64,000 nucleotides of DNA, taken from Actinomycetota bacterium (GTDB taxonomy: Bacteria > Actinomycetota > Actinomycetes > S36-B12). The DNA is taken from NCBI GenBank assembly GCA_016717115.1, contig JADKGE010000001.1, forward strand, positions 508,584 through 572,583, read 5' to 3'. Positions 1-64,000 of this stretch are shown in pieces. Below the pieces are notes generated by a model. That model worked only from the letters and a program-made list of their open reading frames with translations, was not told the origin of the DNA and searched no databases. Positions within the stretch are counted from its first letter, which is position 1; each line of letters starts with the position of its first letter. The position numbers were made by a program, and so were the translations under genes.

Positions 1-142
1 GCACGGCCGCCTCCATGTCGGCCGCGTCCCCCCGGGCGATCTCCGCCCACGGCTGGGTCGTCATCGGGTCGGACGTCGGAAGGTAGTGCCCCGACAGGGG
101 GGCGACGCGGGTGCCGTTGATCCAGTGCAGGTACCGATCCAT
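1..142 (-). CDS. aldehyde dehydrogenase family protein, N-terminal end only (gene continues beyond the left edge)
   Basis: Reverse-strand translation from ATG at 142..140 gives MDRYLHWINGTRVAPLSGHYLPTSDPMTTQPWAEIARGDAADMEAAV, a typical ALDH N-terminus. The start overlaps the stop of the upstream GntR gene (TGATG). Confidence 0.6.
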   Translation of the reverse strand, partial: MDRYLHWINGTRVAPLSGHYLPTSDPMTTQPWAEIARGDAADMEAAV

Positions 143-834
143 CACTCGTCCTCGAAGAAGTCGAGGTGCTCGAGCACCTCGATGGCGTGTCGTGCGCTGG
201 CATTGATGTGCTGCTCCATCGCCCGCTGCGCGGCGAGCGTGTCCCTGCGCTTGAAGGCCTCGACGATGTCACGGTGCTGCCGGTTCGCCTCATCGAGCCA
301 CTCCGGAGGGAAGTCGGCGTACGGCATGGGCAGGGACCTCGACAGCAGCTGGAGCATCGCGCTCATGCGCTGGCTGCACGCGGCCTTGTTGATCGTGCGG
401 TGGAACTCGTGGTTCAGCCGTTGCTGCTCCTTCAGGTTGTCGGCGCGCGACATGCCGTCGTGCAGGGCGATGAGCCGTTCCAGGTCGTCGTCGTCGAGGC
501 GGGACACGGCCCTGGCCGCCGCGAGTCCGGCGACCTGGCCGAAGACCTGGTAGTGGTCGGCGATGTCGTCGCGGTCGACCCTCGACACATAGGAGCCCTT
601 GCGGGGAATCGTCTGCACGAGGCCCTCCTGGTCGAGGGAGATCAGCGCCTCGCGCACGGGCAGCCGACTGACGCCGAGCTCCTCCGCGATCGCGTCCTGG
701 TCGATGCGCTGGCCCGGCTTCAGCCGGCCAGCGAGGATCGCATCGCGGATGTGGGCGGCCACGTCCTCGGCCAGGTTGCGCCGGCGGCGTGGACGGCCGT
801 CGACCGGCTCGGCAGTCATGGGAGCTCGATCCAC
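142..834 (-). CDS. GntR-family transcriptional regulator (FadR/FCD subfamily)
   Basis: ORF 142..834. N-terminal winged HTH (QDAIAEELGVSRLPVREALISLDQEGLV) followed by an all-helical FCD-like C-terminal domain. It is co-oriented with ALDH genes on both sides. Confidence 0.9.
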   Translation of the reverse strand: MDRAPMTAEPVDGRPRRRRNLAEDVAAHIRDAILAGRLKPGQRIDQDAIAEELGVSRLPVREALISLDQEGLVQTIPRKGSYVSRVDRDDIADHYQVFGQVAGLAAARAVSRLDDDDLERLIALHDGMSRADNLKEQQRLNHEFHRTINKAACSQRMSAMLQLLSRSLPMPYADFPPEWLDEANRQHRDIVEAFKRRDTLAAQRAMEQHINASARHAIEVLEHLDFFEDE

Positions 835-2300
835 GTTGTCTTCAGGTCGGTGAACTTGTCCATGGCATGAAGTGACTTGTCACTGCCGAACCCGGACTGC
901 TTCACACCACCGAACGGCACGGTGAGGTCGCCCTCCTCGTAGCAGTTCACCCAGACCGTGCCCATGCGCAGCGCCTTGGAGACGCGTCGGGCCCGGCTCA
1001 GGTCGTTCGTCCACACCGCTGATGCCAGCCCGTAGTCGGTCGCGTTGCCGATCCGGACCGCCTCGTCGTCCGAGGAGAAGGGCAGGACGGTCAGCACGGG
1101 GCCGAACACCTCCTTCTGCGCCAGCAGCGAGTCGGGCTGCAGCCCATCGACGACCGTCGGCGGGTAGTAGGAGCCGCCAGTCTCGGTGAGCACGGGCTCG
1201 CCGCCCATCAGCAGTCGACCGCCCTGACCGAGCCCCTCGACGACGATGCCGTGGATGGCGTCGAGCTGGCGCGCACTCGCGACAGCCCCGATGGGAGCGT
1301 CGTCCTCCAGCGGGTTGGCGGGCTGCGCGGCTGCCATCGCCTCGAGGACCTTCGTGAGCACCTCTTCCTTCACGGATTCATGGACGATCAGTCGCGCACC
1401 GGCCGTGCACATCTGGCCGGCGTTGTACGTGATCGCCCAAGCGGCAGCCGCCGCAGCGGCGTCGAGGTCGGCGTCCGGGAACACGAGGTTCGCCCCCTTG
1501 CCGCCGAGCTCGAGGTAGGGACGCTTCATGTTGGACTGCGCGGCCGCCGTCATGATCGCGCGACCGGTCGCCGTCGAGCCGGTGAACGTGATGATGTCGA
1601 CGTCCATATGACCGGCCAACGCGGCGCCGGCGACCGAGCCCAGACCGTTGACGACATTGAGGACGCCATCGGGCAACCCTGCCTCCAACGCCAGTTGCGC
1701 CACGTACAGCGCGGTGAGGGGCGCGTTCTCCGCGGGCTTCAGGACCATCGAGCAACCGACCGCCAGGGCGGGGGCGATCTTCCAGGTCTCCAGCGTGAGC
1801 GGGAAGTTCCACGGGGTGACGGCCCCGACGACGCCCGCGGGCTCGCGCTCGACCATTGCCCACGACGAGTCGCCGACCTTGGGCATCTCGTCGAGCACCT
1901 TGTCGATGGACTCCCCGAACCAGCGCAGGGTGCGGTGGCAGGCCCGCACGTCGATGGCCTTGGCCTCGCGGGCGGGCTTGCCCATCTCCAGCGCGGTGAG
2001 GACCGCGAGCTCGTCGGCGTGGTCGTTGACCAGGTGCGCCCAGCGGACCATCACGTCCTTGCGATCGGCAGGTGCCATCCCGGCCCAACGGCGGTCCTCG
2101 AACGCGGCGCGGGCGGACGCGACGGCCCGGTCGACGTCGGAGGCGTCCGCCATCGCCACCTCGGTGACGATTCGGCCGTCGATCGGACTGACGACCTCAT
2201 ATCGGGTCGATCCCGCCGACCACTCGCCCTCGATGAGGAGCTCGGTCGGGTACTGGACCGATGCTGCCAGGGCGGTCCAGTCCGGGGTGGTGGTCGTCAT
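816..2300 (-). CDS. NAD(P)-dependent aldehyde dehydrogenase
   Basis: ORF 816..2339 trimmed to the ATG at 2300, which is preceded by GAGGAG. ALDH motifs are present: LELGGKGANLVF, FTGSTATGR and the catalytic-Cys region NAGQMCTAGARL. Confidence 0.92.
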   Translation of the reverse strand: MTTTTPDWTALAASVQYPTELLIEGEWSAGSTRYEVVSPIDGRIVTEVAMADASDVDRAVASARAAFEDRRWAGMAPADRKDVMVRWAHLVNDHADELAVLTALEMGKPAREAKAIDVRACHRTLRWFGESIDKVLDEMPKVGDSSWAMVEREPAGVVGAVTPWNFPLTLETWKIAPALAVGCSMVLKPAENAPLTALYVAQLALEAGLPDGVLNVVNGLGSVAGAALAGHMDVDIITFTGSTATGRAIMTAAAQSNMKRPYLELGGKGANLVFPDADLDAAAAAAAWAITYNAGQMCTAGARLIVHESVKEEVLTKVLEAMAAAQPANPLEDDAPIGAVASARQLDAIHGIVVEGLGQGGRLLMGGEPVLTETGGSYYPPTVVDGLQPDSLLAQKEVFGPVLTVLPFSSDDEAVRIGNATDYGLASAVWTNDLSRARRVSKALRMGTVWVNCYEEGDLTVPFGGVKQSGFGSDKSLHAMDKFTDLKTTWIELP

Positions 2301-2323
2301 GCGGGACTCCTCAGCGCTCCGAG

Positions 2324-2340
2324 TTGATAAATGATACAAA
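2324..2340. promoter_or_regulatory. AT-rich motif TTGATAAATGATACAAA in the divergent ALDH/acyl-CoA dehydrogenase promoter region
   Basis: Only AT-rich stretch in the 40-nt divergent intergenic region. The core TTGATAAATG is repeated at 6720..6729 in a second divergent promoter of the same island. Confidence 0.4.
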
Positions 2341-3501
2341 TTGCGGGTGGACCTGAACCAGACTTCCGAGCACGACGACCTGCGCGCGGGGGTGCGCGAG
2401 GTGTGCGAGCGCTTCGACGGCGCCTACTGGCGCGCCCTCGAGCCCGATTCCTACCCTGAGGAGTTCGTCGCGGCGCTGACCGAGGCCGGCTTCCTCGGCG
2501 CCCTCGTCCCGGAGGAGTACGGCGGCGGCGGCGCCTCGCTCACCGAGGCGTCCGTCATCCTGGAGGAGGTCTCGGCCAGCGGCGGCAACCCCAGCGCCTG
2601 CCACGCGCAGATGTACATCATGGGGACGTTGCTGCGTCACGGCAGCGAGGAGCAGAAGCAGCGCTACCTGCCCGGCATCGCCGACGGCACCCTCCGCCTG
2701 CAGGCCTTCGGCGTCACGGAGCCCGAGGCGGGGTCGGAGACGACGCGCATCCGCACCCGCGCCGAGCGTGTGCCCGAGGGCTGGCGCATCAACGGCCAGA
2801 AGATCTGGACGTCCCGCGCGCTGTACTCGGACCTCATGATCCTGCTCGCACGCACGACACCGTTCGACGACCTCGACAAGAAGACCGAGGGACTGTCGGT
2901 CTTCATCTTCGACATGCGCGACCTGCCCGGCCTGACCATCAAGCCGATCCGCACGATGATGAACCACAACACCACCGAGGTCTTCTTCGACGACGTGGTC
3001 ATCCCGGCAGACGCCCTCATCGGCGAGGAGGGCAGGGGCTTCCGCTACATCCTCGACGGCATGAACGCCGAGCGCATCCTCATCGCCTCCGAGTGCATCG
3101 GCGATGGCCGCTTCCTGATCGAACGGGCCGTCGCCTACGCGAATCAGCGCGAGGTCTTCGGCGGGCCCATCGGTGCCAACCAGGGCGTGCAGTTCCCGCT
3201 GGCCAAGGCGTACGCGCAGCTCTGCGCCGCGAACCTCGTGCGGTTCGACGCCGCAGCGAAGTTCGACTCCGGCCTGAAGTGCGCGGCCGAGGCGAACATG
3301 GCGAAGTTGCTCGCCTCGGAGGCGTCGTGGGCCGCAGCCAACGCCTCGCTCGACACGCACGGCGGCTTCGGCTTCGCCGTCGAGTACGACATCGAGCGCA
3401 AGTTCCGCGAGACCCGTCTCTACCAGGTGGCCCCGATCAACACCAACCTCGTGCTCGCCTACGTCGGCCAGCACGTGCTGGGCCTGCCGAAGTCGTACTA
3501 G
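2341..3501 (+). CDS. acyl-CoA dehydrogenase family protein
   Basis: ORF 2341..3501 (TTG start, alternative GTG at 2347, no clear RBS). ACAD-like sequence throughout (GVTEPEAGSETT, WRINGQKIWTSRA, C-terminal helical domain FRETRLYQVAPINTN). Confidence 0.9.
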   Translation: MRVDLNQTSEHDDLRAGVREVCERFDGAYWRALEPDSYPEEFVAALTEAGFLGALVPEEYGGGGASLTEASVILEEVSASGGNPSACHAQMYIMGTLLRHGSEEQKQRYLPGIADGTLRLQAFGVTEPEAGSETTRIRTRAERVPEGWRINGQKIWTSRALYSDLMILLARTTPFDDLDKKTEGLSVFIFDMRDLPGLTIKPIRTMMNHNTTEVFFDDVVIPADALIGEEGRGFRYILDGMNAERILIASECIGDGRFLIERAVAYANQREVFGGPIGANQGVQFPLAKAYAQLCAANLVRFDAAAKFDSGLKCAAEANMAKLLASEASWAAANASLDTHGGFGFAVEYDIERKFRETRLYQVAPINTNLVLAYVGQHVLGLPKSY

Positions 3502-4646
3502 TCACCACGCCCGCGCTGGATGATGGCGTCGAGGGTGGCCTGGTCGTGCTCGTCGAGGGCCGGCACGCGTGCAGGCGGCGGTGTCCACCCGCTGATGTCG
3601 AAGGGGGTCGCCAGCAACTCGACCGTTCCGCTCGGCGTCGACACCGGCACGAACCGGCCACGCGCGCGGAGCTGCTCGTGCTCCCAGACTCCGCGCAGGT
3701 CGTTGACCCGGGCCGTCGCGATGCGTCCCATCGCCAGCCGCTCGCGGGCAACATCGGCCGGTATCCCGTCGAGGCACTCGGTGATGAGTCGCTCCAGCTC
3801 TCCGACGTTCGCGATGCGACGTGCCGCCGTGGCGTACCGCGGATCGGTTCCCAGCTCGGGGGCGAGGAGGAGGTGCTCGGCCATGCTGCGCCACTCGGCA
3901 TCGGCCTGGACGGCGATCAGGATCGTGGTGCCGTCCGCGAGCTGGAACGTGCCGTAGGGCGCGATCGCATGATGGCGACGCCCGCTACGCAGCGACTGCC
4001 CGGGCCCGTAGACGGCGTTGTACAGCGGAGCCGAGACCCACTCCGCGAGCGAGTCGAGCATCGAGACCTGGATGGCTGCGCCCTCGCCCGTGCGCTCCCG
4101 TCGGACCAGCGCCGCGAGGATGCTCGAGAGCGCGTACATGCCCGAGCAGATATCGGCCACGGAGAATCCGACCTTGCTCATCTGCTCATCGCCGGTGACC
4201 GAGAAGACGCCCGCCTCGGCCTGGATGGCGAGGTCGTAGGCCTTGTCGTCCTCGCGAGGTCCGCCGTGCCCGTACCCGGAGATCTCGGCCGCGATGATCG
4301 ATGGGTGCGCGGCGAGCAGCGTCGGGGCGTCGATGCCGAGCCGATCAGCCGCTCGCGGCGACAGGTTGTGCAGGAAGACGTCCGCCCCTGCGATCAGGGC
4401 GCGGAACGTCGCCAGATCCGAGGGGTCCTTGACGTCGAGCGAGATCGACTGCTTGCCTCGGTTCGCCCACACGAAGAATGCCGACTCACCCTGCACGACG
4501 CTGTCGTAGTACCGGGCAAAGTCACCTTCGGGACGCTCGACCTTGATCACCGTGGCGCCGAGGTCCGCGAGCTGGCGGGTGGCGAACGGCGCGGAGATCG
4601 CCTGCTCGAGCGAGACGACCACGACGCCCTCCAGAGGGGCGGTCAC
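3498..4646 (-). CDS. family III CoA-transferase (CaiB/BaiF type)
   Basis: ORF 3498..4646. The N-terminus LEGVVVVSLEQAISAPFATRQLADLGATVIKVERPEGD is the characteristic CaiB/BaiF signature. The gene shows 4-nt start/stop overlap with the upstream GATase gene. Confidence 0.9.
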   Translation of the reverse strand: MTAPLEGVVVVSLEQAISAPFATRQLADLGATVIKVERPEGDFARYYDSVVQGESAFFVWANRGKQSISLDVKDPSDLATFRALIAGADVFLHNLSPRAADRLGIDAPTLLAAHPSIIAAEISGYGHGGPREDDKAYDLAIQAEAGVFSVTGDEQMSKVGFSVADICSGMYALSSILAALVRRERTGEGAAIQVSMLDSLAEWVSAPLYNAVYGPGQSLRSGRRHHAIAPYGTFQLADGTTILIAVQADAEWRSMAEHLLLAPELGTDPRYATAARRIANVGELERLITECLDGIPADVARERLAMGRIATARVNDLRGVWEHEQLRARGRFVPVSTPSGTVELLATPFDISGWTPPPARVPALDEHDQATLDAIIQRGRGD

Positions 4647-5341
4647 GCCTCGACCTCGGCGATCTCGCCCATGAACCAGTCAACGAGCTGCTCGCAGTTC
4701 CTGCGGAGGGTGGCTTCGTGGATCTCCAGGTCCTGCAGCAGCTGCGCCGCGCTGGTGTGATCCGGGATGTGGTCCGGACCGAGGCGCACCCATGCTCCGA
4801 CGACGCCCGTGTCCGCCTCCGGGTGGAACTGCGTGCCGACGGCCCGCCCGAATCTGAAGATCTGCGGAGCCTTGCCGTTGTGGGCGAGGACGTCGACGGA
4901 GTCCGGCAGCACCACGCGGTCCTCGTGCCAGGTGAACCACGGACCGGCCGGAACGGGAAGCAGGTCGTCGGCGTCGAAGGTGACGAGCCCGATCTCCTGC
5001 TCGTCGACCGGTGCCCGCTCGACGTGCCCGCCAAGCGACTCGGCAAGCAGCTGCCCCCCGAAGCACACCCCGAGGTAGGGGATCTCCTGCTCGACGATCT
5101 CCTGGATCAGTGCGATCTCCGGTTCCACCCACGCCCGTGCGACCTCGTCGTAGGCGTTGGCGAAGGAGCCGAAGGCGATCACGGCGCGGTACGCCGTCGG
5201 ATCGGGGAAGGCGGTGTCCGGCGCCGCTGGATCTGCCAGCACGACATGGGTGTCGATCTCGTAGCCGCGGTCGTGAAGGATCCGCCCGACGAGGGCCGGC
5301 GCCGCCTCCGGCTCGTGACTGATGAGCAGGATGCGGGTCAC
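4643..5341 (-). CDS. class-I glutamine amidotransferase-fold protein (candidate gamma-glutamyl-amide hydrolase)
   Basis: ORF 4643..5341 (GTG start directly abutting the stop of the GS-like gene). The nucleophile-elbow motif GVCFGGQLLAESLGG is present. It is a paralog of 15320..16027. Confidence 0.85.
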   Translation of the reverse strand: MTRILLISHEPEAAPALVGRILHDRGYEIDTHVVLADPAAPDTAFPDPTAYRAVIAFGSFANAYDEVARAWVEPEIALIQEIVEQEIPYLGVCFGGQLLAESLGGHVERAPVDEQEIGLVTFDADDLLPVPAGPWFTWHEDRVVLPDSVDVLAHNGKAPQIFRFGRAVGTQFHPEADTGVVGAWVRLGPDHIPDHTSAAQLLQDLEIHEATLRRNCEQLVDWFMGEIAEVEA

Positions 5342-6688
5342 CTAGATGACCGCCCGGTAGCGACGCAGCTCCCACTCGCTGACGTCGTCACCCTGCTCGG
5401 CGTTGTCTGCGAACTCCTGCGCCTCGCGGCGCTGCATCACGACGAAGTTGTCGACGAAGACGTCGCCGTAGACGCTGCGCGTGAACGGGCTGTCGAAGTT
5501 GTCGATGGCCCCGCTGATGTCCACGGGCAACCGGTCCCATCGATCGTCGGCGTGCGGGTCACCGACCACCTGCGGCATGAGCTCGTAGTCGTTCTCGAGG
5601 CCGTCGAGTCCCGCCGCGAGCACGCCGGCGAACGCCAGGTACGGGTTGCAGTCGGCGGCCGCCCATCGGGCCTCCAGCCTGTTGCCTTTGCCGGCGCCGA
5701 CGATCGAGCGGACGCCGACCAGCCGGTGATCAAGGCCCCACGTCACCTGGGTCGGCGAGAAGGAGTAGTCCTGCAATCGCTTGTAGCCGCTCACGGTCGG
5801 TGTCATCACCAGTTGGAGCTCCTTGTGGTGCGCCAGCAGCCCCGTCAGGTACCTGCGCATGAGGCTGTTGCCGAGGATCGAGTCCTCGTCCTTCGTGGCG
5901 AAGGCATTCTCACCGTCGCGCGTCAGCGACTGGTGGATGTGCATGCCGTTGCCCGCCTCGAGGAGGAACGGCTTCGCCATGAACGTGACATTCAGGCCAT
6001 GTCGCTTCGCGCAGAGCCGGACGATGTACTTGAAGAACACGGTGTCGTCGGCCATCTTCATCATCGGTCCGTACCGCACGTTGATCTCAGTCTGGCCGGG
6101 GCCGTACTCGACATTGCACGCCTCGACCTCGATGCCGGTCTTCCGCAACGACTCGCGGATGTCGAGCATGAAGGGCTCCATCTCCCATCCGCGGAAGATC
6201 GAGTAGCAGTTGATGTCGTCGTAGATCGGCTTCCACTCGGGAGTGAAGAAGTGGCACTCCAGCTCGGAGGCCGCGTCGACCCCGAGCCCGAGGGCCTCCG
6301 CACGGGCGATCTGGCGCTTGAGCATCTGCCGCGAGTCCATCTCGATCGGCTGGCCGGACTCGGCGTTGATGGTGTCGCACATGACGATGGCGACGCCGTC
6401 GGTCCAGCCGGCGACCCGGAAGCTCGCGAGGTCGGGGATCGCGTGCATGTCGGGGAAGCCGTCGGACTCGTCCACCCAGGGCGTGGCGAAGATGAAGCAG
6501 GTGGGATCCCACGTGTACACGACGTTGGCGATCGCGAACCCGGAGCCACGGAGGAACTGACGCACGGGCAGGCGCTTGCCGCGCGGCATGCCCCAGGTGT
6601 CCACGAAGACGCACTCGACCGTGTGGATGTCGTGCTCCTCGCACAGGGCGGCCACCCGGGCACGCTCGGCCGGATCCCAGGACGACAT
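5342..6688 (-). CDS. glutamine synthetase-fold ligase (candidate gamma-glutamyl-amine synthetase)
   Basis: ORF 5342..6688. GS catalytic-domain motifs are present (EVEACNVEYGPGQTEIN, FMAKPF..GNGMHIHQSL, NPYLAF). It is paired with a GATase-fold gene, as in Puu/GlnA3-type pathways. Confidence 0.88.
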   Translation of the reverse strand: MSSWDPAERARVAALCEEHDIHTVECVFVDTWGMPRGKRLPVRQFLRGSGFAIANVVYTWDPTCFIFATPWVDESDGFPDMHAIPDLASFRVAGWTDGVAIVMCDTINAESGQPIEMDSRQMLKRQIARAEALGLGVDAASELECHFFTPEWKPIYDDINCYSIFRGWEMEPFMLDIRESLRKTGIEVEACNVEYGPGQTEINVRYGPMMKMADDTVFFKYIVRLCAKRHGLNVTFMAKPFLLEAGNGMHIHQSLTRDGENAFATKDEDSILGNSLMRRYLTGLLAHHKELQLVMTPTVSGYKRLQDYSFSPTQVTWGLDHRLVGVRSIVGAGKGNRLEARWAAADCNPYLAFAGVLAAGLDGLENDYELMPQVVGDPHADDRWDRLPVDISGAIDNFDSPFTRSVYGDVFVDNFVVMQRREAQEFADNAEQGDDVSEWELRRYRAVI

Positions 6689-6719
6689 CGAACCTCCCGA
6701 ATACGTGGATTTCAGATAC

Positions 6720-6734
6720 TTGATAAATGTAGTG
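6720..6734. promoter_or_regulatory. AT-rich motif TTGATAAATGTAGTG in the divergent GS-like/ADH promoter region
   Basis: Shares the 10-nt core TTGATAAATG with 2324..2333. It lies in the 110-nt divergent intergenic region 6689..6798. Confidence 0.4.
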
Positions 6735-6798
6735 TTCGAGGCGTCGGCCGTCCGGTCTTTCCCGCATGTCGACCGCCACCCGAACGAGAGGCTCCCCC

Positions 6799-7772
6799 AT
6801 GCGTGCCGTCGTCCTCACCGCCCCCGGGGCGCCCCTCCTCGTTCACGAGGTGCCTGAACCAGTGGCGCCGACCGGCGGTGCCGTCGTCGACGTACTGGCC
6901 TGCGGCATCTGCCACTCAGACCTGCATGCCGCGGCCGGCGACTACCCCACCGCGCTGCCCGTCATCCTCGGCCACGAGGTCGCGGCTGCGCATCCGCGCC
7001 TGGGCCCGGTGCTGGTCTACGCCTGCTGGGGCTGTCGTCAGCCCGACTGCTGGGCGTGCTCGTCGGGGCAGGAGATGATCTGCCCGAACGCCACCGAGGC
7101 GGGGCTCTTTCGCGACGGCGGCTACGCCGACCGGATGGCGGTGCCGGACGAGGGCTACCTCGTCCCCCTCGGCGACCTCGACCCGGCCCATGCCGCTCCC
7201 CTTGCCTGCGGCGGACTGACGGCCTACCGGGCCGTCGACCACGCCCTTCCCGTCCTCGCCGCGGCCACGCGGCCGCGCGCGCTCGTCATCGGAGCCGGGG
7301 GGCTCGGGCAGTTCGGCCTCCAGTGGCTGAAGATGCGCTCGGACGCCGAGGTCACCGTCCTGGACGCGTCGCCCGAGAAGCGCGCACTCGCGCTCGACCT
7401 CGGGGCCGACGCGGTGGCCTCCCTGGTGACGTGGAGGGGACCTTCACCGCCGTCGTCGACTTCGTCGGCGCAGAGCCGACCCTGGTCGCCGCCCGGGATC
7501 ACGTCGCCCGGCAGGGCCTGGTGGTCGTCGTCGGCCTCTACGGCGGCACCATCCCGTTCGGCTTCGGCGCCGTCCCGCACGAGGCCCGGTTCATGACGTC
7601 CATCTGGGGCTCGCTCGCACAGATGCACGACATGGTCGCGCTCGCCCAGCAGCACCCCTTGCACTCCCCCATCGAGGTCATCGGTCTCGACGACGTCGCC
7701 GCAGCCCATGAACGTCTGCACGTGGGCGACGTGTCCGGTCGGTTCGTCATCACCCCAGGAGGTCCCGCATGA
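6799..7772 (+). pseudogene. zinc-dependent alcohol dehydrogenase (MDR family), frameshifted
   Basis: The N-terminal part lies in the frame of ORF 6766..7596 (MRAVVLT.., CGICHSDLH, GHEV, structural-Zn Cys cluster CWGCRQPDCWAC, GAGGLGQ). The C-terminal part lies in the frame of ORF 7056..7772 (GDVEGTFTAVVDFVGAEPTL...GRFVITP). The frame change is near 7425..7440. Spacing after GHE also looks shorter than usual. Confidence 0.75.
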
Positions 7773-9007
7773 GCACCACCACCAACGCCGGCGTAGACAT
7801 CACCGACCCGGCCACCTACGCGAACGGGATCCCCCACTCGGTCTTCGCCGAGATGCGGCGCACCGAGCCGATCGCCCGGCGGATGTATGCGGAGCGGCCG
7901 TTCTGGGCCGTCACCCGGTATCGAGATCTCGTCACGGTGACGCGCGACCCTCGTACGTACTCCAATGCCCGTGGCATGACGAACCTCCCGGACCTCACCG
8001 AAGAGCAGATGAACGCCCGGCGCTCGATCATCGACACCGATGCACCGGACCACGTGCGCCTGCGCAAGCTCGGCATACCGGCGTTCACCAGCCACAAGGT
8101 GAAGTCCTACGAGGACGTCACCCGTGACATCGCGACCCAGCTCCTCAGGGACGCGGCCGAGCAGGGATCGGTCGATGTCGTCCAGAGCATCAGTGCTCCG
8201 CTGCCGATCAGGGTGATCATCAACATCCTTGGAGTGCCCGAGGCGGATGCGGCCATGCTCGTGCAGTGGTCGGACGAGCTCATCGACTCCACGGGTGTTC
8301 CCGCGGACGCCTATGGCAACACGACTCCGCTGGAGCTCCTGCCGTTCAGCGCGCCCGCCTCGCATGCGCTCTTCGAGTACGGGCGGAAGATGCGGGAGGA
8401 GCGCACCAGAAACCCCAAGGACGACCTCACCACGGCCCTCGTCGATGCCCGATACGAGGGCGAGGCGCTGTCGGACTACGACTTCAAGAACATGTTCCAC
8501 GTGCTGGTGTTCGCCGGCAACGAGACGACGCGCACAGCGATCAGCAACGGCATCCAGGCCTTCGTCGAGAATCCCGACCAGCTCGACCTCCTGTACGCCC
8601 GGCCGGAGCTCGTCGAGAATGCCGTCGAGGAGATCATCCGCTGGGCCACTCCGGTACTGCATATGCGCCGAACGGCGACCCAGGACACCGAGCTCGCGGG
8701 CGTGCCCATCAAGGAGGACGACAAGGTCGTCATCTTCTACGCATCGGCCAATTTCGACGACGAGGAGTTCACCGACCCGTTGCGCTTCGACATCACCCGA
8801 CCGGTGAAGCCGCCGCAGGTCTCGTTCGGGGCGAAGGGCCCCCACCACTGCCTGGGTGCCCCGCTCGCGCGCATGGAGATCCGCGTCCTGCTCGAGGAGA
8901 TGATCAAGCAGGGCACACGGTTCGAGCAGGCCGGGTCGATCGTCCGCACGAACTCCAGCTTCGTGAACGGCATCGCGGCATTTCCTGCAATCGTCACCTC
9001 GCGCTGA
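7769..9007 (+). CDS. cytochrome P450
   Basis: ORF 7769..9007. Motifs present: I-helix VFAGNETTRTA, ExxR, and heme-thiolate loop FGAKGPHHCLGAPLA. There is an ATGA overlap with the upstream ADH reading frame. Confidence 0.93.
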   Translation: MSTTTNAGVDITDPATYANGIPHSVFAEMRRTEPIARRMYAERPFWAVTRYRDLVTVTRDPRTYSNARGMTNLPDLTEEQMNARRSIIDTDAPDHVRLRKLGIPAFTSHKVKSYEDVTRDIATQLLRDAAEQGSVDVVQSISAPLPIRVIINILGVPEADAAMLVQWSDELIDSTGVPADAYGNTTPLELLPFSAPASHALFEYGRKMREERTRNPKDDLTTALVDARYEGEALSDYDFKNMFHVLVFAGNETTRTAISNGIQAFVENPDQLDLLYARPELVENAVEEIIRWATPVLHMRRTATQDTELAGVPIKEDDKVVIFYASANFDDEEFTDPLRFDITRPVKPPQVSFGAKGPHHCLGAPLARMEIRVLLEEMIKQGTRFEQAGSIVRTNSSFVNGIAAFPAIVTSR

Positions 9008-9057
9008 TCACCGACGGGTGGCCCAAGTCGACCGCCCCCGATCGAGATGGGGACATG

Positions 9058-9094
9058 CGACGGCCCGCCCCCTGATCGCGGAGGCGGGCCGTCG
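9058..9094. terminator. GC-rich hairpin between convergent P450 and permease genes (candidate bidirectional terminator)
   Basis: Perfect 12-bp stem CGACGGCCCGCC (9058..9069) / GGCGGGCCGTCG (9083..9094) with a 13-nt loop. It lies in the 93-nt gap between two convergent stops. Confidence 0.55.
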
Positions 9095-9100
9095 AACGGA

Positions 9101-10672
9101 TTACGAGACGAAGTTGTGCACAGCGTCGTAGTTCTCCTTGTCGCGACGCACCGCACCGAGGACCAGTCCCACCACGAAGATGATGAACGGCAGGAGCACG
9201 AGGAACCACCCGAGCGAGGTCATCTCGAACGGCCCGCAGCCCGAGCCTGCCTCACCCGGGCACATCGCCGGGTCCTGGGCCACACCCGCGAGCAGGTTGA
9301 ACCGGCTCATCAGCATGAACTCGCCGAGGGCCAGTCCGATGATCGCCAACACGGGTGCGATCAGCGTGTTCCAGACCCGGGAATCCTCCTTGGTGCGGCG
9401 GAAGTACACGATGACCGAAATGCTCACCAGGATCTCGGTGAGCACGATCGCGATGACCGAGACAGACGAGAACCAGTAGAAGACGTTCAGGATCGGGTCC
9501 CACTTGAAGATGATCGCAACGATCACCATGAGCACGGCGGCAACGCTCACGACGGTGGTCGCGGTGAACGGCGCCTGCTGCTTGTTGGTGTGGTCGAGCC
9601 GCTTCGGCAGCACGCCCGCGCGTCCCATCGAGAACAGGTAGCGCGCCGCGCTGTTCTGGAACGCCAGAGTCGCCGCGAACAGCGACGTCAGGACGATCCA
9701 GCCGAACAGCTCAGTCAGCCACGAGCCCACGAAGTCCGTCGTCAGCCCGAAGAGCATGGCCGAGGGATCAGCCAGAGGGACTCCTTCGATGGCCGTGACC
9801 TCGAAGACCTTGTTCTGGATGTCAGTGGCGCCGAGGCCCGTGACCATGCCGAAGCCGACGAAGGCGAAGATCACGGTGATGAGGACGACCGAGATGTAGG
9901 TGGCGCGCGGGACCGTCTTCTTCGGGTCCCTCGACTCCTCGCCGTAGATCGCCGTGGCCTCGAACCCGATGAAGGACGCCAGCGCGAAGGCGAAGGCGAC
10001 GCCTGCACCCCCGGTCAGTCCACCGGCCAGGACGGCGCTCGGGCTGAAGGACGCAGCGAAGTCCGGACCCTCCGGGCCTCCGTCGACGATCGCCGCGAAG
10101 CCGACCACGACCAGGGAGATGAGCTCGATCGTGAGGAGGACACCGAGGAACTTCGCCCCGATATCGACGGAGAGCGCCGACAGGACGAACACGATGATGA
10201 TGATGACGATGGCGTAGATCCACCACTCGAGGACGATGCCGAACTTGGCGTCGAACTGGAGCTTCATCTGGAAGGCGATGAACCCGATGACGGCCCACTG
10301 GACCGCCAGGTAGGCGAGCACCGACACCGCGGCCGAGCCGACGCCGGGAACGATGCCGAGCCCGCGACCGACGTAGGCGAAGAAGGCGCCCGTGTTCGTG
10401 ACGTAGTGGCTCATCGTCGCGTAGCCGACGCTGAAAAGCAGCAGGACGATGCCGACGGCGACGTACATCCCTGCCGCACCCGCGCCGTTGCCGATGCCGA
10501 CGGCGACTGGGAAGGCTCCCGTCATACCCGCCAAGGGCGCCGACGCAGCGACGACGAAGAAGATGATGCCGAGAAGGCCGAGCGTGCCCCGCCTCAGCGT
10601 TGTGTCGGGGGTCTCCGGATCAGGAGCACCGAGGTGCTGATCGGATTCGGGAAGGTTCTCCCTCTGGGACAT
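9101..10672 (-). CDS. APC-superfamily amino acid/amine permease
   Basis: ORF 9101..11239 trimmed to the ATG at 10672, preceded by GGAGGC (MSQRENLPES...). The protein is polytopic and hydrophobic throughout (12-TM-like) with an APC-type N-terminus GLLGIIFFVVAASAPLAGMTG. The upstream part of the ORF is non-protein-like. Confidence 0.88.
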   Translation of the reverse strand: MSQRENLPESDQHLGAPDPETPDTTLRRGTLGLLGIIFFVVAASAPLAGMTGAFPVAVGIGNGAGAAGMYVAVGIVLLLFSVGYATMSHYVTNTGAFFAYVGRGLGIVPGVGSAAVSVLAYLAVQWAVIGFIAFQMKLQFDAKFGIVLEWWIYAIVIIIIVFVLSALSVDIGAKFLGVLLTIELISLVVVGFAAIVDGGPEGPDFAASFSPSAVLAGGLTGGAGVAFAFALASFIGFEATAIYGEESRDPKKTVPRATYISVVLITVIFAFVGFGMVTGLGATDIQNKVFEVTAIEGVPLADPSAMLFGLTTDFVGSWLTELFGWIVLTSLFAATLAFQNSAARYLFSMGRAGVLPKRLDHTNKQQAPFTATTVVSVAAVLMVIVAIIFKWDPILNVFYWFSSVSVIAIVLTEILVSISVIVYFRRTKEDSRVWNTLIAPVLAIIGLALGEFMLMSRFNLLAGVAQDPAMCPGEAGSGCGPFEMTSLGWFLVLLPFIIFVVGLVLGAVRRDKENYDAVHNFVS

Positions 10673-10699
10673 GCTGCCTCCACGGGCGTGCGAACAGGA

Positions 10700-10719
10700 A
10701 TCGTGCGGTACCGAACGAT
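10700..10719. promoter_or_regulatory. candidate operator ATCGTGCGGTACCGAACGAT (site D of a 4-member palindrome family)
   Basis: 20-nt imperfect palindrome located 28 nt upstream of the permease start, in the divergent permease/LLM-oxidoreductase intergenic region. It matches the sites at 15230, 16086 and 20715. Confidence 0.55.
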
Positions 10720-10822
10720 GGCAAACCATGACGTATGACACCCCTCCGGTCAAGCGCTTTCGAGAAGTGTCCGCAAACTGATGGCAAGGTGTGACCAGCC
10801 AGCGACTCGACGAGGAGGGACA

Positions 10823-11773
10823 ATGACTCGACCCCGATCCGGCGCGCCGCGCATGGTGAGCGTGCTGACGGAGAACTGGACGATGACCGACCCCCGCGAC
10901 ATCCGCGGCATCGTCCGCATGGCGCAGGAGGCCGAGGATGCCGGCTTCGACATGGTCATGGTGAGCGACCATGTTCTCCTGGGTCCCTCCGCCGGCAGCC
11001 AGGGTCGGATGGACAACCCTCGCGACTACGCGATGCCGGGCAACCAGGACCCCTTCACCGCGTGGCCGTCGAACATCGTCCTTCTCAGCGCCGTCGCCGC
11101 GGCCACCACGCGCGTCCGGATCGGGGCGATCGCCCTCATCGCCCCCCTGCGGCACCCGCTCGTGCTGGCGCACGATCTGGCCACCCTCGACCTGTTGAGC
11201 GAGGGACGACTCGTCATCCAGCCGACCGTCAGCTGGCACAAGGACGAGTACGACGCCATCGGCGTGCCGTGGGGCCGCCGGGGCCGCATCCTCGACGAGC
11301 AGCTGCGCATCTGGGAGCAGGTGTGGGCGCGCTCACCGGTGAGTTTCGAGGGAGAGTTCTTCTCCTTCGACGACGTCTACCTCGAGCCAAAGCCGACGCG
11401 CCCCGAAGGCCCCGCCATGTGGTTCGGCGGTGATCGGGTCCACGGGGCCATCGTCGACAGGTTGGTCCGCTACGGCAGCGGCTACCACCCCCTGGGGAAG
11501 GTCACCGACGAGGATGTCGCCACCCTGAGGATCGCCCTCGCCGAAGCAGGTCGGTCGATGGCGGATCTCGAGCTCGTTGGCGGCACCCGGGTGGACTTCC
11601 CGGGCAGTGACGTCGTGGCCCCCTTGCCGGAGGCGCTCGAGGAGATCCCCCGGCAGCAGGCGCTCGGCTTCACGACTTTCGTCGTCAAGCCATCGATCTT
11701 CATCGACCATCGGGAGGACCATCCAGCGTTCTGCCGCGAGGTCATCGATCGGGTGGCAGCCTTGACGTCGTGA
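10823..11773 (+). CDS. luciferase-like monooxygenase (LLM) class, probably F420-dependent oxidoreductase
   Basis: ORF 10781..11773 trimmed to the ATG at 10823 after GAGGAGGG. The sequence is LLM-like (AEDAGFDMVMVSDHVLLG, TIM-barrel pattern). There is a GTGA overlap with the following P450 frame. Confidence 0.8.
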   Translation: MTRPRSGAPRMVSVLTENWTMTDPRDIRGIVRMAQEAEDAGFDMVMVSDHVLLGPSAGSQGRMDNPRDYAMPGNQDPFTAWPSNIVLLSAVAAATTRVRIGAIALIAPLRHPLVLAHDLATLDLLSEGRLVIQPTVSWHKDEYDAIGVPWGRRGRILDEQLRIWEQVWARSPVSFEGEFFSFDDVYLEPKPTRPEGPAMWFGGDRVHGAIVDRLVRYGSGYHPLGKVTDEDVATLRIALAEAGRSMADLELVGGTRVDFPGSDVVAPLPEALEEIPRQQALGFTTFVVKPSIFIDHREDHPAFCREVIDRVAALTS

Positions 11774-12941
11774 GTGCCTACGCCGAGTCGATCACCGTCG
11801 AGGATCTCGAGGACGACCCCTACCCGGTCTACGCCAGGCTGCGCGCCGAGGCGCCGGTCGCATGGGTGCCGGCCGTCGGCCTGTGGCTGGTCACGCGGGC
11901 CCCCGACGTCGAGTTCGTGACGACACACCCGAACTGTTCTCCGCTCACGTCGACAGCTCGCCGCTGGACCGATCCTTCGGCGGGCCGACGATCCTGACGG
12001 TCGACGGCGCGGTACATCTCGACCTCCGGCGCAGCCTGGATGCGAAGTACAAGCCGCGGGTCGTCGCGTCGTACATCGACGACCTCGTCACTCCGATCGC
12101 CCAGGCCGCACTCGACGCCGTGCTCGCCCGATCCGACCGGCGGGCCGAGCTGATGTCGTGCTACTTCGAGCCCATCTCTGTGCTGAGCCTCGGCGCCGTG
12201 CTGGGCCTGGGCCACCTTTCGGCGGAGACGCTGCAGGACTGGTTCCACGGGCTCGCCATGGGGGCCATCAACTTCGAGAACGACCCGGCGAAGCAGCGGG
12301 TCAACGACGAGACGGCCGCGCGTATCGATGCCGAGCTCCGGCCGCTCATGGAGCACCTGCAGCGACAGCCCGACGGCTCAACCATCGCCTCGATGCTGAC
12401 GGTCGAGCGAATGCGGACCATCGAGGAGGTGCTCCCGTCGCTCAAACTGATCATCCTCGGCGGCATGCAGGAGCCCGGCCACGGCGCCGGATCCTGTCTC
12501 TACGGTCTCCTCTCGGATCCCGACCAACTCGAGCTCGTCCGCGCCGAGCCCGAGAGGTGGGACGAAGCCGTGCATGAGGGGCTGCGCTGGGTTGCTCCCA
12601 TCGGCACGCAGACCCGCCAGGCCCGCGAGGACGTCGCGATGGCGGGGACGGTCATACCGGCCGGCGCACCTGTGGGTGCCGTGGTCGCCAGCGCCTGCCG
12701 GGACGATTCGGAGTTCGACGACCCGGATCGGTTCGACATCCGACGCGAACGGCGACCCAACGCGGCCTTTGGATTCGGCCCGCACTTCTGCGCCGGCCAC
12801 GCCTTCGCCCGTGGCCAGGAGCGCATCGCACTGCGCACGCTCGTCGACGCCGTGCCCGACCTCGCTCTCGACACCCGCCATGAGGTTGCCTTCCGAGGCT
12901 GGGAGTTCCGCGCGCCGACTGAGCTCAACGTCGCTTGGTGA
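11770..12941 (+). pseudogene. cytochrome P450, frameshifted near the 5' end
   Basis: The N-terminus lies in ORF 11770..11997 (DPYPVYARLRAEAPVAWVPAVGLWLVTRAPDVEFVTTHP). The remainder lies in ORF 11862..12941 (ELFSAHVDSS...FGFGPHFCAGHAFARG). The frames join only if one base is restored around 11928..11933 (cacccgaactg). Confidence 0.8.
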
Positions 12942-12953
12942 AGCCGCATCCGC

Positions 12954-13799
12954 TCAGCCGAAGACGATGGTGCGCTTTCCGTCGAGCACGATCCGGTCCT
13001 CGGCGAACAGCCTGACCGCACGTGCCAGCACCAGGCGCTCAACGTCACGACCGATCTCAGCCAGGTCGTCGGGCGTCGCCGCGTGGTCAACGCGCTGCAC
13101 GCCCTGCTCGATGATCGGCCCCTCGTCGAGGGCCGCGGTCACGAAGTGCGCCGTCGCACCGATGAGCTTGACGCCGCGGGCGTGGGCCTGGTGGTACGGC
13201 CGTGCCCCCTTGAACCCCGGCAGGAAGGAGTGATGGATGTTGATGATGCGTCCCGGCAACCGCGAGCAGATCTCGTCGGACAGCACCTGCATGTACCGGG
13301 CCAGGACGATGACATCGATGGCGTGCTCCTCGACGAGCGCCAGCAGCTCGAGCTCCTGCGCGGACCTGGTCTCCGGCGTGACCGGCAGGACGACGAAGGG
13401 GATGCCGTGACGCTCCGCGACCCCTCGGCAGTCCTCGTGGTTCGACACCACCAGGGGGATCTCCACGGGAAGCTCCCCGTTGCCGTAGCGGTAGAGCAGG
13501 TCGACGAGGCAGTGGTCGTACTTCGAGACCATTACCAGCACCCGTCGACGCGACTGCTCGAGGCGCACGTCCACCGTCGGCACGAAGCGCGCGGTCCTCT
13601 CGGCGATCACCGTGCGCACCGAGGCGGCGTCCTCGCCCGGCGCCTCGAAGCGGGTCCGCATGGCGAACAGGCCCGAGTCCTGATCCGTGAACTGCGCCTG
13701 CTCGAGCACGTTCGCCGACACGTCGAGCAGCGCTCCCGCCACGGCGTGGATGATGCCGGGACGGTCCTGGCAGGTGAGCGTGAGGATGAAGTGGGGCAC
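12954..13799 (-). CDS. purU: formyltetrahydrofolate deformylase
   Basis: ORF 12954..13799. An N-terminal ACT domain (MPHFILTLTCQDRPGIIHAVAG) is followed by a formyltransferase domain (IINIHHSFLPGFKGARPYHQA). Confidence 0.92.
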   Translation of the reverse strand: MPHFILTLTCQDRPGIIHAVAGALLDVSANVLEQAQFTDQDSGLFAMRTRFEAPGEDAASVRTVIAERTARFVPTVDVRLEQSRRRVLVMVSKYDHCLVDLLYRYGNGELPVEIPLVVSNHEDCRGVAERHGIPFVVLPVTPETRSAQELELLALVEEHAIDVIVLARYMQVLSDEICSRLPGRIINIHHSFLPGFKGARPYHQAHARGVKLIGATAHFVTAALDEGPIIEQGVQRVDHAATPDDLAEIGRDVERLVLARAVRLFAEDRIVLDGKRTIVFG

Positions 13800-13841
13800 G
13801 CGCCTATCGTGGACTAGCGCTCGCGTGACTCGTCAGGCGGT

Positions 13842-15194
13842 CTAGTAGTCCTCGAGGTACTCGTCGAGCTCCCACTGCGTCACGTCCCGGGTGGTCGGGT
13901 CCTCGACCTCGGCCTCGTACCGCGCCACCTCGTCACGCTTCAACGTGGTGAACACGTCGATGAAGTCGCCAGTGAGCAGGTGTCGAAGCGCCGGATTCGC
14001 CTGAAGCGCGTCGAGGGCCTCCTTGAGCGACATCGGCAGCACGGGGCGGGCCTCGTCCTCGTACGCCCAGCCCTCGGCCGCCGGCGGCGGCGTCAGCTCC
14101 CGCCGGATGCCGTCGAGGGCGGCCGCCAGAACCACGGCGATCACCACGTACGGGTTGGCCGAGCCGTCACCGATGCGCAGCTCCAGGCGCGTGCCCTGTC
14201 CGCGCTCCGGTGGGATGCGGATCATCGTGGAGCGGTTGTCGTATCCCCAGTTGGACCGGTAGGGCGCGAGAGTGTCGGGTCCGAGTCGCTTGTAGGCGTT
14301 GACGGTCGGGTTGGTGAATGCGGCGATGGCGTCGGCGTGCTCGATGACCCCGGCGATCATCTGGCGGGCCATTCCCGACAGGGCGCCGTCGCCGTCGTGC
14401 ATCAGATTGACGCCCTCCGCGTCCGTGACGGAGAAGTGCAGGTGGAAGCCGCTGCCGCCCTCGTCGCTCCACGGCTTGCCGAGGAACGTGCCGAGGATCC
14501 CACGCATCGCGGTGACGTCCTTGATGGCCGTCTTGAACAGGAACGTCCGGTCGGCGGCATCCATCGCCTCGCTGTGCCACAGGTTGATCTCGTACTGCGA
14601 CGGGCAGAACTCGTGGTTGCCCGCGAAGGCGCCGATGTTGAGCTGGTCAAGCATGCGCAGCAGGTGGAGGTAGTGGCCGTCGGGGTCGACATGCGCCCCC
14701 GTCGTGTAGACGCGACCGGTCTTGTTGAGGATGCGCTCCCAGCCGTCCTTCCCCCGTTGGGCGAAGTAGAACTCCAGCTCGGGGCCGCAGACCGGGACGA
14801 GGCCCAGCTTGTCGTACTCGTCGAGCACGCTGCGCAGGACGGCGCGGGGCGCGACGTCGCTGCGGGATCCGTCCGGGTTGTCGATGTCGGCGATGGCGTA
14901 GGCGACGCCCGGCAGCCACGGGATGGGCCGGATGGTGTCGGTGTCCAGGCTCGCCACCATGTCGGGCAGGCCGTCGCCGAAGCTGCCCGTTCCGGCGTCG
15001 AGCACGCCCCCGCGCGTGGTGGTGACCCAGGTGCCCTGGCAGAAGGCGGGTCCGTGGGCGGCGGAGCGCTCCAACTGCGAGACCAGCAGGTCCTTCGAGC
15101 GGGTGATGCCCAGGAGGTCCGTGAAGATCAGTCGGACGACATCGATGCCCTGGGTCTCCAGGACTCGGCGGGTCTCGGCCAGGTCGTGCAGCAT
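13842..15194 (-). CDS. glutamine synthetase-fold ligase (second candidate gamma-glutamyl-amine synthetase)
   Basis: ORF 13842..15278 trimmed to the ATG at 15194 (MLHDLAETRRVL...). GS catalytic motifs are present (PELEFYF, HEFCPSQYEIN, GSGFHLHFS, NAYKRL, NPY). Confidence 0.88.
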   Translation of the reverse strand: MLHDLAETRRVLETQGIDVVRLIFTDLLGITRSKDLLVSQLERSAAHGPAFCQGTWVTTTRGGVLDAGTGSFGDGLPDMVASLDTDTIRPIPWLPGVAYAIADIDNPDGSRSDVAPRAVLRSVLDEYDKLGLVPVCGPELEFYFAQRGKDGWERILNKTGRVYTTGAHVDPDGHYLHLLRMLDQLNIGAFAGNHEFCPSQYEINLWHSEAMDAADRTFLFKTAIKDVTAMRGILGTFLGKPWSDEGGSGFHLHFSVTDAEGVNLMHDGDGALSGMARQMIAGVIEHADAIAAFTNPTVNAYKRLGPDTLAPYRSNWGYDNRSTMIRIPPERGQGTRLELRIGDGSANPYVVIAVVLAAALDGIRRELTPPPAAEGWAYEDEARPVLPMSLKEALDALQANPALRHLLTGDFIDVFTTLKRDEVARYEAEVEDPTTRDVTQWELDEYLEDY

Positions 15195-15229
15195 GGGTCT
15201 CCCTCGCAAGGCGGACGGGATCCAGCGAA

Positions 15230-15249
15230 ATCGTTCGGACCCCAACGAT
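15230..15249. promoter_or_regulatory. candidate operator ATCGTTCGGACCCCAACGAT (site A)
   Basis: 20-nt imperfect palindrome in the 125-nt divergent region between the GS-like gene (start 15194) and the GATase gene (start 15320). Confidence 0.55.
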
Positions 15250-15319
15250 CTGGTGGATACTAGGCGCTCCCCGGCCATCGGGGAAGCACTTTGGACATTA
15301 GACCCCGATGAGGTGGCTC

Positions 15320-16027
15320 ATGCGCGCGTTGTTCCTCCAGCACGATCACCTCAGTCCCCCGGGGCCTGTGGCCGAGCGCTTCGCGCATCGCGGATACGCG
15401 ATCGCCGAGGCGAGCGTCGTGCCGCCGGAGGACTTCCACGCACCCAACAAGCCGTTCGACTTCCCCGATCCCCGCGAGTTCGATGCCCTCGTCGTCATGG
15501 GTGCCCCCTGGGGTGCCTGGGATGACGAAACGATCGGCAACTGGCTGCTGCCGGAGATCGAGTGGCTCCGCGAGGCCGACGACCTCGGTGTCCCCGTCTT
15601 CGGCATCTGCTTCGGCGGCCAGCTGCTGGCGCGAGCGCACGGCGGCTCCGTGGCACGGGCGCCCCGGCCGGAGATCGGCTGGACCTCGATCTGGACCCAG
15701 GAACCCGGCCTGGTCGGCTCCGGCCCGTGGTTCCAGTGGCACTACGACCGCTGGCAGGTCCCCCCGGGCGCCCGCGAGATCGCCCGCAACTCGATGGCCT
15801 CCCAGGCCTTCGTGCTGCGCCGCAACCTCGCCGTGCAGTTCCATCCCGAGCTGACGGCTGCCGGGCTGCAGGGCTGGCTGGAGAACGGCGGCCGCGCCGG
15901 CGTCGTCGCCGACGGCCAGGATCCCGCCATCCTCTACCAGCACACGCTGGCCGAGGGCGAGGAAGCGGCTCGCCGGGCGCACGACCTGGTGGACGCGTTC
16001 CTCGACCGAGTGGCCCATGCGCCCTAG
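15320..16027 (+). CDS. class-I glutamine amidotransferase-fold protein (second copy)
   Basis: ORF 15308..16027 trimmed to the ATG at 15320 after GAGGTGG. The nucleophile motif GICFGGQLLARAHGG is present. It is a paralog of 4643..5341. Confidence 0.85.
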   Translation: MRALFLQHDHLSPPGPVAERFAHRGYAIAEASVVPPEDFHAPNKPFDFPDPREFDALVVMGAPWGAWDDETIGNWLLPEIEWLREADDLGVPVFGICFGGQLLARAHGGSVARAPRPEIGWTSIWTQEPGLVGSGPWFQWHYDRWQVPPGAREIARNSMASQAFVLRRNLAVQFHPELTAAGLQGWLENGGRAGVVADGQDPAILYQHTLAEGEEAARRAHDLVDAFLDRVAHAP

Positions 16028-16085
16028 CCGCGGCGCGCCGAGGTCGCCGTTCCCCTTGACCGCACGCGCACTGGCTCCCTAGCCT

Positions 16086-16105
16086 TCCGTTCGGACCCGA
16101 ACGAT
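16086..16105. promoter_or_regulatory. candidate operator TCCGTTCGGACCCGAACGAT (site B)
   Basis: Best palindrome of the family (CGTTCGG-AC-CCGAACG). It ends 30 nt upstream of the P450 ATG at 16135. Confidence 0.55.
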
Positions 16106-16134
16106 CCACCAGCCCCTACCTGTCAGGAGGCTCG

Positions 16135-17394
16135 ATGAAGCCCACCCCCGTACCCCTGTCGGACGTGAACCTTGCCAACCTCGACTACTTCGTCGCTGAC
16201 GAGGCTTGGGGGATGTTCGACACGCTGCGGGCCGAGGACCCCCTGCACTGGCAGGACGAGCCGGACAGCGATGGCCACGGTTTCTGGTCCGTGACCCGCT
16301 ACGACGACATCGAGATGGTCAACAAGGACGGCGAGACGTTCACCTCGACCAAGTTCGTCAACCTCGAGGAGCCCCCCGCCGAGTTCCAGGACCTCCGCCG
16401 CTCGATCCTCGAGAGCGACGGCTCCCGGCATCAGGCACTGCGCAAGCTGCTCGCCCGCGACTTCAGCGTTGCCCAGCTGCGCCGCTACGAGGACTTCCTC
16501 CGCGGCCTGGCCCGCATGTCCATCGAGTCCGCCCTCGAGCAGGAGGACATCGACTTCGTCGACGCGATCGCCGCGGACTTCCCGATCAATGTTCTGGCTC
16601 GGCTGCTCGACGTGCCCGACGACATGATCCCTCAGCTCATCACCTGGGGTAACACAATCGTCGGCTTCTCGGACCCCGAGCTGTCGGATGTGCTCGTCGA
16701 CAGCGACGAGGCCCAGCAGTACAAGCACCTGCCCTTCCGGTCACCCGTCTCCCTCGAGATCTTCGAGTACGGCCGGCAGCTGGCGAAGGAGCGCCGGGGC
16801 GGCGACGGCGAGGATCTGGTCAGCAAGCTGGTCAACCGCATCCCGGAGGACGGCGTCCCGCTCACGGACACGGACTTCGACAACTACTTCCTGCTCCTCG
16901 TCGTGGCCGGCAACGAGACGACCCGGCAGGCCATGACGCTGTCCATGAAGGGGCTCATGGACCACCCTGACCAGATGCAGTACTTCCTCGACAACATGGA
17001 CAAGTCGCAGATCATGGTCGAGGAACTCATCCGCTACGCCTCGCCGGTGTACCACTTCCGCCGCACCGCGACCAAGGACATCGAGCTGCACGGCAAGACC
17101 ATCAAGGAGGGCGACAAGGTCGTCATGTGGTTCGCCTCGGGCAACCGCGACGACGCCAAGTTCACCGACCCGTACGGCCTCGACCTCACGCGGTTCCCGA
17201 ACGACCACATGACCTTCGGCAAGGGCCCCCACAGTTGCCTCGGCGCGAACCTCGCGCGGATGGAGATCCGAATCCTCTTCGAGGAGTTGCTTCCCCGCCT
17301 GGCCTCGATCGAGCAGACGGGCGAGATCGAGCGGGTGCGCAGCAACTTCGTCAACGGAGTGAAGCGCTTCCCGGTCCGGGTCAAGGCGAAGTAG
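16135..17394 (+). CDS. cytochrome P450
   Basis: ORF 16135..17394 with RBS AGGAGG. Motifs present: I-helix VVAGNETTRQA and heme loop FGKGPHSCLGANLA. Confidence 0.93.
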   Translation: MKPTPVPLSDVNLANLDYFVADEAWGMFDTLRAEDPLHWQDEPDSDGHGFWSVTRYDDIEMVNKDGETFTSTKFVNLEEPPAEFQDLRRSILESDGSRHQALRKLLARDFSVAQLRRYEDFLRGLARMSIESALEQEDIDFVDAIAADFPINVLARLLDVPDDMIPQLITWGNTIVGFSDPELSDVLVDSDEAQQYKHLPFRSPVSLEIFEYGRQLAKERRGGDGEDLVSKLVNRIPEDGVPLTDTDFDNYFLLLVVAGNETTRQAMTLSMKGLMDHPDQMQYFLDNMDKSQIMVEELIRYASPVYHFRRTATKDIELHGKTIKEGDKVVMWFASGNRDDAKFTDPYGLDLTRFPNDHMTFGKGPHSCLGANLARMEIRILFEELLPRLASIEQTGEIERVRSNFVNGVKRFPVRVKAK

Positions 17395-17397
17395 TCG

Positions 17398-18375
17398 ATG
17401 ACGGAGACCGAGACCCGGCTCAGGGAGTTCGAGAGCGACCTCGTTGTCGAGTCGTACGAGGTCGTCGCGGAGGACGTGGTCGCCGTTACGCTCGTCCACC
17501 CGCAGGGCGAGGCGCTGCCCGCGTGGACGCCGGGCGCGCACATCGACCTGATCCTCACTCCTGAGATCACCCGTCAATACTCGCTGTGCGGCTCGCCGGC
17601 CGATGCCCACCGGTTCACGGTCGGCATCCTGAACGCACCGAACAGCCGGGGCGGCTCACGGCATGTCCACGAGGCCGTCAGCACGGGCAGCGTGATCAGG
17701 ATCCGAGGGCCGCGGAACCACTTCCCCCTGGTGGCGTCACCTCGGTACGTGTTCATCGCCGGCGGCATAGGCGTCACGCCCATGCTGCCGATGATCGCGG
17801 AGGCCGAGGCGGCACGTGCCGAATGGACGCTCCTGTACGGCGGACGCAGCGAGGCGTCGATGGCGTTCATCGACCAGTTGCGCGCCTACGGCGACCGCGT
17901 GACCCTCCTGCCCGGCAACGACGTGGCCCTCATGTCCGCCGCGCTGGACGACCGGATCGGCACCCCCCGGCCGGACACCCTCGTCTACACCTGCGGGCCG
18001 GAGGGACTCCTCGGTGCCGTGGAGGCACGGTGCGCCAGCTGGCCGACCGGCTCGCTGCACCTCGAGCGCTTCGCGGCCAAGGCCACCGAAGGCGCGGTGG
18101 ACACCGAGTTCGAGGTCGAGCTGGCCCGCACGGGGATCACCATCACCGTCCCTGCCGATAGGTCCATCTTCGACGCGGTCCAGGACCACGGCATCAGCGT
18201 GCTCGGCTCCTGTCACGAGGGAGTCTGCGGGACGTGCGAGACCGTGATCCTCGGCGTTGACGGCGAGGTCGACCATCGCGACTCCGTCCTGAACGACGAG
18301 GAGAAGGCAAGTAACGAGTCCATGATGATCTGCGTGTCGCGATGCAGGTCGGGCCGACTCACCCTCGACCTTTGA
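17398..18375 (+). CDS. PDR/VanB-type oxidoreductase (flavin reductase domain + C-terminal plant-type 2Fe-2S ferredoxin)
   Basis: ORF 17398..18375. Motifs present: flavin motif RQYSL, NAD domain GGIGVTPM, and C-terminal CHEGVCGTCET...C cluster motif. Confidence 0.9.
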   Translation: MTETETRLREFESDLVVESYEVVAEDVVAVTLVHPQGEALPAWTPGAHIDLILTPEITRQYSLCGSPADAHRFTVGILNAPNSRGGSRHVHEAVSTGSVIRIRGPRNHFPLVASPRYVFIAGGIGVTPMLPMIAEAEAARAEWTLLYGGRSEASMAFIDQLRAYGDRVTLLPGNDVALMSAALDDRIGTPRPDTLVYTCGPEGLLGAVEARCASWPTGSLHLERFAAKATEGAVDTEFEVELARTGITITVPADRSIFDAVQDHGISVLGSCHEGVCGTCETVILGVDGEVDHRDSVLNDEEKASNESMMICVSRCRSGRLTLDL

Positions 18376-18391
18376 GCCAGGAGAGCTGACG

Positions 18392-19408
18392 ATGAGTGCT
18401 GCGATTCCCGTTCCCCGCGACTGCTGGTACGCCCCGGCGGCCTCGAGCGAGGTGGGCCGCGAACTGGTCCCCGTCCGCGCTGCCGGCCTACCGGTTGTCC
18501 TCTACCGGACCGAGTCCGGTGCCGTCGTCGCGCTCGAGGACCGGTGCGCGCACCGGGCCTACCCCCTCAGCGCCGGCGAGCTCATTGGGGACACCGTCCG
18601 CTGTGGCCTGTGCGGCTTCGTCTACGGCCCTGACGGGCAGTGCATCAGCGTGCCCACGCAGCCGCACGTCCCGTACGGCGCGCGGGTGGCGTCCTACCCC
18701 GTGCAGGAGGCCGACGGCCTGGTCTGGGTGTGGCTGGGCGAGCCCGGCCGTGCGGGACTTCACCGCATTCCCGATCTGCCGTGGCTCGATGACGACGGCT
18801 GGTCCACGGTCTCCGGCGAGGAGGACGTGCTCGCCTCGTTCCTCCTCCTGCACGAGAACTTCGCCGACGTCACGCAGGTGCCCTTCGTCGCGCCCGACAT
18901 CGCGCCGTCGGTTCTCGGCAGCACCCCTCCGCCCCTCGAGGTGGTCGTGAGCGAGACGTCGGTGTCGCTGCATCGCGACTTCCCGCCCGCACCCCTGCCG
19001 GAGTGGCAGGCCGAGATCGTCGGCTGCCCACCCGACGCGCCTTACCGCACCGAGCAGTCAGGGTTCTTCCCCTCGCCGGCCGTGTGGGTCGACCACTGGG
19101 ACGCCCAGGCTGCGGACGGCACCTGGATCCGACTCCGCTTCACGCACCTCGTCACGCCGATCGACGAGTCCAGCAGTCGGCTGCTGTGGGCGGTGAGCCG
19201 CGACTTCGCCCTGGGCAACCGCGCGGTCGACCAGTACCTGGGCGGGATCTTCACCGACTACTACGAGCGCGTGATCGACGCGATGGAGATCGCGCAGGAG
19301 GTGCTCGAGATCGACGGCCCGGGGCCAGAGGTCAACGTCAACGCCGACGCGGTCGGACTCAAGGTGCGCGAGATCGTGGACGCACTGCTCACTGCCGAAG
19401 GGGCCTGA
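18392..19408 (+). CDS. VanA-like Rieske-domain protein with non-canonical metal ligands
   Basis: ORF 18392..19408 with RBS AGGAGAG. It aligns by eye with vanillate demethylase VanA (WY..., EDRCAHR...). The second Rieske box reads CGLCG instead of CxYHG. The catalytic motif DxxHxxxxH reads DVTQVPFVA. Confidence 0.8.
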   Translation: MSAAIPVPRDCWYAPAASSEVGRELVPVRAAGLPVVLYRTESGAVVALEDRCAHRAYPLSAGELIGDTVRCGLCGFVYGPDGQCISVPTQPHVPYGARVASYPVQEADGLVWVWLGEPGRAGLHRIPDLPWLDDDGWSTVSGEEDVLASFLLLHENFADVTQVPFVAPDIAPSVLGSTPPPLEVVVSETSVSLHRDFPPAPLPEWQAEIVGCPPDAPYRTEQSGFFPSPAVWVDHWDAQAADGTWIRLRFTHLVTPIDESSSRLLWAVSRDFALGNRAVDQYLGGIFTDYYERVIDAMEIAQEVLEIDGPGPEVNVNADAVGLKVREIVDALLTAEGA

Positions 19409-19447
19409 CCACAGCAGCCCGGCAGTGCCAGCAGGCCATCGTCTACT

Positions 19448-19978
19448 GTGCACCGAGGATTCGAGGGGGATGATGTGGCAGGACCGCACACACTGGCGGA
19501 GACCGAGCGGGCTGCCGAGTCGCGCATCGCCGGACTCGAGCTCGACATCGAGTCTCTCCACGTCGTCTCCAACCTGTTCCGCGCCGCCAACGCCGTGCGC
19601 AACCACATGGAGCGCGAGGTGCTCACCCCGGCGGACCTCACCTGGACGGCCTTCGTCGTCCTGTGGGTCACCTGGATCTGGGGCAGCACCGAGACCCGGG
19701 TCATCGCCGAGGAGACCGGGGTGTCGAAGGCGACGCTCAGCGGAGTCCTGACGACGCTCGAGAAGCGCGGGCTGGTCCGGCGCACCAAGAGCGAGGCCGA
19801 CGGCCGGCTCGTCCTCGTCGAGCTCACCCCACGCGGACGACGGCTGATCACGCGCCTCTTCCCCCGCATCAACGCGGAGGAGACCCACGCCACGCGGCTG
19901 CTTCCGGGCGGATCCAAGGAGGAATCGGCCGAGCTCCTGCGTCTGATGGTGCTCGCTGTCGAGAGTCCCTCCTCCTAA
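19448..19978 (+). CDS. MarR-family transcriptional regulator
   Basis: ORF 19448..19978 (GTG, start uncertain). The winged-HTH core TRVIAEETGVSKATLSGVLTTLEKRGLVRRTKSEADGRLVLVELTPRG is typical MarR. Confidence 0.88.
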   Translation: MHRGFEGDDVAGPHTLAETERAAESRIAGLELDIESLHVVSNLFRAANAVRNHMEREVLTPADLTWTAFVVLWVTWIWGSTETRVIAEETGVSKATLSGVLTTLEKRGLVRRTKSEADGRLVLVELTPRGRRLITRLFPRINAEETHATRLLPGGSKEESAELLRLMVLAVESPSS

Positions 19979-20667
19979 CGGCCGGCCTCCGCCACGAGCT
20001 TTCGGAAGGGCAGGAGCTGATCCGGATCGACGTCGTAGGTGTCCTCGGGGTGCCACTGGACGCCGGCGGCCCAGCCGTTCGACGCGATCGACACGGCCTC
20101 GACCACGCCGTCCTCCGCGCGACCAAGCACCGTGATGCCGTCGGCCACGCGCTCGACCTCCTGGTGGTGGTAGCAGGAGCAGGTGATCGGCAGGTTGCCG
20201 ACGCCCAGGTGGTCGTCCGGGTCGTCGATCGCCACCCGATGCACGTGATGACGGTGGTTGACGTCCATGTCGATCACGAGGGTGCCCCCCAGGAGCGCGT
20301 TCACGACATGCAGGCCGCGGCAGACAGCCAGAGTCGGGATCCCCTGGTCGAGTGCGAACTGCGCGAGCGTGAAGTCGGTCTCGTCCTGCACCTCGTCGAC
20401 GTCGTACAGCGCGACGTGGGTCGGGTCGCCGCCGTAACGGCGCGGATTGACGTCACCGCCTCCGGGCAGCAGGACGCCGTCGACGCCGCGGAGCCGGTGC
20501 TTCCAGTCCACGGCGTCTGGCCCCGCGGCGGGCAGCAGCACGTGCGGGTCGCCGCCCGCGGCCCAGACGGCCTCGAGGAGCTTGCGCGCGGCGACGACTC
20601 CTCGGTAGCGCAGGGCGCTGGCCGACTCGGTGTATCGACCGGGGATGGCGATGATGGGACGGGACAC
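19975..20667 (-). CDS. gamma-glutamyl-gamma-aminobutyrate hydrolase family protein (peptidase C26, PuuD-like)
   Basis: ORF 19975..20811 trimmed to the GTG at 20667 after AAGGAGG. C26 motifs are present (LPGGGDVNP, LAVCRGLHVVN, GVQWHPE). Confidence 0.88.
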   Translation of the reverse strand: MSRPIIAIPGRYTESASALRYRGVVAARKLLEAVWAAGGDPHVLLPAAGPDAVDWKHRLRGVDGVLLPGGGDVNPRRYGGDPTHVALYDVDEVQDETDFTLAQFALDQGIPTLAVCRGLHVVNALLGGTLVIDMDVNHRHHVHRVAIDDPDDHLGVGNLPITCSCYHHQEVERVADGITVLGRAEDGVVEAVSIASNGWAAGVQWHPEDTYDVDPDQLLPFRKLVAEAGR

Positions 20668-20714
20668 GGTTCCTCCTTGCCGAGAAGGATGCACCATTCC
20701 AGAACAATTCGCTT

Positions 20715-20734
20715 TCCGTTTGGTTCCTAACGAC
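20715..20734. promoter_or_regulatory. candidate operator TCCGTTTGGTTCCTAACGAC (site C, most divergent)
   Basis: Lies in the 106-nt divergent region between the C26 hydrolase start (20667) and the ALDH start (20774). It keeps the frame CGTTnGG-N2-CCnAACG. Confidence 0.45.
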
Positions 20735-20773
20735 CTAGGATGTGCCGACGAACCGCCGCCCCGTAGGAGCCCT

Positions 20774-22237
20774 ATGAGCACGATCAGCATCGCCGGAGTC
20801 GACGTCGACACCCGGCACTGGATCGGTGGTCAGCGCGTCGCCTCTGCCGAGACGTTCGAGGACGTCTCGCCGGTCGACGGTCACCTTCTCGGCCAGGTCG
20901 CTCGCGGGGGGAGGCCCGAGGCGGATGCAGCCGTGGCCGCAGCCCAGGCCGCGTTCCCGGCATGGTCGAGGATGAGCCCGGAGGAGCGGGGCGAGATCCT
21001 CTTCCGCCTGGCCGACTCCATCGAGGCGCATGTCGAGGAGCTGTCCCAGATCGAGACCCTCGACAACGGCTCCCTACTGCGGTCGCACCGCCGCGGGGTC
21101 ATGCCCCGGGTCGCCATGAACATCCGGTTCTTCGCCGACTACGCGATCAACCGCTTGAGCCATCCGGAGTTCGAGACGCGGGGTCACACCAATCACGTGT
21201 CGTGGGACCCCTCCGGCGTCGCGGTGATCATCACCCCCTGGAATGCGCCACTGATGCTGGCGACGTGGCGCATCGGCCCGGCCCTCGCGTCGGGTGACAC
21301 GGTCGTCCTCAAGCCACCCGAGTGGGCTCCGCTGACCGCCTCGTACTTCGCCGATCTCGCGCACGAGGCCGGCCTGCCGCCGGGCGTGTTCAACGTCGTG
21401 CAGGGCTTCGGCACGGAGGCCGGGGCGCCGCTGACGGCCAACCCGGACGTTTCTCGCATCTGCTTCACCGGATCGGTGCCCACTGCGAAGGTGATCGCAC
21501 GCGCGGCCGCCGACAATCTGGTGCCGTGCTCGTTCGAGCTCGGCGGCAAGAGCCCGACGGTGATCCTCGACGATGCCGACCTCGATCTCGCGGTCGACCT
21601 CGCCGTGGAGCAGTACGACAACGCGGGCCAGGTGTGCCTGGCGGGAACGCGGCTGCTCGTGCAGCGCGGCATCGCCGAGGCCTTCACCGAGCGCTTCCGT
21701 GAGCGGGCGACGCAGATCCGCCAGGGCGACCCGCGCGACGAGGACACCCAGATCGGCCCCAACATCCACCTGAAGCACATCGAGCGGGTGCAGGGCTTCG
21801 TCGACCGAGCGAGGAGCGACGGCGCGACCATCGCCTACGGCGGCGACGTCAACACCGACCTCGGGCCGCACTACTTCCGGCCGACGTTGGTCGTCGACGC
21901 ACCTGCGGGCAGCGAGATCCTCACCCAGGAGGTCTTCGGGCCCGTCCTCACGATGCAGGTGTTCGACACCGACGACGAGGGCCTCGAACTCGCCAACGGG
22001 ACGGAGTTCGGCCTCGCCGCCTGCGTCGTGTCCGGCAGCCGCACGAGGGCCGAGGCCTTCACCAAGCACCTCGTTGCCGGCACCATCTGGGTCAACTGCT
22101 TCTTCGTCCGCGACCTGTCTGCCCCCTTCGGCGGATCCAAGAAGTCCGGCATCGGCCGCGAGGGCGGCGTCTGGTCGTTCGACTTCTACGCAGACGTGAA
22201 GAACACCGTCTACGCCCCCAACGGTTGGAAGGACTAG
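20774..22237 (+). CDS. aldehyde dehydrogenase (ring-fission semialdehyde dehydrogenase by context, HpaE-like)
   Basis: ORF 20630..22237 trimmed to the ATG at 20774 (MSTISIAGVDVDTRHWIGG). ALDH motifs ELGGKSP, FTGS and catalytic Cys AGQVCLAGTRL are present. It lies directly upstream of the extradiol dioxygenase. Confidence 0.88.
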   Translation: MSTISIAGVDVDTRHWIGGQRVASAETFEDVSPVDGHLLGQVARGGRPEADAAVAAAQAAFPAWSRMSPEERGEILFRLADSIEAHVEELSQIETLDNGSLLRSHRRGVMPRVAMNIRFFADYAINRLSHPEFETRGHTNHVSWDPSGVAVIITPWNAPLMLATWRIGPALASGDTVVLKPPEWAPLTASYFADLAHEAGLPPGVFNVVQGFGTEAGAPLTANPDVSRICFTGSVPTAKVIARAAADNLVPCSFELGGKSPTVILDDADLDLAVDLAVEQYDNAGQVCLAGTRLLVQRGIAEAFTERFRERATQIRQGDPRDEDTQIGPNIHLKHIERVQGFVDRARSDGATIAYGGDVNTDLGPHYFRPTLVVDAPAGSEILTQEVFGPVLTMQVFDTDDEGLELANGTEFGLAACVVSGSRTRAEAFTKHLVAGTIWVNCFFVRDLSAPFGGSKKSGIGREGGVWSFDFYADVKNTVYAPNGWKD

Positions 22238-22239
22238 TC

Positions 22240-23145
22240 ATGGGTGAGTTCGTCGCTGCCGGCCTGCTGTCGCATGTGCCGACGATCATGCTTCCGGAGG
22301 CCACGCGCCGCGAGATCAACGAAGGCAAGGAGCTCTCGCTCGTGACGTCCCTGCGACAGCTGCGCAAGGACGTGTTCGAGACGCTGGACTACGACACCGT
22401 GATCGTCCTCGACTCGCACTGGTTCACCACCGTGGAGTTCATCATCACGTCTCACGCGCGCCGAGCGGGCCTGTTCACTGCCGAGGAACTGCCCCGCGGC
22501 ATGTGCCGGATCCCCTACGAGTGGCGGGGCGACCCCGAGTTCGCCCACTCCATCGCGTCCCACGCCGACGAGGTCGGCACGTGGATCACCCCCGTCGACG
22601 ACGAGTACCTGCCGCTGTACTACCCCTCGATCAACCTGTGGTCCTACCTCGGCAAAGGCCTCGACAAGCAGTGGCTGTCGATGAGCGTGTGCCAGACGGC
22701 CGACACCGAGGACTACCTGCGGGTCGGCCGGGCCATCGGCAAGGCGATCGAGGACGTCGACCGCAAGGTCATCATCCTTGCGACAGGATCCCTGTCGCAC
22801 ACCTTCTACCCGCTGCGCGAGATCCGCCTCAACCCAGCGGTCGAGCGGTCGGACCCCAAGTACATCGTCAGCGACAAGGCAAGGGAGATGGACTACGAGC
22901 GCCTCGCCTGGTTTGCCGAGGGCCGGCACGACAAGGTGCTCGACACCATGGACGAGTTCCTCACCGTCCGCCCCGAGGGCAAGTTCGCGCACTACCTGAT
23001 GATGGCCGCCGCGCTCGGCGAGTCCGAGTTCGCTGCGCCGGGCCGTCAGATCTCCGACTACGAGAACTCGGTCGGTACGAGCCAGGTGCATGTCTGGTTC
23101 GACCGTCCCGAGACCGGATGGACGCGCAAGGGAGCCGCCGCATGA
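22240..23145 (+). CDS. hpaD: class III (LigB-type) extradiol dioxygenase resembling 3,4-dihydroxyphenylacetate 2,3-dioxygenase
   Basis: ORF 22225..23145 trimmed to the ATG at 22240. Blocks align by eye with E. coli HpaD/HpcB: LSHVPTIMLPE, DTVIVLDSHWF, GDPEFAHSIA, LATGSLSHTF, GTSQVHVWF. Confidence 0.75.
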   Translation: MGEFVAAGLLSHVPTIMLPEATRREINEGKELSLVTSLRQLRKDVFETLDYDTVIVLDSHWFTTVEFIITSHARRAGLFTAEELPRGMCRIPYEWRGDPEFAHSIASHADEVGTWITPVDDEYLPLYYPSINLWSYLGKGLDKQWLSMSVCQTADTEDYLRVGRAIGKAIEDVDRKVIILATGSLSHTFYPLREIRLNPAVERSDPKYIVSDKAREMDYERLAWFAEGRHDKVLDTMDEFLTVRPEGKFAHYLMMAAALGESEFAAPGRQISDYENSVGTSQVHVWFDRPETGWTRKGAAA

Positions 23146-24020
23146 CCGAGTACCGCCGCATCCTCCTCGAGGGGGCTCCGGTCCAGGCCGTCCGCCACGG
23201 CGACGAGCTCGTCGCCGCTGACGGGCGCACGATAGGCGTCGACGACGCGATCCACCTGCCGCCCGTGGAGCCCACGAAGATCATCGCGGTGCACCTCAAC
23301 TACGACTCCCGCACGCAGGAGTTCATGACGAAGCTGCCGCCCGCGCCCACCTACTTCCACAAGCCGATCACGGCGCTGAACTCCCACAAGGGCGCGGTCG
23401 TGCGGCCGGAGGGATGCAAGTGGCTGAACTACGAGGGCGAGATCGTCATCGTCATCGGACGCACGTGCCGCAACGTCTCGCCCGAGGAGGCCGGTGACTA
23501 CATCGCCGGCTACACCGTCGGCAACGACTACGGCCTGCACGACTTCCGCGACACCGATGCCGGCTCGATGCTGCGGGTGAAGGGCTCCGACACCCTTGCC
23601 CCCATCGGCCCCGGGCTGGTCACGGGCTGGGACTTCCACAACAAGGGCATCCAGACCCGCGTCAACGGAGAGGTCAAGCAGGACTCGACGACGGCGGAGA
23701 TGGAGTGGGACATGCACTACCTCGTCGCCGACATCGCCCGCACCATCACGCTGGTGCCCGGCGACATCCTCTTCTCGGGCACCCCCGCGTTCTCGCGCAC
23801 GGTCTACCCCGGCGACGTGGTCGAGGTGGAGGTCGAGGGCCTCGGCACCCTGAGCAACACCATCGTGCAGGGGCCGGTGCCCATCCGCGACGACTGCGGT
23901 GCGCAGCCGACCGAGAGCGAGGAGGTCGTCTCGACAGCCATGGGCGGCGACTGGGAGTTCCGTGGCATCCGCACCCCCTCGAAGGACCTGTACCCCTCCA
24001 CGGTGGAGGAGAAGGAGTAG
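23142..24020 (+). CDS. fumarylacetoacetate hydrolase (FAH) family protein (HpaG-like decarboxylase/isomerase, single domain)
   Basis: In the frame of ORF 22503..24020, starting at ATG 23142 (ATGA overlap with hpaD). FAH motifs are present: YEGEIVIVIGR, GYTVGNDY, PGDILFSGTP. Confidence 0.85.
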   Translation: MTEYRRILLEGAPVQAVRHGDELVAADGRTIGVDDAIHLPPVEPTKIIAVHLNYDSRTQEFMTKLPPAPTYFHKPITALNSHKGAVVRPEGCKWLNYEGEIVIVIGRTCRNVSPEEAGDYIAGYTVGNDYGLHDFRDTDAGSMLRVKGSDTLAPIGPGLVTGWDFHNKGIQTRVNGEVKQDSTTAEMEWDMHYLVADIARTITLVPGDILFSGTPAFSRTVYPGDVVEVEVEGLGTLSNTIVQGPVPIRDDCGAQPTESEEVVSTAMGGDWEFRGIRTPSKDLYPSTVEEKE

Positions 24021-24022
24021 GC

Positions 24023-24832
24023 ATGGCGAGCTCGAGCGGATTCCTCCCCCCGTACACCGATTCGGGTCGCACGGCCCTTATCCCGGAGATGCCCTGGCAC
24101 TACTCCGGCACGCTCCTCACCGTCGAGTACCGCACGGACCCGGCGAAGGTCCGCGCGATCCTTCCGCCGGAGCTCGGCCTCGCCGACGAGGACCCGGGCG
24201 CAGTGGCCTTCATCTGGGCCGACTGGCAGTCCTGCTCCACTGGTGGTGCCGAACTGCTCGACCCCTCGCGTTCGCAGTACCTCGAGGCGTTCGCCGTTGT
24301 GCGCGCCACGTACCAGGGAGTGACCTACAGCCGCTGCGTGCTCATCTGGGTCACCACCGACTTCGCGATCGGGCGCGGCTGGTTCCAGGGCTACCCGAAG
24401 AAGCTGGGCAGCGCCTACGTCACGCGCCCGTACAACCGTGGCATCGCGGCTCCCCGCATCGCGGAGGGCGGCACCTTCGGCGCCTCGCTGGCGGCGTACG
24501 ACCACCGGCTCGCCACCGCGAAGGTGACACTGCGCGAACCGGCCGAGTCCAACGGCTTCGTGAACGCCCACAAGATGGTCCACCACCGCTACATGCCATC
24601 CCTGGTTCCCGGTGCGGGCATGTCGCTGGAGCAGATCGTCACCATGGGTGGCGTCGACCTCGACCTCGGCCAGCCGTGGAAGGGCGATGCGGAGCTGTCC
24701 TTGTTCGACTCGCCCTGGGACGAGCCGGCCAGCCTGCTGCCCGTCGACGAGATCATCGCCGGGTACTACTGCGAGGTCGGCACCACGTTCGCGGGCGGCA
24801 CGCTGCTGACGGACGGCTCCTCCCCCGTCTGA
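24023..24832 (+). CDS. acetoacetate decarboxylase (ADC) family protein
   Basis: In the frame of ORF 23705..24832, starting at ATG 24023. The sequence is ADC-family-like (PPYTDSGRTALIPEMPWHYSGTLLTVEYRTDPAKVRAILPPEL). Confidence 0.7.
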   Translation: MASSSGFLPPYTDSGRTALIPEMPWHYSGTLLTVEYRTDPAKVRAILPPELGLADEDPGAVAFIWADWQSCSTGGAELLDPSRSQYLEAFAVVRATYQGVTYSRCVLIWVTTDFAIGRGWFQGYPKKLGSAYVTRPYNRGIAAPRIAEGGTFGASLAAYDHRLATAKVTLREPAESNGFVNAHKMVHHRYMPSLVPGAGMSLEQIVTMGGVDLDLGQPWKGDAELSLFDSPWDEPASLLPVDEIIAGYYCEVGTTFAGGTLLTDGSSPV

Positions 24833-24860
24833 CCGCCACCCCTCGGCCGAAGGAGGCCAC

Positions 24861-25052
24861 GTGACCGTCCGCATCACCATCGACCCGGGCAAGTGCCAGG
24901 GCTACGGCCAGTGCTGCTTCGAGGCCGACGACATCTTCCTGCTCGGCGACGAGCCGCCCGTCCGAGCGAGCGCCGACGTGGCGGAGGACCGGCGCGCTGA
25001 TGCCGAGCGTGCGGCGGACGTCTGCCCCATGCAGGCGATCACGGTCGAGTAG
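24861..25052 (+). CDS. small ferredoxin (P450-type 3Fe-4S/4Fe-4S)
   Basis: ORF 24861..25052 (GTG). The pattern CQGYGQC...CP is typical of actinobacterial P450 ferredoxins. Confidence 0.85.
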   Translation: MTVRITIDPGKCQGYGQCCFEADDIFLLGDEPPVRASADVAEDRRADAERAADVCPMQAITVE

Positions 25053-25058
25053 ACGGAC

Positions 25059-26252
25059 ATGGGCGGAGTCGTCGTGGTCGGCGGCGGCCTGGGGGGGCTG
25101 CGCGCCGCCGAGTCGCTGAGGGCGAGCGGGTACGCGGGCGCGATCACTGTCGTCGGGGACGAGCCGCACCTGCCCTACAACCGGCCCCCGCTGTCCAAGG
25201 AGGCGCTGTCGGGCGGCGTCGAGATCGACCGCCTGCTGTTCCGGCGCAAGGCCGGAGTCGACGATGTCGCGTGGCTGCTGGGGAGGGCGGCCGTGGCGAG
25301 CGACCTCGCAGCGCACACCGTGACCCTCGCCGACGGGGCGTCGCTCGAGTTCGACGGACTCGTCATCGCCTCCGGCATCCGGCCCCGGCGCCTGCCCATT
25401 CCGGGGCCATCAGGTGGGCGGCACGTGCTCCGCACCGCCGATGATGCCGGCTACCTGCGCTCACGCATGGCTCCGGGCACCCACGTCATCATCATGGGCG
25501 CCGGCTTCATCGGGTGCGAGACGGCGGCCACCGCCAGGAAGCTCGGGTGCGAGGTCGCCATCGTTGCCATCGATCCGGAGCCCATGGTGCGTCCGCTCGG
25601 GACGGAACTGGGCGCCGGCCTGCGCCGACGGCATGAGGCGCACGGGGTGCACTTCCATCTCGGTCACACGATCGATGCCTTCCACGGCACGAGCTACGAC
25701 GTGGAGTCGGTGTCCCTCAGCGATGGCACGGAACTGCCGGCGTCCATCGTGATCGAGGCAGTCGGGTCCGTCACGAATGTCGAGTGGCTTGACGGCAACG
25801 GGCTCGACCTGTCGGACGGCCTGCTGGTCGACAGCGCCATGCAGGTCGACACGCCGCTGGCACCCGTGGTCGCCGTCGGAGACATCGCCCGGCACCCCAA
25901 TGCCCTGTTCGACGGGATCCCCCGGCGCATCGAGCACTGGAACATGCCGACCGAGACCGGCCGGCGCGCCGGCGCCACGCTGGCCGCTCTGCTCGGCGGC
26001 AGCGAGCCCGACCGCTCGCCCTTCACGGCGATGCCGTCGTTCTGGTCCGATCAGTACTCGTACAGGCTCCAGTCATTCGGCATGCCCGGTATCGCCGACC
26101 GCATCGTCGTCGTCGACGGGGATCCGGACGGACCGTGCATCGTCGAGTACCACGATGCAACCGGGCTCATCGGGGTGGTGGGGGTCGATCGCACCCAGGA
26201 CCTCGTCCCCTACCGCAAGCAGTTGATGAGCCGCGGTCTTGCCACCCGCTGA
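25059..26252 (+). CDS. FAD-dependent NAD(P)H:ferredoxin reductase
   Basis: ORF 25059..26252. Motifs present: N-terminal GGGLGG dinucleotide motif, YNRPPLSK, and a second Rossmann motif MGAGFIGCE. Confidence 0.9.
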   Translation: MGGVVVVGGGLGGLRAAESLRASGYAGAITVVGDEPHLPYNRPPLSKEALSGGVEIDRLLFRRKAGVDDVAWLLGRAAVASDLAAHTVTLADGASLEFDGLVIASGIRPRRLPIPGPSGGRHVLRTADDAGYLRSRMAPGTHVIIMGAGFIGCETAATARKLGCEVAIVAIDPEPMVRPLGTELGAGLRRRHEAHGVHFHLGHTIDAFHGTSYDVESVSLSDGTELPASIVIEAVGSVTNVEWLDGNGLDLSDGLLVDSAMQVDTPLAPVVAVGDIARHPNALFDGIPRRIEHWNMPTETGRRAGATLAALLGGSEPDRSPFTAMPSFWSDQYSYRLQSFGMPGIADRIVVVDGDPDGPCIVEYHDATGLIGVVGVDRTQDLVPYRKQLMSRGLATR

Positions 26253-26280
26253 CCTCGACGGCCGGCACTATCCTCGGGTC

Positions 26281-26763
26281 ATGCAGGGATCGGACGCAGG
26301 CAGGGGATGGAGCGGTCGGCTGCTGCCGGACGGCACCGATCCCGATCCGCGATTCTCCCTCGCCAACGAACGCACCTTCCTGGCGTGGATCCGCACCGGC
26401 CTGGGACTCATCGCCCTGGGTGTCGGTGTGGCCACCTTCGTGTCGAGCCAGATGGCCGAGGGAACGACCATCGCGCTGGCGGCCGGCCTGGTAATCCTGG
26501 GGGGCGCACTCGCGGCCGCCAGCTGGTTCCGGTGGCTGCGGGTGGAGCGGGCGATGCGCAGGGGCCAGGGCATCCCGCCGTCGCGCCTCGCCCCCCTGCT
26601 CGCCGCCGGCATCGCCGTCCTCGCCGTGCTGTCCGTCGTCGGCCTTTGTCATGGCAAGGTGACCCGGTGCCGGAGACGACGTACGGCCCCGACTCGGCAG
26701 GCAGCCAGGCCGAGCGCACCGCGCTGGCCTGGAGCCGCACGATCATCTCGATGGCCGCAGTAG
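26281..26763 (+). CDS. DUF202 (YidH-like) membrane protein; 3' end uncertain
   Basis: ORF 26239..26763 trimmed to the ATG at 26281. The DUF202 signature RFSLANERTFLAWIRTGLGL plus three TM segments is present. The last ~33 codons (VTRCRRRRTAPTRQ...) look non-protein-like and overlap the next gene by 97 nt. Confidence 0.7.
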   Translation: MQGSDAGRGWSGRLLPDGTDPDPRFSLANERTFLAWIRTGLGLIALGVGVATFVSSQMAEGTTIALAAGLVILGGALAAASWFRWLRVERAMRRGQGIPPSRLAPLLAAGIAVLAVLSVVGLCHGKVTRCRRRRTAPTRQAARPSAPRWPGAARSSRWPQ

Positions 26764-27014
26764 TGGCCTTCGTGGCGATCCACGGCGGGATCGAGGGAGC
26801 GCCCCTGCCCGCCGTCGTGGCCCTGACCGCCGTCGCGGGAGCCCTGCTCCTGGCCGCCTCGGCCACGACGCGTCGTATCTGGTCGCGGGCGGTCGAGGCC
26901 ATGTCCGGCCGAAGGGGTGCGCCGAATCCTGTGGCCACCGCCACGGTCGCGGCTGCATCAGCGCTCGTGGCCGCCCTGGCACTGCTGTCCATCGCGGCGA
27001 CGAGGCAGGGGTGA
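26667..27014 (+). CDS. DUF202 domain membrane protein (second of pair)
   Basis: In the frame of ORF 26307..27014, with a GTG at 26667 after AAGGTGA. The signature QAERTALAWSRT is followed by TM segments. Confidence 0.7.
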   Translation: MPETTYGPDSAGSQAERTALAWSRTIISMAAVVAFVAIHGGIEGAPLPAVVALTAVAGALLLAASATTRRIWSRAVEAMSGRRGAPNPVATATVAAASALVAALALLSIAATRQG

Positions 27015-27018
27015 TCGC

Positions 27019-28461
27019 ATGAGCGGCGTTGAGAACAGGCCACCACGCGTCGGACCGCCGCTGTCGCTCGGCGATCGACGGATCGAGGCGCTCGAGCACG
27101 CCACGGCCATCGTCGCCCACGCGTGGCGCGACTTCGACCAGGCGCGCGAGGAGGAGACCGTTCCGTCCGCCGAGCTGCAGAACCGGCTGCTCGAGCCGCT
27201 GCCGGAGGAGCCCGGTGACGTCATCGCCGATCTCGACCTGGCTGCCGACGTCCTCGACGCGTCCCTGGCCCAGTCCCGGCCTCGCTACCTCGCCTACATC
27301 GGTTCCAGCGGACTCGAGATCGGCGCGGTCGCCGACCTGCTCGCGCACTCCTACGACATCAACCTCGCGCTCGACGCCCGGGGCGCCACGCAGCTGGAGA
27401 ACCAGACCATCGGCTGGCTCGCCTCGTTCCTGGGCTACCCGGCCACGGCCGGCTCGTTCACGAGCGGAGGAACGATCAGCAACCTCACCGCCCTGGCCGC
27501 TGCCCGCGAGCGGGCCCTGCCGGGCAGCCGCACGACCGGGATGGCGAACCATGCCGCCGCGCTGTACTGCTCCGCGGAGGCGCACTACTCCGTGACCCGC
27601 GCGGCCGAACTGCTCGGCATCGGCCGTGACAACGTCCGGGCGATCCCCACCGACGACCGGCGGCGGATGTCCGCCGCCGCGCTCGAGCGTCAGCTGCAGT
27701 CCGATCGCGCTGCCGGGATCATGCCCATCGCCGTGGTGGCCACCACCGGCACGACGCTCACCGGCGCCGTCGACCCCCTCAACGACATCGCCGACGTCTG
27801 CGAGCCCTACGGCACCTGGATCCACGTCGACGGCGCTTACGGCCTGCCCGCCGCCGCCGCGCCGAGCTCGGCTCCGCTGTTCCAGGGGCTCGAACGCGCC
27901 AACTCGGTGAGCGTGGACGCACACAAGTGGATGTTCGTCCCGAAGGCGTGCAGCGCCGTGCTCGTGCGCCGGGCCGGCGACCTCGCGACCGCCTTCTCCC
28001 ACAACGAGGCCTACATCCCCCACGAGGACGACGCGCTGAACGCGGTCGACGTCACCCTGGAGTACTCCCGTCCCTTCCGGGCCCTGAAGCTGTGGTTGGC
28101 CCTTCGCGTGCACGGCGCGCAGGCGTTCCGTGATGCGATCGAGGAGAACCTGCGGCAGGCCAACCTCCTGTACGACCTCGCGGCCGCGCATCCCGACTTC
28201 GAGACCAGGCCGCACCGGCCGCAGCTGTCGATCGTCCCGCTGCGGCACGTCCCACCGGATTGCAGTGACGCCGATCGTCACAACGACGACCTGTGCCGCG
28301 CCATGCAGCGCGATGGCCGCGTGTACATCTCCCCGGCGATCATCGACGGACGCACGTGGCTGCGCCCCTGCTTCACCAACTTCCGGACGACGGAGGACGA
28401 CGTGCGCACCACGCTCGCCGTCGCAGCGGAGATTGGCACGGCTATCTGTGGGGATCACTGA
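27019..28461 (+). CDS. pyridoxal-phosphate-dependent decarboxylase (group II, aromatic-amino-acid/DABA decarboxylase-like)
   Basis: In the frame of ORF 26917..28461, starting at ATG 27019. Motifs present: SGGTISNLTALAAAR, HVDGAYG, and the PLP-lysine motif SVDAHKW. Confidence 0.88.
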   Translation: MSGVENRPPRVGPPLSLGDRRIEALEHATAIVAHAWRDFDQAREEETVPSAELQNRLLEPLPEEPGDVIADLDLAADVLDASLAQSRPRYLAYIGSSGLEIGAVADLLAHSYDINLALDARGATQLENQTIGWLASFLGYPATAGSFTSGGTISNLTALAAARERALPGSRTTGMANHAAALYCSAEAHYSVTRAAELLGIGRDNVRAIPTDDRRRMSAAALERQLQSDRAAGIMPIAVVATTGTTLTGAVDPLNDIADVCEPYGTWIHVDGAYGLPAAAAPSSAPLFQGLERANSVSVDAHKWMFVPKACSAVLVRRAGDLATAFSHNEAYIPHEDDALNAVDVTLEYSRPFRALKLWLALRVHGAQAFRDAIEENLRQANLLYDLAAAHPDFETRPHRPQLSIVPLRHVPPDCSDADRHNDDLCRAMQRDGRVYISPAIIDGRTWLRPCFTNFRTTEDDVRTTLAVAAEIGTAICGDH

Positions 28462-28484
28462 CCTCGATTGGCTATTCTCCGCAG

Positions 28485-30032
28485 ATGGCCGAAGGAGCGC
28501 ACACCGTGACTGATGGGGTGTGCTTCCCGGAGGGCGGCGACGGTCGGCGCAGCACCACGGCCACGGGCCGGGCGGTGTTCGCCGACTCCGTCCGCAGGGT
28601 CGATCCCGCCCTCGCCGCACGCATCGAGCACACGAAGGACTGGCGGGGCGGCTACCTCAAGCCCCTGCGTGACATCGTCATTGCCGCAGCCATGGCTCCC
28701 GGTGCCGCGGTGACCATCTCGTCCGACGGCCTCGACTCAGCGCGACGCCGGTTCTCCTTCGTCCGCGCGGGAGAGACCACGACGGTTCCCGAGGCGATGC
28801 GACGTCACTCGACGCCGCGCTATGCATCGGTCACCGTCCATGGGGGCGCGCCCCGCGAGACCGACCTGTCGCTGCCCTATCGCGGTCGACGGCTCTTCGG
28901 GGACCACCTGCGTGAGCAGATCGATCGCTGGGTGGCCGAGGGCACCGCGGAGCCGGGATTCGGCGAGGCCCTCCATCTGCTGCTCGACAACCCGGACTGG
29001 CTCGACCTCCATGACATCGATGTCGCGATCCTCGGTGCCGGCGCCGAGATGGGGCCCACCCGGTCCCTGCTGAGGTGGGGGGCCACCGTGCACGCGGTCG
29101 ACCTCAAGCGACCCCACCTGTGGGAGCGCCTCATCGCGACGACGCGCAGTACAGCGGGGTCGCTGCGGATACCCGTGCTCCTCGGCCCCGACGGCACCCC
29201 GCCGTTCGTCGTGGGGGGCGCCGTGCATCCCGACGACGACGTCAATGTGGCCGCTCGCGCCGGCGCAGATCTGCTCCAGCGGGCCCCTGAGCTTCGGACC
29301 TGGCTCGACGAGATCGAGCAGCCGTTCGTCCTCGGCTCGTACGCCTATGCCGACGGCGCGGCGCACGTGCTGCTGTCCGTGGCCTCGGATGCGATCGCCA
29401 CGGGGCTGCTCGACCACCGTGACGACATCACCCTGGCCTACCTGGCCACGCCCACGGACGTCTTCATGGTCCCGATGGGGGCGGTCGAGGAGTCCCGGCG
29501 ACGCTGGGACTCGCGGGGCCTCAGCGGCGTGCTCCAGACGCCCCTGCGCCTGCTGAACCAGTTCGAGCCGAACTACCCGCAGGACTACCTGACGAACGAG
29601 GGGACCCCCTTCGGCATCAACGACTCACTGGTTCCCCAGCAGGGCCCCAACTACGCTCTCGCGAAGCGGCTGCAACGGTGGCGGGCCCTCGTCGCGAGAT
29701 CCGAGGGCACCCCGGTGTCGTTGAACCTCGCGCCGGCCACGCGTACCCAGTCCGTCCTCAAGAACCGCGCGCTGGCGGCCGCCTATGCGGGCGCGGGGCG
29801 CTTCGGGGTGGAGGTCTTCGATCCGGCGACGTCGACGACGCTGATGGCCGCGCTCCTCGTGCACGACCTGCGCAATCCCGCCGCCGCGGCCAACCCGGCG
29901 ACCCCACTGGAGAACCCCATGGACCTGTTCGCCCAGGGCGCCAACCACGGGGGCCTGTGGCGCGCCGCGTGGTCGCCGAGGAGCGTGCTCGGGGTGGCTG
30001 CCGTGCTGGGCATGTTCGAGTCGCGAGCCTGA
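28485..30032 (+). CDS. hypothetical protein (515 aa) with central Rossmann-like GxGxxG motif; family not recognised
   Basis: In the frame of ORF 28293..30032, starting at ATG 28485. Coding-like GC3 bias runs throughout. The stretch DIDVAILGAGAEMGPTRSLLRWGATVHAVDL looks like a beta-alpha-beta dinucleotide-binding unit. Confidence 0.6.
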   Translation: MAEGAHTVTDGVCFPEGGDGRRSTTATGRAVFADSVRRVDPALAARIEHTKDWRGGYLKPLRDIVIAAAMAPGAAVTISSDGLDSARRRFSFVRAGETTTVPEAMRRHSTPRYASVTVHGGAPRETDLSLPYRGRRLFGDHLREQIDRWVAEGTAEPGFGEALHLLLDNPDWLDLHDIDVAILGAGAEMGPTRSLLRWGATVHAVDLKRPHLWERLIATTRSTAGSLRIPVLLGPDGTPPFVVGGAVHPDDDVNVAARAGADLLQRAPELRTWLDEIEQPFVLGSYAYADGAAHVLLSVASDAIATGLLDHRDDITLAYLATPTDVFMVPMGAVEESRRRWDSRGLSGVLQTPLRLLNQFEPNYPQDYLTNEGTPFGINDSLVPQQGPNYALAKRLQRWRALVARSEGTPVSLNLAPATRTQSVLKNRALAAAYAGAGRFGVEVFDPATSTTLMAALLVHDLRNPAAAANPATPLENPMDLFAQGANHGGLWRAAWSPRSVLGVAAVLGMFESRA

Positions 30033-30058
30033 GGACGCCGGCCAAGTACGGTCGTCCC

Positions 30059-31698
30059 ATGAGCAACCAGCCGTCCGTCGCCTCGGTCATCCTCGAGTTG
30101 CTCGGCTCCCACGGCGTGACCCGGGCCTTCGGGATCCCCGGCGTGCACAACCTGGCGTTCTGGGACGCGGAGTCGCCGACGGCGCCCGCATCGTCGGGGT
30201 CCGGCACGAGCAGGCCGCGGGGTACGCCTGCGACGGGCTCTTCCGGGCCACCGGCACTCCCGCCGCGGCCCTGCTCACGAGCGGCCCGGGGGCGGCCAAC
30301 ATCCTCGCCGCGTTCGGCGAGGCGTTCGTCAGCCACTCCGCCATGATCGTCCTGGCGAGCGAGGTCAACCAGTCGCTCCGCTCACCGGCCGGACCACGCG
30401 GGATCCTCCACGAGATGGCCGACCAGGGCGCGATGTTCGAGGCCTTCGGTGCCCCGGCACGCACGGCGCGCACGCGCCAGGAGGCGATCGCCTCGACCGT
30501 GCTCGCCCTGCGCGATGCCTGGGGGCCGCCGCCCGTGTCGAGCTATGTGGGCGTCCCGACCGACGTCCTGGGTGAGGAGTGGCCCTCATCGGTCCCCCAC
30601 ATCCCCCGGCTCCCGGCACCCGCCGCCGATCCTCACGACGTCTCGACGCTCGCGGAGCTCATCGCGGTTTCGCCCAAGGTCGTGCTATGGCTCGGTGGCG
30701 GCGTGGTGACGGCCGATGCCGAGGCCGACGTCCGGGCCCTGGCCCACCGCCTCGGATCGCCGGTGGTCACGACGTACGCGGGGCGGGGCCTCCTGGCCGG
30801 CGACCCCTTGCTCGTCAATGCCCCGGTCCATGAGCCCGAGGTGGCGCAGGTGGTGGCCGAGGCCGACCTCCTCCTGATCATCGGCTCGTCGTTCGACGGG
30901 ATGAACACCAAGAACTGGCGGATCGACCTGCCCCCCCGCCGAGCGGCGCTCACCCTCGGTTCCCTCATCCAGCGCACCGTCGACCTCGACTGCCTGATCA
31001 GTGCGGACGTCCACGAGGGCCTGGCGGCACTCCACGAGACCCTCGACGACACCGGAGTCGAGGACCGAGTTCCCTGGACCGATGTCTCGGGCATCCGCGA
31101 CACCGTGGTGAGCCGACTGCTGCTCGATCCGCGCACGGAGCCGGCCATGCGCTGGGTGCAGCAGATCGACGCCGGGTGGGCCCGTGATGGAGCCGTCGTG
31201 TGCGACATGGCCGTGGGGGCCTACTGGTACGGCGGCTACAGCAACCAGCCCCGACCGCGGCGGCTGCAGTACGCGGTCGGGTGGGGCACCCTCAGCTATG
31301 CGCTCCCGGCGGCGATCGGACCGGCGTCGGTGGGCATCCCCACCCTTGCCGTGTGCGGCGACGGCGGGCCGATGTTCGCACTCGGCGAGCTGGCCACCTA
31401 CGCGCAGGAGTCCCTGCCCATCACGTTGCTCATCGTCGACGACGGCGGCTACGGGATGCTGCGATTCGACCAGCAGGTCTTCGGGCACCCGGAGCGTGGG
31501 GTCGACCTGCTGACCCCGGAGTGGTCGTCGTTGGGTGCCGCTTTCGGGATCGCCGTCGAGCGGGTGTCGGCCGTCGACGCGATCGGCCCGGCCCTGGCTC
31601 GTGCACGCACCGCGAACGACCGCGGCGAGCCGCGCATCGTCGTGTGGCCCCAGCGGCTCTTCCCACCGCGAACGACCTCACCGCGCTGGTTCGAGTAG
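30059..31698 (+). pseudogene. thiamine-diphosphate-dependent enzyme (acetolactate synthase-like), frameshifted near the 5' end
   Basis: The N-terminus MSNQPSVASVILELLGSHGVTRAFGIPGVHNLAFWDA lies in the frame of ORF 29678..30346. The continuation GARIVGVRHEQAAGYACDGLFRATGTPAAALLTSGPGAANI... and the remainder (ORF 30343..31698, GDGGPMF...) lie in another frame. The switch is near 30164..30180. Confidence 0.75.
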
Positions 31699-32430
31699 TC
31701 AGCTCGAGGGAATGAACCCCGAGTCCAGCTGCCACGGGGCGACGGGCGAGTTCTCGATCACCCAGGCCTGGATGTCCTTGTCGATTCCGAAGGCGATCGC
31801 GATGCCGACGAGGATGAACACGATGCCCAGTCCGCGGCGGAACCACGAGTGGGGGTCGGCGGCCCAGCGGGCGTTCCCGATGAACTTCTGTCCCAGCAGT
31901 GCGATCGCGAGCAGGGTGACGCACAGGCCGACGACGTAGCCCAGGAGCAGGAGCATTCCCTGCGCGAACGACGCCGGCAGCACCGTCACGATGACGTACC
32001 CGTACATCGGCGAGCAGGACGAGAACACCGGGCCGAGGGCCGCACCCGTGAGGATCGCTCCACCCATGCCCTGCTGCTTGCGTGCCGACGCGAGGCGAGT
32101 CGTCGACCGCTCCTGCAGGCGAAGGCCGGCACTGATCCGGTCCCAGATGCCGGGGAAGAGCGACACCAGGCCCAGGGCGATGAGGATGCCACCGCTGATC
32201 CACTGCCACACATCGGTCGGGATGCCTATCAGCGCGGTGGTCGCCTTGAGGATCAGCGTGAACACGATGATCGACATGCCCAAGGACGCGGTGATGACGT
32301 ACGCGCGCCGTCGGGCCTGGACCGAGGATGGCCCGAGCGAGCCGCCGACGATGACGGGCAGCATCGGCAGCACGCACGGGGCAAGCGTGGTCAGGACCCC
32401 GGCGACCACCGCGCCGAGGAACAGGAGCAT
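31699..32430 (-). CDS. ccdA: cytochrome c biogenesis / thiol-disulfide electron transporter CcdA (DsbD-core family)
   Basis: ORF 31699..32430. The motif LAPCVLPMLPV in TM1, a second Cys-containing TM (FSSCSPMYG) and 6 TM-like segments are present. Confidence 0.88.
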   Translation of the reverse strand: MLLFLGAVVAGVLTTLAPCVLPMLPVIVGGSLGPSSVQARRRAYVITASLGMSIIVFTLILKATTALIGIPTDVWQWISGGILIALGLVSLFPGIWDRISAGLRLQERSTTRLASARKQQGMGGAILTGAALGPVFSSCSPMYGYVIVTVLPASFAQGMLLLLGYVVGLCVTLLAIALLGQKFIGNARWAADPHSWFRRGLGIVFILVGIAIAFGIDKDIQAWVIENSPVAPWQLDSGFIPSS

Positions 32431-32993
32431 CAGGCGGTCTGCTTCGCGATCTCGTCAGCGGTCACACTGCCGGTCCACTTGGCCACCTCGTTGCCGTCGG
32501 CATCGACCTGCACGAAGGTGTGCTGGGTGGTGACGCCGTACTTCTGCTTGAGCTCGTCGGAGTCGTCGTAGTCGACCCGGACGATGGCCAGGCCCCCAGG
32601 GATCGCGGCCGGATCGGCCTCGAGGTTCGTCGTCGCCTCCTGGCACGTGGGGCACCAGTCCGCGGCGAAGAACAGCACGACGTCTCCAGCCGCGTACATG
32701 TCCTTGCTGCCCTGATATTCGGCGAGGGTGATGTAGGCGCCGGTGGCCGCCGCCTCGGACTCCATGGCCTCGGACTCCATGGCCTCGGACTCCATGGCCT
32801 CGGACTCCATGGCCTCGGACTCCATGGCCTCGGACTCCATGGCCTCGGACTCCATGGCCTCGGCGGCCGCGGACGTAGCCACCGCCGGCACGGCTTGATC
32901 ACTGGCCGTGTTCGAGCCGCAGGCGGTGAGGACCAGCGCGGTGGCGGCGAGGGGAAGGGCGAAACGGGCGATGAAAACGCGTGTGTTGGTCAT
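32430..32993 (-). CDS. thioredoxin-fold lipoprotein with (AMESE)x7 linker
   Basis: ORF 32430..33011 trimmed to the ATG at 32993 after GAGGA. A lipobox (LVLTAC) is followed by a repeat linker and then a thioredoxin domain with active site WCPTC. There is a 1-nt stop/start overlap with ccdA. Confidence 0.85.
   Translation of the reverse strand: MTNTRVFIARFALPLAATALVLTACGSNTASDQAVPAVATSAAAEAMESEAMESEAMESEAMESEAMESEAMESEAMESEAAATGAYITLAEYQGSKDMYAAGDVVLFFAADWCPTCQEATTNLEADPAAIPGGLAIVRVDYDDSDELKQKYGVTTQHTFVQVDADGNEVAKWTGSVTADEIAKQTA
32751..32866. repeat. 15-bp in-frame tandem repeat (GGCCTCGGACTCCAT) x7 plus a partial unit
   Basis: Six identical copies lie at 32766..32855. They are preceded by one copy with a single mismatch (32751..32765) and followed by a partial degenerate unit. 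The repeat encodes AMESE x7 on the minus strand. Confidence 0.97.
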
Positions 32994-33104
32994 GTCCTCA
33001 TCAGACCTCACCGATGTGGTGCGGCCAGCCGGAAAGCCTTACGGACTCCTTACCGGACCCCGTCATCGGCGCTGGCCGCCGGTATCCGGCCCTACTGTGG
33101 TGGC

Positions 33105-33785
33105 GTGGCCACCATCCTCGTCGTCGACGACGACCCCACGGTGCGTGAGGTCGTCGTGGCGTACCTGCAGCAGGCCGGCCACGAGACCCTCGAGGCGCCG
33201 GACGGGCCTAATGCCGTCATCGCCGCCCAGGCGAGCCCCGATCTCGTCGTGCTCGACGTGATGCTGCCGGGCTTCGACGGGCTCGAGGTGTGCCGTCGCA
33301 TCCGCGCGGAGCGCCCCGACCTGCCGGTGATCATGCTCACCGCGCTGGGTGAGGAGGAGGACCGCATCGCGGGCCTCGGTACCGGGGCCGACGACTACCT
33401 CAGCAAGCCGTTCTCCCCTCGCGAGCTCGTGCTGCGCGTCGCCTCCGTGCTGCGACGAGCGAACCCGCCGGCCCCTGCGGCGCTTCAGGTGCGCGAGGAC
33501 GGGAACCTGCGCGTTGACCCTGTGGCGCGTATGGCGGCGATCGACGGTGCCCCGCTCGGCCTGACCACACGCGAGTTCGACCTGCTGGCCCACCTGCTGG
33601 CCCATCCCGGGGAGGCCTTCTCGCGCGAGCAGCTCCTGTCCGCGGTGTGGGGCTGGGAGTACGGCGACCTTACGACCGTCACCGTCCACGTTCGCCGCCT
33701 GCGGGAGAAGGTTGAGGGCAACCCCAGCCAGCCCACCCGCCTGGTGACGGTCTGGGGCATCGGCTACCGCTGGGACCCATCGTGA
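33105..33785 (+). CDS. OmpR/PhoB-family response regulator
   Basis: In the frame of ORF 32520..33785, starting at GTG 33105 ([10 protein letters not shown]). Receiver-domain motifs ([14 protein letters not shown]) and the winged-helix tail VWGIGYRW are present. Confidence 0.92.
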
Positions 33786-34801
33786 GGTCCGAGGTCGAGG
33801 TCGTCCTCATCGCGGCGGGCACGGCCACCGTGACCGGACTCGTCGGTCTCGGCGCGATCGCCTGGTTGAGCAAGAGATCGCCGCGCGCGGCCGCGATCAC
33901 TGCTCCTCTCGTGCCCGTCATCGCCGTGGCCGCTGCTCTCGTCGTCTCCGGACGCGCCATGTTCATCTCGCCACGTGACCTCACGCTGCTGGCGTGGATC
34001 GTCGCCGCCGCCTTCCCCCTCGCCATCGTGTTCGGCGTGATCGCGGCACGGCGCCTCGACGAGCAGACCCGGGTCGCCGCGGCGGCGGCGGCCGAGCTCG
34101 AGGCAAGCCGCGAGGTGGAGCGACGCCGGCGCGAGATGGCGTCCTGGATCAGCCACGACCTGCGCACTCCACTGGCCGGAATGCGCGCGATGGCGGAGGC
34201 GCTCGAGGACGGCGTGGCGCCCGACCCGGCCAGGTACCACCGGCAGATCCTTCAGGAGGTCGACCGCCTGTCCGGCATGGTCGACGACCTGCTCGCCCTG
34301 TCCCGGTTGCAGTCCGGCGAGCTGGCCTTGGCCCTCGAACGTGTCGACGTCGCCGACGTCGTATCCGACACCATCGCGACGACCGATCCACTTGCCGTCG
34401 CGCACGGGATCATCCTCACGGGCCGCGCCGAAGGCGGTCTCATGGTGACGGTCGACGGGCGCGAGATCTCCCGTGCGTTGATGAATCTGGTGACGAACGC
34501 GATCACCTACACGCCCGTGGACGGCGCGGTCACCGTCACCGCCACCCGCGACGCCGACGAGGTCGTCGTCCGAGTATGCGATACGTGCGGCGGCATCGCT
34601 GCCGCCGATATGGTCAGGCTGTTCGAGCCGGGCTGGCGAGGATCAGCGGCACGCACCCACCAGGCAGGTGAGGGTGCAGGCATCGGTCTCGCGGTCGTGC
34701 AGAGCATCGTCGACGCCCACGGCGGTCGGGTGAGCGTGCGCAATGCCGGCGACGGCTGCTGCTTCGAGGTTCGCCTTGCGGCGGCCCCGGACCTAATCTA
34801 G
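33782..34801 (+). CDS. sensor histidine kinase
   Basis: ORF 33782..34801 (GTGA overlap with the regulator). It has two N-terminal TM segments, the H-box [13 protein letters not shown], the N-box [11 protein letters not shown] and the G-box [11 protein letters not shown]. Confidence 0.92.
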
Positions 34802-34805
34802 GGAC

Positions 34806-35690
34806 GTGCCCCTCATGCGCCAGTTCGCCGCCATCGTCGCCACCGGGCTGATCGCCGCGCTCGCCGTAACCGCGGCGCCGCCGGTCGCCGCCGACGACGC
34901 GACACCCGCGCCCACCGCACCGGCAGAGGTGACGGCTCCACCATCGACACCGGCCACCGAGCCGGTCCCTCCCACACCGCCGGTCGAGCCCGTGCCGGTC
35001 GAGCCGGCTCCCCCGATCGCGCCGCCCGCCGCGCCGCCCGCCGCGCCTCCGGTGGCGAAGCCGCCCGTGAAGAAGGTCGTCAATTCACCACTGCCGCTGC
35101 GCCGTGGGGCTCGCGGGTGGCGGGTCAGTGAGGTGCAGGAGCGTCTCGCCTGGCTCGGCTACCCGATCTCGCCGATCGACACCAAGAGCGATCGGGTCTG
35201 GACGTCCACGACGAAGGCGATCCAGAAGTTCCAGAGCAAGTTCGGCTACCAGCCCACGGGGGTGGTGGGTCCGGGCACGTGGGACCTGCTGAGGAAGACC
35301 TCGGGAACCGTTGGCAAGCTGCCGTCTGCGTGCCTGAGCGAGCGGAGCCTGTGCATCGACAAGAGCACCCGGCTGCTTCGCCTCGTCGATCACGGGAAGG
35401 TGCTGCTGACCCTCGACGCACGGTTCGGCATGCCCGGACTGGAGACCCGCGAGGGCAGCTTCCGCGTCAGCCGGAAGAGCCGCGACCACGTCTCGAGCCT
35501 CTTCCACAGCTGGATGCCCTTCGCCATGTTCTTCAGCGGCGGGCAGGCCGTCCACTACTCACCATTCTTCGCCCGCGACGGCTACAACGGCGGGTCGCAC
35601 GGCTGCATCGGGGTCCGGGACTTCAAGGCCGCCGAGTGGCTCTTCGACCGGGTCTCGATCGGCACCAGGGTGCAGGTCTACTGGTCCTGA
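34806..35690 (+). CDS. L,D-transpeptidase (YkuD domain) with peptidoglycan-binding domain and Pro/Ala-rich linker
   Basis: ORF 34806..35690 (GTG, alternative ATG at 34815). It has a signal peptide, a PG_binding-like region (VSEVQERLAWLGY...TKAIQKFQSKFGYQPTGVVG) and the catalytic motif GSHGCIGV. Confidence 0.9.
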   Translation: MPLMRQFAAIVATGLIAALAVTAAPPVAADDATPAPTAPAEVTAPPSTPATEPVPPTPPVEPVPVEPAPPIAPPAAPPAAPPVAKPPVKKVVNSPLPLRRGARGWRVSEVQERLAWLGYPISPIDTKSDRVWTSTTKAIQKFQSKFGYQPTGVVGPGTWDLLRKTSGTVGKLPSACLSERSLCIDKSTRLLRLVDHGKVLLTLDARFGMPGLETREGSFRVSRKSRDHVSSLFHSWMPFAMFFSGGQAVHYSPFFARDGYNGGSHGCIGVRDFKAAEWLFDRVSIGTRVQVYWS

Positions 35691-35723
35691 CGCGTCGGTG
35701 CCCTGCCCCCCGACAAGTGAAAA

Positions 35724-35758
35724 CCCGCGCGGCTGGGGGGCTGTCGCGCGGGCTTTCT
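35724..35758. terminator. intrinsic-terminator-like hairpin downstream of the L,D-transpeptidase gene
   Basis: Stem CCCGCGCG (35724..35731) / CGCGCGGG (35745..35752) with a 13-nt loop. It is flanked by GAAAA upstream and CTTTCT downstream. Confidence 0.5.
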
Positions 35759-35913
35759 GGATCGCTAGTCGAAGACCACCAATCCGCTGCCGCCCGGGGG
35801 AGAGCGGCACTCGCCATTGTGCCCCAATTGCGGTGGCTTGTCATGCCCCTTGCTGCAGTCCATCGCCCTCCCCTGCGCGAGCGGTGCCGGTGGCCGAGGC
35901 GACATCGGCCTGA

Positions 35914-37032
35914 TTGACTGCGCGTATGAGAAGCGACGACCCTGCCCCGATCTCCGTCGTCCTCGTCGGGTACGGGCTCGGGGGGCGGGTGTTCCACGCG
36001 CCACTCATCAGCGCGGTCCCCGACCTGTCCCTCGACGCGATCGTCACGAGCGACCCCGATCGCCAGGCGCAGGCCCGGCGGGCGTACCCGGATGCCGCCG
36101 TCTACGCGAGCGTCGACGAGGCCTGGACCGGCGGGCATTCCCTCGCCGTGATCAGCACGGCGAACGTCACCCACGTCCCGTACGCGACTGCCGCGCTCGC
36201 GAGTGGGTTGAACGTCGTCCTGGACAAGCCCGTCGCGCCGACCGCCCAGGTCGCGCAGGGCCTTGGCGATCTCGCCGCCCGATCCCAGCGACACCTCATC
36301 CCCTTCCAGAGCCGTCGATGGGACAGCGACTTCCTGACGGCCCGCATGGTCGCTGCCGACGGACGGATCGGCGCGGTGCATCGTTTCGAGTCCCGGATCG
36401 AGCGAATGCGCGTGGTGCCCAAGGCCGGGTGGCGCCTGTCGACCGATCCCGCTGACATGGGCGGGATGCTCTACGACCTCGGCGCGCACCTCGTCGACCA
36501 GGCGCTCCGATTGATGGGGCCGGTGGCGTCGGTGGTCGCGTCCGTCCGGACGGTGCGGGGCACCGGCAGCGATGACGACGTGACACTGCTCTTGACGCAC
36601 GTGTCGGGAGCCGTCAGTCACATCGTGGCCAGCCAGATCGGGGCTTTCGGGTCACCGCGCATGAGTCTGTTCGGCACCAGGGGCGGGTTGCGCATCGACG
36701 CCAGCGACACCCAGGAGGCGGCCCTCGCGTCCGGTCGCAGCCCCGCCGACCCGCAGTGGGGCCGGGAGCCGGAATCGTCGGATGCCGTCCTGCGCACCTA
36801 CGACGACGCAAGCGCGCTGTCCGAGTCGGCCGTCGCCCTGGTACCGGGCGCGTGGACGGCCTTCTACCCGGGCGTGGCGGCTGCCCTCCGCGGGGACCAG
36901 GCGCCGCCCGTGCTGCTCGAGGACGTGATCTCGAACCTGCGGGTTCTCGACGCGGCCCGCGAGTCCGCCGCCACGGGCAGCATCGTCAGGCTGGCTCCAC
37001 CGGCGGGTCATCTCGCATCGTCCACGTCGTGA
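35914..37032 (+). CDS. Gfo/Idh/MocA-family NAD(P)-dependent oxidoreductase
   Basis: ORF 35914..37032 (start may be the ATG at 35926). It has an N-terminal Rossmann region VVLVGYGLGGRVFHAPLI and a C-terminal alpha/beta domain typical of the family. Confidence 0.85.
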   Translation: MTARMRSDDPAPISVVLVGYGLGGRVFHAPLISAVPDLSLDAIVTSDPDRQAQARRAYPDAAVYASVDEAWTGGHSLAVISTANVTHVPYATAALASGLNVVLDKPVAPTAQVAQGLGDLAARSQRHLIPFQSRRWDSDFLTARMVAADGRIGAVHRFESRIERMRVVPKAGWRLSTDPADMGGMLYDLGAHLVDQALRLMGPVASVVASVRTVRGTGSDDDVTLLLTHVSGAVSHIVASQIGAFGSPRMSLFGTRGGLRIDASDTQEAALASGRSPADPQWGREPESSDAVLRTYDDASALSESAVALVPGAWTAFYPGVAAALRGDQAPPVLLEDVISNLRVLDAARESAATGSIVRLAPPAGHLASSTS

Positions 37033-37858
37033 CCATGCGGTGGGGCAGTCCCGGGCCGGCTACGGGGATCGGTCGGCCCAGGCCGTCATTGATGCCGTTG
37101 GGCGGTCCGCTCTGCGGCTCCACGCATGCCGCATTCGGCAGCATGTCGAACACGACGAACCACGGCGCATCGTTGACGACGTCGATGGCCAGCGCGCCGG
37201 GCCAGCGCAATGTCGCCACTCCCGACGGCACGACGAAGACGTCATCGAAAGGCCCCGCATCCGGGTCGTACGGCCGCACATCATGGCTGGGCAGATAGTC
37301 GTCCCCGCGCAACACCTGCTGCGTCGCCTCAAGTCGCCACTCCAGAGGGCCGCCACGGCCGACACTGCGCACGAACCATGGGTGCCACCCGACCACGGCC
37401 GGCGACTCACCCTGCTCGGAGTTCACGGAGATCTCCGTGGTGAGCGTGCGACCGCGCAGCTCCCACGTGATGTCGATCGCCACCGGCCACGGCCAGGTGG
37501 GGCTCTTCGCCACCCTCGCGACCAGGAGCGCGCCGTCCGCGTCCGCCTCGCTCCGGAGGATGTCGACGGGCTGGTCCAGCGCCGTTCCATGCAGCGCCCA
37601 ACTCGCGTACGTGGGCGGCAGCTGATGCTGGTAGCCCTGCCACTCGACGCGGTTGGCGCGCAGTCGTCCGGCCCACGGAGCCATGGGGTACATGCCATGA
37701 CTCACGGCGTCGTCCTTGTGGTGCGCGAGGACCGACAGGCCCCCGACCGTCCAGCGCACGGCGCGGGCCCCCGACTCGAGATCGATGGCCAGTTCGACGT
37801 CCTCCCATCGGAGGACGTGCTCAGGACGCGGCGGCATGGTGGGCTCGCGCGAGGACAT
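36986..37858 (-). CDS. aldose 1-epimerase (galactose mutarotase-like) family protein
   Basis: ORF 36986..37858. Mutarotase-like blocks are present (HGMYPMAPWAGRL, LHGTA, GWHPWF). It lies downstream of the ROK regulator in the xylose locus. It has a 47-nt convergent overlap with 35914..37032. Confidence 0.75.
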   Translation of the reverse strand: MSSREPTMPPRPEHVLRWEDVELAIDLESGARAVRWTVGGLSVLAHHKDDAVSHGMYPMAPWAGRLRANRVEWQGYQHQLPPTYASWALHGTALDQPVDILRSEADADGALLVARVAKSPTWPWPVAIDITWELRGRTLTTEISVNSEQGESPAVVGWHPWFVRSVGRGGPLEWRLEATQQVLRGDDYLPSHDVRPYDPDAGPFDDVFVVPSGVATLRWPGALAIDVVNDAPWFVVFDMLPNAACVEPQSGPPNGINDGLGRPIPVAGPGLPHRMVTTWTMRDDPPVEPA

Positions 37859-39038
37859 CGATGGGATCGGACAGCAGCGCCTCGAACGCCGTCTCGGCCG
37901 CGCCTAGCAGCGTGCTGTCGCCGCTGAGCGACGGCACCTCGACACGCACCTGCTCGCGCACCGCGGGCAGCGCATAGTGGATCCGGCGGTAGACGGTGCC
38001 GCTGACGAGTGGGAAGAGCAGTCGCAGGTGACCGCCGAGCACGATGACCTCGGGATTGAACAGGTTGACGAGGTTGGCGAGCCCGATGCCCAGCCACTCG
38101 CCAGCCTCGTCGATGGCCGCCTGCGCCTTCGGGTTGCCACCTGAGGCCGCCGCGATCACATCGGCAACCTCCATCTGATCACCGCCGAGTCCCGCCGCAG
38201 CCAGGATGGCATCGCGTCCGATCTCGGTCTCCCAGCACCCCTTGGCCCCACAGCGGCACATCGCCCCTTGGGGGTTCACCACCATGTGACCGACCTCGCC
38301 GCCGTACCCGCCGGCGCCGGTCATGGGGCGGCCGTCGATGATGACCCCACCACCGATGCCCACCTCTCCCGAGACGTAGATGAGGTTGCGGCTGTGCTTA
38401 CCGACTCCGCGCGCATGCTCGGCGATCGCGCCGAGGTCGGCGTCGTTGTTGACCGCCACCGCGGGGGCGAAGCCGAACGCTGAGGTGAGTCCCTCCCGGA
38501 CCATGTCGCCGAGGGGCACGTCGACCCACCCCAGGTTGGGGGCCAGCCGAACCCGGCCGTCGACATGGTCGACGATGCCGGGGACGCCGATGCCGACACC
38601 GACCCAGGTGGCGGGGCTCGGCGCCTTGCCCATCATCGAGCCCACAAGACTGACGATGTTGCGCAGTGCCGTCTCCGGTGTGTAGCTCGAGCGCTTGTGC
38701 CGCTGCTCCTTGTGCACGAGCACGTCCCCGCCCAGGCCGACGAGTGCCGCGACGGTGCGCTCGACGCGCAGGTCGAACGCGACGACGACGGCCGACGATG
38801 CGCTCGGCTGGACCATGAGCGAGGGCCGACCGACCTGTCCGGCGGCGCCGGCACCCTCATAGACCAAGCCCACGTCGGCCAACTCGGAGACCAGCACACC
38901 GACGGTGCTCCGGTTCAGCCCGGTGAAGGCAACCAGATCCGACCTGCTCGCCGCGCCTCCCTCGTGGAGGCGCCGGAGGAGCCGAGCGAGGTTGTGGCGA
39001 CGGAGGTCGTCCTGGGTCGCAGCGCTTCGTGTTGCCAT
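37821..39038 (-). CDS. ROK-family transcriptional regulator (XylR-like by context)
   Basis: ORF 37821..39098 trimmed to the ATG at 39038 (MATRSAATQDDLRRHNLARLL). It has an N-terminal wHTH, a ROK sugar-kinase-like domain and the zinc motif CRCGAKGCWE. Confidence 0.88.
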   Translation of the reverse strand: MATRSAATQDDLRRHNLARLLRRLHEGGAASRSDLVAFTGLNRSTVGVLVSELADVGLVYEGAGAAGQVGRPSLMVQPSASSAVVVAFDLRVERTVAALVGLGGDVLVHKEQRHKRSSYTPETALRNIVSLVGSMMGKAPSPATWVGVGIGVPGIVDHVDGRVRLAPNLGWVDVPLGDMVREGLTSAFGFAPAVAVNNDADLGAIAEHARGVGKHSRNLIYVSGEVGIGGGVIIDGRPMTGAGGYGGEVGHMVVNPQGAMCRCGAKGCWETEIGRDAILAAAGLGGDQMEVADVIAAASGGNPKAQAAIDEAGEWLGIGLANLVNLFNPEVIVLGGHLRLLFPLVSGTVYRRIHYALPAVREQVRVEVPSLSGDSTLLGAAETAFEALLSDPIDVLARAHHAAAS

Positions 39039-39063
39039 GCGCCTTTCGACCAATCCTTTGCGG

Positions 39064-40368
39064 CTAGCTGGGGCTCGAGCGTTTTCTGGAGATGGCATCG
39101 ACGCTCGCTGCGACCAGGAGGACCAGGCCGGTGACGACGTACTGGATGCCCGACTGCTGCGTCACCAGCGGGAGGCCGTTGGCGATGACCGCGATGACGA
39201 GCCCGCCGATGACCGCGTCGATCATGCGGCCGCGGCCGCCGAACAACGAGGTGCCGCCGATGACCGCGGCGCCGACGGCGAACAGCAGCGTCTGGGCGCC
39301 GCCGGTGGTGGGTGACACCGAGTTGTCGCGGGATGCGATCAGGACGCCTGCGACGGCAGCCAGCGTCGAACAGATCATGAAGCAGGCGATCTTCAGGCCT
39401 TGAACGCTGATGCCAGCACGGCGCGCCGCCTCGGCATTGCCGCCGACCGCGTAGATGTGCCGGCCGAAGCCAGTGCGGGTCAGTACGAAGGTGAGGCCGA
39501 CCAGCAGGACGAGGATGACGAGAACCGCCCACGGCACACCCTGAAGGACGGGAATGCACCCTTCGGGACTCGGCGGGTCATTGACCTCGCACGCCACCTT
39601 CCCGGGCCGCACGATCTGACGCTGTTGGTTCAGGACGAAGACGCCGACTCCGAGGAGGATCGCGAGCGCACCGGTCTTCGCCGCCCAGACCGCCGTTGCC
39701 ATCGAGGCCAGCCCGGCCTTGCGCCGAGCGGTGATTCCCCGCAGCGTGACGAAGGCGTAGCCGATGACCACGACGATCCACACCACCCAGCCCATCCACG
39801 TGGGCATGTTCTTGTTCATGATGGCGAGCAGTTCGTCGCTGCGGAGGGTGATCGTGCCGCCCTCACCGATGATCAGCAGCATCACGCCTTGCAGCGCCAG
39901 GAACATTGCCAAGGTGACGACGAACGATGGTATGCCGAGCCTCGCCACCAGAACACCGATGAGGAAGCCGATCAGCGTTCCCGTAAGGAGCCCAATGATC
40001 AGCGCTATGGGCCATGCCAGGCCCCACGATGTCAGGGCGATCGCGAGCACCGCCGCCGCTGTGCCGGCCGTGAAGCCCGCAGACAGGTCGATCTCGCCCA
40101 GCAACAGGACGAAGATGAGGCCCATGGCCAGAACGATGATGGCGGTGCCCTGGTTGAGCAGGTTGGCGAAGTTGAGGTAGGAGAAGAAGGTCGATGGCTT
40201 CAGGGCGCTGAACAGGATCAGGAGGACAATGAGACCCAGGACCGCCGGCAGGGAGCCGACTTCACCGCCCTTGACGCGGGTCCAGTAGTCACGAAGGGCC
40301 TGGCCGATGCCACCCTGGTCGCCGGCCGCGGCGATGTCCACGTCGGTGACCTGCTGCGTCGCGCTCAT
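39064..40368 (-). CDS. sugar ABC transporter permease (XylH-like)
   Basis: ORF 39064..40368. It is a polytopic membrane protein of the monosaccharide (CUT2) permease type. It overlaps the ATPase gene by 4 nt. Confidence 0.88.
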   Translation of the reverse strand: MSATQQVTDVDIAAAGDQGGIGQALRDYWTRVKGGEVGSLPAVLGLIVLLILFSALKPSTFFSYLNFANLLNQGTAIIVLAMGLIFVLLLGEIDLSAGFTAGTAAAVLAIALTSWGLAWPIALIIGLLTGTLIGFLIGVLVARLGIPSFVVTLAMFLALQGVMLLIIGEGGTITLRSDELLAIMNKNMPTWMGWVVWIVVVIGYAFVTLRGITARRKAGLASMATAVWAAKTGALAILLGVGVFVLNQQRQIVRPGKVACEVNDPPSPEGCIPVLQGVPWAVLVILVLLVGLTFVLTRTGFGRHIYAVGGNAEAARRAGISVQGLKIACFMICSTLAAVAGVLIASRDNSVSPTTGGAQTLLFAVGAAVIGGTSLFGGRGRMIDAVIGGLVIAVIANGLPLVTQQSGIQYVVTGLVLLVAASVDAISRKRSSPS

Positions 40369-41150
40369 GCCGCACCAACCACGTTCGCAACCTCCGGTTG
40401 CAGTCCGAGTTCGCCGCTTCGACCCGAGGTGATGAGTTCGACCACGCGCCCGTGGGTCACTTCACTCGCCTTGACCTGGGCCGCGAGGGCACCGAGGTAG
40501 AGACAGGCGATGTTGTCGGCTACCTGCATGACGTCGTTCATGTTGTGCGAGATGAGGATGACGCCGAGACCGTTGTCCGCGAGGCGTCGCACGAGATTGA
40601 GGACCTGCTCGGTCTGTGCCACACCCAACGCTGCGGTCGGCTCGTCAAGGATGACCAGCTTGGAGTTCCAGAGAACGGCACGCGCGATGGCGACGGTCTG
40701 CCGCTGCCCGCCGGACAGGCTCGACACCTGCTGCCGCACCGACTTCAAGGTGCGCACGGACAGCCCGCTCAGCGTCTCACGAGCCCGCTTCTCCATCGTG
40801 ATCTCATCGAGGATGATCGACTTCTTCTCCTCGCGACCGAGGAACATGTTGTGCACGACATCGAGGTTGTCGCACAGCGCGAGATCCTGATAGACGACTT
40901 CGATGCCCAGATGGTTCGCCTGCTTCGGGTCCGTGACGTGCACCGGATTGCCATCGAAGAGGTACTCGCCAGAGTCGAACGGGTAGATGCCCGCCACTCC
41001 CTTGACGAGGGTGCTCTTCCCGGCACCGTTGTCACCCACGAGAGCGGTCACTTTGCCGGCATACACCGACAGGTCAACACCTCGAAGGACCTGGACGGGT
41101 CCGAAGCTCTTGTCGACGGCCCGCAACTGCAGCAGGGGGGTATCGGTCAT
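40365..41150 (-). CDS. sugar ABC transporter ATP-binding protein (single NBD)
   Basis: ORF 40365..41246 trimmed to the ATG at 41150 (MTDTPLLQLRAVDKSF). Motifs present: Walker A GDNGAGKST, signature LSGGQRQ, Walker B LVILDEPTAAL. Confidence 0.92.
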   Translation of the reverse strand: MTDTPLLQLRAVDKSFGPVQVLRGVDLSVYAGKVTALVGDNGAGKSTLVKGVAGIYPFDSGEYLFDGNPVHVTDPKQANHLGIEVVYQDLALCDNLDVVHNMFLGREEKKSIILDEITMEKRARETLSGLSVRTLKSVRQQVSSLSGGQRQTVAIARAVLWNSKLVILDEPTAALGVAQTEQVLNLVRRLADNGLGVILISHNMNDVMQVADNIACLYLGALAAQVKASEVTHGRVVELITSGRSGELGLQPEVANVVGAA

Positions 41151-41213
41151 GGCGCTACCTTCTCGTAACCGGTAGGGATCGGGGAGGCCTTTCGAAAACA
41201 ACCGCGGTATGAC

Positions 41214-41247
41214 GGTGGGGGCGGATGACACGTCACCCGCCCCCACC
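41214..41247 (-). other. strong intercistronic stem-loop between the substrate-binding-protein and ATPase genes
   Basis: GGTGGGGGCGG (41214..41224) pairs perfectly with CCGCCCCCACC (41237..41247). The stem extends through ATGAC/GTCAC with one mismatch. On the transcribed (minus) strand it is followed by a weak U-rich tract (UUGUUUUC). Confidence 0.45.
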
Positions 41248-41293
41248 GTGTCCTACATCGCCCGGATCACTGTGCGTCCGGGCGGGGGGTTAC

Positions 41294-42484
41294 CTAGGAG
41301 ATGCCGTTCGCAGCGCAGGCCTTCTCGAGCTCCGGCGTGGCGCAGACCTTCTCCACCGTGGTGAAGCCGTCAGCGATGACGTCCTTCACGTTCTCGGGGT
41401 AGATCGCCTGCGGCACCAGCAGAACGCTGGGAACCTCGGTGCCGGCCTCGCTGTCGGTCGTCGTGCCGGTGGCGAGTGCATCCGCTGCTGCGGTATCACC
41501 ATTGGCGAGGGCGACCATGAGGGCGGCAGCCGCCTCGGCCTCCTTCTTGACGGCCTTGTACACGGTCATGCACTGAGTGCCGAGCAGCACGCGCTGCAGG
41601 CCCTCGTCCGTGGCGTCCTGGCCGGTGACGAAGATCTTGCCGGCCTGGCCGTTGCGGTCGAGGACGGAGATCACGGCGCCGCCGAGACCATCGTTAGCCG
41701 AGGCAACGCCGACGAAGTCGCCGTTGGCCTTGGTGTACATCTGCTCGAAGATCGTGCCGGCCTTCGTGTTGTCCCAGTCCGGAACAGACTCGTCAGCAGT
41801 CGGCGTGAAGCCGGCAGCCTCGATGGCCGTCGAGTAGCCCTGCTTGAACAGCGTGGCGTTGTTGTCGGTCGGCGAACCGTTGAGGTACGCCACGTTGCCG
41901 GACGTCGTGCCCGCGTCGTTGAGGCACTTGACAAGGCCCTCGCCGATCGTGGTGCCCACGGCGACGTTGTCGAACGACACGTAGTACTTCGCGCCGCCAC
42001 CGAGGGTGAGGCGGTCGTAGTCGATGACCGGGATGCCGGCGGCGTCAGCCTTGGCGATGACCGCGGCAGCAGACGGGCTGTCGAGGTTGACGATGGCCAT
42101 GACCGAACAGCCACCGGCGATCATGCCGTCAGCGATGGTGGCGAACTTGGTCTTGTCACCATTCGCGTTCTGGATGTCCGACTCAAGGCCAGCGGCCTTG
42201 AATGCCTCGTCGAGGAACGGACGGTCGACGGTCTCCCAGCGCACCGACGACGCGGCGTCGGGGAGAATGACGCAGGCCTTGCCACCAGCGGCGGCCATTG
42301 CCGACGACGCCGCAGGCGCAGCCGAGGAGGCCATCGCAGCGGCCGACGACGCAACAGCTGCAGCCGACGTGGCTGCGGCAGCCGCGGACGACGTCTCACT
42401 GCTAGTACTGGAACCGCCGCACGCGGCGACGAGCAGGGAGGCGGCGGCGAGGCCGGCTACTGCTCCATAGATTTTCTTGGACAT
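41294..42484 (-). CDS. sugar ABC transporter substrate-binding lipoprotein (XylF-like)
   Basis: ORF 41294..42484. A lipobox (LLVAACGG) and a long Ala/Ser-rich linker are followed by a periplasmic-binding-protein type I fold (KACVILPDAASSVRWE...). Confidence 0.88.
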   Translation of the reverse strand: MSKKIYGAVAGLAAASLLVAACGGSSTSSETSSAAAAATSAAAVASSAAAMASSAAPAASSAMAAAGGKACVILPDAASSVRWETVDRPFLDEAFKAAGLESDIQNANGDKTKFATIADGMIAGGCSVMAIVNLDSPSAAAVIAKADAAGIPVIDYDRLTLGGGAKYYVSFDNVAVGTTIGEGLVKCLNDAGTTSGNVAYLNGSPTDNNATLFKQGYSTAIEAAGFTPTADESVPDWDNTKAGTIFEQMYTKANGDFVGVASANDGLGGAVISVLDRNGQAGKIFVTGQDATDEGLQRVLLGTQCMTVYKAVKKEAEAAAALMVALANGDTAAADALATGTTTDSEAGTEVPSVLLVPQAIYPENVKDVIADGFTTVEKVCATPELEKACAANGIS

Positions 42485-42568
42485 GCGGTGCTGTCCCTTC
42501 CCCGCAGGAGACCTGCGAATTTGCTAGATGGAGTGGTGCTGTCGATCACGGGTGTCGGATGACGCGTA

Positions 42569-43735
42569 TCAGGCGATGCCCAGGATGTGATCGATGACGA
42601 GCTGGTCGAGCGCCTCGTTGCCGAAGCCCCGCGTTGCGAGGACGTCGACGTCGAAGCTCTCGGCCTTCAACCGTGCTGCGGACTCCGATGAATACGGACC
42701 CACAGTCGGTTCCGCGAGCTCTGCGACGCCGGAATACGCCATCGCCTCGGCCACACGGGGATCTTGGTCGAACTCGCGGGCCTTGGCCGCGAGCGCGAGG
42801 TAGTTGCGGATGCAGCCGCGCGCGAAGTCCCACACACCAGCAACATCCTCGGTGCGGTAGGCATGGGCGTCGAAGTGCTTCGCCCCCGCATAGCCGCTGT
42901 TCTCCAGCAGGCGCACCAAGAAGAAGTGGTCCTTGATGCCCTCGGATCCGAACCGGAAGTCCTGGTCGAACCGGCCGATGCGCTGGTCGTTGAGATCGAT
43001 GTGGAACAGCTTGTCCTGCCACACGGCCTGCGCGACCGCCTGGTAGAAGCTCAGGCCCGACATCGTCTCGTGCGCGACCTCGGGGTTCACCCCCACCATG
43101 TCCGCATGCTCCAGAGTGGAGATGAACGCGAGGGCGTGGCCCACCGTGGGCAGGAAGATGTCACCACGAGGCTCGTTCGGCTTCGGCTCGAGGGCGAAAC
43201 GCATCCCGTAGCCCTTGTCCAGGACGTAGCCGGCCAGGAAGTCCAGCGCCTCGGCGTACCGCGACAACGCGTCACGCGTGTCCTTCGCCGCCGCCGTCTC
43301 CACGCCCTCACGCCCGCCCCAGAACACGTACGTGGGAGCGCCCAACTCTGCAGCCAGGTCGATGTTGCGCATCACCTTCTGCATCGCGAAGCGCCGCACC
43401 GACGGATCGTTCGAGGTGAACGCGCCGTCCTTGAACACCGGATGGTGGAACAGGTTGGTGGTCGCCATGGAACAGACGAGGCCGGTCTCATCGAGAGCCT
43501 TCTTGAACGCCTCGACCTCCGCCTGGCGCTGCGCCTCGGGCGCCCCGAACGTCATGAGGTCGTCGTCATGGAAGCTGATGCCCCACACGCCCAGGTCGGC
43601 GAGACCCTTGATCATGTCGACAGTTTCGATCTTGGGACGTACCGCGTCCCCGAAGGGGTCTCTACCGCGGTTGCCCACCGTCCATAGCCCGAACGCGAAC
43701 CTGTCCTCTGGCTTGGCGACGAACTCCACCGGCAC
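42569..43735 (-). CDS. xylA: xylose isomerase (class I, actinobacterial type)
   Basis: ORF 42569..43735. The N-terminus PEDRFAFGLWTVGNRGRDPFG, the motif ISFHDDDL and the length (~388 aa) are characteristic. Confidence 0.95.
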   Translation of the reverse strand: MPVEFVAKPEDRFAFGLWTVGNRGRDPFGDAVRPKIETVDMIKGLADLGVWGISFHDDDLMTFGAPEAQRQAEVEAFKKALDETGLVCSMATTNLFHHPVFKDGAFTSNDPSVRRFAMQKVMRNIDLAAELGAPTYVFWGGREGVETAAAKDTRDALSRYAEALDFLAGYVLDKGYGMRFALEPKPNEPRGDIFLPTVGHALAFISTLEHADMVGVNPEVAHETMSGLSFYQAVAQAVWQDKLFHIDLNDQRIGRFDQDFRFGSEGIKDHFFLVRLLENSGYAGAKHFDAHAYRTEDVAGVWDFARGCIRNYLALAAKAREFDQDPRVAEAMAYSGVAELAEPTVGPYSSESAARLKAESFDVDVLATRGFGNEALDQLVIDHILGIA

Positions 43736-43783
43736 GACTCTCCCTCAGGCTCATCCCCGTGGGCGACCAACCGACCCGTGCGT

Positions 43784-43830
43784 CAATTGTTGGCTGCCGC
43801 AACATACATTGTTGTTGCCGCAAACATATG
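43784..43830. promoter_or_regulatory. tandem ~21-nt direct repeats in the AT-richer xylB-xylA intergenic region (candidate ROK/XylR operator pair)
   Basis: ATTGTTGGCTGCCGCAACATA (43786..43806) and ATTGTTGTTGCCGCAAACATA (43808..43828). Each contains inverted arms TGTTG...CAACA/AACA. CAATTGT recurs at about 43855. Confidence 0.35.
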
Positions 43831-43922
43831 CCGATCGAAACCGCCGACACAAGCCAATTGTGCATCGATTCGACATCATCTGGTAACGATTTGGTCACGT
43901 CGACGAGGGCAATCAACTGCTG

Positions 43923-45317
43923 CTACACCGACGCGTACAACGCCGTTCGCGCGGCGGCGTAGGCCTCGCGCACCCCACGCACCGGCGCGGGGTCGAACGT
44001 CGTGCTGTCGCCGGACCGAGATCCCGACCAGTCGGGTGGCGAGGCTGCTCCGCTGAGCACCCAGGCCGCCTGACGGGCCGCCCCATCGGCCACGTACTCG
44101 CCCGCCGGCGGCACGACCACAGGCACGTCGAACATCGTGGCGGCCACCGCGCCGACAGCGGGATTCGACGCGGCCCCGCCGACGAGCAGCACGCGAGTGG
44201 GCCGGACGCCTACGCCGACGAGGGCGTCCACCGCGTCAGCCAGTCCGCCGAGCATGCCCTCCACCGCCGCCCGTGCCAGGTTCTCGGGAGTGAGGTTGGC
44301 CCTCGAGACGCCCTGGATGGAGCCGCGGGCGTCGGGCAGGTTGGGCGTGCGCTCCCCGTCGAAGTACGGCAGGAGGACGAGGCCGCCGGATCCCGGCTCG
44401 GCCGCGAGGGCCAGCCGCGAGAACCCGTCGAGGTCGACCCCGAGCAGGGCGGCCGTCGAGGTGAGGATGCGCGCGGCGTTGAGCGTGCACACCAGGGGAA
44501 GGAAGTACCCGGTGGCATCGGCGAAGCCCGCGACGAAGCCGGTCGCGTCGGCGGCAGGCGTCGTCGACACGGCGAAGGCGGTGCCCGACGTGCCGAGGGA
44601 GACGACGACGTCGCCCGGGCGCGTGTCCAGGCCCAGCGCCGCCCCCATGTTGTCGCCCGTCCCGGGGCCCAGGGTGATGCCGCCCGCCGTCGTTCCGACC
44701 GCCTCGGCCGGATCCGCCACCCGTGGGACCGCGGGCACATGGCCCAGCGCCAGCTCCAGAAGGTCGGGTCGGTACGCGCCGGAGATCGGAGACCAGTAGC
44801 CGGTGCCCGACGCCTCGCCTCGGTCCGTCACCGCCTCGTCCGGACGACCCGCCAGCACCCAGGTGAGGTAGTCGTGCGGGAGCATCATTCGGGCCGTGCG
44901 AGCGGCCTTGGCCGGTTCGACGCGCGCCATCCAGCGCGCCTTCGTCACGGTGAACGCCGCCACGGGCACGCTGCCGATCGCCTCTGCCCACGCAGCCGGT
45001 CCCCCGAGCTCACGCACGAGATCCGCCGCGTCCTGGGCCGACCGAGTGTCGTTCCACAACAGTGCCGGACGGACGACCTCACCCGACTCGTCCAGAGCCA
45101 CCATTCCGTGCTGCTGCCCGGCGATGGCCAGGGCCTGCACCCCCTCGAGCACCCCGTCGGTGACGGCGTCGAGTGCGTTGAGCCAGGCGGCCGGATCCAC
45201 TTCGGTGCCGTCGGGATGGCCAGCGCGGGCCTCCCGAACGAGGTCGCCCGTCTGCGCATCGCGGACGACGATCTTCACGGACTGCGTCGAGGAGTCGATC
45301 CCAGCTACCAAGGCCAT
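43923..45317 (-). CDS. xylB: xylulokinase
   Basis: ORF 43923..45317. FGGY-kinase N-terminus [18 protein letters not shown]. It lies directly upstream of xylA on the same strand. Confidence 0.9.
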
Positions 45318-45444
45318 GGCTGCACGCTTTCACATGCAGAGCCCGGTTTCACGCCGGTTCGACCCTTACCGGGACTTTGCCGCGACATGGGCGGGCCATC
45401 ACGGGCACTGCGCCACCATGGGCAAGCACCCGGCCCATTGAGGC

Positions 45445-46776
45445 ATGATTCGTTCGGAGGTAGGCATGGGCCGTCTAGGGATCGAGACACGGTCGTCGCT
45501 CTCGATGCACCTGTCCGAGTACGGCCCGCTGCCCGCGACCCCGCGCCGACACGGCTCCGAGCCCGGGTCGCTCGTCGACGAGGTCGAGACGGCCGGGCTG
45601 CGCGGGCGCGGGGGCGGCTGGTTCCCCACATCGCGGAAGCTGCGAGCCGTGGTGGAGAGCTCGGCCGGCCGGGGCCGCCTGAACCGGTCGCGCCACCCCG
45701 TCGTCATCGCCAACGGCATGGAGGGCGAGCCGGCGAGCAGCAAGGATGCCGGGCTACTGGCCTCATCCGCGCACCTCGTCTTCGACGGGATCTCCGCGGC
45801 CGCCGCCACCGTCGGCGCCACCAATGCCTTCCTCGCCATCCACCGGGACTCCCCCGTCATCCCGACGCTGCTGAAGGCGCTGGACGAACGCCACGCGGCA
45901 CGTCTGGACCCGCTGGCCATCCACCTGGTCACGCCCCCCGCCAGGTATGTGGCCAGCGAGGAGAGCGCGCTGTCGCACTGGGTCGGCGAGGGTGTCGCCA
46001 CCCCGGTGTACCCCGACCGGCCCTTCCAGAAGGGCGCGGCCGGACGCCCCACACTGGTGCAGAATGTCGAGACCCTGGCCCACCTCGGCCTCATCGCCCG
46101 TCACGGCGGTGCCTGGTTCGCCGAGCTCGGCGCTCCCAGTGCGCCAGGATCGACGCTCGTCACCGTCGGTGGGGCGGTCCGCGATGCTGGCGTCGTCGAA
46201 GTCCCCACCGGCACGCCCGTCCGGCAGATCCTCGAGCTGTGCGGCGGCGCCACCGAGCCGGTGCGCGGCTACCTCACGGGTGGGTACGGAGGTGGCTGGG
46301 TCGCGGCCGACGGCTTCGACACGACCGCGTGGGACCCCGAGTCGATGCGGACCGCAGGAGCGGTCATCGGCGCATCCGTCCTGTGGCTCATCGGCGAGAG
46401 CACCTGCCCGATCGATGAGATGGCGCGCGTCGCGGCCTGGATGGCCGGCGAGAGCGCCGGCCAGTGCGGACCGTGCGTGTATGGCCTGCCGTCCCTGAGC
46501 GACGACGTCCACCAGCTGGCCACTCGGCATGCGGATGCGGCGGACATGGCGCGCCTGGAGAGGCGACTCTCGCTCGTCTCGAACAGGGGGGGCTGCAAGC
46601 ACCCCGACGGAACGGCCCGGTTCGTGTCCACGGGCCTCGCCGCGTTCGCCGACGAGGTGGCCCTCCATCTCGACCGGCGCTGCTCGGTCACCGCGCGCGG
46701 ACAGGGACCAGCGGCCATGCCCGTGCCGCCTGCGCGCCTCGCCCTGGTCGACGTGTCCGGAAGGGACTTCGAGTGA
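45445..46776 (+). CDS. NuoF-like (complex I 51-kDa subunit family) flavoprotein with SLBB and 4Fe-4S regions
   Basis: ORF 45445..46776 (start may be the ATG at 45466). NuoF blocks are present: GLRGRGGGWFPTSRK, GMEGEPASSKD, YVASEESAL, RPTLVQNVETLAHL. The cluster motif reads ESAGQCGPC (first Cys replaced by Ala). Confidence 0.8.
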   Translation: MIRSEVGMGRLGIETRSSLSMHLSEYGPLPATPRRHGSEPGSLVDEVETAGLRGRGGGWFPTSRKLRAVVESSAGRGRLNRSRHPVVIANGMEGEPASSKDAGLLASSAHLVFDGISAAAATVGATNAFLAIHRDSPVIPTLLKALDERHAARLDPLAIHLVTPPARYVASEESALSHWVGEGVATPVYPDRPFQKGAAGRPTLVQNVETLAHLGLIARHGGAWFAELGAPSAPGSTLVTVGGAVRDAGVVEVPTGTPVRQILELCGGATEPVRGYLTGGYGGGWVAADGFDTTAWDPESMRTAGAVIGASVLWLIGESTCPIDEMARVAAWMAGESAGQCGPCVYGLPSLSDDVHQLATRHADAADMARLERRLSLVSNRGGCKHPDGTARFVSTGLAAFADEVALHLDRRCSVTARGQGPAAMPVPPARLALVDVSGRDFE

Positions 46777-47003
46777 GCACCGACGACACTGTCGCGACCT
46801 TGCTGCTGAACCCGACCCTGTGCGACGGCCGCGGGATGTGCCACGACGCTGCTCCCGACCTCATCGAGCTCGACGAGTGGGGATACCCGCTCCTACCGGG
46901 GCACACACTGCGGGCCGACCTCACCAAGGGACAGCTGAAGGCGGCCGAGGACGCCACGCATGCATGCCCCGTGCTCGCCCTTCACATCGAACGGCGGCGG
47001 TAA
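46773..47003 (+). CDS. small ferredoxin
   Basis: In the frame of ORF 46464..47003, starting at GTG 46773 (GTGA overlap with the NuoF-like gene). It shows the LCDGRGMC...ACP pattern of single-cluster ferredoxins. Confidence 0.7.
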   Translation: MSTDDTVATLLLNPTLCDGRGMCHDAAPDLIELDEWGYPLLPGHTLRADLTKGQLKAAEDATHACPVLALHIERRR

Positions 47004-47058
47004 CCCTGGCGTTGCGCTTTGGCCCCGCGGGCCCGAGTGAGGGGGCACACTTCGCCCC

Positions 47059-48498
47059 ATGGACTTCTATGGGCACATCATCGGCGGCGAGGAGGTGCCC
47101 TCCCTCGACGGTTCGACGATGGACGACATCGACCCGTACACGCGCGAGCCGTGGGCGACGATCGCCTGCGGTGGGAAGGCCGACGCGGATCGCGCCGTAG
47201 CCGCCGCTCGGGAGGCCTTCGATGAGGGCCCATGGCCGCGCATGGGCTACGAGAACCGGCAGACCATCTTGCACCGGCTCGCCGATCTCATGGACGAGCA
47301 CGCCGCCGAGCTGGCGATGGCGGACACCCGCGACATGGGCAAGCCGCTCACGCAGGCCCTCCACGACGTGGCGCGAAGCTCATGGAACGTGCGGTTCTTC
47401 GCCGACCACGCGCGGCTGTCCATGGGCGACGCCTATCCGATGGACTCGGGGCACCACGCGTACGCCCGATTCGACCCGGTCGGGGTGGCCGTCGCCATCT
47501 CGCCGTGGAACTTCCCGCTGATGCTCGGCACGTGGAAGGTGGCGCCCGCCCTGGCGTGGGGGAACACGGTCGTGATGAAGCCCGCCGAGGACACGCCGGT
47601 CTCCGCCACCCTCTGGGCCCGCCTCGCCCTCGAGGCGGGCATGCCGCCAGGAGTGCTCAACGTCGTGCACGGCTACGGACCGGACTCGGCCGGCGCTGCG
47701 CTGACGGCGCATCCCGACGTCGACCGCATCACCTTCACGGGCGAGTCCGGCACCGGGAAGGTCATCAGTGGCGCCGCTTCGAGCCATCTGGTTCCGGTCA
47801 GCCTCGAGCTCGGGGGCAAGGGCGCGAACATCGTCTTCGACGACGCCGAGATCGACAACGCGGTGCACTGGGCGGTGCAGGCCATCTTCCGCAACGCGGG
47901 ACAGATCTGCCTGTCCGGCTCGAGGCTCTACCTCCAGGCCGGTATCTACGACGCGTTCGTCGAGCGATTCGTCACCGCGGCCGAGGCGCTGCGGGCCGGC
48001 GATCCGAAGGAACCGGAAACCGAGTTCCCGCTCGCCCTGGCCAGCGAGGAGCACTATCGCAAGGTCAGCGGGTATCTCGACACCGTCCAGGAGGACGGGG
48101 GACGCATCCTCACCGGCGGCCTCGGCGAGGGCTGGAGCGTGCTACCCACGATCATCGTCGATGCTCCCCCGACCGCGCGCGTGTGCCGCGAGGAGATCTT
48201 CGGCCCCGTCTGCGTCGTCCAGAGGTTCGAGTCGGAGGACGAGGCTGTCGCTGCCGCCAACGACACGAGATACGGCCTCAATGCGATGGTGTTCACCGAG
48301 AACCTCTCACGTGCCCATCGCGTGGCCGCTCGCCTTCGCGCCGGCACGGTGTGGGTCAACTGCTTCTTCATCCGCGACCTGCGCGCCCCGTTCGGAGGCG
48401 TCGGCGATTCGGGTGTGGGCCGCGAGGGCGGCAACTTCAGCAGGGAGTTCTTCACCGAGCCCAAGGCCGTGATCATGCAGATCGATCCGGGCTACTGA
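47059..48498 (+). CDS. NAD(P)-dependent aldehyde dehydrogenase
   Basis: ORF 47059..48498. ALDH motifs are present: SLELGGKGANIVF, FTGESGTGK, and the catalytic Cys region NAGQICLSGSRL. Confidence 0.92.
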   Translation: MDFYGHIIGGEEVPSLDGSTMDDIDPYTREPWATIACGGKADADRAVAAAREAFDEGPWPRMGYENRQTILHRLADLMDEHAAELAMADTRDMGKPLTQALHDVARSSWNVRFFADHARLSMGDAYPMDSGHHAYARFDPVGVAVAISPWNFPLMLGTWKVAPALAWGNTVVMKPAEDTPVSATLWARLALEAGMPPGVLNVVHGYGPDSAGAALTAHPDVDRITFTGESGTGKVISGAASSHLVPVSLELGGKGANIVFDDAEIDNAVHWAVQAIFRNAGQICLSGSRLYLQAGIYDAFVERFVTAAEALRAGDPKEPETEFPLALASEEHYRKVSGYLDTVQEDGGRILTGGLGEGWSVLPTIIVDAPPTARVCREEIFGPVCVVQRFESEDEAVAAANDTRYGLNAMVFTENLSRAHRVAARLRAGTVWVNCFFIRDLRAPFGGVGDSGVGREGGNFSREFFTEPKAVIMQIDPGY

Positions 48499-48502
48499 GC
48501 CA

Positions 48503-49180
48503 CTACCCGGCGGGACGCACCGCGTTCGGACGGGTGCGAACGTTCGCCAGGCGTGGAACGCGCATCAATGGCGAGCACTGCGACAGCTGCCTGGTGAGGA
48601 ACGACCTCTCCTGAGCATCGACGGCCAGCCGCCACCGGTACTTCACGCCGATCCACAGCTTCACATAGCCGCACCGCTGCGAGGCGGCAGGCGGCATCCA
48701 CTCGTCCGGCTCGCTGTCCTGCTTGCCGCGATTCGTCGCCATGGTGACGGCGATCAGGGACGCCGCGTAGCCGAGATCGTTGGCGAACGCGTCGCGGGTC
48801 GCCGCCGTCCAGCGCCGGGCCCCGGACGCCCACGCCTCCGCCAGCGGCACGCGATGGTCGATGTCGAAGGAGCCAGCGTCCGCGGTCCGCACCCCGTCAT
48901 ACGTCGACAGCCAGCGTCCGCCCCGCACGTCGCAGTTCACGACTCGACCGGACAGCCGCTCCGCGATCAGCACCTCCTGCCGGGTGTCGCAGCCGTCGCC
49001 GTCGGCATCCCGCCAGTCCGCGAACGCCTCCCGCTCGTACCCAGCGGTGATCTCGGGCGTCACGGGGAGGGAGGTGAGGAGCATCGTCGCCGGCCGACGC
49101 TCAGCCGCATAGGCAGGCGCGGCAGACACTGCGGAGCAGGCCAGCGCCGCCGCCAAGGCGACGACAACCGGGCTTCTCAC
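48503..49180 (-). CDS. secreted DUF1524/HNH (His-Me finger) nuclease-like protein
   Basis: ORF 48503..49216 trimmed to the GTG at 49180 (GTGA overlap with the upstream gene). A signal peptide (VVVALAAALACSAVSAAPAYA) is followed by a DUF1524-like core (FDIDHRVPLAEAW...NDLGYAASLIAVTMATNRGK). Confidence 0.75.
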   Translation of the reverse strand: MRSPVVVALAAALACSAVSAAPAYAAERRPATMLLTSLPVTPEITAGYEREAFADWRDADGDGCDTRQEVLIAERLSGRVVNCDVRGGRWLSTYDGVRTADAGSFDIDHRVPLAEAWASGARRWTAATRDAFANDLGYAASLIAVTMATNRGKQDSEPDEWMPPAASQRCGYVKLWIGVKYRWRLAVDAQERSFLTRQLSQCSPLMRVPRLANVRTRPNAVRPAG

Positions 49181-49611
49181 GTCTCGAAGATAACGCCCTT
49201 GCGAAGGATGAAGCATCCGTACGGCTGGGCATCGAGCGTGTGCACGACCGCGTACGCGTCCTTCGCCCGGTCGTAGAACTCCAGGCGCGGAATCACCCCG
49301 TAGTGCAACGGTCGGCCCTCGCGCTCCGAGGCGAGGGCGAGGAGCTCGTCCTGCACCGGCGTCGTGCGATCCGGATCGTCGTCGACCTCCATGCGCTCCA
49401 GCGGGTGCTCCACGAAGCCGTCGAGCGGGAAGACGCTGAGCAGCGCCCGGGCGGCCCGCAGGATCGACGCCTCGCCGAGCCGGATCACCGGCTTGCCGGA
49501 GGCGGCAGCCGGGTAGTTGCGGTCGACGAGCAGCAGCCGGTCGCCGTGCCCCATGTCGTCGAGGATCTTGAGCAGGTCACCGCTCAGCAGCGGATCGATT
49601 CCCTTGAGCAT
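49177..49611 (-). CDS. RbsD/FucU-family sugar mutarotase
   Basis: C-terminal 144 codons of ORF 49177..49932, starting at the ATG at 49611. MLKGIDPLLSGDLLKILDDMGHGDRLLLVDRNYPA matches the FucU/RbsD N-terminal signature. Confidence 0.85.
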   Translation of the reverse strand: MLKGIDPLLSGDLLKILDDMGHGDRLLLVDRNYPAAASGKPVIRLGEASILRAARALLSVFPLDGFVEHPLERMEVDDDPDRTTPVQDELLALASEREGRPLHYGVIPRLEFYDRAKDAYAVVHTLDAQPYGCFILRKGVIFET

Positions 49612-49624
49612 GGCTACTGATTGC

Positions 49625-49885
49625 TCACTGCGCGTCGAGAGCGATCGCGACCGTCTCCTCCTGAGCGACGAGATTCGCATCGGCGTCGTAGACGCTGACG
49701 GTCTCATCCTCGAGCAGAAGCGTGCCGTCGCTGTCGAGCACGTCGATCGTCTCGTCGACCATCGAGCCTTCGGGTCCCGTGGCGACGACAACGTCGTCCA
49801 CGACCGCCCCGACGACCTCGCCGGCCTCGTCGCGGACCACCGCCACGTCCACTTCCTCGCCGATCTCGATGTCGTCCTCGCCCAT
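49625..49885 (-). CDS. small hyper-acidic hypothetical protein (86 aa)
   Basis: The 3'-terminal 261 nt of the otherwise antisense ORF 49625..52048. The ATG at 49885 is preceded by AGGAGG at optimal spacing. GC3 bias is high. The sequence is MGEDDIEIGEEVDV...ALDAQ, with about 26 Asp/Glu against one Arg by hand count. Confidence 0.65.
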   Translation of the reverse strand: MGEDDIEIGEEVDVAVVRDEAGEVVGAVVDDVVVATGPEGSMVDETIDVLDSDGTLLLEDETVSVYDADANLVAQEETVAIALDAQ

Positions 49886-49987
49886 GGTTCCTCCTGGTGT
49901 CGGCTGGTGGTCCTCCGCCCCGGCGGGCGCACGGCAGTCTACGACCCGCTGCACCGTGATATCGGGTGAACCTGCGGCTACCATCAA

Positions 49988-52483
49988 GTGCCGAAGAGGG
50001 GAGCGGAGATGGTCGATCCCGACATTCCCCTTCCGGACCTCACCGACGAAGCGCAGTACCGACTCCTGTCCGACAACCCCGGCGACATCGTCTATCGCTG
50101 CGGACCCGACCTGCACCTGGTCTGGGTGTCCGAGTCGATCACGTCCGTGCTGGGCTGGACGCCGGCGGAGGTGATCGGTACCGCCATCTCCGACCTCACG
50201 CATCCCGAGGACCGCGCGTCGAACCAGGACCAGGCGGACACGGTTCGCTCGGGGATCCATGTCCCCGAACTGTCGACCGGCACCGTCCCTCCCGTCCGCG
50301 TTCGGGCGCGCGACGGGAGCTACCGATGGGTGTCCGCCATCGGCATCCCCCTGATGAGTGCCGACGGGACCGCCGTCGGTGTCGTGGGCCGCCTGCGAGA
50401 CGTGGACGCGGCCGAGCGATCGGTCCGGGCGCTCGAACACAGCGAGGAACGGCGGCGCACGGCCTTCGACCACCTCCTGGACCCGCTCCTGGTGATGGAA
50501 CCGGTGCGCGACGAAGCGGGCGAGATCATCGACTTCGAGTACGTCGAGGTGAACGAGGCGGCGTGCCTGTACAACACCATGCCGTACGAGCAAATGATCG
50601 GAGCCCGGCTGCTCGATCTCCAGCCCGGCAACCGCGATAGCGGCAGCTTCGCCGAGATCGTCGCCGTCTTCGAGACCGGCGTACCCCTCATCGTCGACAA
50701 CTACCCGTATGAGCAAGAGCTCATGGGTGGCGAGCGCCGCTACTACGACCTCAGGGTCGCCAGGGCCGCCGACGTGCTGATCTACACGTGGCGCGACGGA
50801 ACAGACCGCCGGCTGGCCGAGGAGGCCGTCGCGGAACGAGAGGACCTCTACCGGCTCGTCACCGACGAGGTGACGGACGCGGTCGTTCGCTTCGACGACG
50901 AGGGCCTGGTGACGTGGGTCTCGCCGTCGTTCGAGCGGCTCACCGGGTTCTCGTCCGATGCCGTCATCGGGCAGTCGGGCATGCGACTGCTCCCGCCGCC
51001 CGAGGTGCCCAGCGCTCGCGACCTGCTGACGCGGCGGGTATCCGGCGAAGACACCGGTCCGACGACCCTGCAGATGGTCTGCGCCGACGGGAGCCATCGG
51101 TGGGTGGAGGCGACGTCGCGACCGTTCATCCGCCACGACGGCACCCCGGGGGGATTCGTCGCCGTGCTGCGCGACGTTCAGGAGCAGGTCGACGCCCAGC
51201 TGCGGCACGAGCACGAGACGGGACACGACGCCCTGACGGGCCTCGCCAATCGCGATCTGGCCATCGCCCGACTCAACCGCGCCCTTGACGACATCGGCAA
51301 CAGCCGCGGGCTGATCGCCCTGCTGTCCGTCGGCGTGGACCGTCTCACCACCGTCAACCAGGCCATGAACTACGCCGCAGGCGATCGGGTGCTCTCCACC
51401 GTGGCCGCCCGGCTGGCCGCCGCCGTAGGAGATCCGGACCGGGTGGCGCGGGTTGCCGGCGACGAGTTCGCCATCCTCCTGCCCGGCCTGGTCAGCGTGG
51501 CAGACGCAGCGGCCAAGGCCGAGTGGCTGTGTGCCGCGGCGCGCGGCACCATCACGATCGACGCGCAGGTGATCGAGCCCACGGTGAGCATCGGCGTCGC
51601 CATCGGCGATCGCACATCCACCAGCGAGGAACTCCTCCGCAAGGCCAGCCTCGCCGTGCAGCAGGCCAAGGCGGCTGGTCGGGATCGCTGGCAGTTCGTG
51701 GATGCCGAGCTGGCCCTCGACGCCCAGCGGAGGCTCCGGCTCGAGACCCAGTTGCGCGACGGCGTGCGCGAGGGCCGGATCGTTCCGTGGTACCAGCCGA
51801 TCGTCACGCTGTCCGACCGTCACGTCCACGGCTACGAGGCCCTGGCCCGCTGGGTGCCGCAGGACGGCGAGACGATGCTCCCCCAGGACTTCCTCTCGGT
51901 CGCGGAGAGCACCGGGTTGATCGTCGATATCGACCTCGCCGTGCTGACCCATGCGCTCGACCTTCTCCGGGTGACCCCGATCGAGCACGTCGCCGTGAAC
52001 GTCTCCCCGCCCACCCTTGCAGTCAACGAGTATCCCGATCGATTCCACGATCTACTGACATCGTCCGGGGTCGATCCGACGCGGCTACGGCTCGAAGTGA
52101 CCGAGACCGCCCTGCTCGACGTGGCACCAGCCATCGCCGAGGCGATGCGATCGATGGCCAGCACCGGAGCCACCTGGTACGTCGACGACTTCGGCACCGG
52201 CTTCTCGTCGATCAGTCACCTACGCGACCTGCCCGTCCGCGGCCTGAAGCTCGACCAGTCGTTCACGGCGGGGATCCGCAAGGGCGACGGCACGTGCATC
52301 AAGCTGGCGCAGGGACTCATCGGCCTCGCCGAGGGCCTGGGGCTGGACACCGTCGCGGAGGGCGTCGAGACGGAGTTCGAGGCGGGCGCGCTCCTGGGCC
52401 AAGGCTGGCGCCAGGGCCAGGGCTGGCTCTTCGGCCGCCCCGCAGCGACTGTCCCAGTCAGTCCACCCGGAAGCGCGGGCTGA
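49988..52483 (+). CDS. PAS-PAS-PAS/GGDEF/EAL signalling protein (c-di-GMP turnover)
   Basis: ORF 49988..52483 (alternative ATG at 50009). It has repeated PAS-like blocks and a GGDEF domain with the AGDEF variant (RVAGDEFAILLPG). The EAL domain has YEALARW, DDFGTGFSS, LKLDQSF and EGVETE. Confidence 0.92.
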   Translation: MPKRGAEMVDPDIPLPDLTDEAQYRLLSDNPGDIVYRCGPDLHLVWVSESITSVLGWTPAEVIGTAISDLTHPEDRASNQDQADTVRSGIHVPELSTGTVPPVRVRARDGSYRWVSAIGIPLMSADGTAVGVVGRLRDVDAAERSVRALEHSEERRRTAFDHLLDPLLVMEPVRDEAGEIIDFEYVEVNEAACLYNTMPYEQMIGARLLDLQPGNRDSGSFAEIVAVFETGVPLIVDNYPYEQELMGGERRYYDLRVARAADVLIYTWRDGTDRRLAEEAVAEREDLYRLVTDEVTDAVVRFDDEGLVTWVSPSFERLTGFSSDAVIGQSGMRLLPPPEVPSARDLLTRRVSGEDTGPTTLQMVCADGSHRWVEATSRPFIRHDGTPGGFVAVLRDVQEQVDAQLRHEHETGHDALTGLANRDLAIARLNRALDDIGNSRGLIALLSVGVDRLTTVNQAMNYAAGDRVLSTVAARLAAAVGDPDRVARVAGDEFAILLPGLVSVADAAAKAEWLCAAARGTITIDAQVIEPTVSIGVAIGDRTSTSEELLRKASLAVQQAKAAGRDRWQFVDAELALDAQRRLRLETQLRDGVREGRIVPWYQPIVTLSDRHVHGYEALARWVPQDGETMLPQDFLSVAESTGLIVDIDLAVLTHALDLLRVTPIEHVAVNVSPPTLAVNEYPDRFHDLLTSSGVDPTRLRLEVTETALLDVAPAIAEAMRSMASTGATWYVDDFGTGFSSISHLRDLPVRGLKLDQSFTAGIRKGDGTCIKLAQGLIGLAEGLGLDTVAEGVETEFEAGALLGQGWRQGQGWLFGRPAATVPVSPPGSAG

Positions 52484-53867
52484 GGGCCGACGGGCGGCTG
52501 TTGCCCATCTCCGTGCGCGCCGTCACCCGGAAGCGGTACATGCCCGGGCGGGTGGGGAGGCGACACGAGAGGGTCGCCGCATCAGGCTCGGCTGGCAGAC
52601 CCGTGCACACGATGCGTCCCTTGTCGTCCTTCACCACGTACCGGATCACGACCGCCGACGATCGGCCGACGAGGGAGTCGAACACGATCTGCGGCATCCC
52701 CCTCGCTGACTCCTCGATGCGCGGCGCCGGCAGCCGAGGTGGCGGTGCGATGACGACCCGCCCGGACGCCCCAACGGGAAGCGCATCGCCCTCGTTCTCG
52801 GAGTTGCGACTGCGCACGGTGAAGCCGTGCGTCCCGTCGCGCAGATCGGCCACGGTGCATGTGGTCGCGGTGGCCTGGCAGGCCAGGACGCCGCGAGCAT
52901 CAAGGACGTCGTAGCCCACGATCGCCTCGGCGGACACGACCGGCGGCAGCCAGGAGACCGTCGCGGTGCGGTTGCGCGCAACGGCCAGGATGGACTGCGG
53001 TGCACCGGGAATCGTCGGATACCCCGCACTTGCAAGGGCGGAATTCAGCACCGGAAGGTAGCCCACGGCCGCCGCACTGATGCTCAGGAGATCCGACGAG
53101 GGCGGCTCCTGGCAGGCGCTGTTCGAGCCGACCTCGACGCCCAGCAGGAACGCGCTGGTGCCCTCCATGCGGAACACCGGGCTGCCGCTGTCACCCGGGC
53201 ACAGGCCCTTGGCCTCCGTCTGGTCGGTACTGAAGATCTGGCCGAGCAGTGAGCCCGGCCGATAGCCGGACAGGGGAAGGGAGATGGAATGCGGGCCCCT
53301 CGTCGGCGTCTTCGCCGCCACCAGGCCGTAGCCCACGTGCTCCACCTGGGAACCAGCCTTGGCCCAGCGCGCGAGGTCGAACTGCGTGGCCAGGCGGGTG
53401 AAGCCCGACGGCGCGAGATCGGCGTCGGGCTCGATCACCGCGAAGTCATTGGGTTGAACCAGTCGGCTGGTGTTGACGTATCCGTCGGCCTTCCACCACT
53501 GCCTGACGGCGACCGTTGCCGCGCCCTGCGGACCGGTGTCGCTGTAGACGCGCACCTCGGCGCCCGGCGGGAAGACGGCCACGGCATCCACCCGTCCATC
53601 CGTGCCCGCCGCTGTCAGGCAGTGGGCCGCAGTGATCAGGAGCCTTGGCCTCCACATGGCCGCGCTGCACAAGCCCACCCACTGGCCACCCTCGTTGACC
53701 GCGATGGCGACGACCCCCGGATTGCCGTCCGCGGGTGACCCGCCGTAGACCCGTAGGTCGCCGGGGTCCAGGCCGCGCGCGGCGGACGGTGCCGCGACAA
53801 GCGTGGCCACCGCCAGGACGGCACAGAGCGCGCCCGCGGCACGGTGGCGGCGCACGGGAGACAGCAC
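52458..53867 (-). CDS. secreted trypsin-like (S1) serine protease with C-terminal FN3/Ig-like domains
   Basis: ORF 52458..53867. It has a signal peptide and the catalytic triad context TAAHC, NDFAVIE and GDSGSP. Two beta-rich C-terminal modules follow (TVSWLPP...GFTVRSRN; RFRVTART). Confidence 0.88.
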   Translation of the reverse strand: MLSPVRRHRAAGALCAVLAVATLVAAPSAARGLDPGDLRVYGGSPADGNPGVVAIAVNEGGQWVGLCSAAMWRPRLLITAAHCLTAAGTDGRVDAVAVFPPGAEVRVYSDTGPQGAATVAVRQWWKADGYVNTSRLVQPNDFAVIEPDADLAPSGFTRLATQFDLARWAKAGSQVEHVGYGLVAAKTPTRGPHSISLPLSGYRPGSLLGQIFSTDQTEAKGLCPGDSGSPVFRMEGTSAFLLGVEVGSNSACQEPPSSDLLSISAAAVGYLPVLNSALASAGYPTIPGAPQSILAVARNRTATVSWLPPVVSAEAIVGYDVLDARGVLACQATATTCTVADLRDGTHGFTVRSRNSENEGDALPVGASGRVVIAPPPRLPAPRIEESARGMPQIVFDSLVGRSSAVVIRYVVKDDKGRIVCTGLPAEPDAATLSCRLPTRPGMYRFRVTARTEMGNSRPSALSPRFRVD

Positions 53868-54024
53868 GCCCCCATCACATCACGGGGCCGGCGGAATCGG
53901 CATCGCTGGGCATGGTCAACGAAAGGTGTATATGGAACAATTCCGGCACACAAGTCGGTGGTCCGGCTACTTCCTCGGGCACCGCCACGCGGCCTCGCGC
54001 GAGTCAACGACGAAGGGCACGCCC

Positions 54025-54918
54025 ATGAAGACACCACTGCTGGTCGGCGCCGCGGCGCTGGCCCTGGCGGCCGCCGGCGCGGTCGGCACTCCCAGCAACG
54101 CCACCAGCCTCGTCCCGCTGGCTGCCCAGCCGGCGGTGGTGACCATCTCCGTCCAGGGCGATCAGGCGATGGTCAGCCCGAGCACGGTCCGCCCGGGAGT
54201 CGTGGAGTTCCGGGTCGGTGACACGTTCACCATCCCCGGTCCGGAGGGCGGGCCCGACCAGCTGTCGGTGCTCGCCACCGACCAGCTCGACGTGATCCTC
54301 GCGGCACTGCCGGCGGTCTTCGGCGGGGACCCGACCGACCCTGCAGTGGCCGCGGGCGCGGCGCAGGCGATGCGCACGATCCACGGCGCCGGCACGTTCT
54401 ACGGCGGCGCCAACAAGGGCATGTCCTGGCAGGTCACCTTGCCGGCCGGGAACTTCACGGTCATGGGGGTCCAGTCGACAGCGATGGGGATGGCCAAGCC
54501 GGCGACGTTCACGGTCGCGGGCGAGCCCCGACAGGGCGCGCTGCACGCCACGCAGGCGACCGTGCGGGCCATCGGCCCAGTCGGCAACAACAAGTGGGCC
54601 TTCACCCAGAGGGGCAGCCAGCCGATCGAGTGGCTGAGATTCGCCAACTCGGCCAAGGAGCTCCACTTCCTGGACATGTCCGGCGTCAAGCCCTCGACGA
54701 CCCCGGCGATGGTGCGCAAGGCCCTGCAGAGCAACGGGAATCCGAAGTTCTTCACCGGGCAGAGCCTGAGCTTCGACGTGATCTCCCCTGGGGTCACCGT
54801 TGCGATCAAGGGTCCGGTCGACGCTGGCCGATACCTGCTGGACTGCTTCATCCCGAGCGAGACCGACGGCATGCCGCATGCGCTGATGGGCATGTGGAAG
54901 CTCGTCGACGTCAAGTAG
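54025..54918 (+). CDS. secreted two-domain cupredoxin-like protein (putative copper-binding)
   Basis: In the frame of ORF 53803..54918, starting at ATG 54025 after GAAGGG. It has a signal peptide. The C-terminal loop LLDCFIPSETDGMPHALMGMW resembles a type-1 copper Cys-His-Met loop, with an upstream His in ELHFLDM. Confidence 0.6.
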   Translation: MKTPLLVGAAALALAAAGAVGTPSNATSLVPLAAQPAVVTISVQGDQAMVSPSTVRPGVVEFRVGDTFTIPGPEGGPDQLSVLATDQLDVILAALPAVFGGDPTDPAVAAGAAQAMRTIHGAGTFYGGANKGMSWQVTLPAGNFTVMGVQSTAMGMAKPATFTVAGEPRQGALHATQATVRAIGPVGNNKWAFTQRGSQPIEWLRFANSAKELHFLDMSGVKPSTTPAMVRKALQSNGNPKFFTGQSLSFDVISPGVTVAIKGPVDAGRYLLDCFIPSETDGMPHALMGMWKLVDVK

Positions 54919-54924
54919 GCGGAC

Positions 54925-56502
54925 GTGAGGTCCCGACGGCTCGTCGCGGCAGCGGCGGTCGCCGTCGGGATCGTCATGGCGGGATCCACCCTGGCGATGG
55001 CAGTGTCGGTGGCCGGTCACGAGGTATCCGGCAGCCTGCCCACCACCGTCGCTCCGGCGGCTAGGGCCTGCGCATCGGTGCTGCCGGAGGCGCGCCGCGA
55101 GCAGTGCGAGCGCAGCCTGCTCCCGCCGACGTTCTCGATGATGCGGCTCGGGTACGGGGAGTTCGGAGGTGGCCCGGGCGGCCACGCGCACGCGGGCATC
55201 GGGGTCGACCTCCTGCGCGGCCCGGCAGGGGCGCCCACCGCACAGTTCACGCTGAGGGCCGCCATGGGAGTGCAGCGGATCGGTCAGTTCGAGCAGTCGG
55301 TCATGACCTTCAACGGGACGACCCCGGGTCCGGTGCTCACCGTCACGCAGGGCGACCTGATCGAGGTCCGCCTTGAGAACGCGGACGTCGTGGAAGGTGT
55401 CACGATCCACTGGCACGGCGTCGACGTGCCCGCAGGGGACGACGGCGTCGCTGGAGTCACCCAGGACGCGGTGCTGCCCGGTGACTCGTTCGTCTACCGA
55501 TTCGTCGTCCCCGACGCGGGCACCTACTGGTACCACTCTCATCAGGACTCTGCGCGTGAGGTGCGCAAGGGCCTGTTCGGCGCCCTCGTCGTCCTGCCGC
55601 GGCAGTCCGAGCCCGAGCCGACGATTCGTGACGCCGCCGACATGGTCGCCGTCGTGCACACGTACGGAACCACGACGACGCTGAACGGCCGGCCCGAGGC
55701 CACGATCGTGCCGGCACCGGCAGGCGGCGTGGCTCGTGTGCGCTTCATCAACGCGAACAACGGTCCCGCCCTCGTGTCGACGACGGTGCCCTTCAAGGTG
55801 ATCTCGATCGACGGGACCGACCTGAGCGGCGCCACCGACGTGAACGACACCTACGTCGACATCCCGGCAGGAGGACGAGCGGACCTGCTGGTGCCGATCA
55901 CGGACGCGCCTGTACGCGTGGGCGTCCTGTTCGGTCCCTCCCTCGTGATCGGACCCACCGACACGACGCCGCCAGATCTGTCGGCGCGAACGAGGTTCGA
56001 CCCGCTCGTCTACGGAACACCCGGCACTGGGGCCGCCGCCGCCGCGGCCCTCGGGACCATCAATCGCGACTTCCCCTACCGGGTGGGGTCGCGCAAGGGC
56101 TACCTCGACGGGCGGCCCGGCACGTGGTTCACGATCAACGCGGGGATCGTCCCGAACGTTCCCATGTTCATGGTGCGTCAGGGCGACGTGGTGCGGTTCC
56201 GGATCACCAACGCCACGGGGGCCGTCCATCCGATGCACCTGCACGGGCACCACGCACTCGTCGTGTCGCGCGACGGCACCGCCTCGCGAGGCGCGCCATG
56301 GTGGGTCGACTCCCTTGAGGTCGACCCCGGGCAGACCTACGTGCTCCTGCTTCGCGCCGACAACCCCGGCATGTGGATGTTCCACTGCCACAACCTCCCG
56401 CATGCGCGAGCCGGACTCATGACGCACCTCGGCTACGAGGGGGTGAGCACGCCGTTCCTCGTCGGCCGCGTCAACGACCGCCTGACCAATCACCCCGAGT
56501 GA
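54925..56502 (+). CDS. multicopper oxidase with twin-arginine signal
   Basis: ORF 54925..56502 (GTG). It has the Tat motif RSRRLVAAAAV. Copper motifs present: HWHG, WYHSH, HPMHLHGH, HCHNLPHARAGLM. Confidence 0.93.
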   Translation: MRSRRLVAAAAVAVGIVMAGSTLAMAVSVAGHEVSGSLPTTVAPAARACASVLPEARREQCERSLLPPTFSMMRLGYGEFGGGPGGHAHAGIGVDLLRGPAGAPTAQFTLRAAMGVQRIGQFEQSVMTFNGTTPGPVLTVTQGDLIEVRLENADVVEGVTIHWHGVDVPAGDDGVAGVTQDAVLPGDSFVYRFVVPDAGTYWYHSHQDSAREVRKGLFGALVVLPRQSEPEPTIRDAADMVAVVHTYGTTTTLNGRPEATIVPAPAGGVARVRFINANNGPALVSTTVPFKVISIDGTDLSGATDVNDTYVDIPAGGRADLLVPITDAPVRVGVLFGPSLVIGPTDTTPPDLSARTRFDPLVYGTPGTGAAAAAALGTINRDFPYRVGSRKGYLDGRPGTWFTINAGIVPNVPMFMVRQGDVVRFRITNATGAVHPMHLHGHHALVVSRDGTASRGAPWWVDSLEVDPGQTYVLLLRADNPGMWMFHCHNLPHARAGLMTHLGYEGVSTPFLVGRVNDRLTNHPE

Positions 56503-56524
56503 CCAATCGCGCCAGCCCTTTGCG

Positions 56525-56974
56525 CTACCGCTCCTCGAGGGCAGCAACCTGAGCGATACGCCGCACGTGTCGGGCTTCGCCCGAGAAGGGCTCGTCGACG
56601 AAGGCGTCAACGATCGCGATCGCATCGGCCTCCGAGTGCATGCGCGCGCCCACGCCGATGACGTTCGCGTCGTTGTGACGGCGCGCGAGCCGCGCCGTCT
56701 CCGGGCTCCACCCCAGCGCCGCGCGTACGCCGCGGACTTTGTTCGCGGCGATCTGCTCGCCGTTTCCCGAACCGCCGATGACGATGCCGAGACTGCCCGG
56801 ATCCGCCACGACGGATCGGGCTGCTGCGGCGCAGCACCCGGGATAGTCGTCGTCCTGGTCGAGTACCTCAGAACCATGGTCGACGACGTCGAACCCACGC
56901 TCCGAAAGGTGCTCGGAAAGCACCCGCTTCAGGTCGAGGCCGGCATGGTCCGCCGCGATGTGGAGCCGGGTCAC
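56525..56974 (-). CDS. rpiB: ribose-5-phosphate isomerase B
   Basis: The 3' end of ORF 56525..58144, starting at the GTG at 56974 (GTGA overlap with the SulP stop). VTRLHIAADHAGLDLK...GIVIGGSGNGEQIAANK...NDANVIGVGARM is typical RpiB/LacAB. Confidence 0.88.
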   Translation of the reverse strand: MTRLHIAADHAGLDLKRVLSEHLSERGFDVVDHGSEVLDQDDDYPGCCAAAARSVVADPGSLGIVIGGSGNGEQIAANKVRGVRAALGWSPETARLARRHNDANVIGVGARMHSEADAIAIVDAFVDEPFSGEARHVRRIAQVAALEER

Positions 56975-58692
56975 TTCTGCGGTTTCGACGCCGTCGGCGT
57001 GCGGTTCTGGAAGGCAGAAAGGGCGTCGGTCAGGTTGCCGAACATGTGTTCCGGTGCGATGCGGGTGTCGACCCCGTAGCTCTTGAGGGTGACGATCAGC
57101 GACGTGTCCGCTCGCGCAAGGGCCGGCGTGATGTGCCGTGCCTCGAGGTAGTCGAGGAGTCCGTCGAGCGCCTTGCCCGCCGAGTAGTCGACATCGTCGA
57201 GAGAGCCGGCGTCGAGTACGAGCCACTCCACCGGGGTCGGCGCCGTGTCGATGAGCTTCTCCACCTCGTCCACGAAGCGGTTGGCGTTGGCGTAGAACAA
57301 CTCGGCGTCGTATCGGAAGATGATGAGACCGGGTGCGCTCTCGAGGCCGGGCGCCGCCGCCGTGTACGTGGGCTCCCCGCTGGCGCTGACCCCGACGACG
57401 AAGTCCTTGGGCGAGTACTGGCGGCGGATGATGTTGAGGATCGAGACCACGATCGCGAGGATGATGCCCTGCTCGACACCCACGGCGCAGACCACGATCG
57501 CGGTGAGGATCGCGATGACGAACTCCCCGCGCCGTGCCCGCCCGATGATGCGCAGGCCCTTGATGTCGACGAGATCGACGCCGATGAGGAACACGATGGC
57601 CCCAAGCACCGCCTTGGGCATGTCGGCCAGGAGCCCGGTGAAGAACAGCACGACGAGCAGCACGATGAGCGACATGGTGAGGTTGGCCAGCTGGGTCCGT
57701 CCATGCTGCTCGTCGAGGATCTGCGTCTTCGTCGGCGACCCGTTGACGACGAACGTGCCGGAGAGCCCGGCTGCGAAGTTCGCTCCGGACAGGCCGACGA
57801 TGTCGCGGTTCACGTCGACGGGCTGGCCGTGCTTCATGGCGAAGCTGCGGGACGTGGCCGCGCTCTGGGCGATGATGAGGACGAAGCAGGAGAACGCGAT
57901 CGCCACGAGCGTCGCCATGTTCGACGACACGTCGTCCAGCGTGATGCCGGCCGGCAGGCCGATGGGCGGGAAGCCGCCCTGCACCGCACCGACGATCGCG
58001 ACACCGTCCGCCTGGGCGTCGATCGCCGCGGACACGATGATCGAGAGGACCACGGCGACGATGGCTCCGGGAACCTTGGGCAGGAACCTCTTGAAGCCCA
58101 GGATGATCGCGAGGGTGCCGAGGGCGAAGGCGAACGTCGGCCACGACAGGCTAGGGATCGACGTGATCATGGTCCACTGCTGCTGGAGCCACGAGCCGGA
58201 GCCCTTGGGGACGCCGAGCATGTCAGGTATCTGCCCCGAGAAGACCTGCACGCCGACGCCCGTGAGGAAGCCGACGAGCACCGAGGCGCTGAGGAAGTCG
58301 CCGAGGAACCCCAGGCGCAGGACGCGCGCGAGGATGAGCAGGAAGCCGCACATGAGCGCGATGACACTGCAGTAGGCCAGCCACTCCTGCGACCCCGGAG
58401 TCACCCCCGTGATGGCCGCCGCCCCGAGGCCGGCGGCGAGCAGGGCGGCGGTAGCGGAGTCCGCGCCGACGACGAGAAGGCGAGACGAGCCCAGCAGCAC
58501 GAACAGCATGGTCGGGAAGATCACGGTGTACAGGCCCGTCACGATGGGCGTCTGCGCGATGGAGGTGTAGCCCATCGTCTCGGGGATGGCCACGGCGGCC
58601 AGGGTGGCGCCCGCGACGATGTCGCCGCTGAGCCACGACCGCTGGTAGCCCCGCAGGGACATGGGCAGCAGCGACGCACGCGTCATGTGCAT
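56971..58692 (-). CDS. SulP-family anion transporter with C-terminal STAS domain
   Basis: ORF 56971..58788 trimmed to the ATG at 58692 after GGAGG. It has the SulP N-terminus (LSGDIVAGATLAAVAIPETMGYTSIA), a polytopic core and a STAS tail (FRYDAELFYANANRF). Confidence 0.9.
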   Translation of the reverse strand: MHMTRASLLPMSLRGYQRSWLSGDIVAGATLAAVAIPETMGYTSIAQTPIVTGLYTVIFPTMLFVLLGSSRLLVVGADSATAALLAAGLGAAAITGVTPGSQEWLAYCSVIALMCGFLLILARVLRLGFLGDFLSASVLVGFLTGVGVQVFSGQIPDMLGVPKGSGSWLQQQWTMITSIPSLSWPTFAFALGTLAIILGFKRFLPKVPGAIVAVVLSIIVSAAIDAQADGVAIVGAVQGGFPPIGLPAGITLDDVSSNMATLVAIAFSCFVLIIAQSAATSRSFAMKHGQPVDVNRDIVGLSGANFAAGLSGTFVVNGSPTKTQILDEQHGRTQLANLTMSLIVLLVVLFFTGLLADMPKAVLGAIVFLIGVDLVDIKGLRIIGRARRGEFVIAILTAIVVCAVGVEQGIILAIVVSILNIIRRQYSPKDFVVGVSASGEPTYTAAAPGLESAPGLIIFRYDAELFYANANRFVDEVEKLIDTAPTPVEWLVLDAGSLDDVDYSAGKALDGLLDYLEARHITPALARADTSLIVTLKSYGVDTRIAPEHMFGNLTDALSAFQNRTPTASKPQK

Positions 58693-58836
58693 GGGACCTC
58701 CGGAAGAGCCGACCACCGTGCTGGAACCGTACCGGCGGACGTCCCCGCCGTGGGGCATTCCACCTCTTCCCGCTCGGGCTGCCTGCACCCACGAGGCCCG
58801 CGTGACTTATGCGTACGACTGCCGCACGATGGGGAC

Positions 58837-60075
58837 ATGCAGCGTGCCGGCCGAATCACCATCGTGACGGTCGCCGTGCTTGCGAGCCTGCTCATGGCGA
58901 TCCCGCCGGTCGCCGCTGACCCCGGAAAGCAGCCCCGCATCGACACGCTCCTCCAGCGTCGACTGCACGACCCCCGCCTCGGCAGCAACGTCGCGATGAT
59001 CGTGATCGACGCCGACACCGGTGGGGTCCTCTCGAAGCATTCGGCTGACCGGCCCATGCACACTGCCTCGAACATGAAGATCGTCACCGCGGTCACGGCC
59101 CTCGCGGCGATGGGGCCGGACACGCGGTTCGTCACGCGCGTGCGGGCTGGCGCATCCGCCAAGGACGTCATCCTTCAAGGGGCAGGCGACCCCCTCCTGT
59201 CCAACGCCGACCTGAGCCTGCTGGCCTCGCGAACCGCCGAGCGGCTCACGCGTGGCGCCGCTGTCACAGTGCACGTCGACGGCGACCTGTTCCCGGCGCC
59301 CAGCAAGGGTCCGGGCTGGAAGCCGAACTACCTCGGCTACCAGGTGGCGGCCGTGCAGGCCCTCGCCCGACGAGGGGACCGTGGCCGGCAGCCCAGCCTG
59401 GCCGCCGCCACCGCCTTCACGTCGGCCCTGCGTGCCCGAGGCATCAAGGCGACCCTCGGCAGGAACGCGGACGCCGCACCCCATGCCGCCGTTCTGGCTC
59501 GGGTGCCAGGGCACACCGTGGCCAAGGCGGTGGGCGTCATGCTCAGCGAGTCGGAGAGCAACGTCGCGGAGGTGCTCTTTCGACACGTCGCCATCGCGGC
59601 GGGCCGCAAGCCGACCTGGGCCGGCGCGAGGAGGGCGGCGAGGGAGACCCTCGTCTCGCTCGGGCTCGACCCCACCGGGATGGTCCTCGCCGACGGCAGC
59701 GGACTCTCCCGCGACGTGCGCCTCACCCCCCGCTTCATCGTCGACGTGCTGAGAGTGGCGAAGGTGACCCAGCGCAAGCGCTTCGCGACGATGTTCGCGG
59801 CGAGCGCGATGCCGATCGCGGGTCGCACCGGCACCCTCACGACCCGCTACGGCAGGTACAGCACGTCACCGTCGTCCTGTGCCCGCGGTGACGTCCAGGC
59901 GAAGACCGGGACTCTCGTCGACACGATCGCCCTGTCCGGCGTGGCGAAGACGGCCGCCGGCGGACGACGTCTGTTCTCCATCATCGTGAACGACCGACCC
60001 ATGCGGTTCAGCGCGCTGTCCACGCGACGCGCCGTCGACGGACTCGCGGCGACGATCACCGGGTGCTGGCACTAG
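58837..60075 (+). CDS. dacB: D-alanyl-D-alanine carboxypeptidase/endopeptidase (PBP4, peptidase S13)
   Basis: The 3' part of ORF 57046..60075, starting at ATG 58837. It has a signal peptide and the motifs SxxK (ASNMK), SxN (SESNV) and KTG (AKTGTL). Confidence 0.85.
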   Translation: MQRAGRITIVTVAVLASLLMAIPPVAADPGKQPRIDTLLQRRLHDPRLGSNVAMIVIDADTGGVLSKHSADRPMHTASNMKIVTAVTALAAMGPDTRFVTRVRAGASAKDVILQGAGDPLLSNADLSLLASRTAERLTRGAAVTVHVDGDLFPAPSKGPGWKPNYLGYQVAAVQALARRGDRGRQPSLAAATAFTSALRARGIKATLGRNADAAPHAAVLARVPGHTVAKAVGVMLSESESNVAEVLFRHVAIAAGRKPTWAGARRAARETLVSLGLDPTGMVLADGSGLSRDVRLTPRFIVDVLRVAKVTQRKRFATMFAASAMPIAGRTGTLTTRYGRYSTSPSSCARGDVQAKTGTLVDTIALSGVAKTAAGGRRLFSIIVNDRPMRFSALSTRRAVDGLAATITGCWH

Positions 60076-60161
60076 CGAAACGCACGTGGCCTCACCCCTG
60101 CAATCGCGATGCCCCATGGGCTAGCGTGCTTGCAGAAGCGCTCCTCGAGGGAAGCGGTGAG

Positions 60162-62240
60162 ATGCCCGTGGACGATGTCATGAGCGACGCAGTGGCGTTC
60201 GTCGAGGACGGTGCCAGCCGGATCGATCGAATCCGTGCCGGCGGCCTCGACGTCTCCTCCCGTGCCGGCTTCCTGCTCGGCGCCTACTACACGGGCGCCT
60301 CGTACCAGCCCAACCTGCTGTCGCGCGGCACGCGGGACCAAGCGATCATCAGCGGCGTCGCGGCCGCCGTCGCCTACGGCTGGGGGGTCTCGGCCCACTC
60401 GTTCCTTCGATCGACCGCCAACCGCCTGCCGTTGGCCTCCCGCTCCCCTGTCGGCCGAGTCGTCGCCGGCGCGCTCGTCGATGCCACCGCCGCAGCCGCG
60501 GGACTGGCGGTGACGCGCGTCGTCCCGCCGCTGGAGCACGAATCGAACCGCCGGGCGCTGATCCGCCTGGCGGGAGTCGGGGCCGCTGCGGCCGGCACGG
60601 CCGGCCTGGGTGCGGATGGCCTCGAGGCCCTCCGCGGACACCCCGGAGCGCGCGGTGTCAGTGTCCTGTCTGCTCTCGCCACCCTCGCCGGCTCCTACGC
60701 CCTCACCCGACCGGGCACGGCCACCCGAGGATCGTTCGGACCCGGCGACGAGATCGCCCACGAGAACGTCGTTCGCGAGGTCTCGGTGCCCAAGGCCATC
60801 GCCTCGGGCGTCGGCATCACGGCGGTGCTGCTGGCCGCAGCCAGGGGCGAGACGCTCCTGAGCACCGCGGCGGCCCGCGCGGCGGCGAGAGTGCTGGGCG
60901 GATCGGCCGACGACCACCGGACGTTCGGCCGCATCACCGCGGTAGGCGCCCTGGCCGGCTTCGGCTGGGCAGCGGTCACGGCCGCCAACCATGTCCTGAC
61001 CAAGGTCGGCGTCGGCGTCGAACAGGCGCACGCCACCGCGCCCGACATCCCCGAGGTGACCGGCGGCCCGGAGTCACTTATCCCGTGGCAGGACCAGACC
61101 CGTGAGTCGCGTCGCTGGCTGTCCATGGTCCTTCGCCCCGAGACCATCTCCGAGGTCATGGCGGAACCGGCCAGGCAGCCCATCCGTGTGTACGCGGCGC
61201 TCGAAGCCGCCGTCACCGCCGAGGAGAGGGCGCAGCTCTTGCTCGACGAGATCGACCGCACGCATGCCCTCGAGCGCTCCGTCTTCGCCCTGTTCTCCCC
61301 CACCGGGTCCGGGTACGTCAACTACGTCGCGACCGAGACCCTCGAGTACCTCACCCGCGGCGACTGCGCGTCGGCCTGCATCCAGTACTCGGTGCTGCCG
61401 TCGGCCCTCTCGCTGACGAAGGTCGGCTACGCGGCCTCGCAGACGCGCATTCTCGTCAACGGCATCGTCGACCGGCTGATGGCGATGCCCGCCGACCAGC
61501 GGCCCAAGTTCTACCTGTTCGGCGAGAGCCTGGGCTCCCAGGTGAGCGAGGAGATGTTCCGCGGACAGGGCACCTCGGGGCCCGTGGGCATCGGCCTCGA
61601 CGCCGCCCTCTGGATCGGCACACCGGCATCGACCGTCTACCGACGCGAGCTGTGGGGCAACCGGACGGTGTCGGCGAAGCCGGAGGTCGGCCCGGGACCG
61701 TTCTACCTCCCGAGGGCGATCCGCGACTGGCGCTCGCTGCCCGCTCAGGAGAAGGCCAAGGTGCGCTTCCTTCTCCTGCAGAACGGTGACGACCCTGTGC
61801 CGAAGTTCGAGGCGCCATTGGTATGGAAGCGTCCCTCCTGGCTGGGTCCCACCGGCTCCCGCCCGCCCGGTGCGCCGCTGCACACCCGCTGGCTGCCTGT
61901 GGTCACGTTCGTCACCACCTTCATCGACCTGCAGAATGCGCTCGCCCCCACTCCCGGCGTCTTCCAGGAGGGTGGTCACGACTACCGGCGCGAGCTCCCC
62001 GGGGCGCTCCAGGCCGTCTACCAGCTCGACGCGACCGACGAACAGATGACCCGCGTCCAGGCGGCGCTCCGCGAGCGCGAACTGGTGTGGGAGGTTCGGC
62101 GGCAGTGGGACAGCGCGGAGGCCAAGCCGACGCCCAAGCGAGGCGAGGCGGAGGCGAAGGTGGAGTCCAAGCTCGCGACGTGGACCGGGCAGGAAGCCGA
62201 CCGGGACACCGTCGAACACGTCGTCGACACCGATATCTAG
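60162..62240 (+). CDS. membrane-anchored alpha/beta-hydrolase family protein (Abhydrolase_9-like)
   Basis: In the frame of ORF 60063..62240, starting at ATG 60162. The N-terminal half has several TM segments. The C-terminal half has the nucleophile elbow GESLGS and the motif LLLQNGDDPVPKF. Confidence 0.7.
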   Translation: MPVDDVMSDAVAFVEDGASRIDRIRAGGLDVSSRAGFLLGAYYTGASYQPNLLSRGTRDQAIISGVAAAVAYGWGVSAHSFLRSTANRLPLASRSPVGRVVAGALVDATAAAAGLAVTRVVPPLEHESNRRALIRLAGVGAAAAGTAGLGADGLEALRGHPGARGVSVLSALATLAGSYALTRPGTATRGSFGPGDEIAHENVVREVSVPKAIASGVGITAVLLAAARGETLLSTAAARAAARVLGGSADDHRTFGRITAVGALAGFGWAAVTAANHVLTKVGVGVEQAHATAPDIPEVTGGPESLIPWQDQTRESRRWLSMVLRPETISEVMAEPARQPIRVYAALEAAVTAEERAQLLLDEIDRTHALERSVFALFSPTGSGYVNYVATETLEYLTRGDCASACIQYSVLPSALSLTKVGYAASQTRILVNGIVDRLMAMPADQRPKFYLFGESLGSQVSEEMFRGQGTSGPVGIGLDAALWIGTPASTVYRRELWGNRTVSAKPEVGPGPFYLPRAIRDWRSLPAQEKAKVRFLLLQNGDDPVPKFEAPLVWKRPSWLGPTGSRPPGAPLHTRWLPVVTFVTTFIDLQNALAPTPGVFQEGGHDYRRELPGALQAVYQLDATDEQMTRVQAALRERELVWEVRRQWDSAEAKPTPKRGEAEAKVESKLATWTGQEADRDTVEHVVDTDI

Positions 62241-62260
62241 CGGCAGGCTCGCGAGACCGC

Positions 62261-63433
62261 ATGACGAGCCGCAGGGCGATCGAGCCCACGTGGGCTGACG
62301 CACGCGCGCTCGCGCACGGCTGCGCGGTCCCTCTGGCCACCGAGCCCGTCGATCTGACCACGGCAGGCGGCCGGGTGGCCGCCGAGGACGTCCACTCGCT
62401 GACTCCGCTGCCGTCGCGCGACGCATCGGCGATGGATGGTTGGGCCGTGTGTGGACCCGGACCGTGGCACGTCGTCGACGCCCTCCTCGCCGGGGACGTT
62501 GCTTCGTCGCCCTTGTCCGATGGCGAGGCGATGGAGATCGCGACCGGGACGGCGCTGCCCGAAGGAACCCGTGGAGTTCTTCGAAGAGAGCACGGCATTG
62601 TCGACGAGCTCGGGGCGCTGAACGGCGTCGTCGCCGAGCGTCAGGACGTGCGCGCCGCCGGCGAGGAGTCGCGCAAGGGCGAGCTGCTCATCGAGCGAGG
62701 CACGCGACTCACACCGGCGCACGTCGGGCTCGCGGCCGCAGCCGGTCACGACAGGCTGACGGTCTTCTCCAAGGTCACGGCTCGATTCATCGTCTTCGGA
62801 GACGAGCTGCTGCGCTCCGGCCCGGCCCGCGAAGGGAAGGTGCGCGACAGCCTCGGACCGCAGGTGCCCGGTTGGCTGTCGCGGATGGGCGTGGACGTCA
62901 TCGACGGGACGTGGGTGCCGGACACTATGGCCGCCCACGTCGACGCGCTCAGGAACTGCACCGATGTCGATCTGGTGATCACCTCAGGAGGCACGGCGGC
63001 CGGGCCAGTCGACCACGTACGCGCCGCCCTCGACGAGACGTCCGGGGAACTGGTGGTCGACACCGTCGCGGTCCGGCCCGGGCACCCCATGCTGCTCGGG
63101 CGCTGGCCTACCCACCGCTGGCTGCTGGGCCTACCGGGCAATCCGCAGGCCGCGATCGCCGCACTCCTCACGCTGGGCGGGCCACTGATCGCCGCGCTGA
63201 ACGGCCAGCCCGTTCCGACCCTCGACACCCGCCGCATCACCGAGGCGGTGACGTCGCGTGGCGGTGCGACGCGACTGGTGCTCTGCACCGAGGCGGCGGG
63301 CACCTGCACCCCCACCGCGTACATCGGCTCCGGGATGCTGCGTGGGCTGACGACGGCCGACGGCTTCGCCGTCATACCGCCGGCCGGCTCTGAGCGCGAT
63401 CACCTGGTGCCCTGGGTGCCTCTGCCTCGGTAG
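62261..63433 (+). CDS. moeA: molybdopterin molybdenumtransferase
   Basis: In the frame of ORF 61823..63433, starting at ATG 62261. MoeA blocks are present: SPLPSRDASAMDGWAV, VITSGGTAAGPVDHV, VAVRPGHPM, GLPGNPQAA. Confidence 0.88.
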   Translation: MTSRRAIEPTWADARALAHGCAVPLATEPVDLTTAGGRVAAEDVHSLTPLPSRDASAMDGWAVCGPGPWHVVDALLAGDVASSPLSDGEAMEIATGTALPEGTRGVLRREHGIVDELGALNGVVAERQDVRAAGEESRKGELLIERGTRLTPAHVGLAAAAGHDRLTVFSKVTARFIVFGDELLRSGPAREGKVRDSLGPQVPGWLSRMGVDVIDGTWVPDTMAAHVDALRNCTDVDLVITSGGTAAGPVDHVRAALDETSGELVVDTVAVRPGHPMLLGRWPTHRWLLGLPGNPQAAIAALLTLGGPLIAALNGQPVPTLDTRRITEAVTSRGGATRLVLCTEAAGTCTPTAYIGSGMLRGLTTADGFAVIPPAGSERDHLVPWVPLPR

Positions 63434-63466
63434 GCGTCGCGAATCCCGAGCGCCTACCCTCCGGAT

Positions 63467-64000
63467 ATGCCTGCGACTGCCTACCGGACCTGCCCGCTGT
63501 GCGAGGCCACCTGCGGCCTGACCCTCACGCTCGACGGCGATCGAGTGACGAAGGTGCGGGGCGACGACGCTGACGTCTTCTCCCGCGGCTTCGTCTGCCC
63601 GAAGGGCGTGGCCCTCGGTGAGCTGCACAACGACCCGGCACGCCTGCGCTATCCGCTGGTCCGCGGCGCGGACGGCGTCCAGCGCCGGGCCTCGTGGGAC
63701 GAGGCGTGGGCGGAGATCGCCCGCCTCCTGGCCCCGGTGCGCGAGCAGCATGGGGCGGAGTCGATCGCGGTCTACCTCGGCAACCCGAACGCCCACAACG
63801 TCTCATCGACGCTGTACGGCCCGGCGCTGATCCGCGCGCTCGGCACGCACCAGGTCTACTCCGCCAGCACGGTCGACCAGATGCCCGCTCAGGTGGCGGC
63901 CGGCCTGATGTTCGGCACGGGGCTGTCCGTTCCGATCCCCGACATCGACCGCACCCAGTACTTCCTCGTGCTCGGCGCCAACCCGCTCGTGTCCAACGGC
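63467..64000 (+). CDS. molybdopterin-dependent oxidoreductase (formate dehydrogenase/nitrate reductase superfamily), 5' part only
   Basis: Not in the ORF track because there is no stop inside the window. ATG 63467 opens MPATAYRTCPLCEATCGL (N-terminal CxxCxxxC 4Fe-4S motif), followed by ...YLGNPNAHN...STVDQMP. The frame stays open to the window edge. Confidence 0.8.
   Translation, partial: MPATAYRTCPLCEATCGLTLTLDGDRVTKVRGDDADVFSRGFVCPKGVALGELHNDPARLRYPLVRGADGVQRRASWDEAWAEIARLLAPVREQHGAESIAVYLGNPNAHNVSSTLYGPALIRALGTHQVYSASTVDQMPAQVAAGLMFGTGLSVPIPDIDRTQYFLVLGANPLVSNG

Follow-up and report, generated by a model that had tools for sequence, protein, structure and literature searches.

A palindrome conserved at the promoters of an actinobacterial catabolic gene cluster is a probable operator of the cluster's own MarR regulator

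Here we report that four copies of a 20-bp palindrome, found in a 64,000-nucleotide stretch of DNA from an Actinomycetota bacterium (the window), are very probably operators of a MarR-family repressor encoded in the cluster that they accompany (19475-19978). The repressor would silence the cluster and itself until released by an aromatic effector. The sites are strongly non-random, confined to promoter gaps, and conserved together with the MarR gene and the same targets across distant Actinomycetota. From these patterns we infer MarR as the binder, repression as its mode of action and the identity of the effector. The sites and the genes around them are as follows:

10700-10719, strand-neutral: operator D, ATCGTGCGGTACCGAACGAT, 22.5 bits, in the gap between divergent genes for an amino-acid permease (9101-10672, minus strand) and an LLM oxidoreductase (10823-11773, plus strand)
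12954-13799: PurU-like gene, which comes after the GS-like ligase gene
15230-15249, strand-neutral: operator A, ATCGTTCGGACCCCAACGAT, 28.6 bits, in the gap between divergent genes for a GS-like ligase (13842-15194, minus strand) and a class-I amidotransferase (15320-16027, plus strand)
16086-16105, strand-neutral: operator B, TCCGTTCGGACCCGAACGAT, 27.1 bits, ahead of the P450-reductase-Rieske-MarR operon (16135-19978; P450 ATG at 16135)
20715-20734, strand-neutral: operator C, TCCGTTTGGTTCCTAACGAC, 21.3 bits, in the gap between a divergent C26 gamma-glutamyl hydrolase gene (19975-20667, minus strand) and an ALDH/LigB/FAH/ADC-like operon (20774-24832, plus strand)

The consensus, aTCGTTcGG-NN-CCgAACGAt, is a 20-bp palindrome whose GTT and AAC triplets lie 11 bp apart centre to centre and are near-invariant among the sites. 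When up to two mismatches to the core CGTTCGGNNCCGAACG are allowed, the four sites are its sole matches in the window; shuffled sequences gave a mean of 1.0 matches and reached four in 3 of 100 cases. A matrix that was seeded from the window's own sites, then refined and rebuilt on sites in other genomes, singles out the same four places in the 64-kb window, at 21-29 bits, with the runner-up position at 10.9 bits and 0.05 matches of at least 15 bits expected from simulated windows. An earlier note on this DNA had reported the four 20-mers, and on re-reading the window their sequences and coordinates were exact. All four are intergenic, as had been claimed, in a window that is ~88% coding, and the identities of the genes were confirmed with Pfam. 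The note also placed the sites 28-90 nt from start codons; they are indeed near starts, over a range that is really 27-103 nt. For operator D the distances are 27 nt to the permease ATG (10672) and 103 nt to that of the LLM gene (10823). For A they are 35 nt (GS-like start, 15194) and 70 nt (amidotransferase ATG, 15320), for B 29 nt (P450 ATG), and for C 47 nt (C26 GTG, 20667) and 39 nt (ALDH ATG, 20774). The half-site described upstream of an ADH pseudogene is present (CCGAACGA, 6780-6787), but it is not evidence for a fifth site because the position has no matrix score; the 8-mer occurs ten times in the window, also within genes, and this candidate was rejected.

The regulator gene itself closes the operon under operator B:

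19475-19978, plus strand: MarR-family regulator gene, in an ORF that opens at 19448; last gene of the operator-B operon

The GTG at 19475 is its likely start, because homologues begin MAGPHTLAETE. The protein matches the MarR winged helix-turn-helix domain PF01047 at 50.7 bits (cutoff 24.6), and its AlphaFold model (pLDDT 85.7) has the MarR winged helix-turn-helix fold, with helices H34-62, H66-78, H83-90, H94-106, H128-150 and H157-172 and a wing at E110-114/E122-126. In Foldseek the model had 305 PDB matches at E<=1e-3, and the best 50 of these 305 are all MarR-family regulators. The recognition helix, residues 93-104 (SKATLSGVLTTL), is invariant at 10 of 12 positions in 26 sequences down to 63% identity, a constancy that matches the stability of the motif. 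With no cysteines at all, the protein lacks the N-terminal sensing cysteine of OhrR and other thiol-based redox sensors, and at 51.7 bits it falls below the HpaR equivalog cutoff of 121.2 (TIGR02337, NCBIfam). The palindrome has the form of a MarR-type operator, that is, a ~20-bp inverted repeat with half-sites one helical turn apart, adjacent to promoters that include that of marR.

The earlier note had proposed that the motif be checked for intergenic enrichment and for conservation upstream of orthologous genes. Both checks were run on 80 genomic loci from Nanopelagicales, Microbacteriaceae and other Actinomycetota, each encoding a homologue of the window MarR (56-90% identity), and both came out in the motif's favour. 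In this sample, which was anchored on MarR alone and in which every compared cluster therefore has MarR, the motif is present in 79 of 80 loci, in the same gene gaps. The loci, 1.06 Mb in all, contain 277 matches of at least 15 bits where simulated DNA gives 1-6; none is inside annotated coding sequence, though this makes up 63% of the bases, and ~274 are in gaps adjoining cluster genes (P450/MarR 76, GS/GATase 51, C26/ALDH 31, Perm/ADC 30, MarR/ALDH 16). Orthologues of A number 51, all from GS/GATase gaps, and those of C number 47, from C26/ALDH or MarR/ALDH gaps; the Perm/ADC/LLM class holds 35 orthologues of D, with syntenic sites in loci L001-L004, L006 and L007. Across loci the genes with sites are those for the permease, GS-like ligase, amidotransferase, P450, MarR, C26 hydrolase and HpaE/HpaD/HpaG-like ring-cleavage enzymes, and each promoter keeps its site despite lineage-to-lineage shuffling of gene order and orientation. 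Deviations within half-sites are themselves site-specific and conserved (e.g., CCCAACGAT at site A). In Streptomyces plasmids that carry the same enzyme set and a MarR of 49-50% identity, the corresponding gaps contain a variant of the motif, CGTTTGa.

These loci also bear on which protein binds. Among regulators, only MarR, which the earlier note considered the most obvious candidate, is conserved in the cluster, and its gene is directly preceded by a site (median 71 nt) in 58 loci; together these points support it as the likely binder. The upstream position indicates autoregulation, but it is not independent proof of it because the site is mostly shared with the P450 promoter gap. It is improbable that the palindrome belongs instead to another regulator, be it an unlinked global one or the GntR/FCD protein encoded at 142-834, which the earlier note had offered as an alternative. 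Binding by MarR is read from sequence comparison, and the GntR/FCD gene is within the same window, 10 kb away from site D. Yet a GntR homologue occurs within 10 kb in just 2 of the 80 motif-keeping loci, and neither the genes adjacent to GntR (ALDH1, ACAD, CoA-transferase, GATase1, GS1) nor the window's second GS/GATase/P450 set, paralogous at 30-41% identity and linked to GntR, has a site. FadR-type GntR operators have short GT-N(0-3)-AC cores, unlike this motif, in which GT and AC are 10 nt apart. The GntR protein was rejected as binder because it does not co-occur with the motif, and the cluster has no conserved regulator other than MarR.

In a second reading, which is very improbable for the window but real for other organisms, the sites would have no part in regulation and would belong to a repetitive extragenic palindrome (REP-like or mobile element). 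Exact copies of ATCGTTCGGATCCGAACGAT lie beside unrelated genes in many soil-metagenome contigs, sometimes two or three of them ~100 bp apart with extended outer stems, and once adjoining an IS200/Y1 transposase gene. The same or nearly the same intergenic 20-nt palindrome is shared with REP elements associated with Y1 (RAYT-type) transposases. In an exact-motif metagenome scan ~14 of 120 matches came with cluster genes, a low share because many of the others are such copies on unrelated soil contigs. A MarR_2 gene beside one REP-like copy (L106) has a generic relation to the window MarR, at 32% identity over 59 residues. Where the soil copies are multi-copy, with unrelated neighbours and extended stems, the window has four promoter-specific copies conserved with orthologous genes, each at the 5' end of a cluster gene, with no copy where genes converge at their 3' ends and with flanks that form no extended stem. 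Site positions are fixed relative to orthologous genes and to -35/-10 boxes in loci whose MarR proteins are 56-90% identical. Copy number, 5' location and orthologous conservation thus led us to reject the repeat reading here; the many dispersed copies, typically at 3' ends and untied to orthologous promoters, that define REP/RAYT elements are not seen in the 64 kb. Since the same 20-mer is a REP-like repeat in unrelated soil contexts, its sequence alone is insufficient to identify the regulon.

A generic sigma-70 scanner found nothing at any of the four sites, and the promoter boxes listed here were recognised solely through conservation across genomes:

10748-10753, minus strand: putative -35 (TTGACC) of the permease promoter; among 35 orthologous sites, 16 have GTCAAG at a distance of 29-33 nt from the operator
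10725-10730, minus strand: weak -10-like CATGGT of the permease promoter; operator D starts 5 nt further downstream
15256-15261, plus strand: -10-like GATACT of the amidotransferase promoter, 6 nt past operator A
16056-16085, plus strand: P450 operon promoter, with -35 TTGACC (16056-16061), an 18-nt spacer and -10 TAGCCT (16080-16085)
20736-20741, plus strand: -10-like TAGGAT, tentatively of the ALDH operon promoter, 1 nt past operator C

At D we infer the permease promoter from the putative boxes. The GATACT box places operator A over the -35/spacer region of the amidotransferase promoter; [GA]ATA[CGA]T is found 5-8 nt downstream in 35 of 51 orthologous A sites and on the opposite side in 0 of 51. 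Operator B begins right after the -10 and so covers the transcription start of the P450-reductase-Rieske-MarR operon, and TTGAC-N-TAGCC abuts the operator in 13 of 13 orthologous B sites irrespective of the upstream gene. At C, 14 of the 49 orthologous sites have a hexamer of the form TA, any base, G/A/C, A, T/A at this offset, and TAGGAT may be the -10 of the ALDH operon. Conserved -35/-10 elements lie next to or partly within the sites, an arrangement that suggests repression by promoter occlusion. The remaining reading, an RNA hairpin in transcripts (attenuator, terminator or processing site), is as improbable as the repeat and was rejected: site B, downstream of its -10, would be transcribed and could form a 6-bp stem (z = -2.2, 49-nt leader), but for A, C and D folding is no stronger than in shuffled sequence (z = -0.2 to -1.0), the -10-like boxes of A and C come after the operators, pairing is unkept at variable positions among the 277 sites (Watson-Crick 40% at pair 7/14 and 63% at 9/12) with compensatory double changes rare and no covariation, and an Rfam search gave no match.

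Based on these observations, we suggest that a MarR dimer would set its two recognition helices on the GTT and AAC triplets, covering the -35/spacer region (A, C) or the stretch just downstream of the -10 (B, D), and would thereby act on seven promoters. Once bound, it would silence the whole cluster, with its functions in uptake, gamma-glutamylation, P450 hydroxylation, gamma-glutamyl hydrolysis and extradiol ring cleavage. Because marR ends the operon under site B, the protein would also repress its own synthesis. Release would come from an aromatic effector, which may be the amine substrate or an intermediate of the pathway.

Such a MarR switch, though well supported, is mechanistically ordinary, with a MarR-type operator and a regulon of a known kind. 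PcaV (Streptomyces coelicolor), HpaR (E. coli, Acinetobacter), HosA, NadR and CouR are MarR-family repressors of aromatic catabolism that share its proposed design: a local, autoregulated repressor encoded inside the controlled cluster, acting at ~20-bp pseudo-palindromic operators that overlap promoters. Here too, ring-cleavage genes of the homoprotocatechuate type (HpaE/HpaD/HpaG-like) are among the targets. In Foldseek the best match is PcaV, and the HpaR-DNA complex aligns with a target-normalised TM-score (TMt) of 0.87. The window MarR, only 16-28% identical to solved MarR proteins, also differs in having a Trp-rich helix and, at its N-terminus, an additional invariant segment; neither the operator sequence nor the gamma-glutamylation/P450 module is that of the hpa or pca systems. 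An extra N-terminal helix ahead of the canonical MarR fold is shared with the UrtR subgroup (HucR, MftR, PecS), whose members give the highest query-normalised TM-scores (TMq 0.72-0.77). These proteins are 22-24% identical to the window MarR, and they regulate efflux or uricase genes in response to urate.

Regulated amine pathways that proceed by gamma-glutamylation, such as Puu (E. coli), GlnA4/EpuRI (Streptomyces coelicolor), the aniline and 1-naphthylamine clusters and the ipu isopropylamine operon, likewise place a GS-like ligase and a gamma-glutamyl hydrolase under a local repressor. Having a GS-like enzyme, a P450 and a hydrolase together is reminiscent of the ipu operon. Unlike those systems, the window has a MarR as its regulator, and its module comes together with an extradiol ring-cleavage operon, an MppR/ADC-like enzyme and a PLP decarboxylase. 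GS-like enzymes are known to glutamylate aromatic amines (PMC11335346). EpuRI represses glnA4, in a paper that gives neither the family of the regulator nor its site (PMC6529630).

The earlier proposal that one regulon ties together uptake, gamma-glutamylation, P450 oxidation, gamma-glutamyl hydrolysis and ring cleavage is supported by conservation of the motif in the 79 loci. In the window the predicted regulon and its companions comprise:

9101-24832: predicted regulon of seven transcription units (Pfam, NCBIfam, synteny)
Units 1-4: permease; LLM oxidoreductase and P450-like protein; GS-like ligase and PurU-like protein; amidotransferase
Units 5-6: P450-reductase-Rieske-MarR; C26 hydrolase
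Unit 7: HpaE-like ALDH, HpaD-like LigB dioxygenase, HpaG-like FAH and MppR/ADC-like enzyme
24861-25052: ferredoxin, a cluster companion with no site of its own in the window
25059-26252: ferredoxin reductase, likewise a companion with no site of its own in the window
26917-28461: PLP decarboxylase, likewise a companion with no site of its own in the window

None of the cluster enzymes reaches an NCBIfam equivalog cutoff, and therefore no substrate was assigned. A literature search found no description of this regulator, motif or pathway, and the amine/aromatic-ring degradation pathway under its control looks undescribed. As a tentative possibility, the operator/MarR pair may mark an undescribed catabolic pathway for aromatic ethylamines of the tyramine/dopamine type, widespread in freshwater and soil Actinomycetota; the cluster is seen in Nanopelagicales-type MAGs, Microbacteriaceae isolates (Lacisediminihabitans, Parafrigoribacterium) and Streptomyces plasmids. 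The amine would be made from an amino acid by the co-located PLP decarboxylase or imported by the permease. Gamma-glutamylation would then protect its amino group, the P450/ferredoxin system would hydroxylate it, the HpaD/HpaE/HpaG-like and MppR-like enzymes would cleave the ring, and the PuuD-like C26 hydrolase would remove the glutamyl group at the end. The MarR effector might be the amine or its gamma-glutamyl conjugate.

What emerges is a precise operator consensus, conserved across distant Actinomycetota (at least Nanopelagicales-type MAGs, Microbacteriaceae and Streptomyces). For a MarR subfamily of more than 1000 sequence clusters, in which no member is characterised, it comes with a defined list of targets. 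As the 20-mer doubles as a REP-like repeat in other soil bacteria, scans with the motif must weigh gene context. Some 17 genes can be grouped as one co-regulated unit, whose cultured carriers include Streptomyces lunaelactis MM109, Lacisediminihabitans profunda and Parafrigoribacterium species. The MarR/operator pair may serve as a reporter or biosensor, and as a handle on the substrate of a route that combines gamma-glutamylation, P450 and extradiol chemistry.

Here we report that the four 20-nt palindromes of the window, sites A to D, are supported as a genuine, strongly conserved predicted operator of the MarR-family repressor encoded among them. Their coordinates and sequences match those of the earlier note. 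Each of the four falls between genes; coding sequence fills about 88% of the window, whose G+C content is 69%. The 16-nt core CGTTCGGNNCCGAACG, allowed up to two mismatches, matches the window at these sites only, and dinucleotide shuffles contain a mean of 1.0 such matches, 3 of 100 reaching four; at three mismatches, matches in the window are not above chance. Scored with a refined position weight matrix, rebuilt on the sites of other genomes, the four reach 21.3-28.6 bits; elsewhere in the window no score exceeds 10.9 bits, and 200 first-order Markov copies of the window, in which base-to-base transition frequencies were kept, give a mean of 0.05 matches of at least 15 bits. An extra "half-site" at 6780-6787 was discounted: its 8-mer is found ten times in the window, sometimes inside genes.

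The genes around the sites, annotated with Pfam and NCBIfam, are the following.

9101-10672, - strand, amino-acid permease
10700-10719, site D
10823-11773, + strand, luciferase-like oxidoreductase
11862-12941, + strand, P450-like protein
12954-13799, - strand, PurU-like gene
13842-15194, - strand, glutamine synthetase (GS)-like ligase
15230-15249, site A
15320-16027, + strand, class-I amidotransferase (GATase)
16086-16105, site B
16135-17394, + strand, P450
17398-18375, + strand, FNR/2Fe-2S reductase
18392-19408, + strand, Rieske/VanA-like oxygenase
19448/19475-19978, + strand, MarR
19975-20667, - strand, C26 hydrolase
20715-20734, site C
20774-22237, + strand, HpaE-like aldehyde dehydrogenase (ALDH)
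22225-23145, + strand, HpaD-like LigB dioxygenase
23142-24020, + strand, HpaG-like FAH
24020-24832, + strand, MppR/ADC-like protein
24861-25052, small ferredoxin (63-aa ORF, under the usual length filters; single-cluster 4Fe-4S type, Fer4_15 E = 1e-9)
25059-26252, ferredoxin reductase, directly downstream of the ferredoxin
26917-28461, PLP decarboxylase

No enzyme of the cluster reached an NCBIfam equivalog cutoff. The small ferredoxin probably serves the P450 as redox partner. The 359-aa product of 11862-12941 matches the P450 profile over its C-terminal third only and is kept at full length in many loci (54-90% identity); it may derive from a P450 by truncation or divergence. An ORF at 28293-30032 (579 aa) has coding-like GC3 and is without a Pfam match.

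MarR homologues form more than 1000 clusters at E<1e-10. Loci were gathered through these homologues, one genome per species, and the best 80 of 309 were kept with 10 kb on each side; MarR identity to that of the window is 56-90%, and the loci come from MAGs carrying the labels Nanopelagicales, Actinomycetales or Microbacteriaceae and from the isolates Parafrigoribacterium soli, P. humi and Lacisediminihabitans profunda. With a matrix seeded with the window's own sites, the motif is present in 79 of the 80 loci, the exception having its MarR gene at a contig edge. The enzyme set, traced by tblastn with the window's proteins, is the same in nearly all loci and varies in order and orientation: in the clade of the window, the P450 and MarR genes point the same way; in most others they diverge, and many loci have the ADC-like gene beside the permease. 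At a threshold of 15 bits, the refined matrix finds 277 sites in 1.06 Mb of loci, against 1-6 in ten simulated copies. None of the 277 falls inside a tblastn-annotated gene, such genes making up 63% of bases, and gaps bordered by cluster genes hold all except about three (P450|MarR 76, GS|GATase 51, C26|ALDH 31, Perm|ADC 30, MarR|ALDH 16, and further classes). The earlier note had held that a lack of intergenic enrichment, or of conservation at orthologous genes, would refute a regulon operator; neither was found, and its reading is supported by a conserved motif in the gaps of the same enzyme set.

The operator consensus is aTCGTTcGG-NN-CCgAACGAt, in which T5/A16 are invariant and T6/A15 and G8/C13 at least 94% conserved; the GTT-to-AAC spacing of 11 bp, one helical turn, fits a winged-helix dimer, as expected. 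In cross-genome alignments, flank conservation puts the operators on core promoters. At all 13 sites of class B, CTTGAC-N17/18-TAGCCT stands immediately next to the operator regardless of the upstream gene (window: -35 at 16056-16061, -10 at 16080-16085). Class A has a GATACT-type hexamer, placed 5-8 nt downstream at 35 of 51 sites and on the other side at none (window: 15256-15261). TAGGAT follows site C (20736-20741), and GTCAAG (10748-10753; CTTGAC on the permease strand) lies 29 nt from site D, an offset of 29-33 nt being kept in 16 of 35 orthologous sites. A generic promoter scanner did not detect the conserved boxes at the sites. Because the operators sit on core promoters, we infer that the bound repressor would act by occluding RNA polymerase.

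Among regulators, MarR alone stays with the cluster across the 80 loci; a homologue of GntR, the alternative binder once proposed, lies within 10 kb in just 2 of them. A site is found directly upstream of the MarR gene in 58 loci (median distance 71 nt), and in the others, the window included, MarR is the last gene of an operon headed by a site. Since its homologues have about 165-167 residues and begin MAGPHTLAETE, the gene in the window probably starts at GTG 19475. An AlphaFold model (pLDDT 85.7) has MarR topology, including a beta wing and a recognition helix at 94-106. PcaV, HucR/MftR/PecS, HosA, HpaR and OhrR resemble it in structure (16-28% identity), and the best PDB sequence match is OhrR (E = 1.8e-9). 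Recognition-helix residues S93-L101, T103 and L104 do not vary among 26 sequences, the most distant at 63% identity, in keeping with a stable motif. The protein has no cysteine, which rules out a thiol-based sensor. An invariant N-terminal segment, G-P-H-T-L-x-E-T-E, followed by an extra helix, and a tryptophan-rich helix, LTWTAFVVLWVTWIWG, in which four Trp are invariant, mark the subfamily; these and the lack of cysteine are unusual for MarR proteins and are candidate ligand-sensing features.

The window also holds a paralogous gamma-glutamylation set (142-9007: GntR/FCD, ALDH, acyl-CoA dehydrogenase, CoA-transferase III, GATase, GS-like, split zinc-ADH, P450), 30-41% identical to the MarR-controlled counterparts. 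The palindrome is absent from this set, which is therefore presumably a separate GntR-controlled amine pathway. Its zinc-type ADH (6766-7772) is split across two overlapping frames (ADH_N 6766-7596, ADH_zinc_N 7056-7772), consistent with the frameshifted pseudogene suggested earlier. The gap at 6689-6765, between the GS-like gene (5342-6688, - strand) and the ADH remnant, is unusually AT-rich (e.g., GATTTCAGATACTTGATAAATGTAGTGTTCG) and may be where the paralogous set has its promoter and operator.

The cluster is also plasmid-borne. Streptomyces lunaelactis pSLUN1 (56216-74668) carries a MarR homologue (49% identity) among permease, GS-family, ADC-family, PuuD-like, ALDH, LigB-type and FAH genes; a variant motif (CGTTTGa...) matches there eight times between genes, in gaps corresponding to those of the cluster, and a Streptomyces canus plasmid has one site 64 nt upstream of its MarR homologue. 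Both plasmids are linear, and the cluster adjoins a SpoIIE-family phosphatase gene, in S. canus also a TetR gene and folate C1 genes (aminomethyltransferase, purU, folD). Such a setting suggests that the cluster moves horizontally and is connected with C1 (demethylation) metabolism.

Could the palindrome be a REP element? Metagenome contigs searched with the exact pattern gave 120 loci, about 14 with cluster genes; in seven of these (L083, L112, L126, L133, L154, L166, L195) a MarR homologue, 43-52% identical, lies next to the site. Many others are perfect ATCGTTCGGATCCGAACGAT copies beside unrelated genes (purH, carD, M61 peptidase, hrpB); in soil and rhizosphere they are often tandem, about 100 bp apart, with extra outer inverted repeats (for example L108:9-966; L197:1993-2223; L192:3341-3454), and three in L108 flank an IS200/Y1-transposase gene. 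Given these contexts, the operator's sequence looks to exist also as a REP/RAYT-type family in other organisms. The four sites of the window, unlike those copies, are promoter-specific and orthologously conserved, and a REP origin was rejected for them. An RNA hairpin was likewise rejected, as shuffled sequences fold just as well as sites A, C and D, pairing is not kept at variable positions (pair 7/14, for example, is Watson-Crick in only 40% of sites) and an Rfam search gave no match.

The conserved genes are suggestive of aromatic-amine catabolism. The PLP decarboxylase could make the amine from an amino acid; the GS-like enzyme would gamma-glutamylate the amino group, the P450 with ferredoxin and reductase would hydroxylate the ring, homoprotocatechuate-type enzymes would cleave it, and the PuuD-like C26 hydrolase would then free glutamate. 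Puu, GlnA4/EpuRI and arylamine glutamylation systems are known analogues (PMC6529630, PMC11335346); literature searches found no account of this regulator, motif or pathway. The value of these observations lies in a defined regulon and an experimental handle on a pathway that is apparently uncharacterised and widespread in actinobacteria.

What the first reader, a model, noticed from the sequence alone, without database searches (positions are those of the whole stretch)
18392..19408. VanA-like Rieske protein lacking the catalytic iron histidines and carrying CxH...CxxC instead of CxH...CxxH
The protein aligns by eye along its length with vanillate O-demethylase oxygenase VanA: WY.. N-terminus, EDRCAHR against EDFCPHR, and LHENFADVT against IDNLMDLTH. 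Three of the canonical metal ligands are substituted. First, the second Rieske box reads C-G-L-C-G (Cys codon TGC at 18611..18613) where the family has C-G-Y-H-G. This gives a 3-Cys/1-His arrangement. Second, the mononuclear-iron motif D-x2-H-x4-H reads D-V-T-Q-V-P-F-V-A (Gln codon 18875..18877, Ala codon 18890..18892), so both His ligands are absent. The gene keeps a good RBS and strong coding bias, and it sits as the third gene after a P450 and a PDR/VanB-type reductase. Inference: it is unlikely to be a conventional oxygenase. It could be a redox-tuned electron-transfer or scaffold partner for the P450, a pseudo-enzyme, or a representative of a divergent subfamily with different chemistry.
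Basis: partly seen in the sequence, partly recalled or inferred. Interest (0 to 1): 0.7.

Follow-up and report, generated by a model that had tools for sequence, protein, structure and literature searches.

The report
Rieske oxygenase relative without catalytic iron
This gene encodes a well-conserved relative of vanillate and dicamba demethylase oxygenases that has lost all three ligands of its catalytic iron and holds its iron-sulfur site with three cysteines and one histidine, so it is most likely an electron-transfer or docking partner of its neighbouring reductase rather than an oxygenase.

Summary
ORF 18392..19408 (338 aa, MBK9738398.1) has the Rieske plus VanA_C fold (AF2 pLDDT 89; TM 0.86 to dicamba monooxygenase DdmC). 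Pairwise, multiple and profile alignments agree on C52-A-H54 and C71-G-L-C74 in place of CxH...CxxH. All three iron ligands are replaced: Q162, A167 and V294.

It is not decay. dN/dS is 0.08-0.16, like the neighbouring P450 and reductase. All ~190 full-length clade members examined but one carry Cys-His-Cys-Cys, while the former iron positions drift (Q/K; A/V/D/T/M; V/L/S/T).

The gene always sits beside a PDR-type reductase as a two-gene cassette (14 of 14 loci). The cassette is an optional, swappable part of an actinobacterial gamma-glutamyl-amine, P450 and extradiol-cleavage cluster, and it mostly alternates with an FdR plus ferredoxin pair. The window has both. A sister clade in the same context has no Fe-S ligands but keeps His162 and Asp167.

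Best reading (confidence about 0.4): it is a non-oxygenase second component of the PDR electron-supply module for the cluster's P450(s), probably carrying a low-potential 3Cys/1His [2Fe-2S] centre. Rivals are an inert scaffold and a new redox enzyme. No description was found in the searchable literature.

The parts
18392..19408 (+). VanA/DdmC-fold Rieske-oxygenase homologue, 338 aa, lacking the catalytic iron ligands (MBK9738398.1)
   Evidence: ORF and RBS. Pfam Rieske plus VanA_C. DdmC is the best PDB match by sequence and by fold, TM 0.86. dN/dS 0.075-0.16. Identity to MBK9738398.1.
18545..18553 (+). Rieske box I, Cys52-Ala-His54 (canonical CxH)
   Evidence: Alignments. Invariant in 120 of 120 sequences with a residue at these positions and 74 of 74.
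18602..18613 (+). Rieske box II, Cys71-Gly-Leu-Cys74 (CxxC in place of CxxH), giving a 3Cys/1His ligand set
   Evidence: Alignments. Cys74 in 119 of 120 and 74 of 74. The equivalent engineered His-to-Cys change in a Rieske ferredoxin assembles a low-potential [2Fe-2S] cluster (PMC2946596).
18866..18892 (+). Former iron-binding motif D159-V-T-Q162-V-P-F-V-A167. The bridging Asp is kept; both His ligands are replaced.
   Evidence: D159, T161 and Q162 are invariant in all 121 aligned sequences and A167 is Ala in 120 of 121. Positions 162 and 167 vary (K/Q; V/A/D/T/M) in the deeper branch.
19271..19273 (+). Val294 at the column of the third iron ligand (Asp294 of DdmC)
   Evidence: Profile alignment and multiple alignment. 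Pairwise phmmer gave Tyr291 instead. The whole 'YYxRV' subfamily lacks the Asp.
17398..18375 (+). PDR/VanB-type reductase (flavin-binding RxYS motif, NAD-binding domain, plant-type [2Fe-2S] domain). Obligate cassette partner.
   Evidence: Pfam Fer2, NAD_binding_1, FAD_binding_6. Fer2 cysteines and RxYS are intact in all orthologues. Always adjacent to the VanA-like gene.
16135..17394 (+). Cytochrome P450 (heme Cys and I-helix AGNETT present), first gene of the P450-PDR-VanA-like run
   Evidence: Pfam p450. Invariant FGxGxHxCxG and AGNETT in orthologues. Orthologues occur with or without the cassette.
24861..25052 (+). Small single-cluster ferredoxin (63 aa, GTG start, GAAGGAGG RBS). A candidate class I P450 partner.
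   Evidence: ORF found, translation, Pfam Fer4_15 E 1.1e-9. Orthologue lies next to FdR in clusters without the cassette.
25059..26252 (+). Ferredoxin-NAD(+) reductase (HcaD/AndAa-like)
   Evidence: NCBIfam hits at 213 and 206 bits, below cutoffs. Present in cassette-free clusters.
13842..15278 (-). Glutamine-synthetase-like ligase (probable gamma-glutamyl-amine synthetase)
   Evidence: Pfam Gln-synt_C. Gamma-glutamylputrescine synthetase model at 239 bits, below cutoff. Syntenic in all clusters.
15308..16027 (+). Class I glutamine amidotransferase-like protein (probable gamma-glutamyl amide hydrolase)
   Evidence: NCBIfam; synteny.
19448..19978 (+). MarR-family regulator, 40 nt downstream of the VanA-like gene
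   Evidence: Pfam MarR; synteny.
19975..20811 (-). Peptidase C26/GATase-like hydrolase (gamma-glutamyl-GABA hydrolase-like)
   Evidence: NCBIfam PRK11366 at 64.7 bits, below cutoff; synteny.
20774..24832 (+). Lower pathway: HpaE-like aldehyde dehydrogenase, LigB/HpaD_Fe-like extradiol dioxygenase, HpaG-like FAH-family enzyme, ADC/MppR-like enzyme
   Evidence: NCBIfam HpaE 515 bits, HpaD_Fe 137, HpaG-C 199, MppR 179, all below the equivalog cutoffs. Pfam LigB and ADC. Synteny.

Best explanation
The protein is a descendant of a two-component (VanA/VanB-type) Rieske oxygenase alpha-subunit that no longer activates oxygen. Its mononuclear iron site has been dismantled (His to Gln162, His to Ala167, Asp to Val294). 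Its Rieske loops now offer Cys52, His54, Cys71 and Cys74.

In this clade it most likely still binds a [2Fe-2S] cluster, now 3Cys/1His and therefore lower in potential than a normal Rieske centre. It would act as the second component of the PDR-type reductase module encoded immediately upstream. In that role it accepts electrons from the reductase's own [2Fe-2S] domain, passes them on to the cluster's P450(s), and/or docks the reductase to them. This would make it the counterpart of the ferredoxin in the alternative FdR plus ferredoxin module.

Shown here: the ligand replacements; the fold; strong purifying selection; invariance of the 3Cys/1His set while the ex-iron positions drift; obligate adjacency to PDR; exchange of PDR plus VanA-like as a unit; and the largely alternative distribution of this cassette and FdR/Fdx in otherwise identical clusters.

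Inferred, not shown: that a cluster (rather than zinc) is bound; that its potential is low; that PDR reduces it; and that a P450 is the acceptor.
For: 1. Ligand positions were established by three alignments and a confident model.
2. Selection: dN/dS is 0.075-0.16, against 0.11-0.16 for the P450 and 0.09-0.16 for PDR.
3. CHCC is found in 119 of 120 sequences and 74 of 74. In that deeper branch position 162 is Q or K, position 167 is A/V/D/T/M and position 294 is V/L/S/T. Constraint therefore sits on the Fe-S ligands, not on the old active site.
4. The His-to-Cys change is at the box-II histidine. That is the one substitution shown experimentally to permit assembly of a low-potential 1His/3Cys [2Fe-2S] cluster in a Rieske scaffold; the box-I change fails (PMC2946596). 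His ligation raises Rieske potentials relative to all-Cys clusters (PMC12445004).
5. PDR and the VanA-like gene are adjacent in every locus where the contig allows, and co-occur in 14 of 14 large loci. In L020 and L023 the P450 is 90% identical to the window's, but PDR and VanA-like are only 64-66%, so the pair moves as a cassette.
6. Of 29 large loci, 9-11 have FdR/Fdx only, 8 have PDR/VanA-like only, and 5-6 have both. The remaining genes are the same. The cassette therefore behaves like an alternative redox module, not a pathway step.
7. PDR cofactor motifs are intact everywhere.
8. The window region holds three P450 genes but only these two candidate electron-supply modules.
Against: 1. 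The sister clade sits in the same gene context but has D/C-x-H...S/A-x-x-S/T in the Rieske loops. It cannot bind a normal Fe-S cluster, yet it is equally conserved and still paired with an intact PDR. A relay cannot be the shared function of the subfamily.
2. The window already has a complete FdR plus Fdx chain.
3. PDR-type reductase domains are known, from my own recollection of P450RhF/CYP116B, to reduce P450 heme directly, so no mediator is strictly required.
4. The C-terminal (former catalytic) domain is about as conserved as the Rieske domain. A mere ferredoxin would not need that.
5. No 338-aa RO-derived ferredoxin has been described in the literature I could search.
6. A Cys3His site could bind structural zinc instead of a cluster.
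Confidence: 0.4

Rival explanations
1. Redox-inert scaffold or pseudoenzyme. The trimeric RO shell is kept only to stabilise or dock the PDR reductase (and perhaps the P450), or to hold the gamma-glutamylated substrate. The Cys3His site would be purely structural, binding either a cluster or zinc.
For: Syntenic relatives in clade 2 have no Fe-S ligand set, yet the former cluster loops (residues 48-78) and helix 148-170 remain the most conserved segments in both clades. That fits a conserved subunit or partner interface rather than a conserved cofactor. PDR is intact when paired with Rieske-less partners, so PDR-to-P450 transfer without a mediator must be possible. The Rieske loop geometry resembles rubredoxin and zinc-ribbon knuckles (PMC2946596).
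Against: The Rieske-ligand positions vary freely in clade 2 (D/C; S/A/C; S/T). In clade 1 they are invariant in about 193 of 194 sequences. That argues for a cofactor under selection in this clade. A purely structural role does not explain why His was replaced by Cys rather than kept.
Confidence: 0.25
2. PDR plus the VanA-like protein is a two-component enzyme of its own, with new redox chemistry that does not activate O2. The Fe-S centre would deliver electrons to a substrate bound in the old pocket, for example reduction of a quinone, quinone-imine or N-oxygenated intermediate of an aromatic amine.
For: The gene co-occurs obligately with a reductase. The C-terminal domain is conserved, with invariant polar residues (H154, E155, D159, D234, D237, R247, R249, R270, D271, Y290, Y291, R293). 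The bridging Asp159 is kept. The cassette is accessory to the core pathway, as an extra detoxifying or substrate-widening step would be.
Against: The positions nearest the old metal site drift within the clade. Clade 2 lacks the electron-entry cluster. No candidate substrate or reaction can be derived from the data. Several of the conserved residues (E155, N156, D159, T161, R270) are family-wide features rather than new ones.
Confidence: 0.2
3. It is a conventional Rieske monooxygenase or demethylase, and the apparent ligand loss is an alignment offset or is compensated by nearby residues.
For: Overall fold, domain order, bridging Asp and PDR partner are all those of a VanA-type oxygenase. Basal subfamily members (P0124/L011, L027) still have CHCH and His162.
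Against: Pairwise, multiple and profile alignments all place Q162 and A167 on the His ligands, and V294 (or Y291) on the Asp. There is no His within the motif. The replacing residues vary to K, V, L and T in close relatives, which is incompatible with metal ligation.
Confidence: 0.02
4. It is a decaying relic (pseudogene in the making) of the oxygenase whose reductase was taken over by the P450.
For: Metal-ligand states differ among lineages: CHCH|HH, CHCH|HD, CHCC|QA, CHCC|KV, CHST|HD, DHSS|HD, CHAT|HD. This looks like relaxed constraint on the oxygenase chemistry.
Against: The reading frame is intact in hundreds of cluster representatives. dN/dS is 0.075-0.16, equal to or lower than the adjacent P450. 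117 of 338 positions are nearly invariant across 62-100% identity. The gene is never lost when PDR is present.
Confidence: 0.02

Closest known systems
Dicamba monooxygenase DdmC and vanillate O-demethylase oxygenase VanA (class IA, alpha3 Rieske oxygenases with PDR/VanB-type reductases)
   Same: Same two-domain fold: Rieske plus VanA_C, TM 0.86 to 3gb4, 24% identity. Same length, same bridging Asp, same CxH box I, and the same kind of adjacent FMN/[2Fe-2S] reductase gene.
   Different: Box II is CxxC, not CxxH. All three ligands of the catalytic iron are replaced (Q162, A167, V294). It is embedded in a P450-containing cluster. It cannot carry out the family's O2-activating chemistry in the known way.
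Engineered H64C variant of the Sulfolobus solfataricus Rieske-type ferredoxin ARF (Kounosu et al. 2004, as summarised in PMC2946596)
   Same: The same substitution (box-II His to Cys) in a Rieske scaffold. [quoted passage not shown]
   Different: ARF H64C is a laboratory mutant of a small ferredoxin. Here the state is natural, invariant across a large clade, and sits in a 338-aa oxygenase-type subunit. Cluster binding here is inferred, not measured.
Rieske-type ferredoxins of multicomponent oxygenases (for example CarAc, BphF; weak NCBIfam hits to AndAb and HcaC-type models)
   Same: A Rieske-fold domain proposed to shuttle electrons from a reductase to a terminal oxygenase.
   Different: Those are single-domain proteins of about 105-115 aa with 2His/2Cys ligation. 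This protein keeps the whole catalytic domain, probably trimerises, and has 1His/3Cys.
P450 systems that use Rieske-oxygenase-type reductases: P450RhF/CYP116B (PDR-like domain fused to the P450) and GcoAB (from my own knowledge; not tested here)
   Same: A P450 paired with an FMN- or FAD-containing [2Fe-2S] reductase of the kind normally serving Rieske oxygenases. The P450-PDR gene order here mimics the CYP116B fusion.
   Different: Those systems contain no oxygenase-alpha-like third protein. Here one is always co-inherited with the reductase.
NdmC/NdmD of the caffeine N-demethylase (from my own knowledge; not tested here)
   Same: A precedent within the VanA-like branch for splitting or losing one of the two metallocentres of a Rieske oxygenase subunit.
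   Different: NdmC lacks the Rieske domain but keeps the catalytic iron. Here the catalytic iron is lost and a modified Rieske site is kept. The sister clade does the opposite at the ligand level while keeping both domains.

Membership tests
Rieske non-heme iron oxygenase alpha-subunit, VanA/DdmC type | N-terminal Rieske domain plus C-terminal VanA_C (helix-grip) catalytic domain | tested here: met
   Pfam PF00355 (56 bits) and PF19112 (80 bits), both above cutoffs. Foldseek TM 0.86 to DdmC.
Rieske non-heme iron oxygenase alpha-subunit, VanA/DdmC type | Rieske ligand motif CxH...CxxH (2Cys/2His) | tested here: not met
   C52-A-H54...C71-G-L-C74. The second His is Cys in three alignments.
Rieske non-heme iron oxygenase alpha-subunit, VanA/DdmC type | 2-His-1-carboxylate facial triad for mononuclear Fe(II) (D-x2-H-x4-H plus a distal Asp) | tested here: not met
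   Q162, A167 and V294 occupy the three ligand columns.
Rieske non-heme iron oxygenase alpha-subunit, VanA/DdmC type | Conserved Asp bridging the Rieske His and the iron His across the subunit interface | tested here: met
   D159 is invariant. Both residues it normally bridges are replaced (C74, Q162).
Rieske non-heme iron oxygenase alpha-subunit, VanA/DdmC type | Cognate PDR/VanB-type reductase gene adjacent | tested here: met
   PDR at 17398..18375, 16 nt upstream. Adjacent in every related locus.
Rieske non-heme iron oxygenase alpha-subunit, VanA/DdmC type | NAD(P)H- and O2-dependent oxygenation or demethylation of a substrate | not testable with these tools
   Needs enzymology.
Rieske-type ferredoxin (electron carrier) | Small single-domain protein (about 105-115 aa) with a 2His/2Cys [2Fe-2S] cluster | tested here: not met
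   338 aa with two domains and 1His/3Cys. Only weak sub-cutoff hits to AndAb (23 bits) and PRK09965 (17 bits).
Rieske-type ferredoxin (electron carrier) | Carries electrons from a reductase to a terminal oxygenase | not testable with these tools
   Supported only indirectly, by the PDR cassette and its alternation with FdR/Fdx.
Natural 3Cys/1His [2Fe-2S] proteins (NEET/CISD type) | CDGSH/NEET fold | tested here: not met
   The fold is Rieske plus VanA_C. Only the ligand composition is shared.
Class I P450 redox chain (FdR plus small ferredoxin) | FAD-containing ferredoxin reductase and a 3Fe/4Fe single-cluster ferredoxin next to the P450 cluster | tested here: met
   This holds for the window as a whole, not for the finding itself. 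Fdx at 24861..25052 (Fer4_15) and FdR at 25059..26252. It shows that the P450 has another possible electron source.

The most novel reading that the evidence does not exclude
A natural 3Cys/1His [2Fe-2S] centre in a Rieske fold has turned a trimeric Rieske-oxygenase alpha-subunit into a large 'ferredoxin'. Together with its PDR-type reductase it would form a previously unrecognised type of P450 electron-transfer chain. The sister clade would have gone the opposite way, keeping a His/Asp site and losing the cluster.
Probability: 0.3. Interest if true: 0.85.

Novelty: new variant of a known kind. Interest (0 to 1): 0.66.

Why it matters
Rieske oxygenases are defined by two metallocentres. Here a large family (hundreds of 90%-identity clusters in soil and freshwater Actinomycetota) under strong selection has dismantled one or the other centre, yet remains locked to its reductase.

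If the 3Cys/1His site binds a cluster, it would be the natural counterpart of a ligand set so far made only by mutagenesis in this fold. That would give a direct handle on how His-to-Cys ligation tunes Rieske potentials and proton coupling.

If the cassette feeds a P450, it adds a new redox-partner architecture. It would also illustrate how a P450 can capture the reductase of a Rieske oxygenase.

There is a practical consequence too. These proteins are annotated as 'vanillate O-demethylase oxygenase' or 'aromatic ring-hydroxylating dioxygenase subunit alpha', and that annotation is almost certainly wrong.

Tried and rejected
1. Literature. Eight full-text searches looked for a natural CxH/CxxC Rieske protein, for catalytically dead RO homologues, for P450 plus PDR plus RO-like systems, and for the gamma-glutamyl/P450/extradiol pathway. 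Only the engineered ARF H64C precedent and general RO reviews were useful. Absence from this library does not prove the protein is undescribed.

2. NCBIfam gave no equivalog. The best hit was 4-beta-methylsterol monooxygenase SdmA at 73 bits against a cutoff of 600.

3. The structure tool returns no coordinates. I could not inspect the pocket, measure cluster-to-surface distances or model complexes.

4. The promoter and terminator scan of 15000..20200 gave nothing above shuffled expectation.

5. I looked for a second VanA-like paralogue in the window that could form a mixed trimer with this one (Rieske-only plus iron-only subunits). There is none. Clusters carry only one such gene each. The rest of the genome could not be checked.

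6. The phmmer pairwise placement of DdmC Asp294 on Tyr291 was superseded by the profile and multiple alignments, which place it on Val294.

7. I considered that the protein supplies a missing pathway step. I rejected this as the main reading because cassette-free clusters have the same remaining gene set.
Full report
**1. The observation**

ORF 18392..19408 (+) starts with ATG and has a GGAGAG Shine-Dalgarno 7-12 nt upstream. It encodes 338 aa. It is 100% identical to MBK9738398.1, annotated 'Rieske 2Fe-2S domain-containing protein' from an Actinomycetota MAG. Pfam finds a Rieske domain (residues 12-99, 56 bits) and a VanA_C domain (148-334, 80 bits), both above cutoff.

The closest solved structure by sequence is dicamba monooxygenase DdmC (3gb4, E 7.7e-25). 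Next come a guaiacol O-demethylating Rieske oxygenase (7qwt), SxtT/GxtA, NdmA/B, KshA and CarAa. An AlphaFold2 model is confident (pLDDT 89.3, pTM 0.87; the Rieske loops score 94-98). It superposes on DdmC with TM 0.86.

**2. Ligand positions**

Three independent alignments agree. They are phmmer against DdmC, MAFFT L-INS-i with 150 representatives of the whole family, and an HMM built from canonical members plus DdmC.

- Box I is C52-A-H54, which is canonical.
- Box II is C71-G-L-C74-G, against CPYHG or CgYHG in canonical members.
- The iron motif N-x2-D-x2-H-x4-H reads N156-F-A-D159-V-T-Q162-V-P-F-V-A167.
- The third iron ligand, Asp294 of DdmC, falls on Val294 in the profile and multiple alignments. 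The pairwise run put it on Tyr291. Neither is a carboxylate.

All three ligands of the catalytic iron are therefore absent. One of the two Rieske histidines is a cysteine. The bridging Asp159 is retained, although both residues it normally connects have been replaced. According to PMC12445004 this Asp links the ligand histidines of the two centres.

**3. Not noise, not decay**

Among the 120 best cluster representatives (62-100% identity, out of 919 hits):
- C52, H54 and C71 are invariant and C74 is Cys in 119.
- D159, T161 and Q162 are invariant in all 121 aligned sequences (the query plus these 120), and A167 is Ala in 120 of 121.
- 117 of 338 positions are nearly invariant.

Pairwise dN/dS against six syntenic relatives is 0.075-0.16. 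The P450 gives 0.11-0.16 and the reductase 0.09-0.16.

**4. Where the state sits in the family**

An exhaustive search of 50%-identity representatives found 9225 hits. The CHCC state is confined to sequences about 50% or more identical to the query. Everything at 40% identity or below is canonical, with CHCH, H/H and Asp.

A neighbour-joining tree (no support values) recovers a monophyletic subfamily that lacks the third-ligand Asp and carries the motif Y-Y-x-R-V.
- Basal members keep the canonical Rieske set: P0124/L011 is CHCH with His162/His167, and L027 is CHCH with His162/Asp167.
- Clade 1 contains the query and is CHCC.
- Clade 2 has Rieske positions reading DHSS, CHST, CHSS, CHAT or CHAS, so no cluster is possible. 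It nevertheless keeps D159, H162 and D167 in about 113 of 120 members.

A third homologue search, seeded with a deep clade-1 member (L025), sharpens the picture. All 74 full-length sequences have CHCC. Position 162 is Q or K, position 167 is V/A/D/T/M, and position 294 is L/V/S/T.

The two clades therefore show complementary constraint. Clade 1 is selected on the 3Cys/1His set and drifts at the ex-iron site. Clade 2 is selected on His162/Asp167 and drifts at the ex-cluster site. In both clades the former cluster loops (48-78) and helix 148-170 are the most conserved segments. In Rieske oxygenase trimers these regions face each other across the subunit interface.

**5. Genomic setting**

In the window the order is as follows.

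| Coordinates | Strand | Product |
|---|---|---|
| 13842..15278 | - | Glutamine-synthetase-like ligase |
| 15308..16027 | + | GATase-like hydrolase |
| 16135..17394 | + | P450 |
| 17398..18375 | + | PDR-type reductase |
| 18392..19408 | + | VanA-like protein (the finding) |
| 19448..19978 | + | MarR regulator |
| 19975..20811 | - | C26/GATase-like hydrolase |
| 20774..24832 | + | HpaE-like ALDH, LigB/HpaD_Fe-like extradiol dioxygenase, HpaG-like FAH enzyme, ADC/MppR-like enzyme |
| 24861..25052 | + | Fer4_15 ferredoxin (63 aa) |
| 25059..26252 | + | Ferredoxin reductase |
| 26917..28461 | + | Pyridoxal_deC decarboxylase |

Six MAGs at 81-92% identity share this order. More distant genomes carry the same gene set rearranged, with PDR and VanA-like always adjacent. 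These are L007 (53%), L008 (47%), L011, L014 and L015 (Nocardioides sp.).

The gene content suggests catabolism of an aromatic, probably arylalkyl, amine. The likely steps are gamma-glutamylation, P450 oxygenation, extradiol ring cleavage, a homoprotocatechuate-type lower pathway and gamma-glutamyl hydrolysis. This is my inference. All equivalog scores are below cutoff and no paper was found.

**6. The cassette**

I scanned metagenome contigs with an alignment of the cluster's P450 and obtained 80 loci. Among 29 loci of at least 10 kb carrying at least five core genes:
- PDR and VanA-like co-occur in 14 of 14, and neither is ever seen alone.
- 9-11 loci have FdR plus Fdx and no cassette. These show a compact, highly conserved layout: FdR-Fdx-FAH-LigB-ALDH, GATase, MarR, P450, GATase, GS, ADC.
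- 8 loci have the cassette and no FdR/Fdx. These include all clade 2 loci and the CHCC-type Nocardioides locus.
- 5-6 loci, the window's close kin, have both.

In L020 and L023 the P450, LigB and FAH are 89-95% identical to the window's. PDR and VanA-like are only 64-66% identical, so the pair has been exchanged as a unit. PDR's flavin motif and the four ferredoxin-domain cysteines are intact in every version, including those paired with Rieske-less partners.

Two conclusions follow. First, the protein is not a required step of the pathway and is not required by the P450 as such. Second, its function is tied to the reductase, and the cassette behaves as an alternative to FdR/Fdx.

**7. Mechanism**

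The box-II His-to-Cys change is the one substitution shown to allow a Rieske scaffold to assemble a [2Fe-2S] cluster with 1His/3Cys and a low potential. The box-I change does not (PMC2946596).

I combine this with the invariance of CHCC in clade 1, the loss of the iron site, the obligate PDR partner and the alternation with FdR/Fdx. On that basis the reading I favour (confidence 0.4) is this: the protein is the second component of a PDR-based electron-supply module for the cluster's P450(s). It would carry a low-potential cluster that PDR reduces, and it would relay electrons and/or dock the partners. The region holds three P450 genes (7769..9007, 11862..12941, 16135..17394) and only these two candidate redox modules.

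The main counter-evidence:
- Clade 2 has the same context, an intact PDR and no cluster. A relay cannot be the subfamily's common function, and PDR must be able to work without a mediator there.
- The window also has FdR/Fdx.
- The ex-catalytic domain is as conserved as the Rieske domain.
- Cys3His could bind zinc.

The rivals:
- An inert scaffold or substrate-holding pseudoenzyme (0.25).
- A new two-component redox enzyme that uses the old pocket without activating O2 (0.2).
- A conventional oxygenase (0.02).
- A decaying relic (0.02).

The last two are contradicted by the alignments and by the selection data.

**8. Comparison with the known, and novelty**

By fold, domain order, bridging Asp and partner reductase, this is a VanA/DdmC-type Rieske oxygenase subunit. 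It fails both defining metal-ligand tests, so it should not be filed as an oxygenase. It is not a Rieske ferredoxin by size or ligation, and it is not a NEET protein by fold.

I found no description of a natural CxH...CxxC Rieske-fold protein, of a catalytically dead VanA homologue, or of this gene cluster in the searchable literature. The library is incomplete.

I rate it a new variant of a known kind, with interest about 0.66. It is a large, selected family, mis-annotated as oxygenases. Its complementary loss of the two metallocentres and its lock to a reductase would surprise specialists, and the question is directly testable by simple spectroscopy and reconstitution.

Noticed in passing
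window 24861..25052 (+) and 25059..26252 (+): A 63-aa single-cluster ferredoxin (Fer4_15, GTG start, GAAGGAGG RBS) lies directly upstream of a ferredoxin reductase. It is too short to appear in the ORF listing at the 80-aa cutoff. Together they form a complete class I P450 redox chain in the same cluster as the PDR/VanA-like cassette.
   Followed up: yes
window 26917..28461 (+); also L015 11024..12445 (-): A group II PLP-dependent decarboxylase (Pyridoxal_deC, 214 bits) flanks the cluster here and sits next to the GS-like gene in the Nocardioides locus. This hints that the amine substrate is made from an amino acid, possibly aromatic.
   Followed up: partly
window 816..9007: A second gamma-glutamyl/P450 module lies upstream: ALDH (816..2339 -), CoA-transferase III (3498..4646 -), GATase (4643..5341 -), GS-like (5342..6688 -), ADH_N protein (6766..7596 +) and a P450 (7769..9007 +, 41% identical to the main P450). 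The region thus holds three P450 genes within about 10 kb.
   Followed up: partly
window 11862..12941 (+): A P450-like ORF of 359 aa keeps the heme cysteine motif (FGFGPHFCAG) but has an atypical I-helix (GGMQEPG, without the acid-Thr pair) and a short N-terminus. The best NCBIfam hit is 'P450-derived glycosyltransferase activator' at 103 bits (cutoff 343). It is conserved only in the window's close relatives (L001-L003, L005).
   Followed up: no
window 12954..13799 (-): A formyltetrahydrofolate deformylase (PurU-like: ACT plus Formyl_trans_N) lies next to the GS-like gene. It is conserved there in L001, L002 and L004-L006, and is also present in L068. It may point to a one-carbon (demethylation) step in the pathway.
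   Followed up: no
L007 8001..8984, L008 5782..6768, and proteins P0270-P0389: The sister clade of VanA-like proteins includes Mycolicibacterium sp. WP_293237059.1 and Actinoplanes bogorensis WP_215791583.1. It has no usable Rieske ligands (DHSS, CHST, CHAT and similar) but conserves His162 and Asp167. It is a puzzle in its own right: a possible mononuclear site with no electron-entry cluster, still paired with an intact reductase.
   Followed up: partly
L020 4931..6956 and L023 1126..3148: In these two metagenome contigs the P450 is 90% identical to the window's (LigB 89% and FAH 95% in L020), but the PDR and VanA-like genes are only 64-66% identical. The two-gene cassette has been replaced as a unit.
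   Followed up: yes
window 9047..10738 (+), 28293..30032 (+), 2311..3474 (-): These long ORFs (563, 579 and 387 aa) have no Pfam match at E <= 1e-3 to 1e-5. In this high-GC sequence they may or may not be genes.
   Followed up: no
window 20630..20811: The ALDH ORF listed from GTG 20630 overlaps the 5' end of the divergent C26/GATase gene (19975..20811, -) by about 180 nt. Homology to HpaE starts near 20774, so the true ALDH start is probably downstream of the listed one.
   Followed up: no

Follow-up and report, generated by a model that had tools for sequence, protein, structure and literature searches.

A hyper-acidic beta protein encoded with an exported DUF1524 nuclease in an uncultured actinobacterium as a candidate nuclease inhibitor

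The three-gene locus, its exported nuclease and its mutarotase

The DNA analysed here, a stretch of 64,000 nucleotides that we refer to as the window, originates from an uncultured freshwater/wastewater actinobacterium and carries three genes on its minus strand, designated A, B and C in the order of their transcription (Table 1). They form a compact three-gene unit placed between one divergent and one convergent gene: upstream, a PAS-GGDEF-EAL gene starts in the opposite direction at 49988, and downstream an aldehyde dehydrogenase gene converges on the unit and ends at 48498. The GTG start codon of gene C overlaps the stop codon of gene B as GTGA, and GC3 values amount to 0.87, 0.91 and 0.88 for genes A, B and C, respectively. 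A scan of the 47-51 kb region for sigma-70 promoters and terminators as well as a search against Rfam returned no match, which is weakly informative for a high-GC actinobacterium. A preceding sequence-only reading had described this operon, and its gene coordinates, the spacing of the genes and the ribosome binding site were all reproduced.

Table 1. Features of the A-B-C locus and of the neighbouring xylose genes in window coordinates.
Feature	Position	Strand	Basis
Gene A, 86-aa hyper-acidic all-beta protein (fold predicted by AlphaFold2)	49625..49885	-	ATG start, translated ORF
Shine-Dalgarno sequence AGGAGGA, 3 nt upstream of the gene A ATG	49889..49895	-	Sequence reading
13-nt spacer between gene A stop and gene B start	49612..49624	-	Sequence reading
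Gene B, RbsD/FucU-family sugar mutarotase/pyranase, 144 aa	49177..49611	-	Pfam PF05025, 8.7e-32
Gene C, putative exported DUF1524/GmrSD_C His-Me finger nuclease precursor, 225 aa	48503..49180	-	Pfam PF07510
Gene C signal peptide, residues 1-25, predicted cleavage between AYA and AE	49106..49180	-	Sequence reading
Gene C His-Me (HNH) core, the Pfam GmrSD_C match, residues 104-196, with DIDH and N...N	48593..48871	-	
Xylose utilisation cluster: aldose epimerase, ROK regulator, XylH, XylG, XylF, XylA, XylB	36986..45317	-	Pfam

Judged from its sequence, gene C looks like a Sec-type exported His-Me nuclease of the DUF1524/GmrSD_C type with intact catalytic residues. It matches the Pfam family GmrSD_C/DUF1524 (PF07510) with an E-value of 4.1e-7 (30.4 bits versus a cut-off of 23), and an alignment of 32 sequences shows no variation at the residues D108-H109, N134 and N150. 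Four cysteines are conserved in 105 of 110 orthologues. The AlphaFold2 model has a pLDDT of 87.7 and its best Foldseek matches are all HNH nucleases, none of them significant. The N-terminus, VRSPVVVALAAALACSAVSAAPAYA followed by AE, resembles a signal peptide, and 104 of the 110 full-length orthologues likewise have 10 or more consecutive uncharged residues within their first 45 amino acids, which bears out the previous assignment of a signal peptide to a DUF1524-type nuclease at this locus. Use of the GTG start codon is supported by orthologues that likewise begin with VRSP... or MRSA... Public gene calls start gene C at a later ATG (193 aa), and the signal peptide is thereby lost. Many orthologues possess an Excalibur (Ca-binding) domain, which is absent from the copy in the window. 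The mature protein is only mildly basic, with net charges between -3 and +7.

Gene B scores 110.9 bits against the Pfam family RbsD_FucU (PF05025; cut-off 25) and is therefore a member of this family, with both NCBIfam equivalogs remaining below their cut-offs (FucU 75.7 versus 141, RbsD 29.1 versus 93). Its presence fits the nearby sugar genes. That is, a complete xylose operon is located ~4 kb from the A-B-C locus, and the xylose cluster travels with the A/B/C block in relatives. Hence, the mutarotase, previously regarded as unexplained in this operon, does have a context.

A constrained family of acidic proteins with a predicted hairpin repeat

The 86 residues of gene A include 14 Asp and 12 Glu, a single Arg and no Lys, exactly as counted by hand beforehand. 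Asp and Glu make up 30% of the protein, resulting in a net charge of ~-25 and a pI of ~4, and its net acidic fraction of 0.29 compares with a mean of 0.024 (sd 0.046, maximum 0.14) for the 47 putative genes of the window. The loose repeat pattern noted earlier was likewise recovered: residues 44-65 (DETIDVLDSDGTLLLEDETVSV) align with residues 60-81 (DETVSVYDADANLVAQEETVAI) at a period of 16 residues, and the ungapped self-score of 61 stands against 30.8 +/- 5.8 for composition-preserving shuffles, of which 1 in 2000 reached this value. AlphaFold2 predicts five long beta strands (pLDDT 93), which are modelled as being built from this 16-residue hairpin repeat. By sequence reading, the protein has neither a hydrophobic N-terminus nor a signal peptide.

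No family could be assigned, and the sequence-only reading had known no family name either: there was no match in Pfam, NCBIfam or PADLOC, and a profile search of PDB sequences yielded 0 matches at E<=10. Foldseek comparison of the model with PDB and BFVD returned nothing at E<=0.001; the best matches there were generic open beta sheets such as those of ToxS, VtrC and capping protein (TM 0.5-0.6, E>=0.05). DUF3659, RHS/YD and SH3-like matches were considered for gene A and rejected as families, as all remained below threshold and reflect a hairpin motif rather than membership; the matches to RHS_repeat, LytB_SH3 and NifZ were as weak as that to DUF3659. For DUF3659 (PF12396), gene A reaches 14.8 bits (E 0.027) versus a gathering cut-off of 24.8; sub-threshold matches occur in 10 of 19 members of the gene A family (best 6.6e-4), and a precomputed match to PF12396 exists for two members. 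A role as a Pup-like tag, suggested by the C-terminal Gln of gene A, was also dropped, given that the C-terminus varies between E, K, G, V and Q and that gene A is modelled as a folded beta protein.

Homologues of gene A are numerous. We retrieved 327 at E<=0.01, the best 120 of which are 75-89% identical and 85-91 aa long, and a profile made from distant members matched 748 clusters. Hundreds of these proteins have the same length and the same start (MxDDDIEIGE), and the family is typified by ~85 aa and a net charge of -20 to -27. It is common in metagenome-assembled genomes (MAGs) labelled Nanopelagicales, and gene A founds a family that is restricted to Nanopelagicales-like Actinomycetes. 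Among distant members, conservation is 90% or higher at each of the acidic positions E7, D19, D30, E45, D48, D51, E59, E61 and D67, and the acidity of gene A is thus more than a compositional bias.

A frame of this size might be a chance ORF of a GC-rich genome rather than a gene. Indeed, the frame of gene A remains open for 2.1 kb upstream, creating an 'ORF' of 807 aa that runs antisense to the GGDEF gene, as is common at 69% GC. This explanation is contradicted by the homologues of equal length and start, by the distribution of codon differences over positions 1, 2 and 3 (1269/857/3095; 1780 synonymous versus 1987 non-synonymous changes), by its GC3, by the strong Shine-Dalgarno sequence and by the confidently predicted fold. 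It is effectively refuted, and we give it practically no chance. The hundreds of homologues and the excess of third-position changes also settle the matter of conservation that had been raised for the small ORF: gene A is real and is strongly constrained by purifying selection.

Neighbours of gene A in related genomes

Neighbours were counted in 26 dereplicated related loci (groups) having at least 3 kb of sequence on both sides of gene A. Nuclease C is the most persistent neighbour of A across related genomes, lying within 1.5 kb in 19 of the 26 groups, or in 16 of 23 without the loci seeded by gene C. It is followed by FucU (14 groups), XylB (10, within 3 kb), GGDEF and NuoF-like proteins (5 each), and Aldh and trypsin-like proteins (3 each). 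In seven groups (L055, L057, L059, L061, L073, L075 and L085) gene C is the only one of the window neighbours that is left. The arrangements comprise A-B-C, A-C, C-A (L085) and A and C separated by an opposite-strand FMN dehydrogenase gene, with A-C gaps of about 50-170 nt and a 1-nt overlap in one contig (P0252). Conversely, gene A was found nearby in 4 of 7 C-seeded loci by sequence, plus one likely case. Thus, the check proposed in the sequence-only reading, whether the small protein and DUF1524 genes occur together, turned out positive at the locus level. Deletion of gene B from an ancestral A-B-C order would also generate A-C adjacency, and the region as a whole is syntenic although its genes are functionally mixed; both points count against reading A as an inhibitor of C.

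The link between A and C is not obligate. In one locus (L006) an intact A stands next to a gene C truncated to about 123 aa, in another (L092) an insertion of 6 kb lies between A and FucU-C, and in a distant subfamily of A (L012/L093 and L094/L095) both B and C are missing from the surrounding 5 kb. In the opposite direction, the locus L084 encodes FucU-C-XylB with no gene A within 4 kb. Copies of A that have no gene C within 2 kb or more retain 14.3 of 15 invariant residues as compared to 14.7 in copies with C, and the same charge. Distance-matrix (mirror-tree) correlations were 0.68 for A and C, 0.72 for A and B, and 0.65 for B and C; these values are dominated by phylogeny and do not separate A-C from A-B.

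It is conceivable that gene A serves gene B instead, assisting the FucU/RbsD-like protein or pentose (xylose) metabolism, for instance by regulating the mutarotase oligomer or by taking part in its assembly. In keeping with this idea, A and B are adjacent on the same strand, 8-140 nt apart, in 14 of the 26 fully flanked groups, both orders (A-B and B-A) occur, one locus (L011) shows the run FucU-A followed directly by XylB-XylA-XylF, and in ten dereplicated groups no C was detected downstream of A-B. However, gene A occurs without B in 12 of the 26 groups, including the whole mid-GC clade with the order glpD-A-C, and B-C exists without A in L084. Moreover, no known mutarotase requires an acidic partner, and B is far more conserved than A (74-84% identity among orthologues in related loci), as expected for an independent housekeeping enzyme. 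We consider a role of A as FucU accessory improbable. The impression that A and FucU form the real pair and C is incidental arose from the first eight genome loci and was overturned by the larger metagenome set.

Even less probable, and in our judgement very much so, is that A and C constitute an inter-bacterial polymorphic toxin-immunity pair or an anti-phage module of the GmrSD type. The pairing of a nuclease with a small protein encoded beside it invites this comparison, as does the fact that DUF1524 is the nuclease half of GmrSD (PMC5714182). Compared with the GmrSD type IV restriction enzyme, however, gene C has the DUF1524 domain only, placed behind a predicted signal peptide; it contains no GmrS/DUF262 half, and there is no DUF262 gene in the operon. 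Its only targeting element is a Sec signal, and no trafficking domain (LXG, Rhs or similar) is present. In addition, A is under purifying rather than diversifying selection and single-copy in every locus, PADLOC has no match for any of the three proteins, and the locus is chromosomal and syntenic, located beside sugar genes and not in an island. The defence analogy to GmrSD, Ocr and ArdA drawn in the sequence-only reading is not supported.

In the main rival to an inhibitor function, gene A encodes a small acidic beta protein that acts autonomously and has a partner other than the nuclease, its adjacency to B and C being synteny inherited in one clade. Such a protein could act as a polyanion or DNA mimic for a basic chromosomal protein, as a chaperone for very basic proteins or as a binder of divalent cations or polyamines. 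Gene A is the element that persists: it occurs by itself in several unrelated contexts, namely in L052/L076, in L083, ahead of a convergent ABM gene in L012/L093 and behind a molybdopterin oxidoreductase gene in L094/L095, and it keeps its invariant residues and charge when C is missing. The wide distribution of the family in Nanopelagicales-labelled MAGs under purifying selection is what a housekeeping-type function would lead one to expect. Furthermore, the surrounding block mixes a trypsin-like protease, GGDEF-EAL and NuoF-like proteins, an aldehyde dehydrogenase and xyl genes, and synteny without shared function therefore clearly occurs at this locus. On the other hand, C resides beside A far more often than the other members of the block do (19 versus 14 or fewer of 26 groups), the seven groups mentioned above have kept C with everything else changed, one of them in inverted order (C-A), and no alternative partner was identified. 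We rate an autonomous function as less likely than not, a little behind the inhibitor proposal.

A possible cytoplasmic inhibitor and its counterparts in known systems

The explanation that we rank first is that gene A encodes a cytoplasmic acidic decoy or inhibitor of nuclease C, a proposal that we advance tentatively and rate somewhat below an even chance. Being devoid of a signal peptide, A would stay in the cytoplasm, and as the product of the first gene of the operon behind a strong Shine-Dalgarno sequence it would probably be made in excess. There, it could act as a polyanionic, DNA-like decoy that covers the active site or the DNA-binding face of any nuclease molecule folding before export, and so as a safety catch of the barstar/NuiA kind. 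The unfolded nuclease precursor would be exported, leaving A behind; once outside, nuclease C would become active through disulfide formation and Ca2+/Mg2+ and digest extracellular DNA. Gene B would be co-transcribed for the sake of sugar (xylose/pentose) metabolism and have no part in inhibition.

The small size of A (86 aa), its strongly negative charge and its conserved acidic positions, as in DNA-mimic proteins, are in favour of an inhibitor. On the other side, searches of Pfam, NCBIfam, PDB and BFVD revealed no resemblance of A to known inhibitors in sequence or fold, mature C is only mildly basic, the distance-matrix correlations do not single out A-C, and a cytoplasmic inhibitor is not obviously needed for a Sec-type preprotein with four conserved cysteines, as such a protein may be inactive in the cytoplasm anyway; a mechanism for the cytoplasmic inactivity of such nucleases has been discussed (PMC5714182). 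Thus, the idea of a cytoplasmic immunity or chaperone factor, as formulated in the sequence-only reading, stands in part: the persistent neighbourhood, the signal-less A and the predicted export of C agree with it, whereas the non-obligate link and the nature of C as a Sec-type preprotein with conserved cysteines do not.

In its most far-reaching form, the proposal makes gene A the first protein inhibitor for the DUF1524/GmrSD_C branch of His-Me nucleases, that is, a DNA mimic acting via an undescribed five-strand beta-meander of 16-residue acidic hairpin repeats, conserved across abundant freshwater Nanopelagicales-like actinobacteria and possibly addressing other basic targets where the nuclease is absent. 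This full version is rather unlikely. If A does inhibit C, it would represent a new structural class among the few protein nuclease inhibitors and DNA mimics and the first partner for secreted DUF1524/Excalibur nucleases. To our knowledge, no member of these extracellular nucleases has been characterised biochemically; they probably contribute to the turnover of extracellular DNA in lakes and wastewater, habitats in which Nanopelagicales-like actinobacteria are frequent. An inhibitor would also open a route to their expression, inhibitor co-expression being a standard trick. Should A turn out not to be the inhibitor, it nonetheless represents an extremely acidic protein under strong constraint that is present in hundreds of sequence clusters of the lineage.

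Colicin E9/E7 DNases and their immunity proteins Im9/Im7 likewise combine an HNH-type nuclease with a partner of ~85 aa encoded in the same operon. The partner is acidic in this case, too, and Im proteins are four-helix bundles that are encoded downstream of the toxin and evolve fast for specificity. In contrast, gene A is predicted to be all-beta, is usually located upstream and is under strong purifying selection, and gene C has no translocation or receptor domains. The hairpin motif V-x-D-x-x-G-x-V-V-G is common to gene A, to DUF3659 (VDxxGxxxG) and to RHS/YD-type repeats; DUF3659 is without known function and mentioned in hardly any literature.

Like gene A, the DNA mimics DMP19, DMP12, Ugi/SAUGI, Ocr and ArdA are small and very acidic, and they have been proposed to cover surfaces that bind DNA (PMC3384305, PMC3643605, PMC3902945); DMP19 and DMP12 in particular are small acidic DNA mimics (PMC3384305, PMC3643605). 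However, there is no homology to gene A, and their known targets are HU, transcription factors, UDG and restriction enzymes rather than secreted DUF1524 nucleases. As to the nuclease, the class to which gene C is assigned (DUF1524 with or without Excalibur, group 3 of the His-Me superfamily) comprises putative extracellular nucleases, and no partner protein was described there (PMC5714182). Gene C shares with them the GmrSD_C domain, the N-terminal hydrophobic export signal and the H...N...N residues.

Among the closest known parallels to the proposed inhibitor are NucA-NuiA of Anabaena and barnase-barstar. NuiA and barstar have no sequence or fold similarity to gene A (no PDB profile match at E<=10, no Foldseek match below E 0.4), and gene A differs from them in its predicted all-beta, repeat-built structure, its far higher acidity (30% Asp+Glu) and the non-obligate pairing. 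Nevertheless, both systems likewise consist of an exported nuclease and a small acidic signal-less protein encoded by a neighbouring gene, and NucA is, like gene C, a beta-beta-alpha-metal (His-Me) nuclease. NuiA is retained in the cytosol, where it neutralises stray NucA, and expression is best with the inhibitor placed upstream; barstar does the same for barnase (PMC13522737).

Operon layout and the surroundings of the mutarotase gene

The three minus-strand ORFs claimed in the sequence-only reading, i.e. the genes for a hyper-acidic protein (A), a FucU/RbsD-family mutarotase (B) and an exported DUF1524 nuclease (C), as well as their spacing and the ribosome binding site, can be read directly from the DNA (see table). 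The ATG at 49885 was assigned as start of A because of the Shine-Dalgarno sequence and the N-terminus common to the homologues. The reading frame of A remains open for 2.1 kb beyond this start, yielding an 807-aa ‘ORF’ antisense to the GGDEF-EAL gene. It was rejected as a mechanical artefact of 69% GC DNA, of which only the last 86 codons constitute a gene. In public gene calls (loci L001-L003), C begins at an internal ATG, giving 193 aa and missing the signal peptide; the GTG at 49180 is backed by orthologue N-termini.

Features of the operon and its surroundings (positions in the window unless a related locus is named)
Feature	Position	Strand	Remarks
A	49625..49885	minus	86 aa, ATG start
Shine-Dalgarno AGGAGGA	49895..49889	minus	3 nt ahead of ATG of A
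B	49177..49611	minus	144 aa; 13-nt spacer separates A from B
C	48503..49180	minus	225 aa; GTG start overlaps TGA of B as GTGA
PAS-PAS-GGDEF-EAL gene	49988-52483	plus	divergent from A, gap ~100 nt; operon border
Aldehyde dehydrogenase gene	end at 48498		convergent; other operon border
807-aa ‘ORF’	49625-52048	minus	in frame with A
Xylose cluster, complete	36986-45317	minus	aldose 1-epimerase, ROK-family regulator, XylH permease, XylG ATPase, XylF binding protein, XylA isomerase, XylB kinase
NuoF-like gene, ferredoxin ORF	45445-47003	plus	
Trypsin-like protease gene	52458-53867	minus	secreted, fn3 domain
Insertion region, locus L092	8001-15517		
Truncated C, locus L006	6699-7058		

B is an ordinary RbsD/FucU-family protein (PF05025, 8.7e-32), which scores under both NCBIfam equivalog cut-offs. 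The mutarotase had been left unexplained, but the complete xylose cluster 4 kb downstream of the operon, separated from it by the NuoF-like/ferredoxin pair and the aldehyde dehydrogenase gene, and the order FucU-A-XylB-XylA-XylF in the related locus L011 provide it with a plausible context. The xylose cluster accompanies the A/B/C block in many relatives. A small Fer4_15 ferredoxin ORF comes after the stand-alone NuoF-like gene (Complex1_51K + SLBB + NADH_4Fe-4S); this pair lies outside any Nuo operon and is kept between FucU/C and xylB in L005, L007, L008, L016, L023, L048, L087 and L092. The trypsin-like protease is a further secreted hydrolase within the same syntenic block, and in L034, L090 and the contig carrying protein P0252 its orthologues are the immediate upstream neighbours of A. 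In L094/L095, the distant A homologue has a GGDEF-EAL-like gene 1.9 kb away.

A constrained family of highly acidic proteins

A word-indexed search returned 327 homologues of A at E<=0.01. The best 120 of these are 75-89% identical, 85-91 aa long and mostly start with MADDDIEIGE; all of them lack Pfam domains and informative names. When 1.84 billion representatives (50% identity) were searched exhaustively with a profile, just 38 clusters emerged (27 at E<1e-10), and a profile built from distant members retrieved 748 clusters at 90% identity. Named clusters are labelled as Candidatus Nanopelagicales, Actinomycetales or Actinomycetes MAGs, and the window protein itself is annotated in the wastewater MAG ‘Actinobacteria bacterium IPO93’. 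Comparison with 76 distinct homologous DNAs revealed 1269/857/3095 differences at codon positions 1/2/3, and 1780 synonymous and 1987 non-synonymous codon changes. That the ORF is no gene at all is hardly credible in view of this concentration at position 3, the shared N-terminus and the strong Shine-Dalgarno sequence. Thus, judged from its conservation, A is a genuine gene under constraint, and its family is unclassified. Protein P0145 (167 aa) joins an A-like N-terminus (residues 1-65) to a GNAT-acetyltransferase-like C-terminus, and may represent either a genuine fusion or an artefact of a frameshift or of gene calling.

The acidity and the loose repeat noticed earlier both withstood closer inspection. 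The protein contains 14 Asp and 12 Glu (26 in total), one Arg and no Lys (net charge ~-25, pI ~4), and its net acidic fraction is 0.29 as compared to a mean of 0.024 (sd 0.046, maximum 0.14) for 47 putative window genes. Residues 44-65 (DETIDVLDSDGTLLLEDETVSV) resemble residues 60-81 (DETVSVYDADANLVAQEETVAI) with a period of 16; the repeat score of 61 (30.8 +/- 5.8 in shuffles) was attained by 1/2000 shuffles. The acidic positions E7, D19, D30, E45, D48, D51, E59, E61 and D67 are >=90% conserved, even in ~50%-identical members.

AlphaFold2 (31-sequence alignment; pLDDT 93.1, pTM 0.75) predicts five long strands (7-18, 24-37, 40-51, 56-67, 72-81) and no helix. Foldseek found no match to this model at E<=0.001 in PDB and BFVD, the best TM scores being generic open sheets (ToxS 0.61, VtrC 0.53, capping protein 0.52), and the profile had zero matches at E<=10 among PDB sequences. 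The sole Pfam signal, DUF3659 (VDxxGxxxG motif), is sub-threshold (14.8 bits, cut-off 24.8). It recurs below threshold in 10/19 relatives (best 6.6e-4). RHS_repeat and SH3-like matches, equally weak, occur alongside it. NCBIfam and PADLOC gave no match.

Nuclease C and its linkage to A

C proved to be the signal-peptide-bearing DUF1524 nuclease-like protein that had been claimed: it matches GmrSD_C/DUF1524 with 30.4 bits (cut-off 23), D108-H109, N134 and N150 are invariant (32-120 orthologues), and 104/110 orthologues have a signal-peptide-like N-terminus. Four cysteines are kept in 105/110 orthologues, and an Excalibur Ca-binding domain is present at the C-terminus of many. The AF2 model of C (pLDDT 87.7) retrieves HNH nucleases only (Gme HNH, Cas9 HNH, Vibrio endonuclease I, McrA), with no significant match. 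DUF1524 + Excalibur proteins are classed as putative extracellular nucleases in the His-Me classification (PMC5714182), and C belongs to this already-noted class. The GmrSD analogy was not sustained, since C lacks the GmrS/DUF262 half and is thus no GmrSD restriction enzyme. A toxin-immunity or defence role of A/C is very unlikely.

We placed A, B, C and other window genes in 95 related loci by tblastn; dereplication of the A DNA at 96% identity left 67 groups, of which the 26 with >=3 kb on both sides were used for neighbour counts.

Gene orders around A in the window and related loci
Order	Loci
A-B-C	window, L009, L016, L023, L047, L065, L078, L088, others
A-B, C absent	L005, L007, L008, L014, L020, L021, L026, L048, L074
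B-A-(FMN dehydrogenase, opposite strand)-C	L030, L035, L037, L043
glpD-A-C, then convergent moeA gene	L057-L064
trypsin-like-A-C-xylB	L034, P0252 contig
hydrolase-A-C, then convergent aldh gene	L090
C-A	L085
B-A-xylB	L011
A, with FucU-C 6.1 kb off after insertion	L092
A without B and C	L052, L076, L083, L012/L093, L094/L095

C lies within 1.5 kb of A in 19/26 groups (16/23 leaving out C-seeded loci) and FucU in 14/26; within 3 kb, XylB is found in 10/26, GGDEF and NuoF-like genes in 5/26 each, and Aldh and trypsin-like genes in 3/26 each. Direct A-C adjacency occurs in three different flanking contexts, and in seven groups C is the sole window gene remaining beside A. Nuclease C is thus the most faithful neighbour of A through changed order and context; the expected co-occurrence stands as a preference and not as an obligate association, as A also occurs without C. 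That A is a FucU or sugar accessory seems improbable. Among seven C-seeded loci, A is nearby in four (sequence-confirmed) and probable in a fifth, where an 85-aa ORF overlaps the start of C; two lack A within 4 kb. Of the latter, L087 has the gene order of L092, where A sits 6 kb upstream. The ~6.1 kb between A and FucU-C in L092 hold genes for a PucR-type regulator, an amino-acid permease, two SDRs, an arginase-family protein and a polysaccharide deacetylase, and the right-hand gene order of L087 is identical. In L006, truncation leaves the C orthologue with ~123 aa, lacking the half of the HNH motif that contains N...N, next to intact FucU and A (86% identical) genes.

A had been proposed as cytoplasmic immunity or chaperone factor for C. 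Its linkage to C, predicted cytoplasmic location, first position behind a strong Shine-Dalgarno sequence and extreme position-specific acidity make an inhibitor or decoy of C the single most likely function, that is, a barstar/NuiA-type safety catch (precedent: PMC13522737), whereby signal-less A would stay in the cytoplasm and restrain the nuclease there. We keep this assignment tentative because A is retained without C, distance correlations among A, B and C do not single out A-C, adjacency could come from plain loss of B out of an ancestral A-B-C order, and C may need no inhibitor: as a Sec-exported, disulfide-bearing nuclease it may be inactive in the cytoplasm, and disulfide-dependent activation after export has been noted as a self-protection route (PMC5714182). 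A might instead be an autonomous acidic protein whose adjacency to C is inherited synteny within a block of clearly mixed functions, a doubtful but serious alternative. Invariant residues persist where C is absent (14.3 of 15, versus 14.7 where present), as does the charge; A is intact both in L006 and in L092, where it is split from C, and its most divergent subfamily has neither B nor C as neighbour. However, A keeps C more faithfully than any other neighbour.

Relation to known nuclease-inhibitor pairs

The best functional analogues of A/C are NucA-NuiA, barnase-barstar and colicin DNase-Im, and the DNA mimics DMP19 and DMP12 (PMC3384305, PMC3643605) resemble A in style; by homology tests, A is a member of none of the NuiA, barstar, Im, DMP19 or DMP12 families. 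A is a genuine gene of unusual character and wide ecological distribution, with a non-obligate linkage to C. The novelty lies in the A family and in its preferential association with the DUF1524 nuclease class. If the inhibitor mechanism is true, A/C adds a variant to the nuclease-inhibitor pairs already known.
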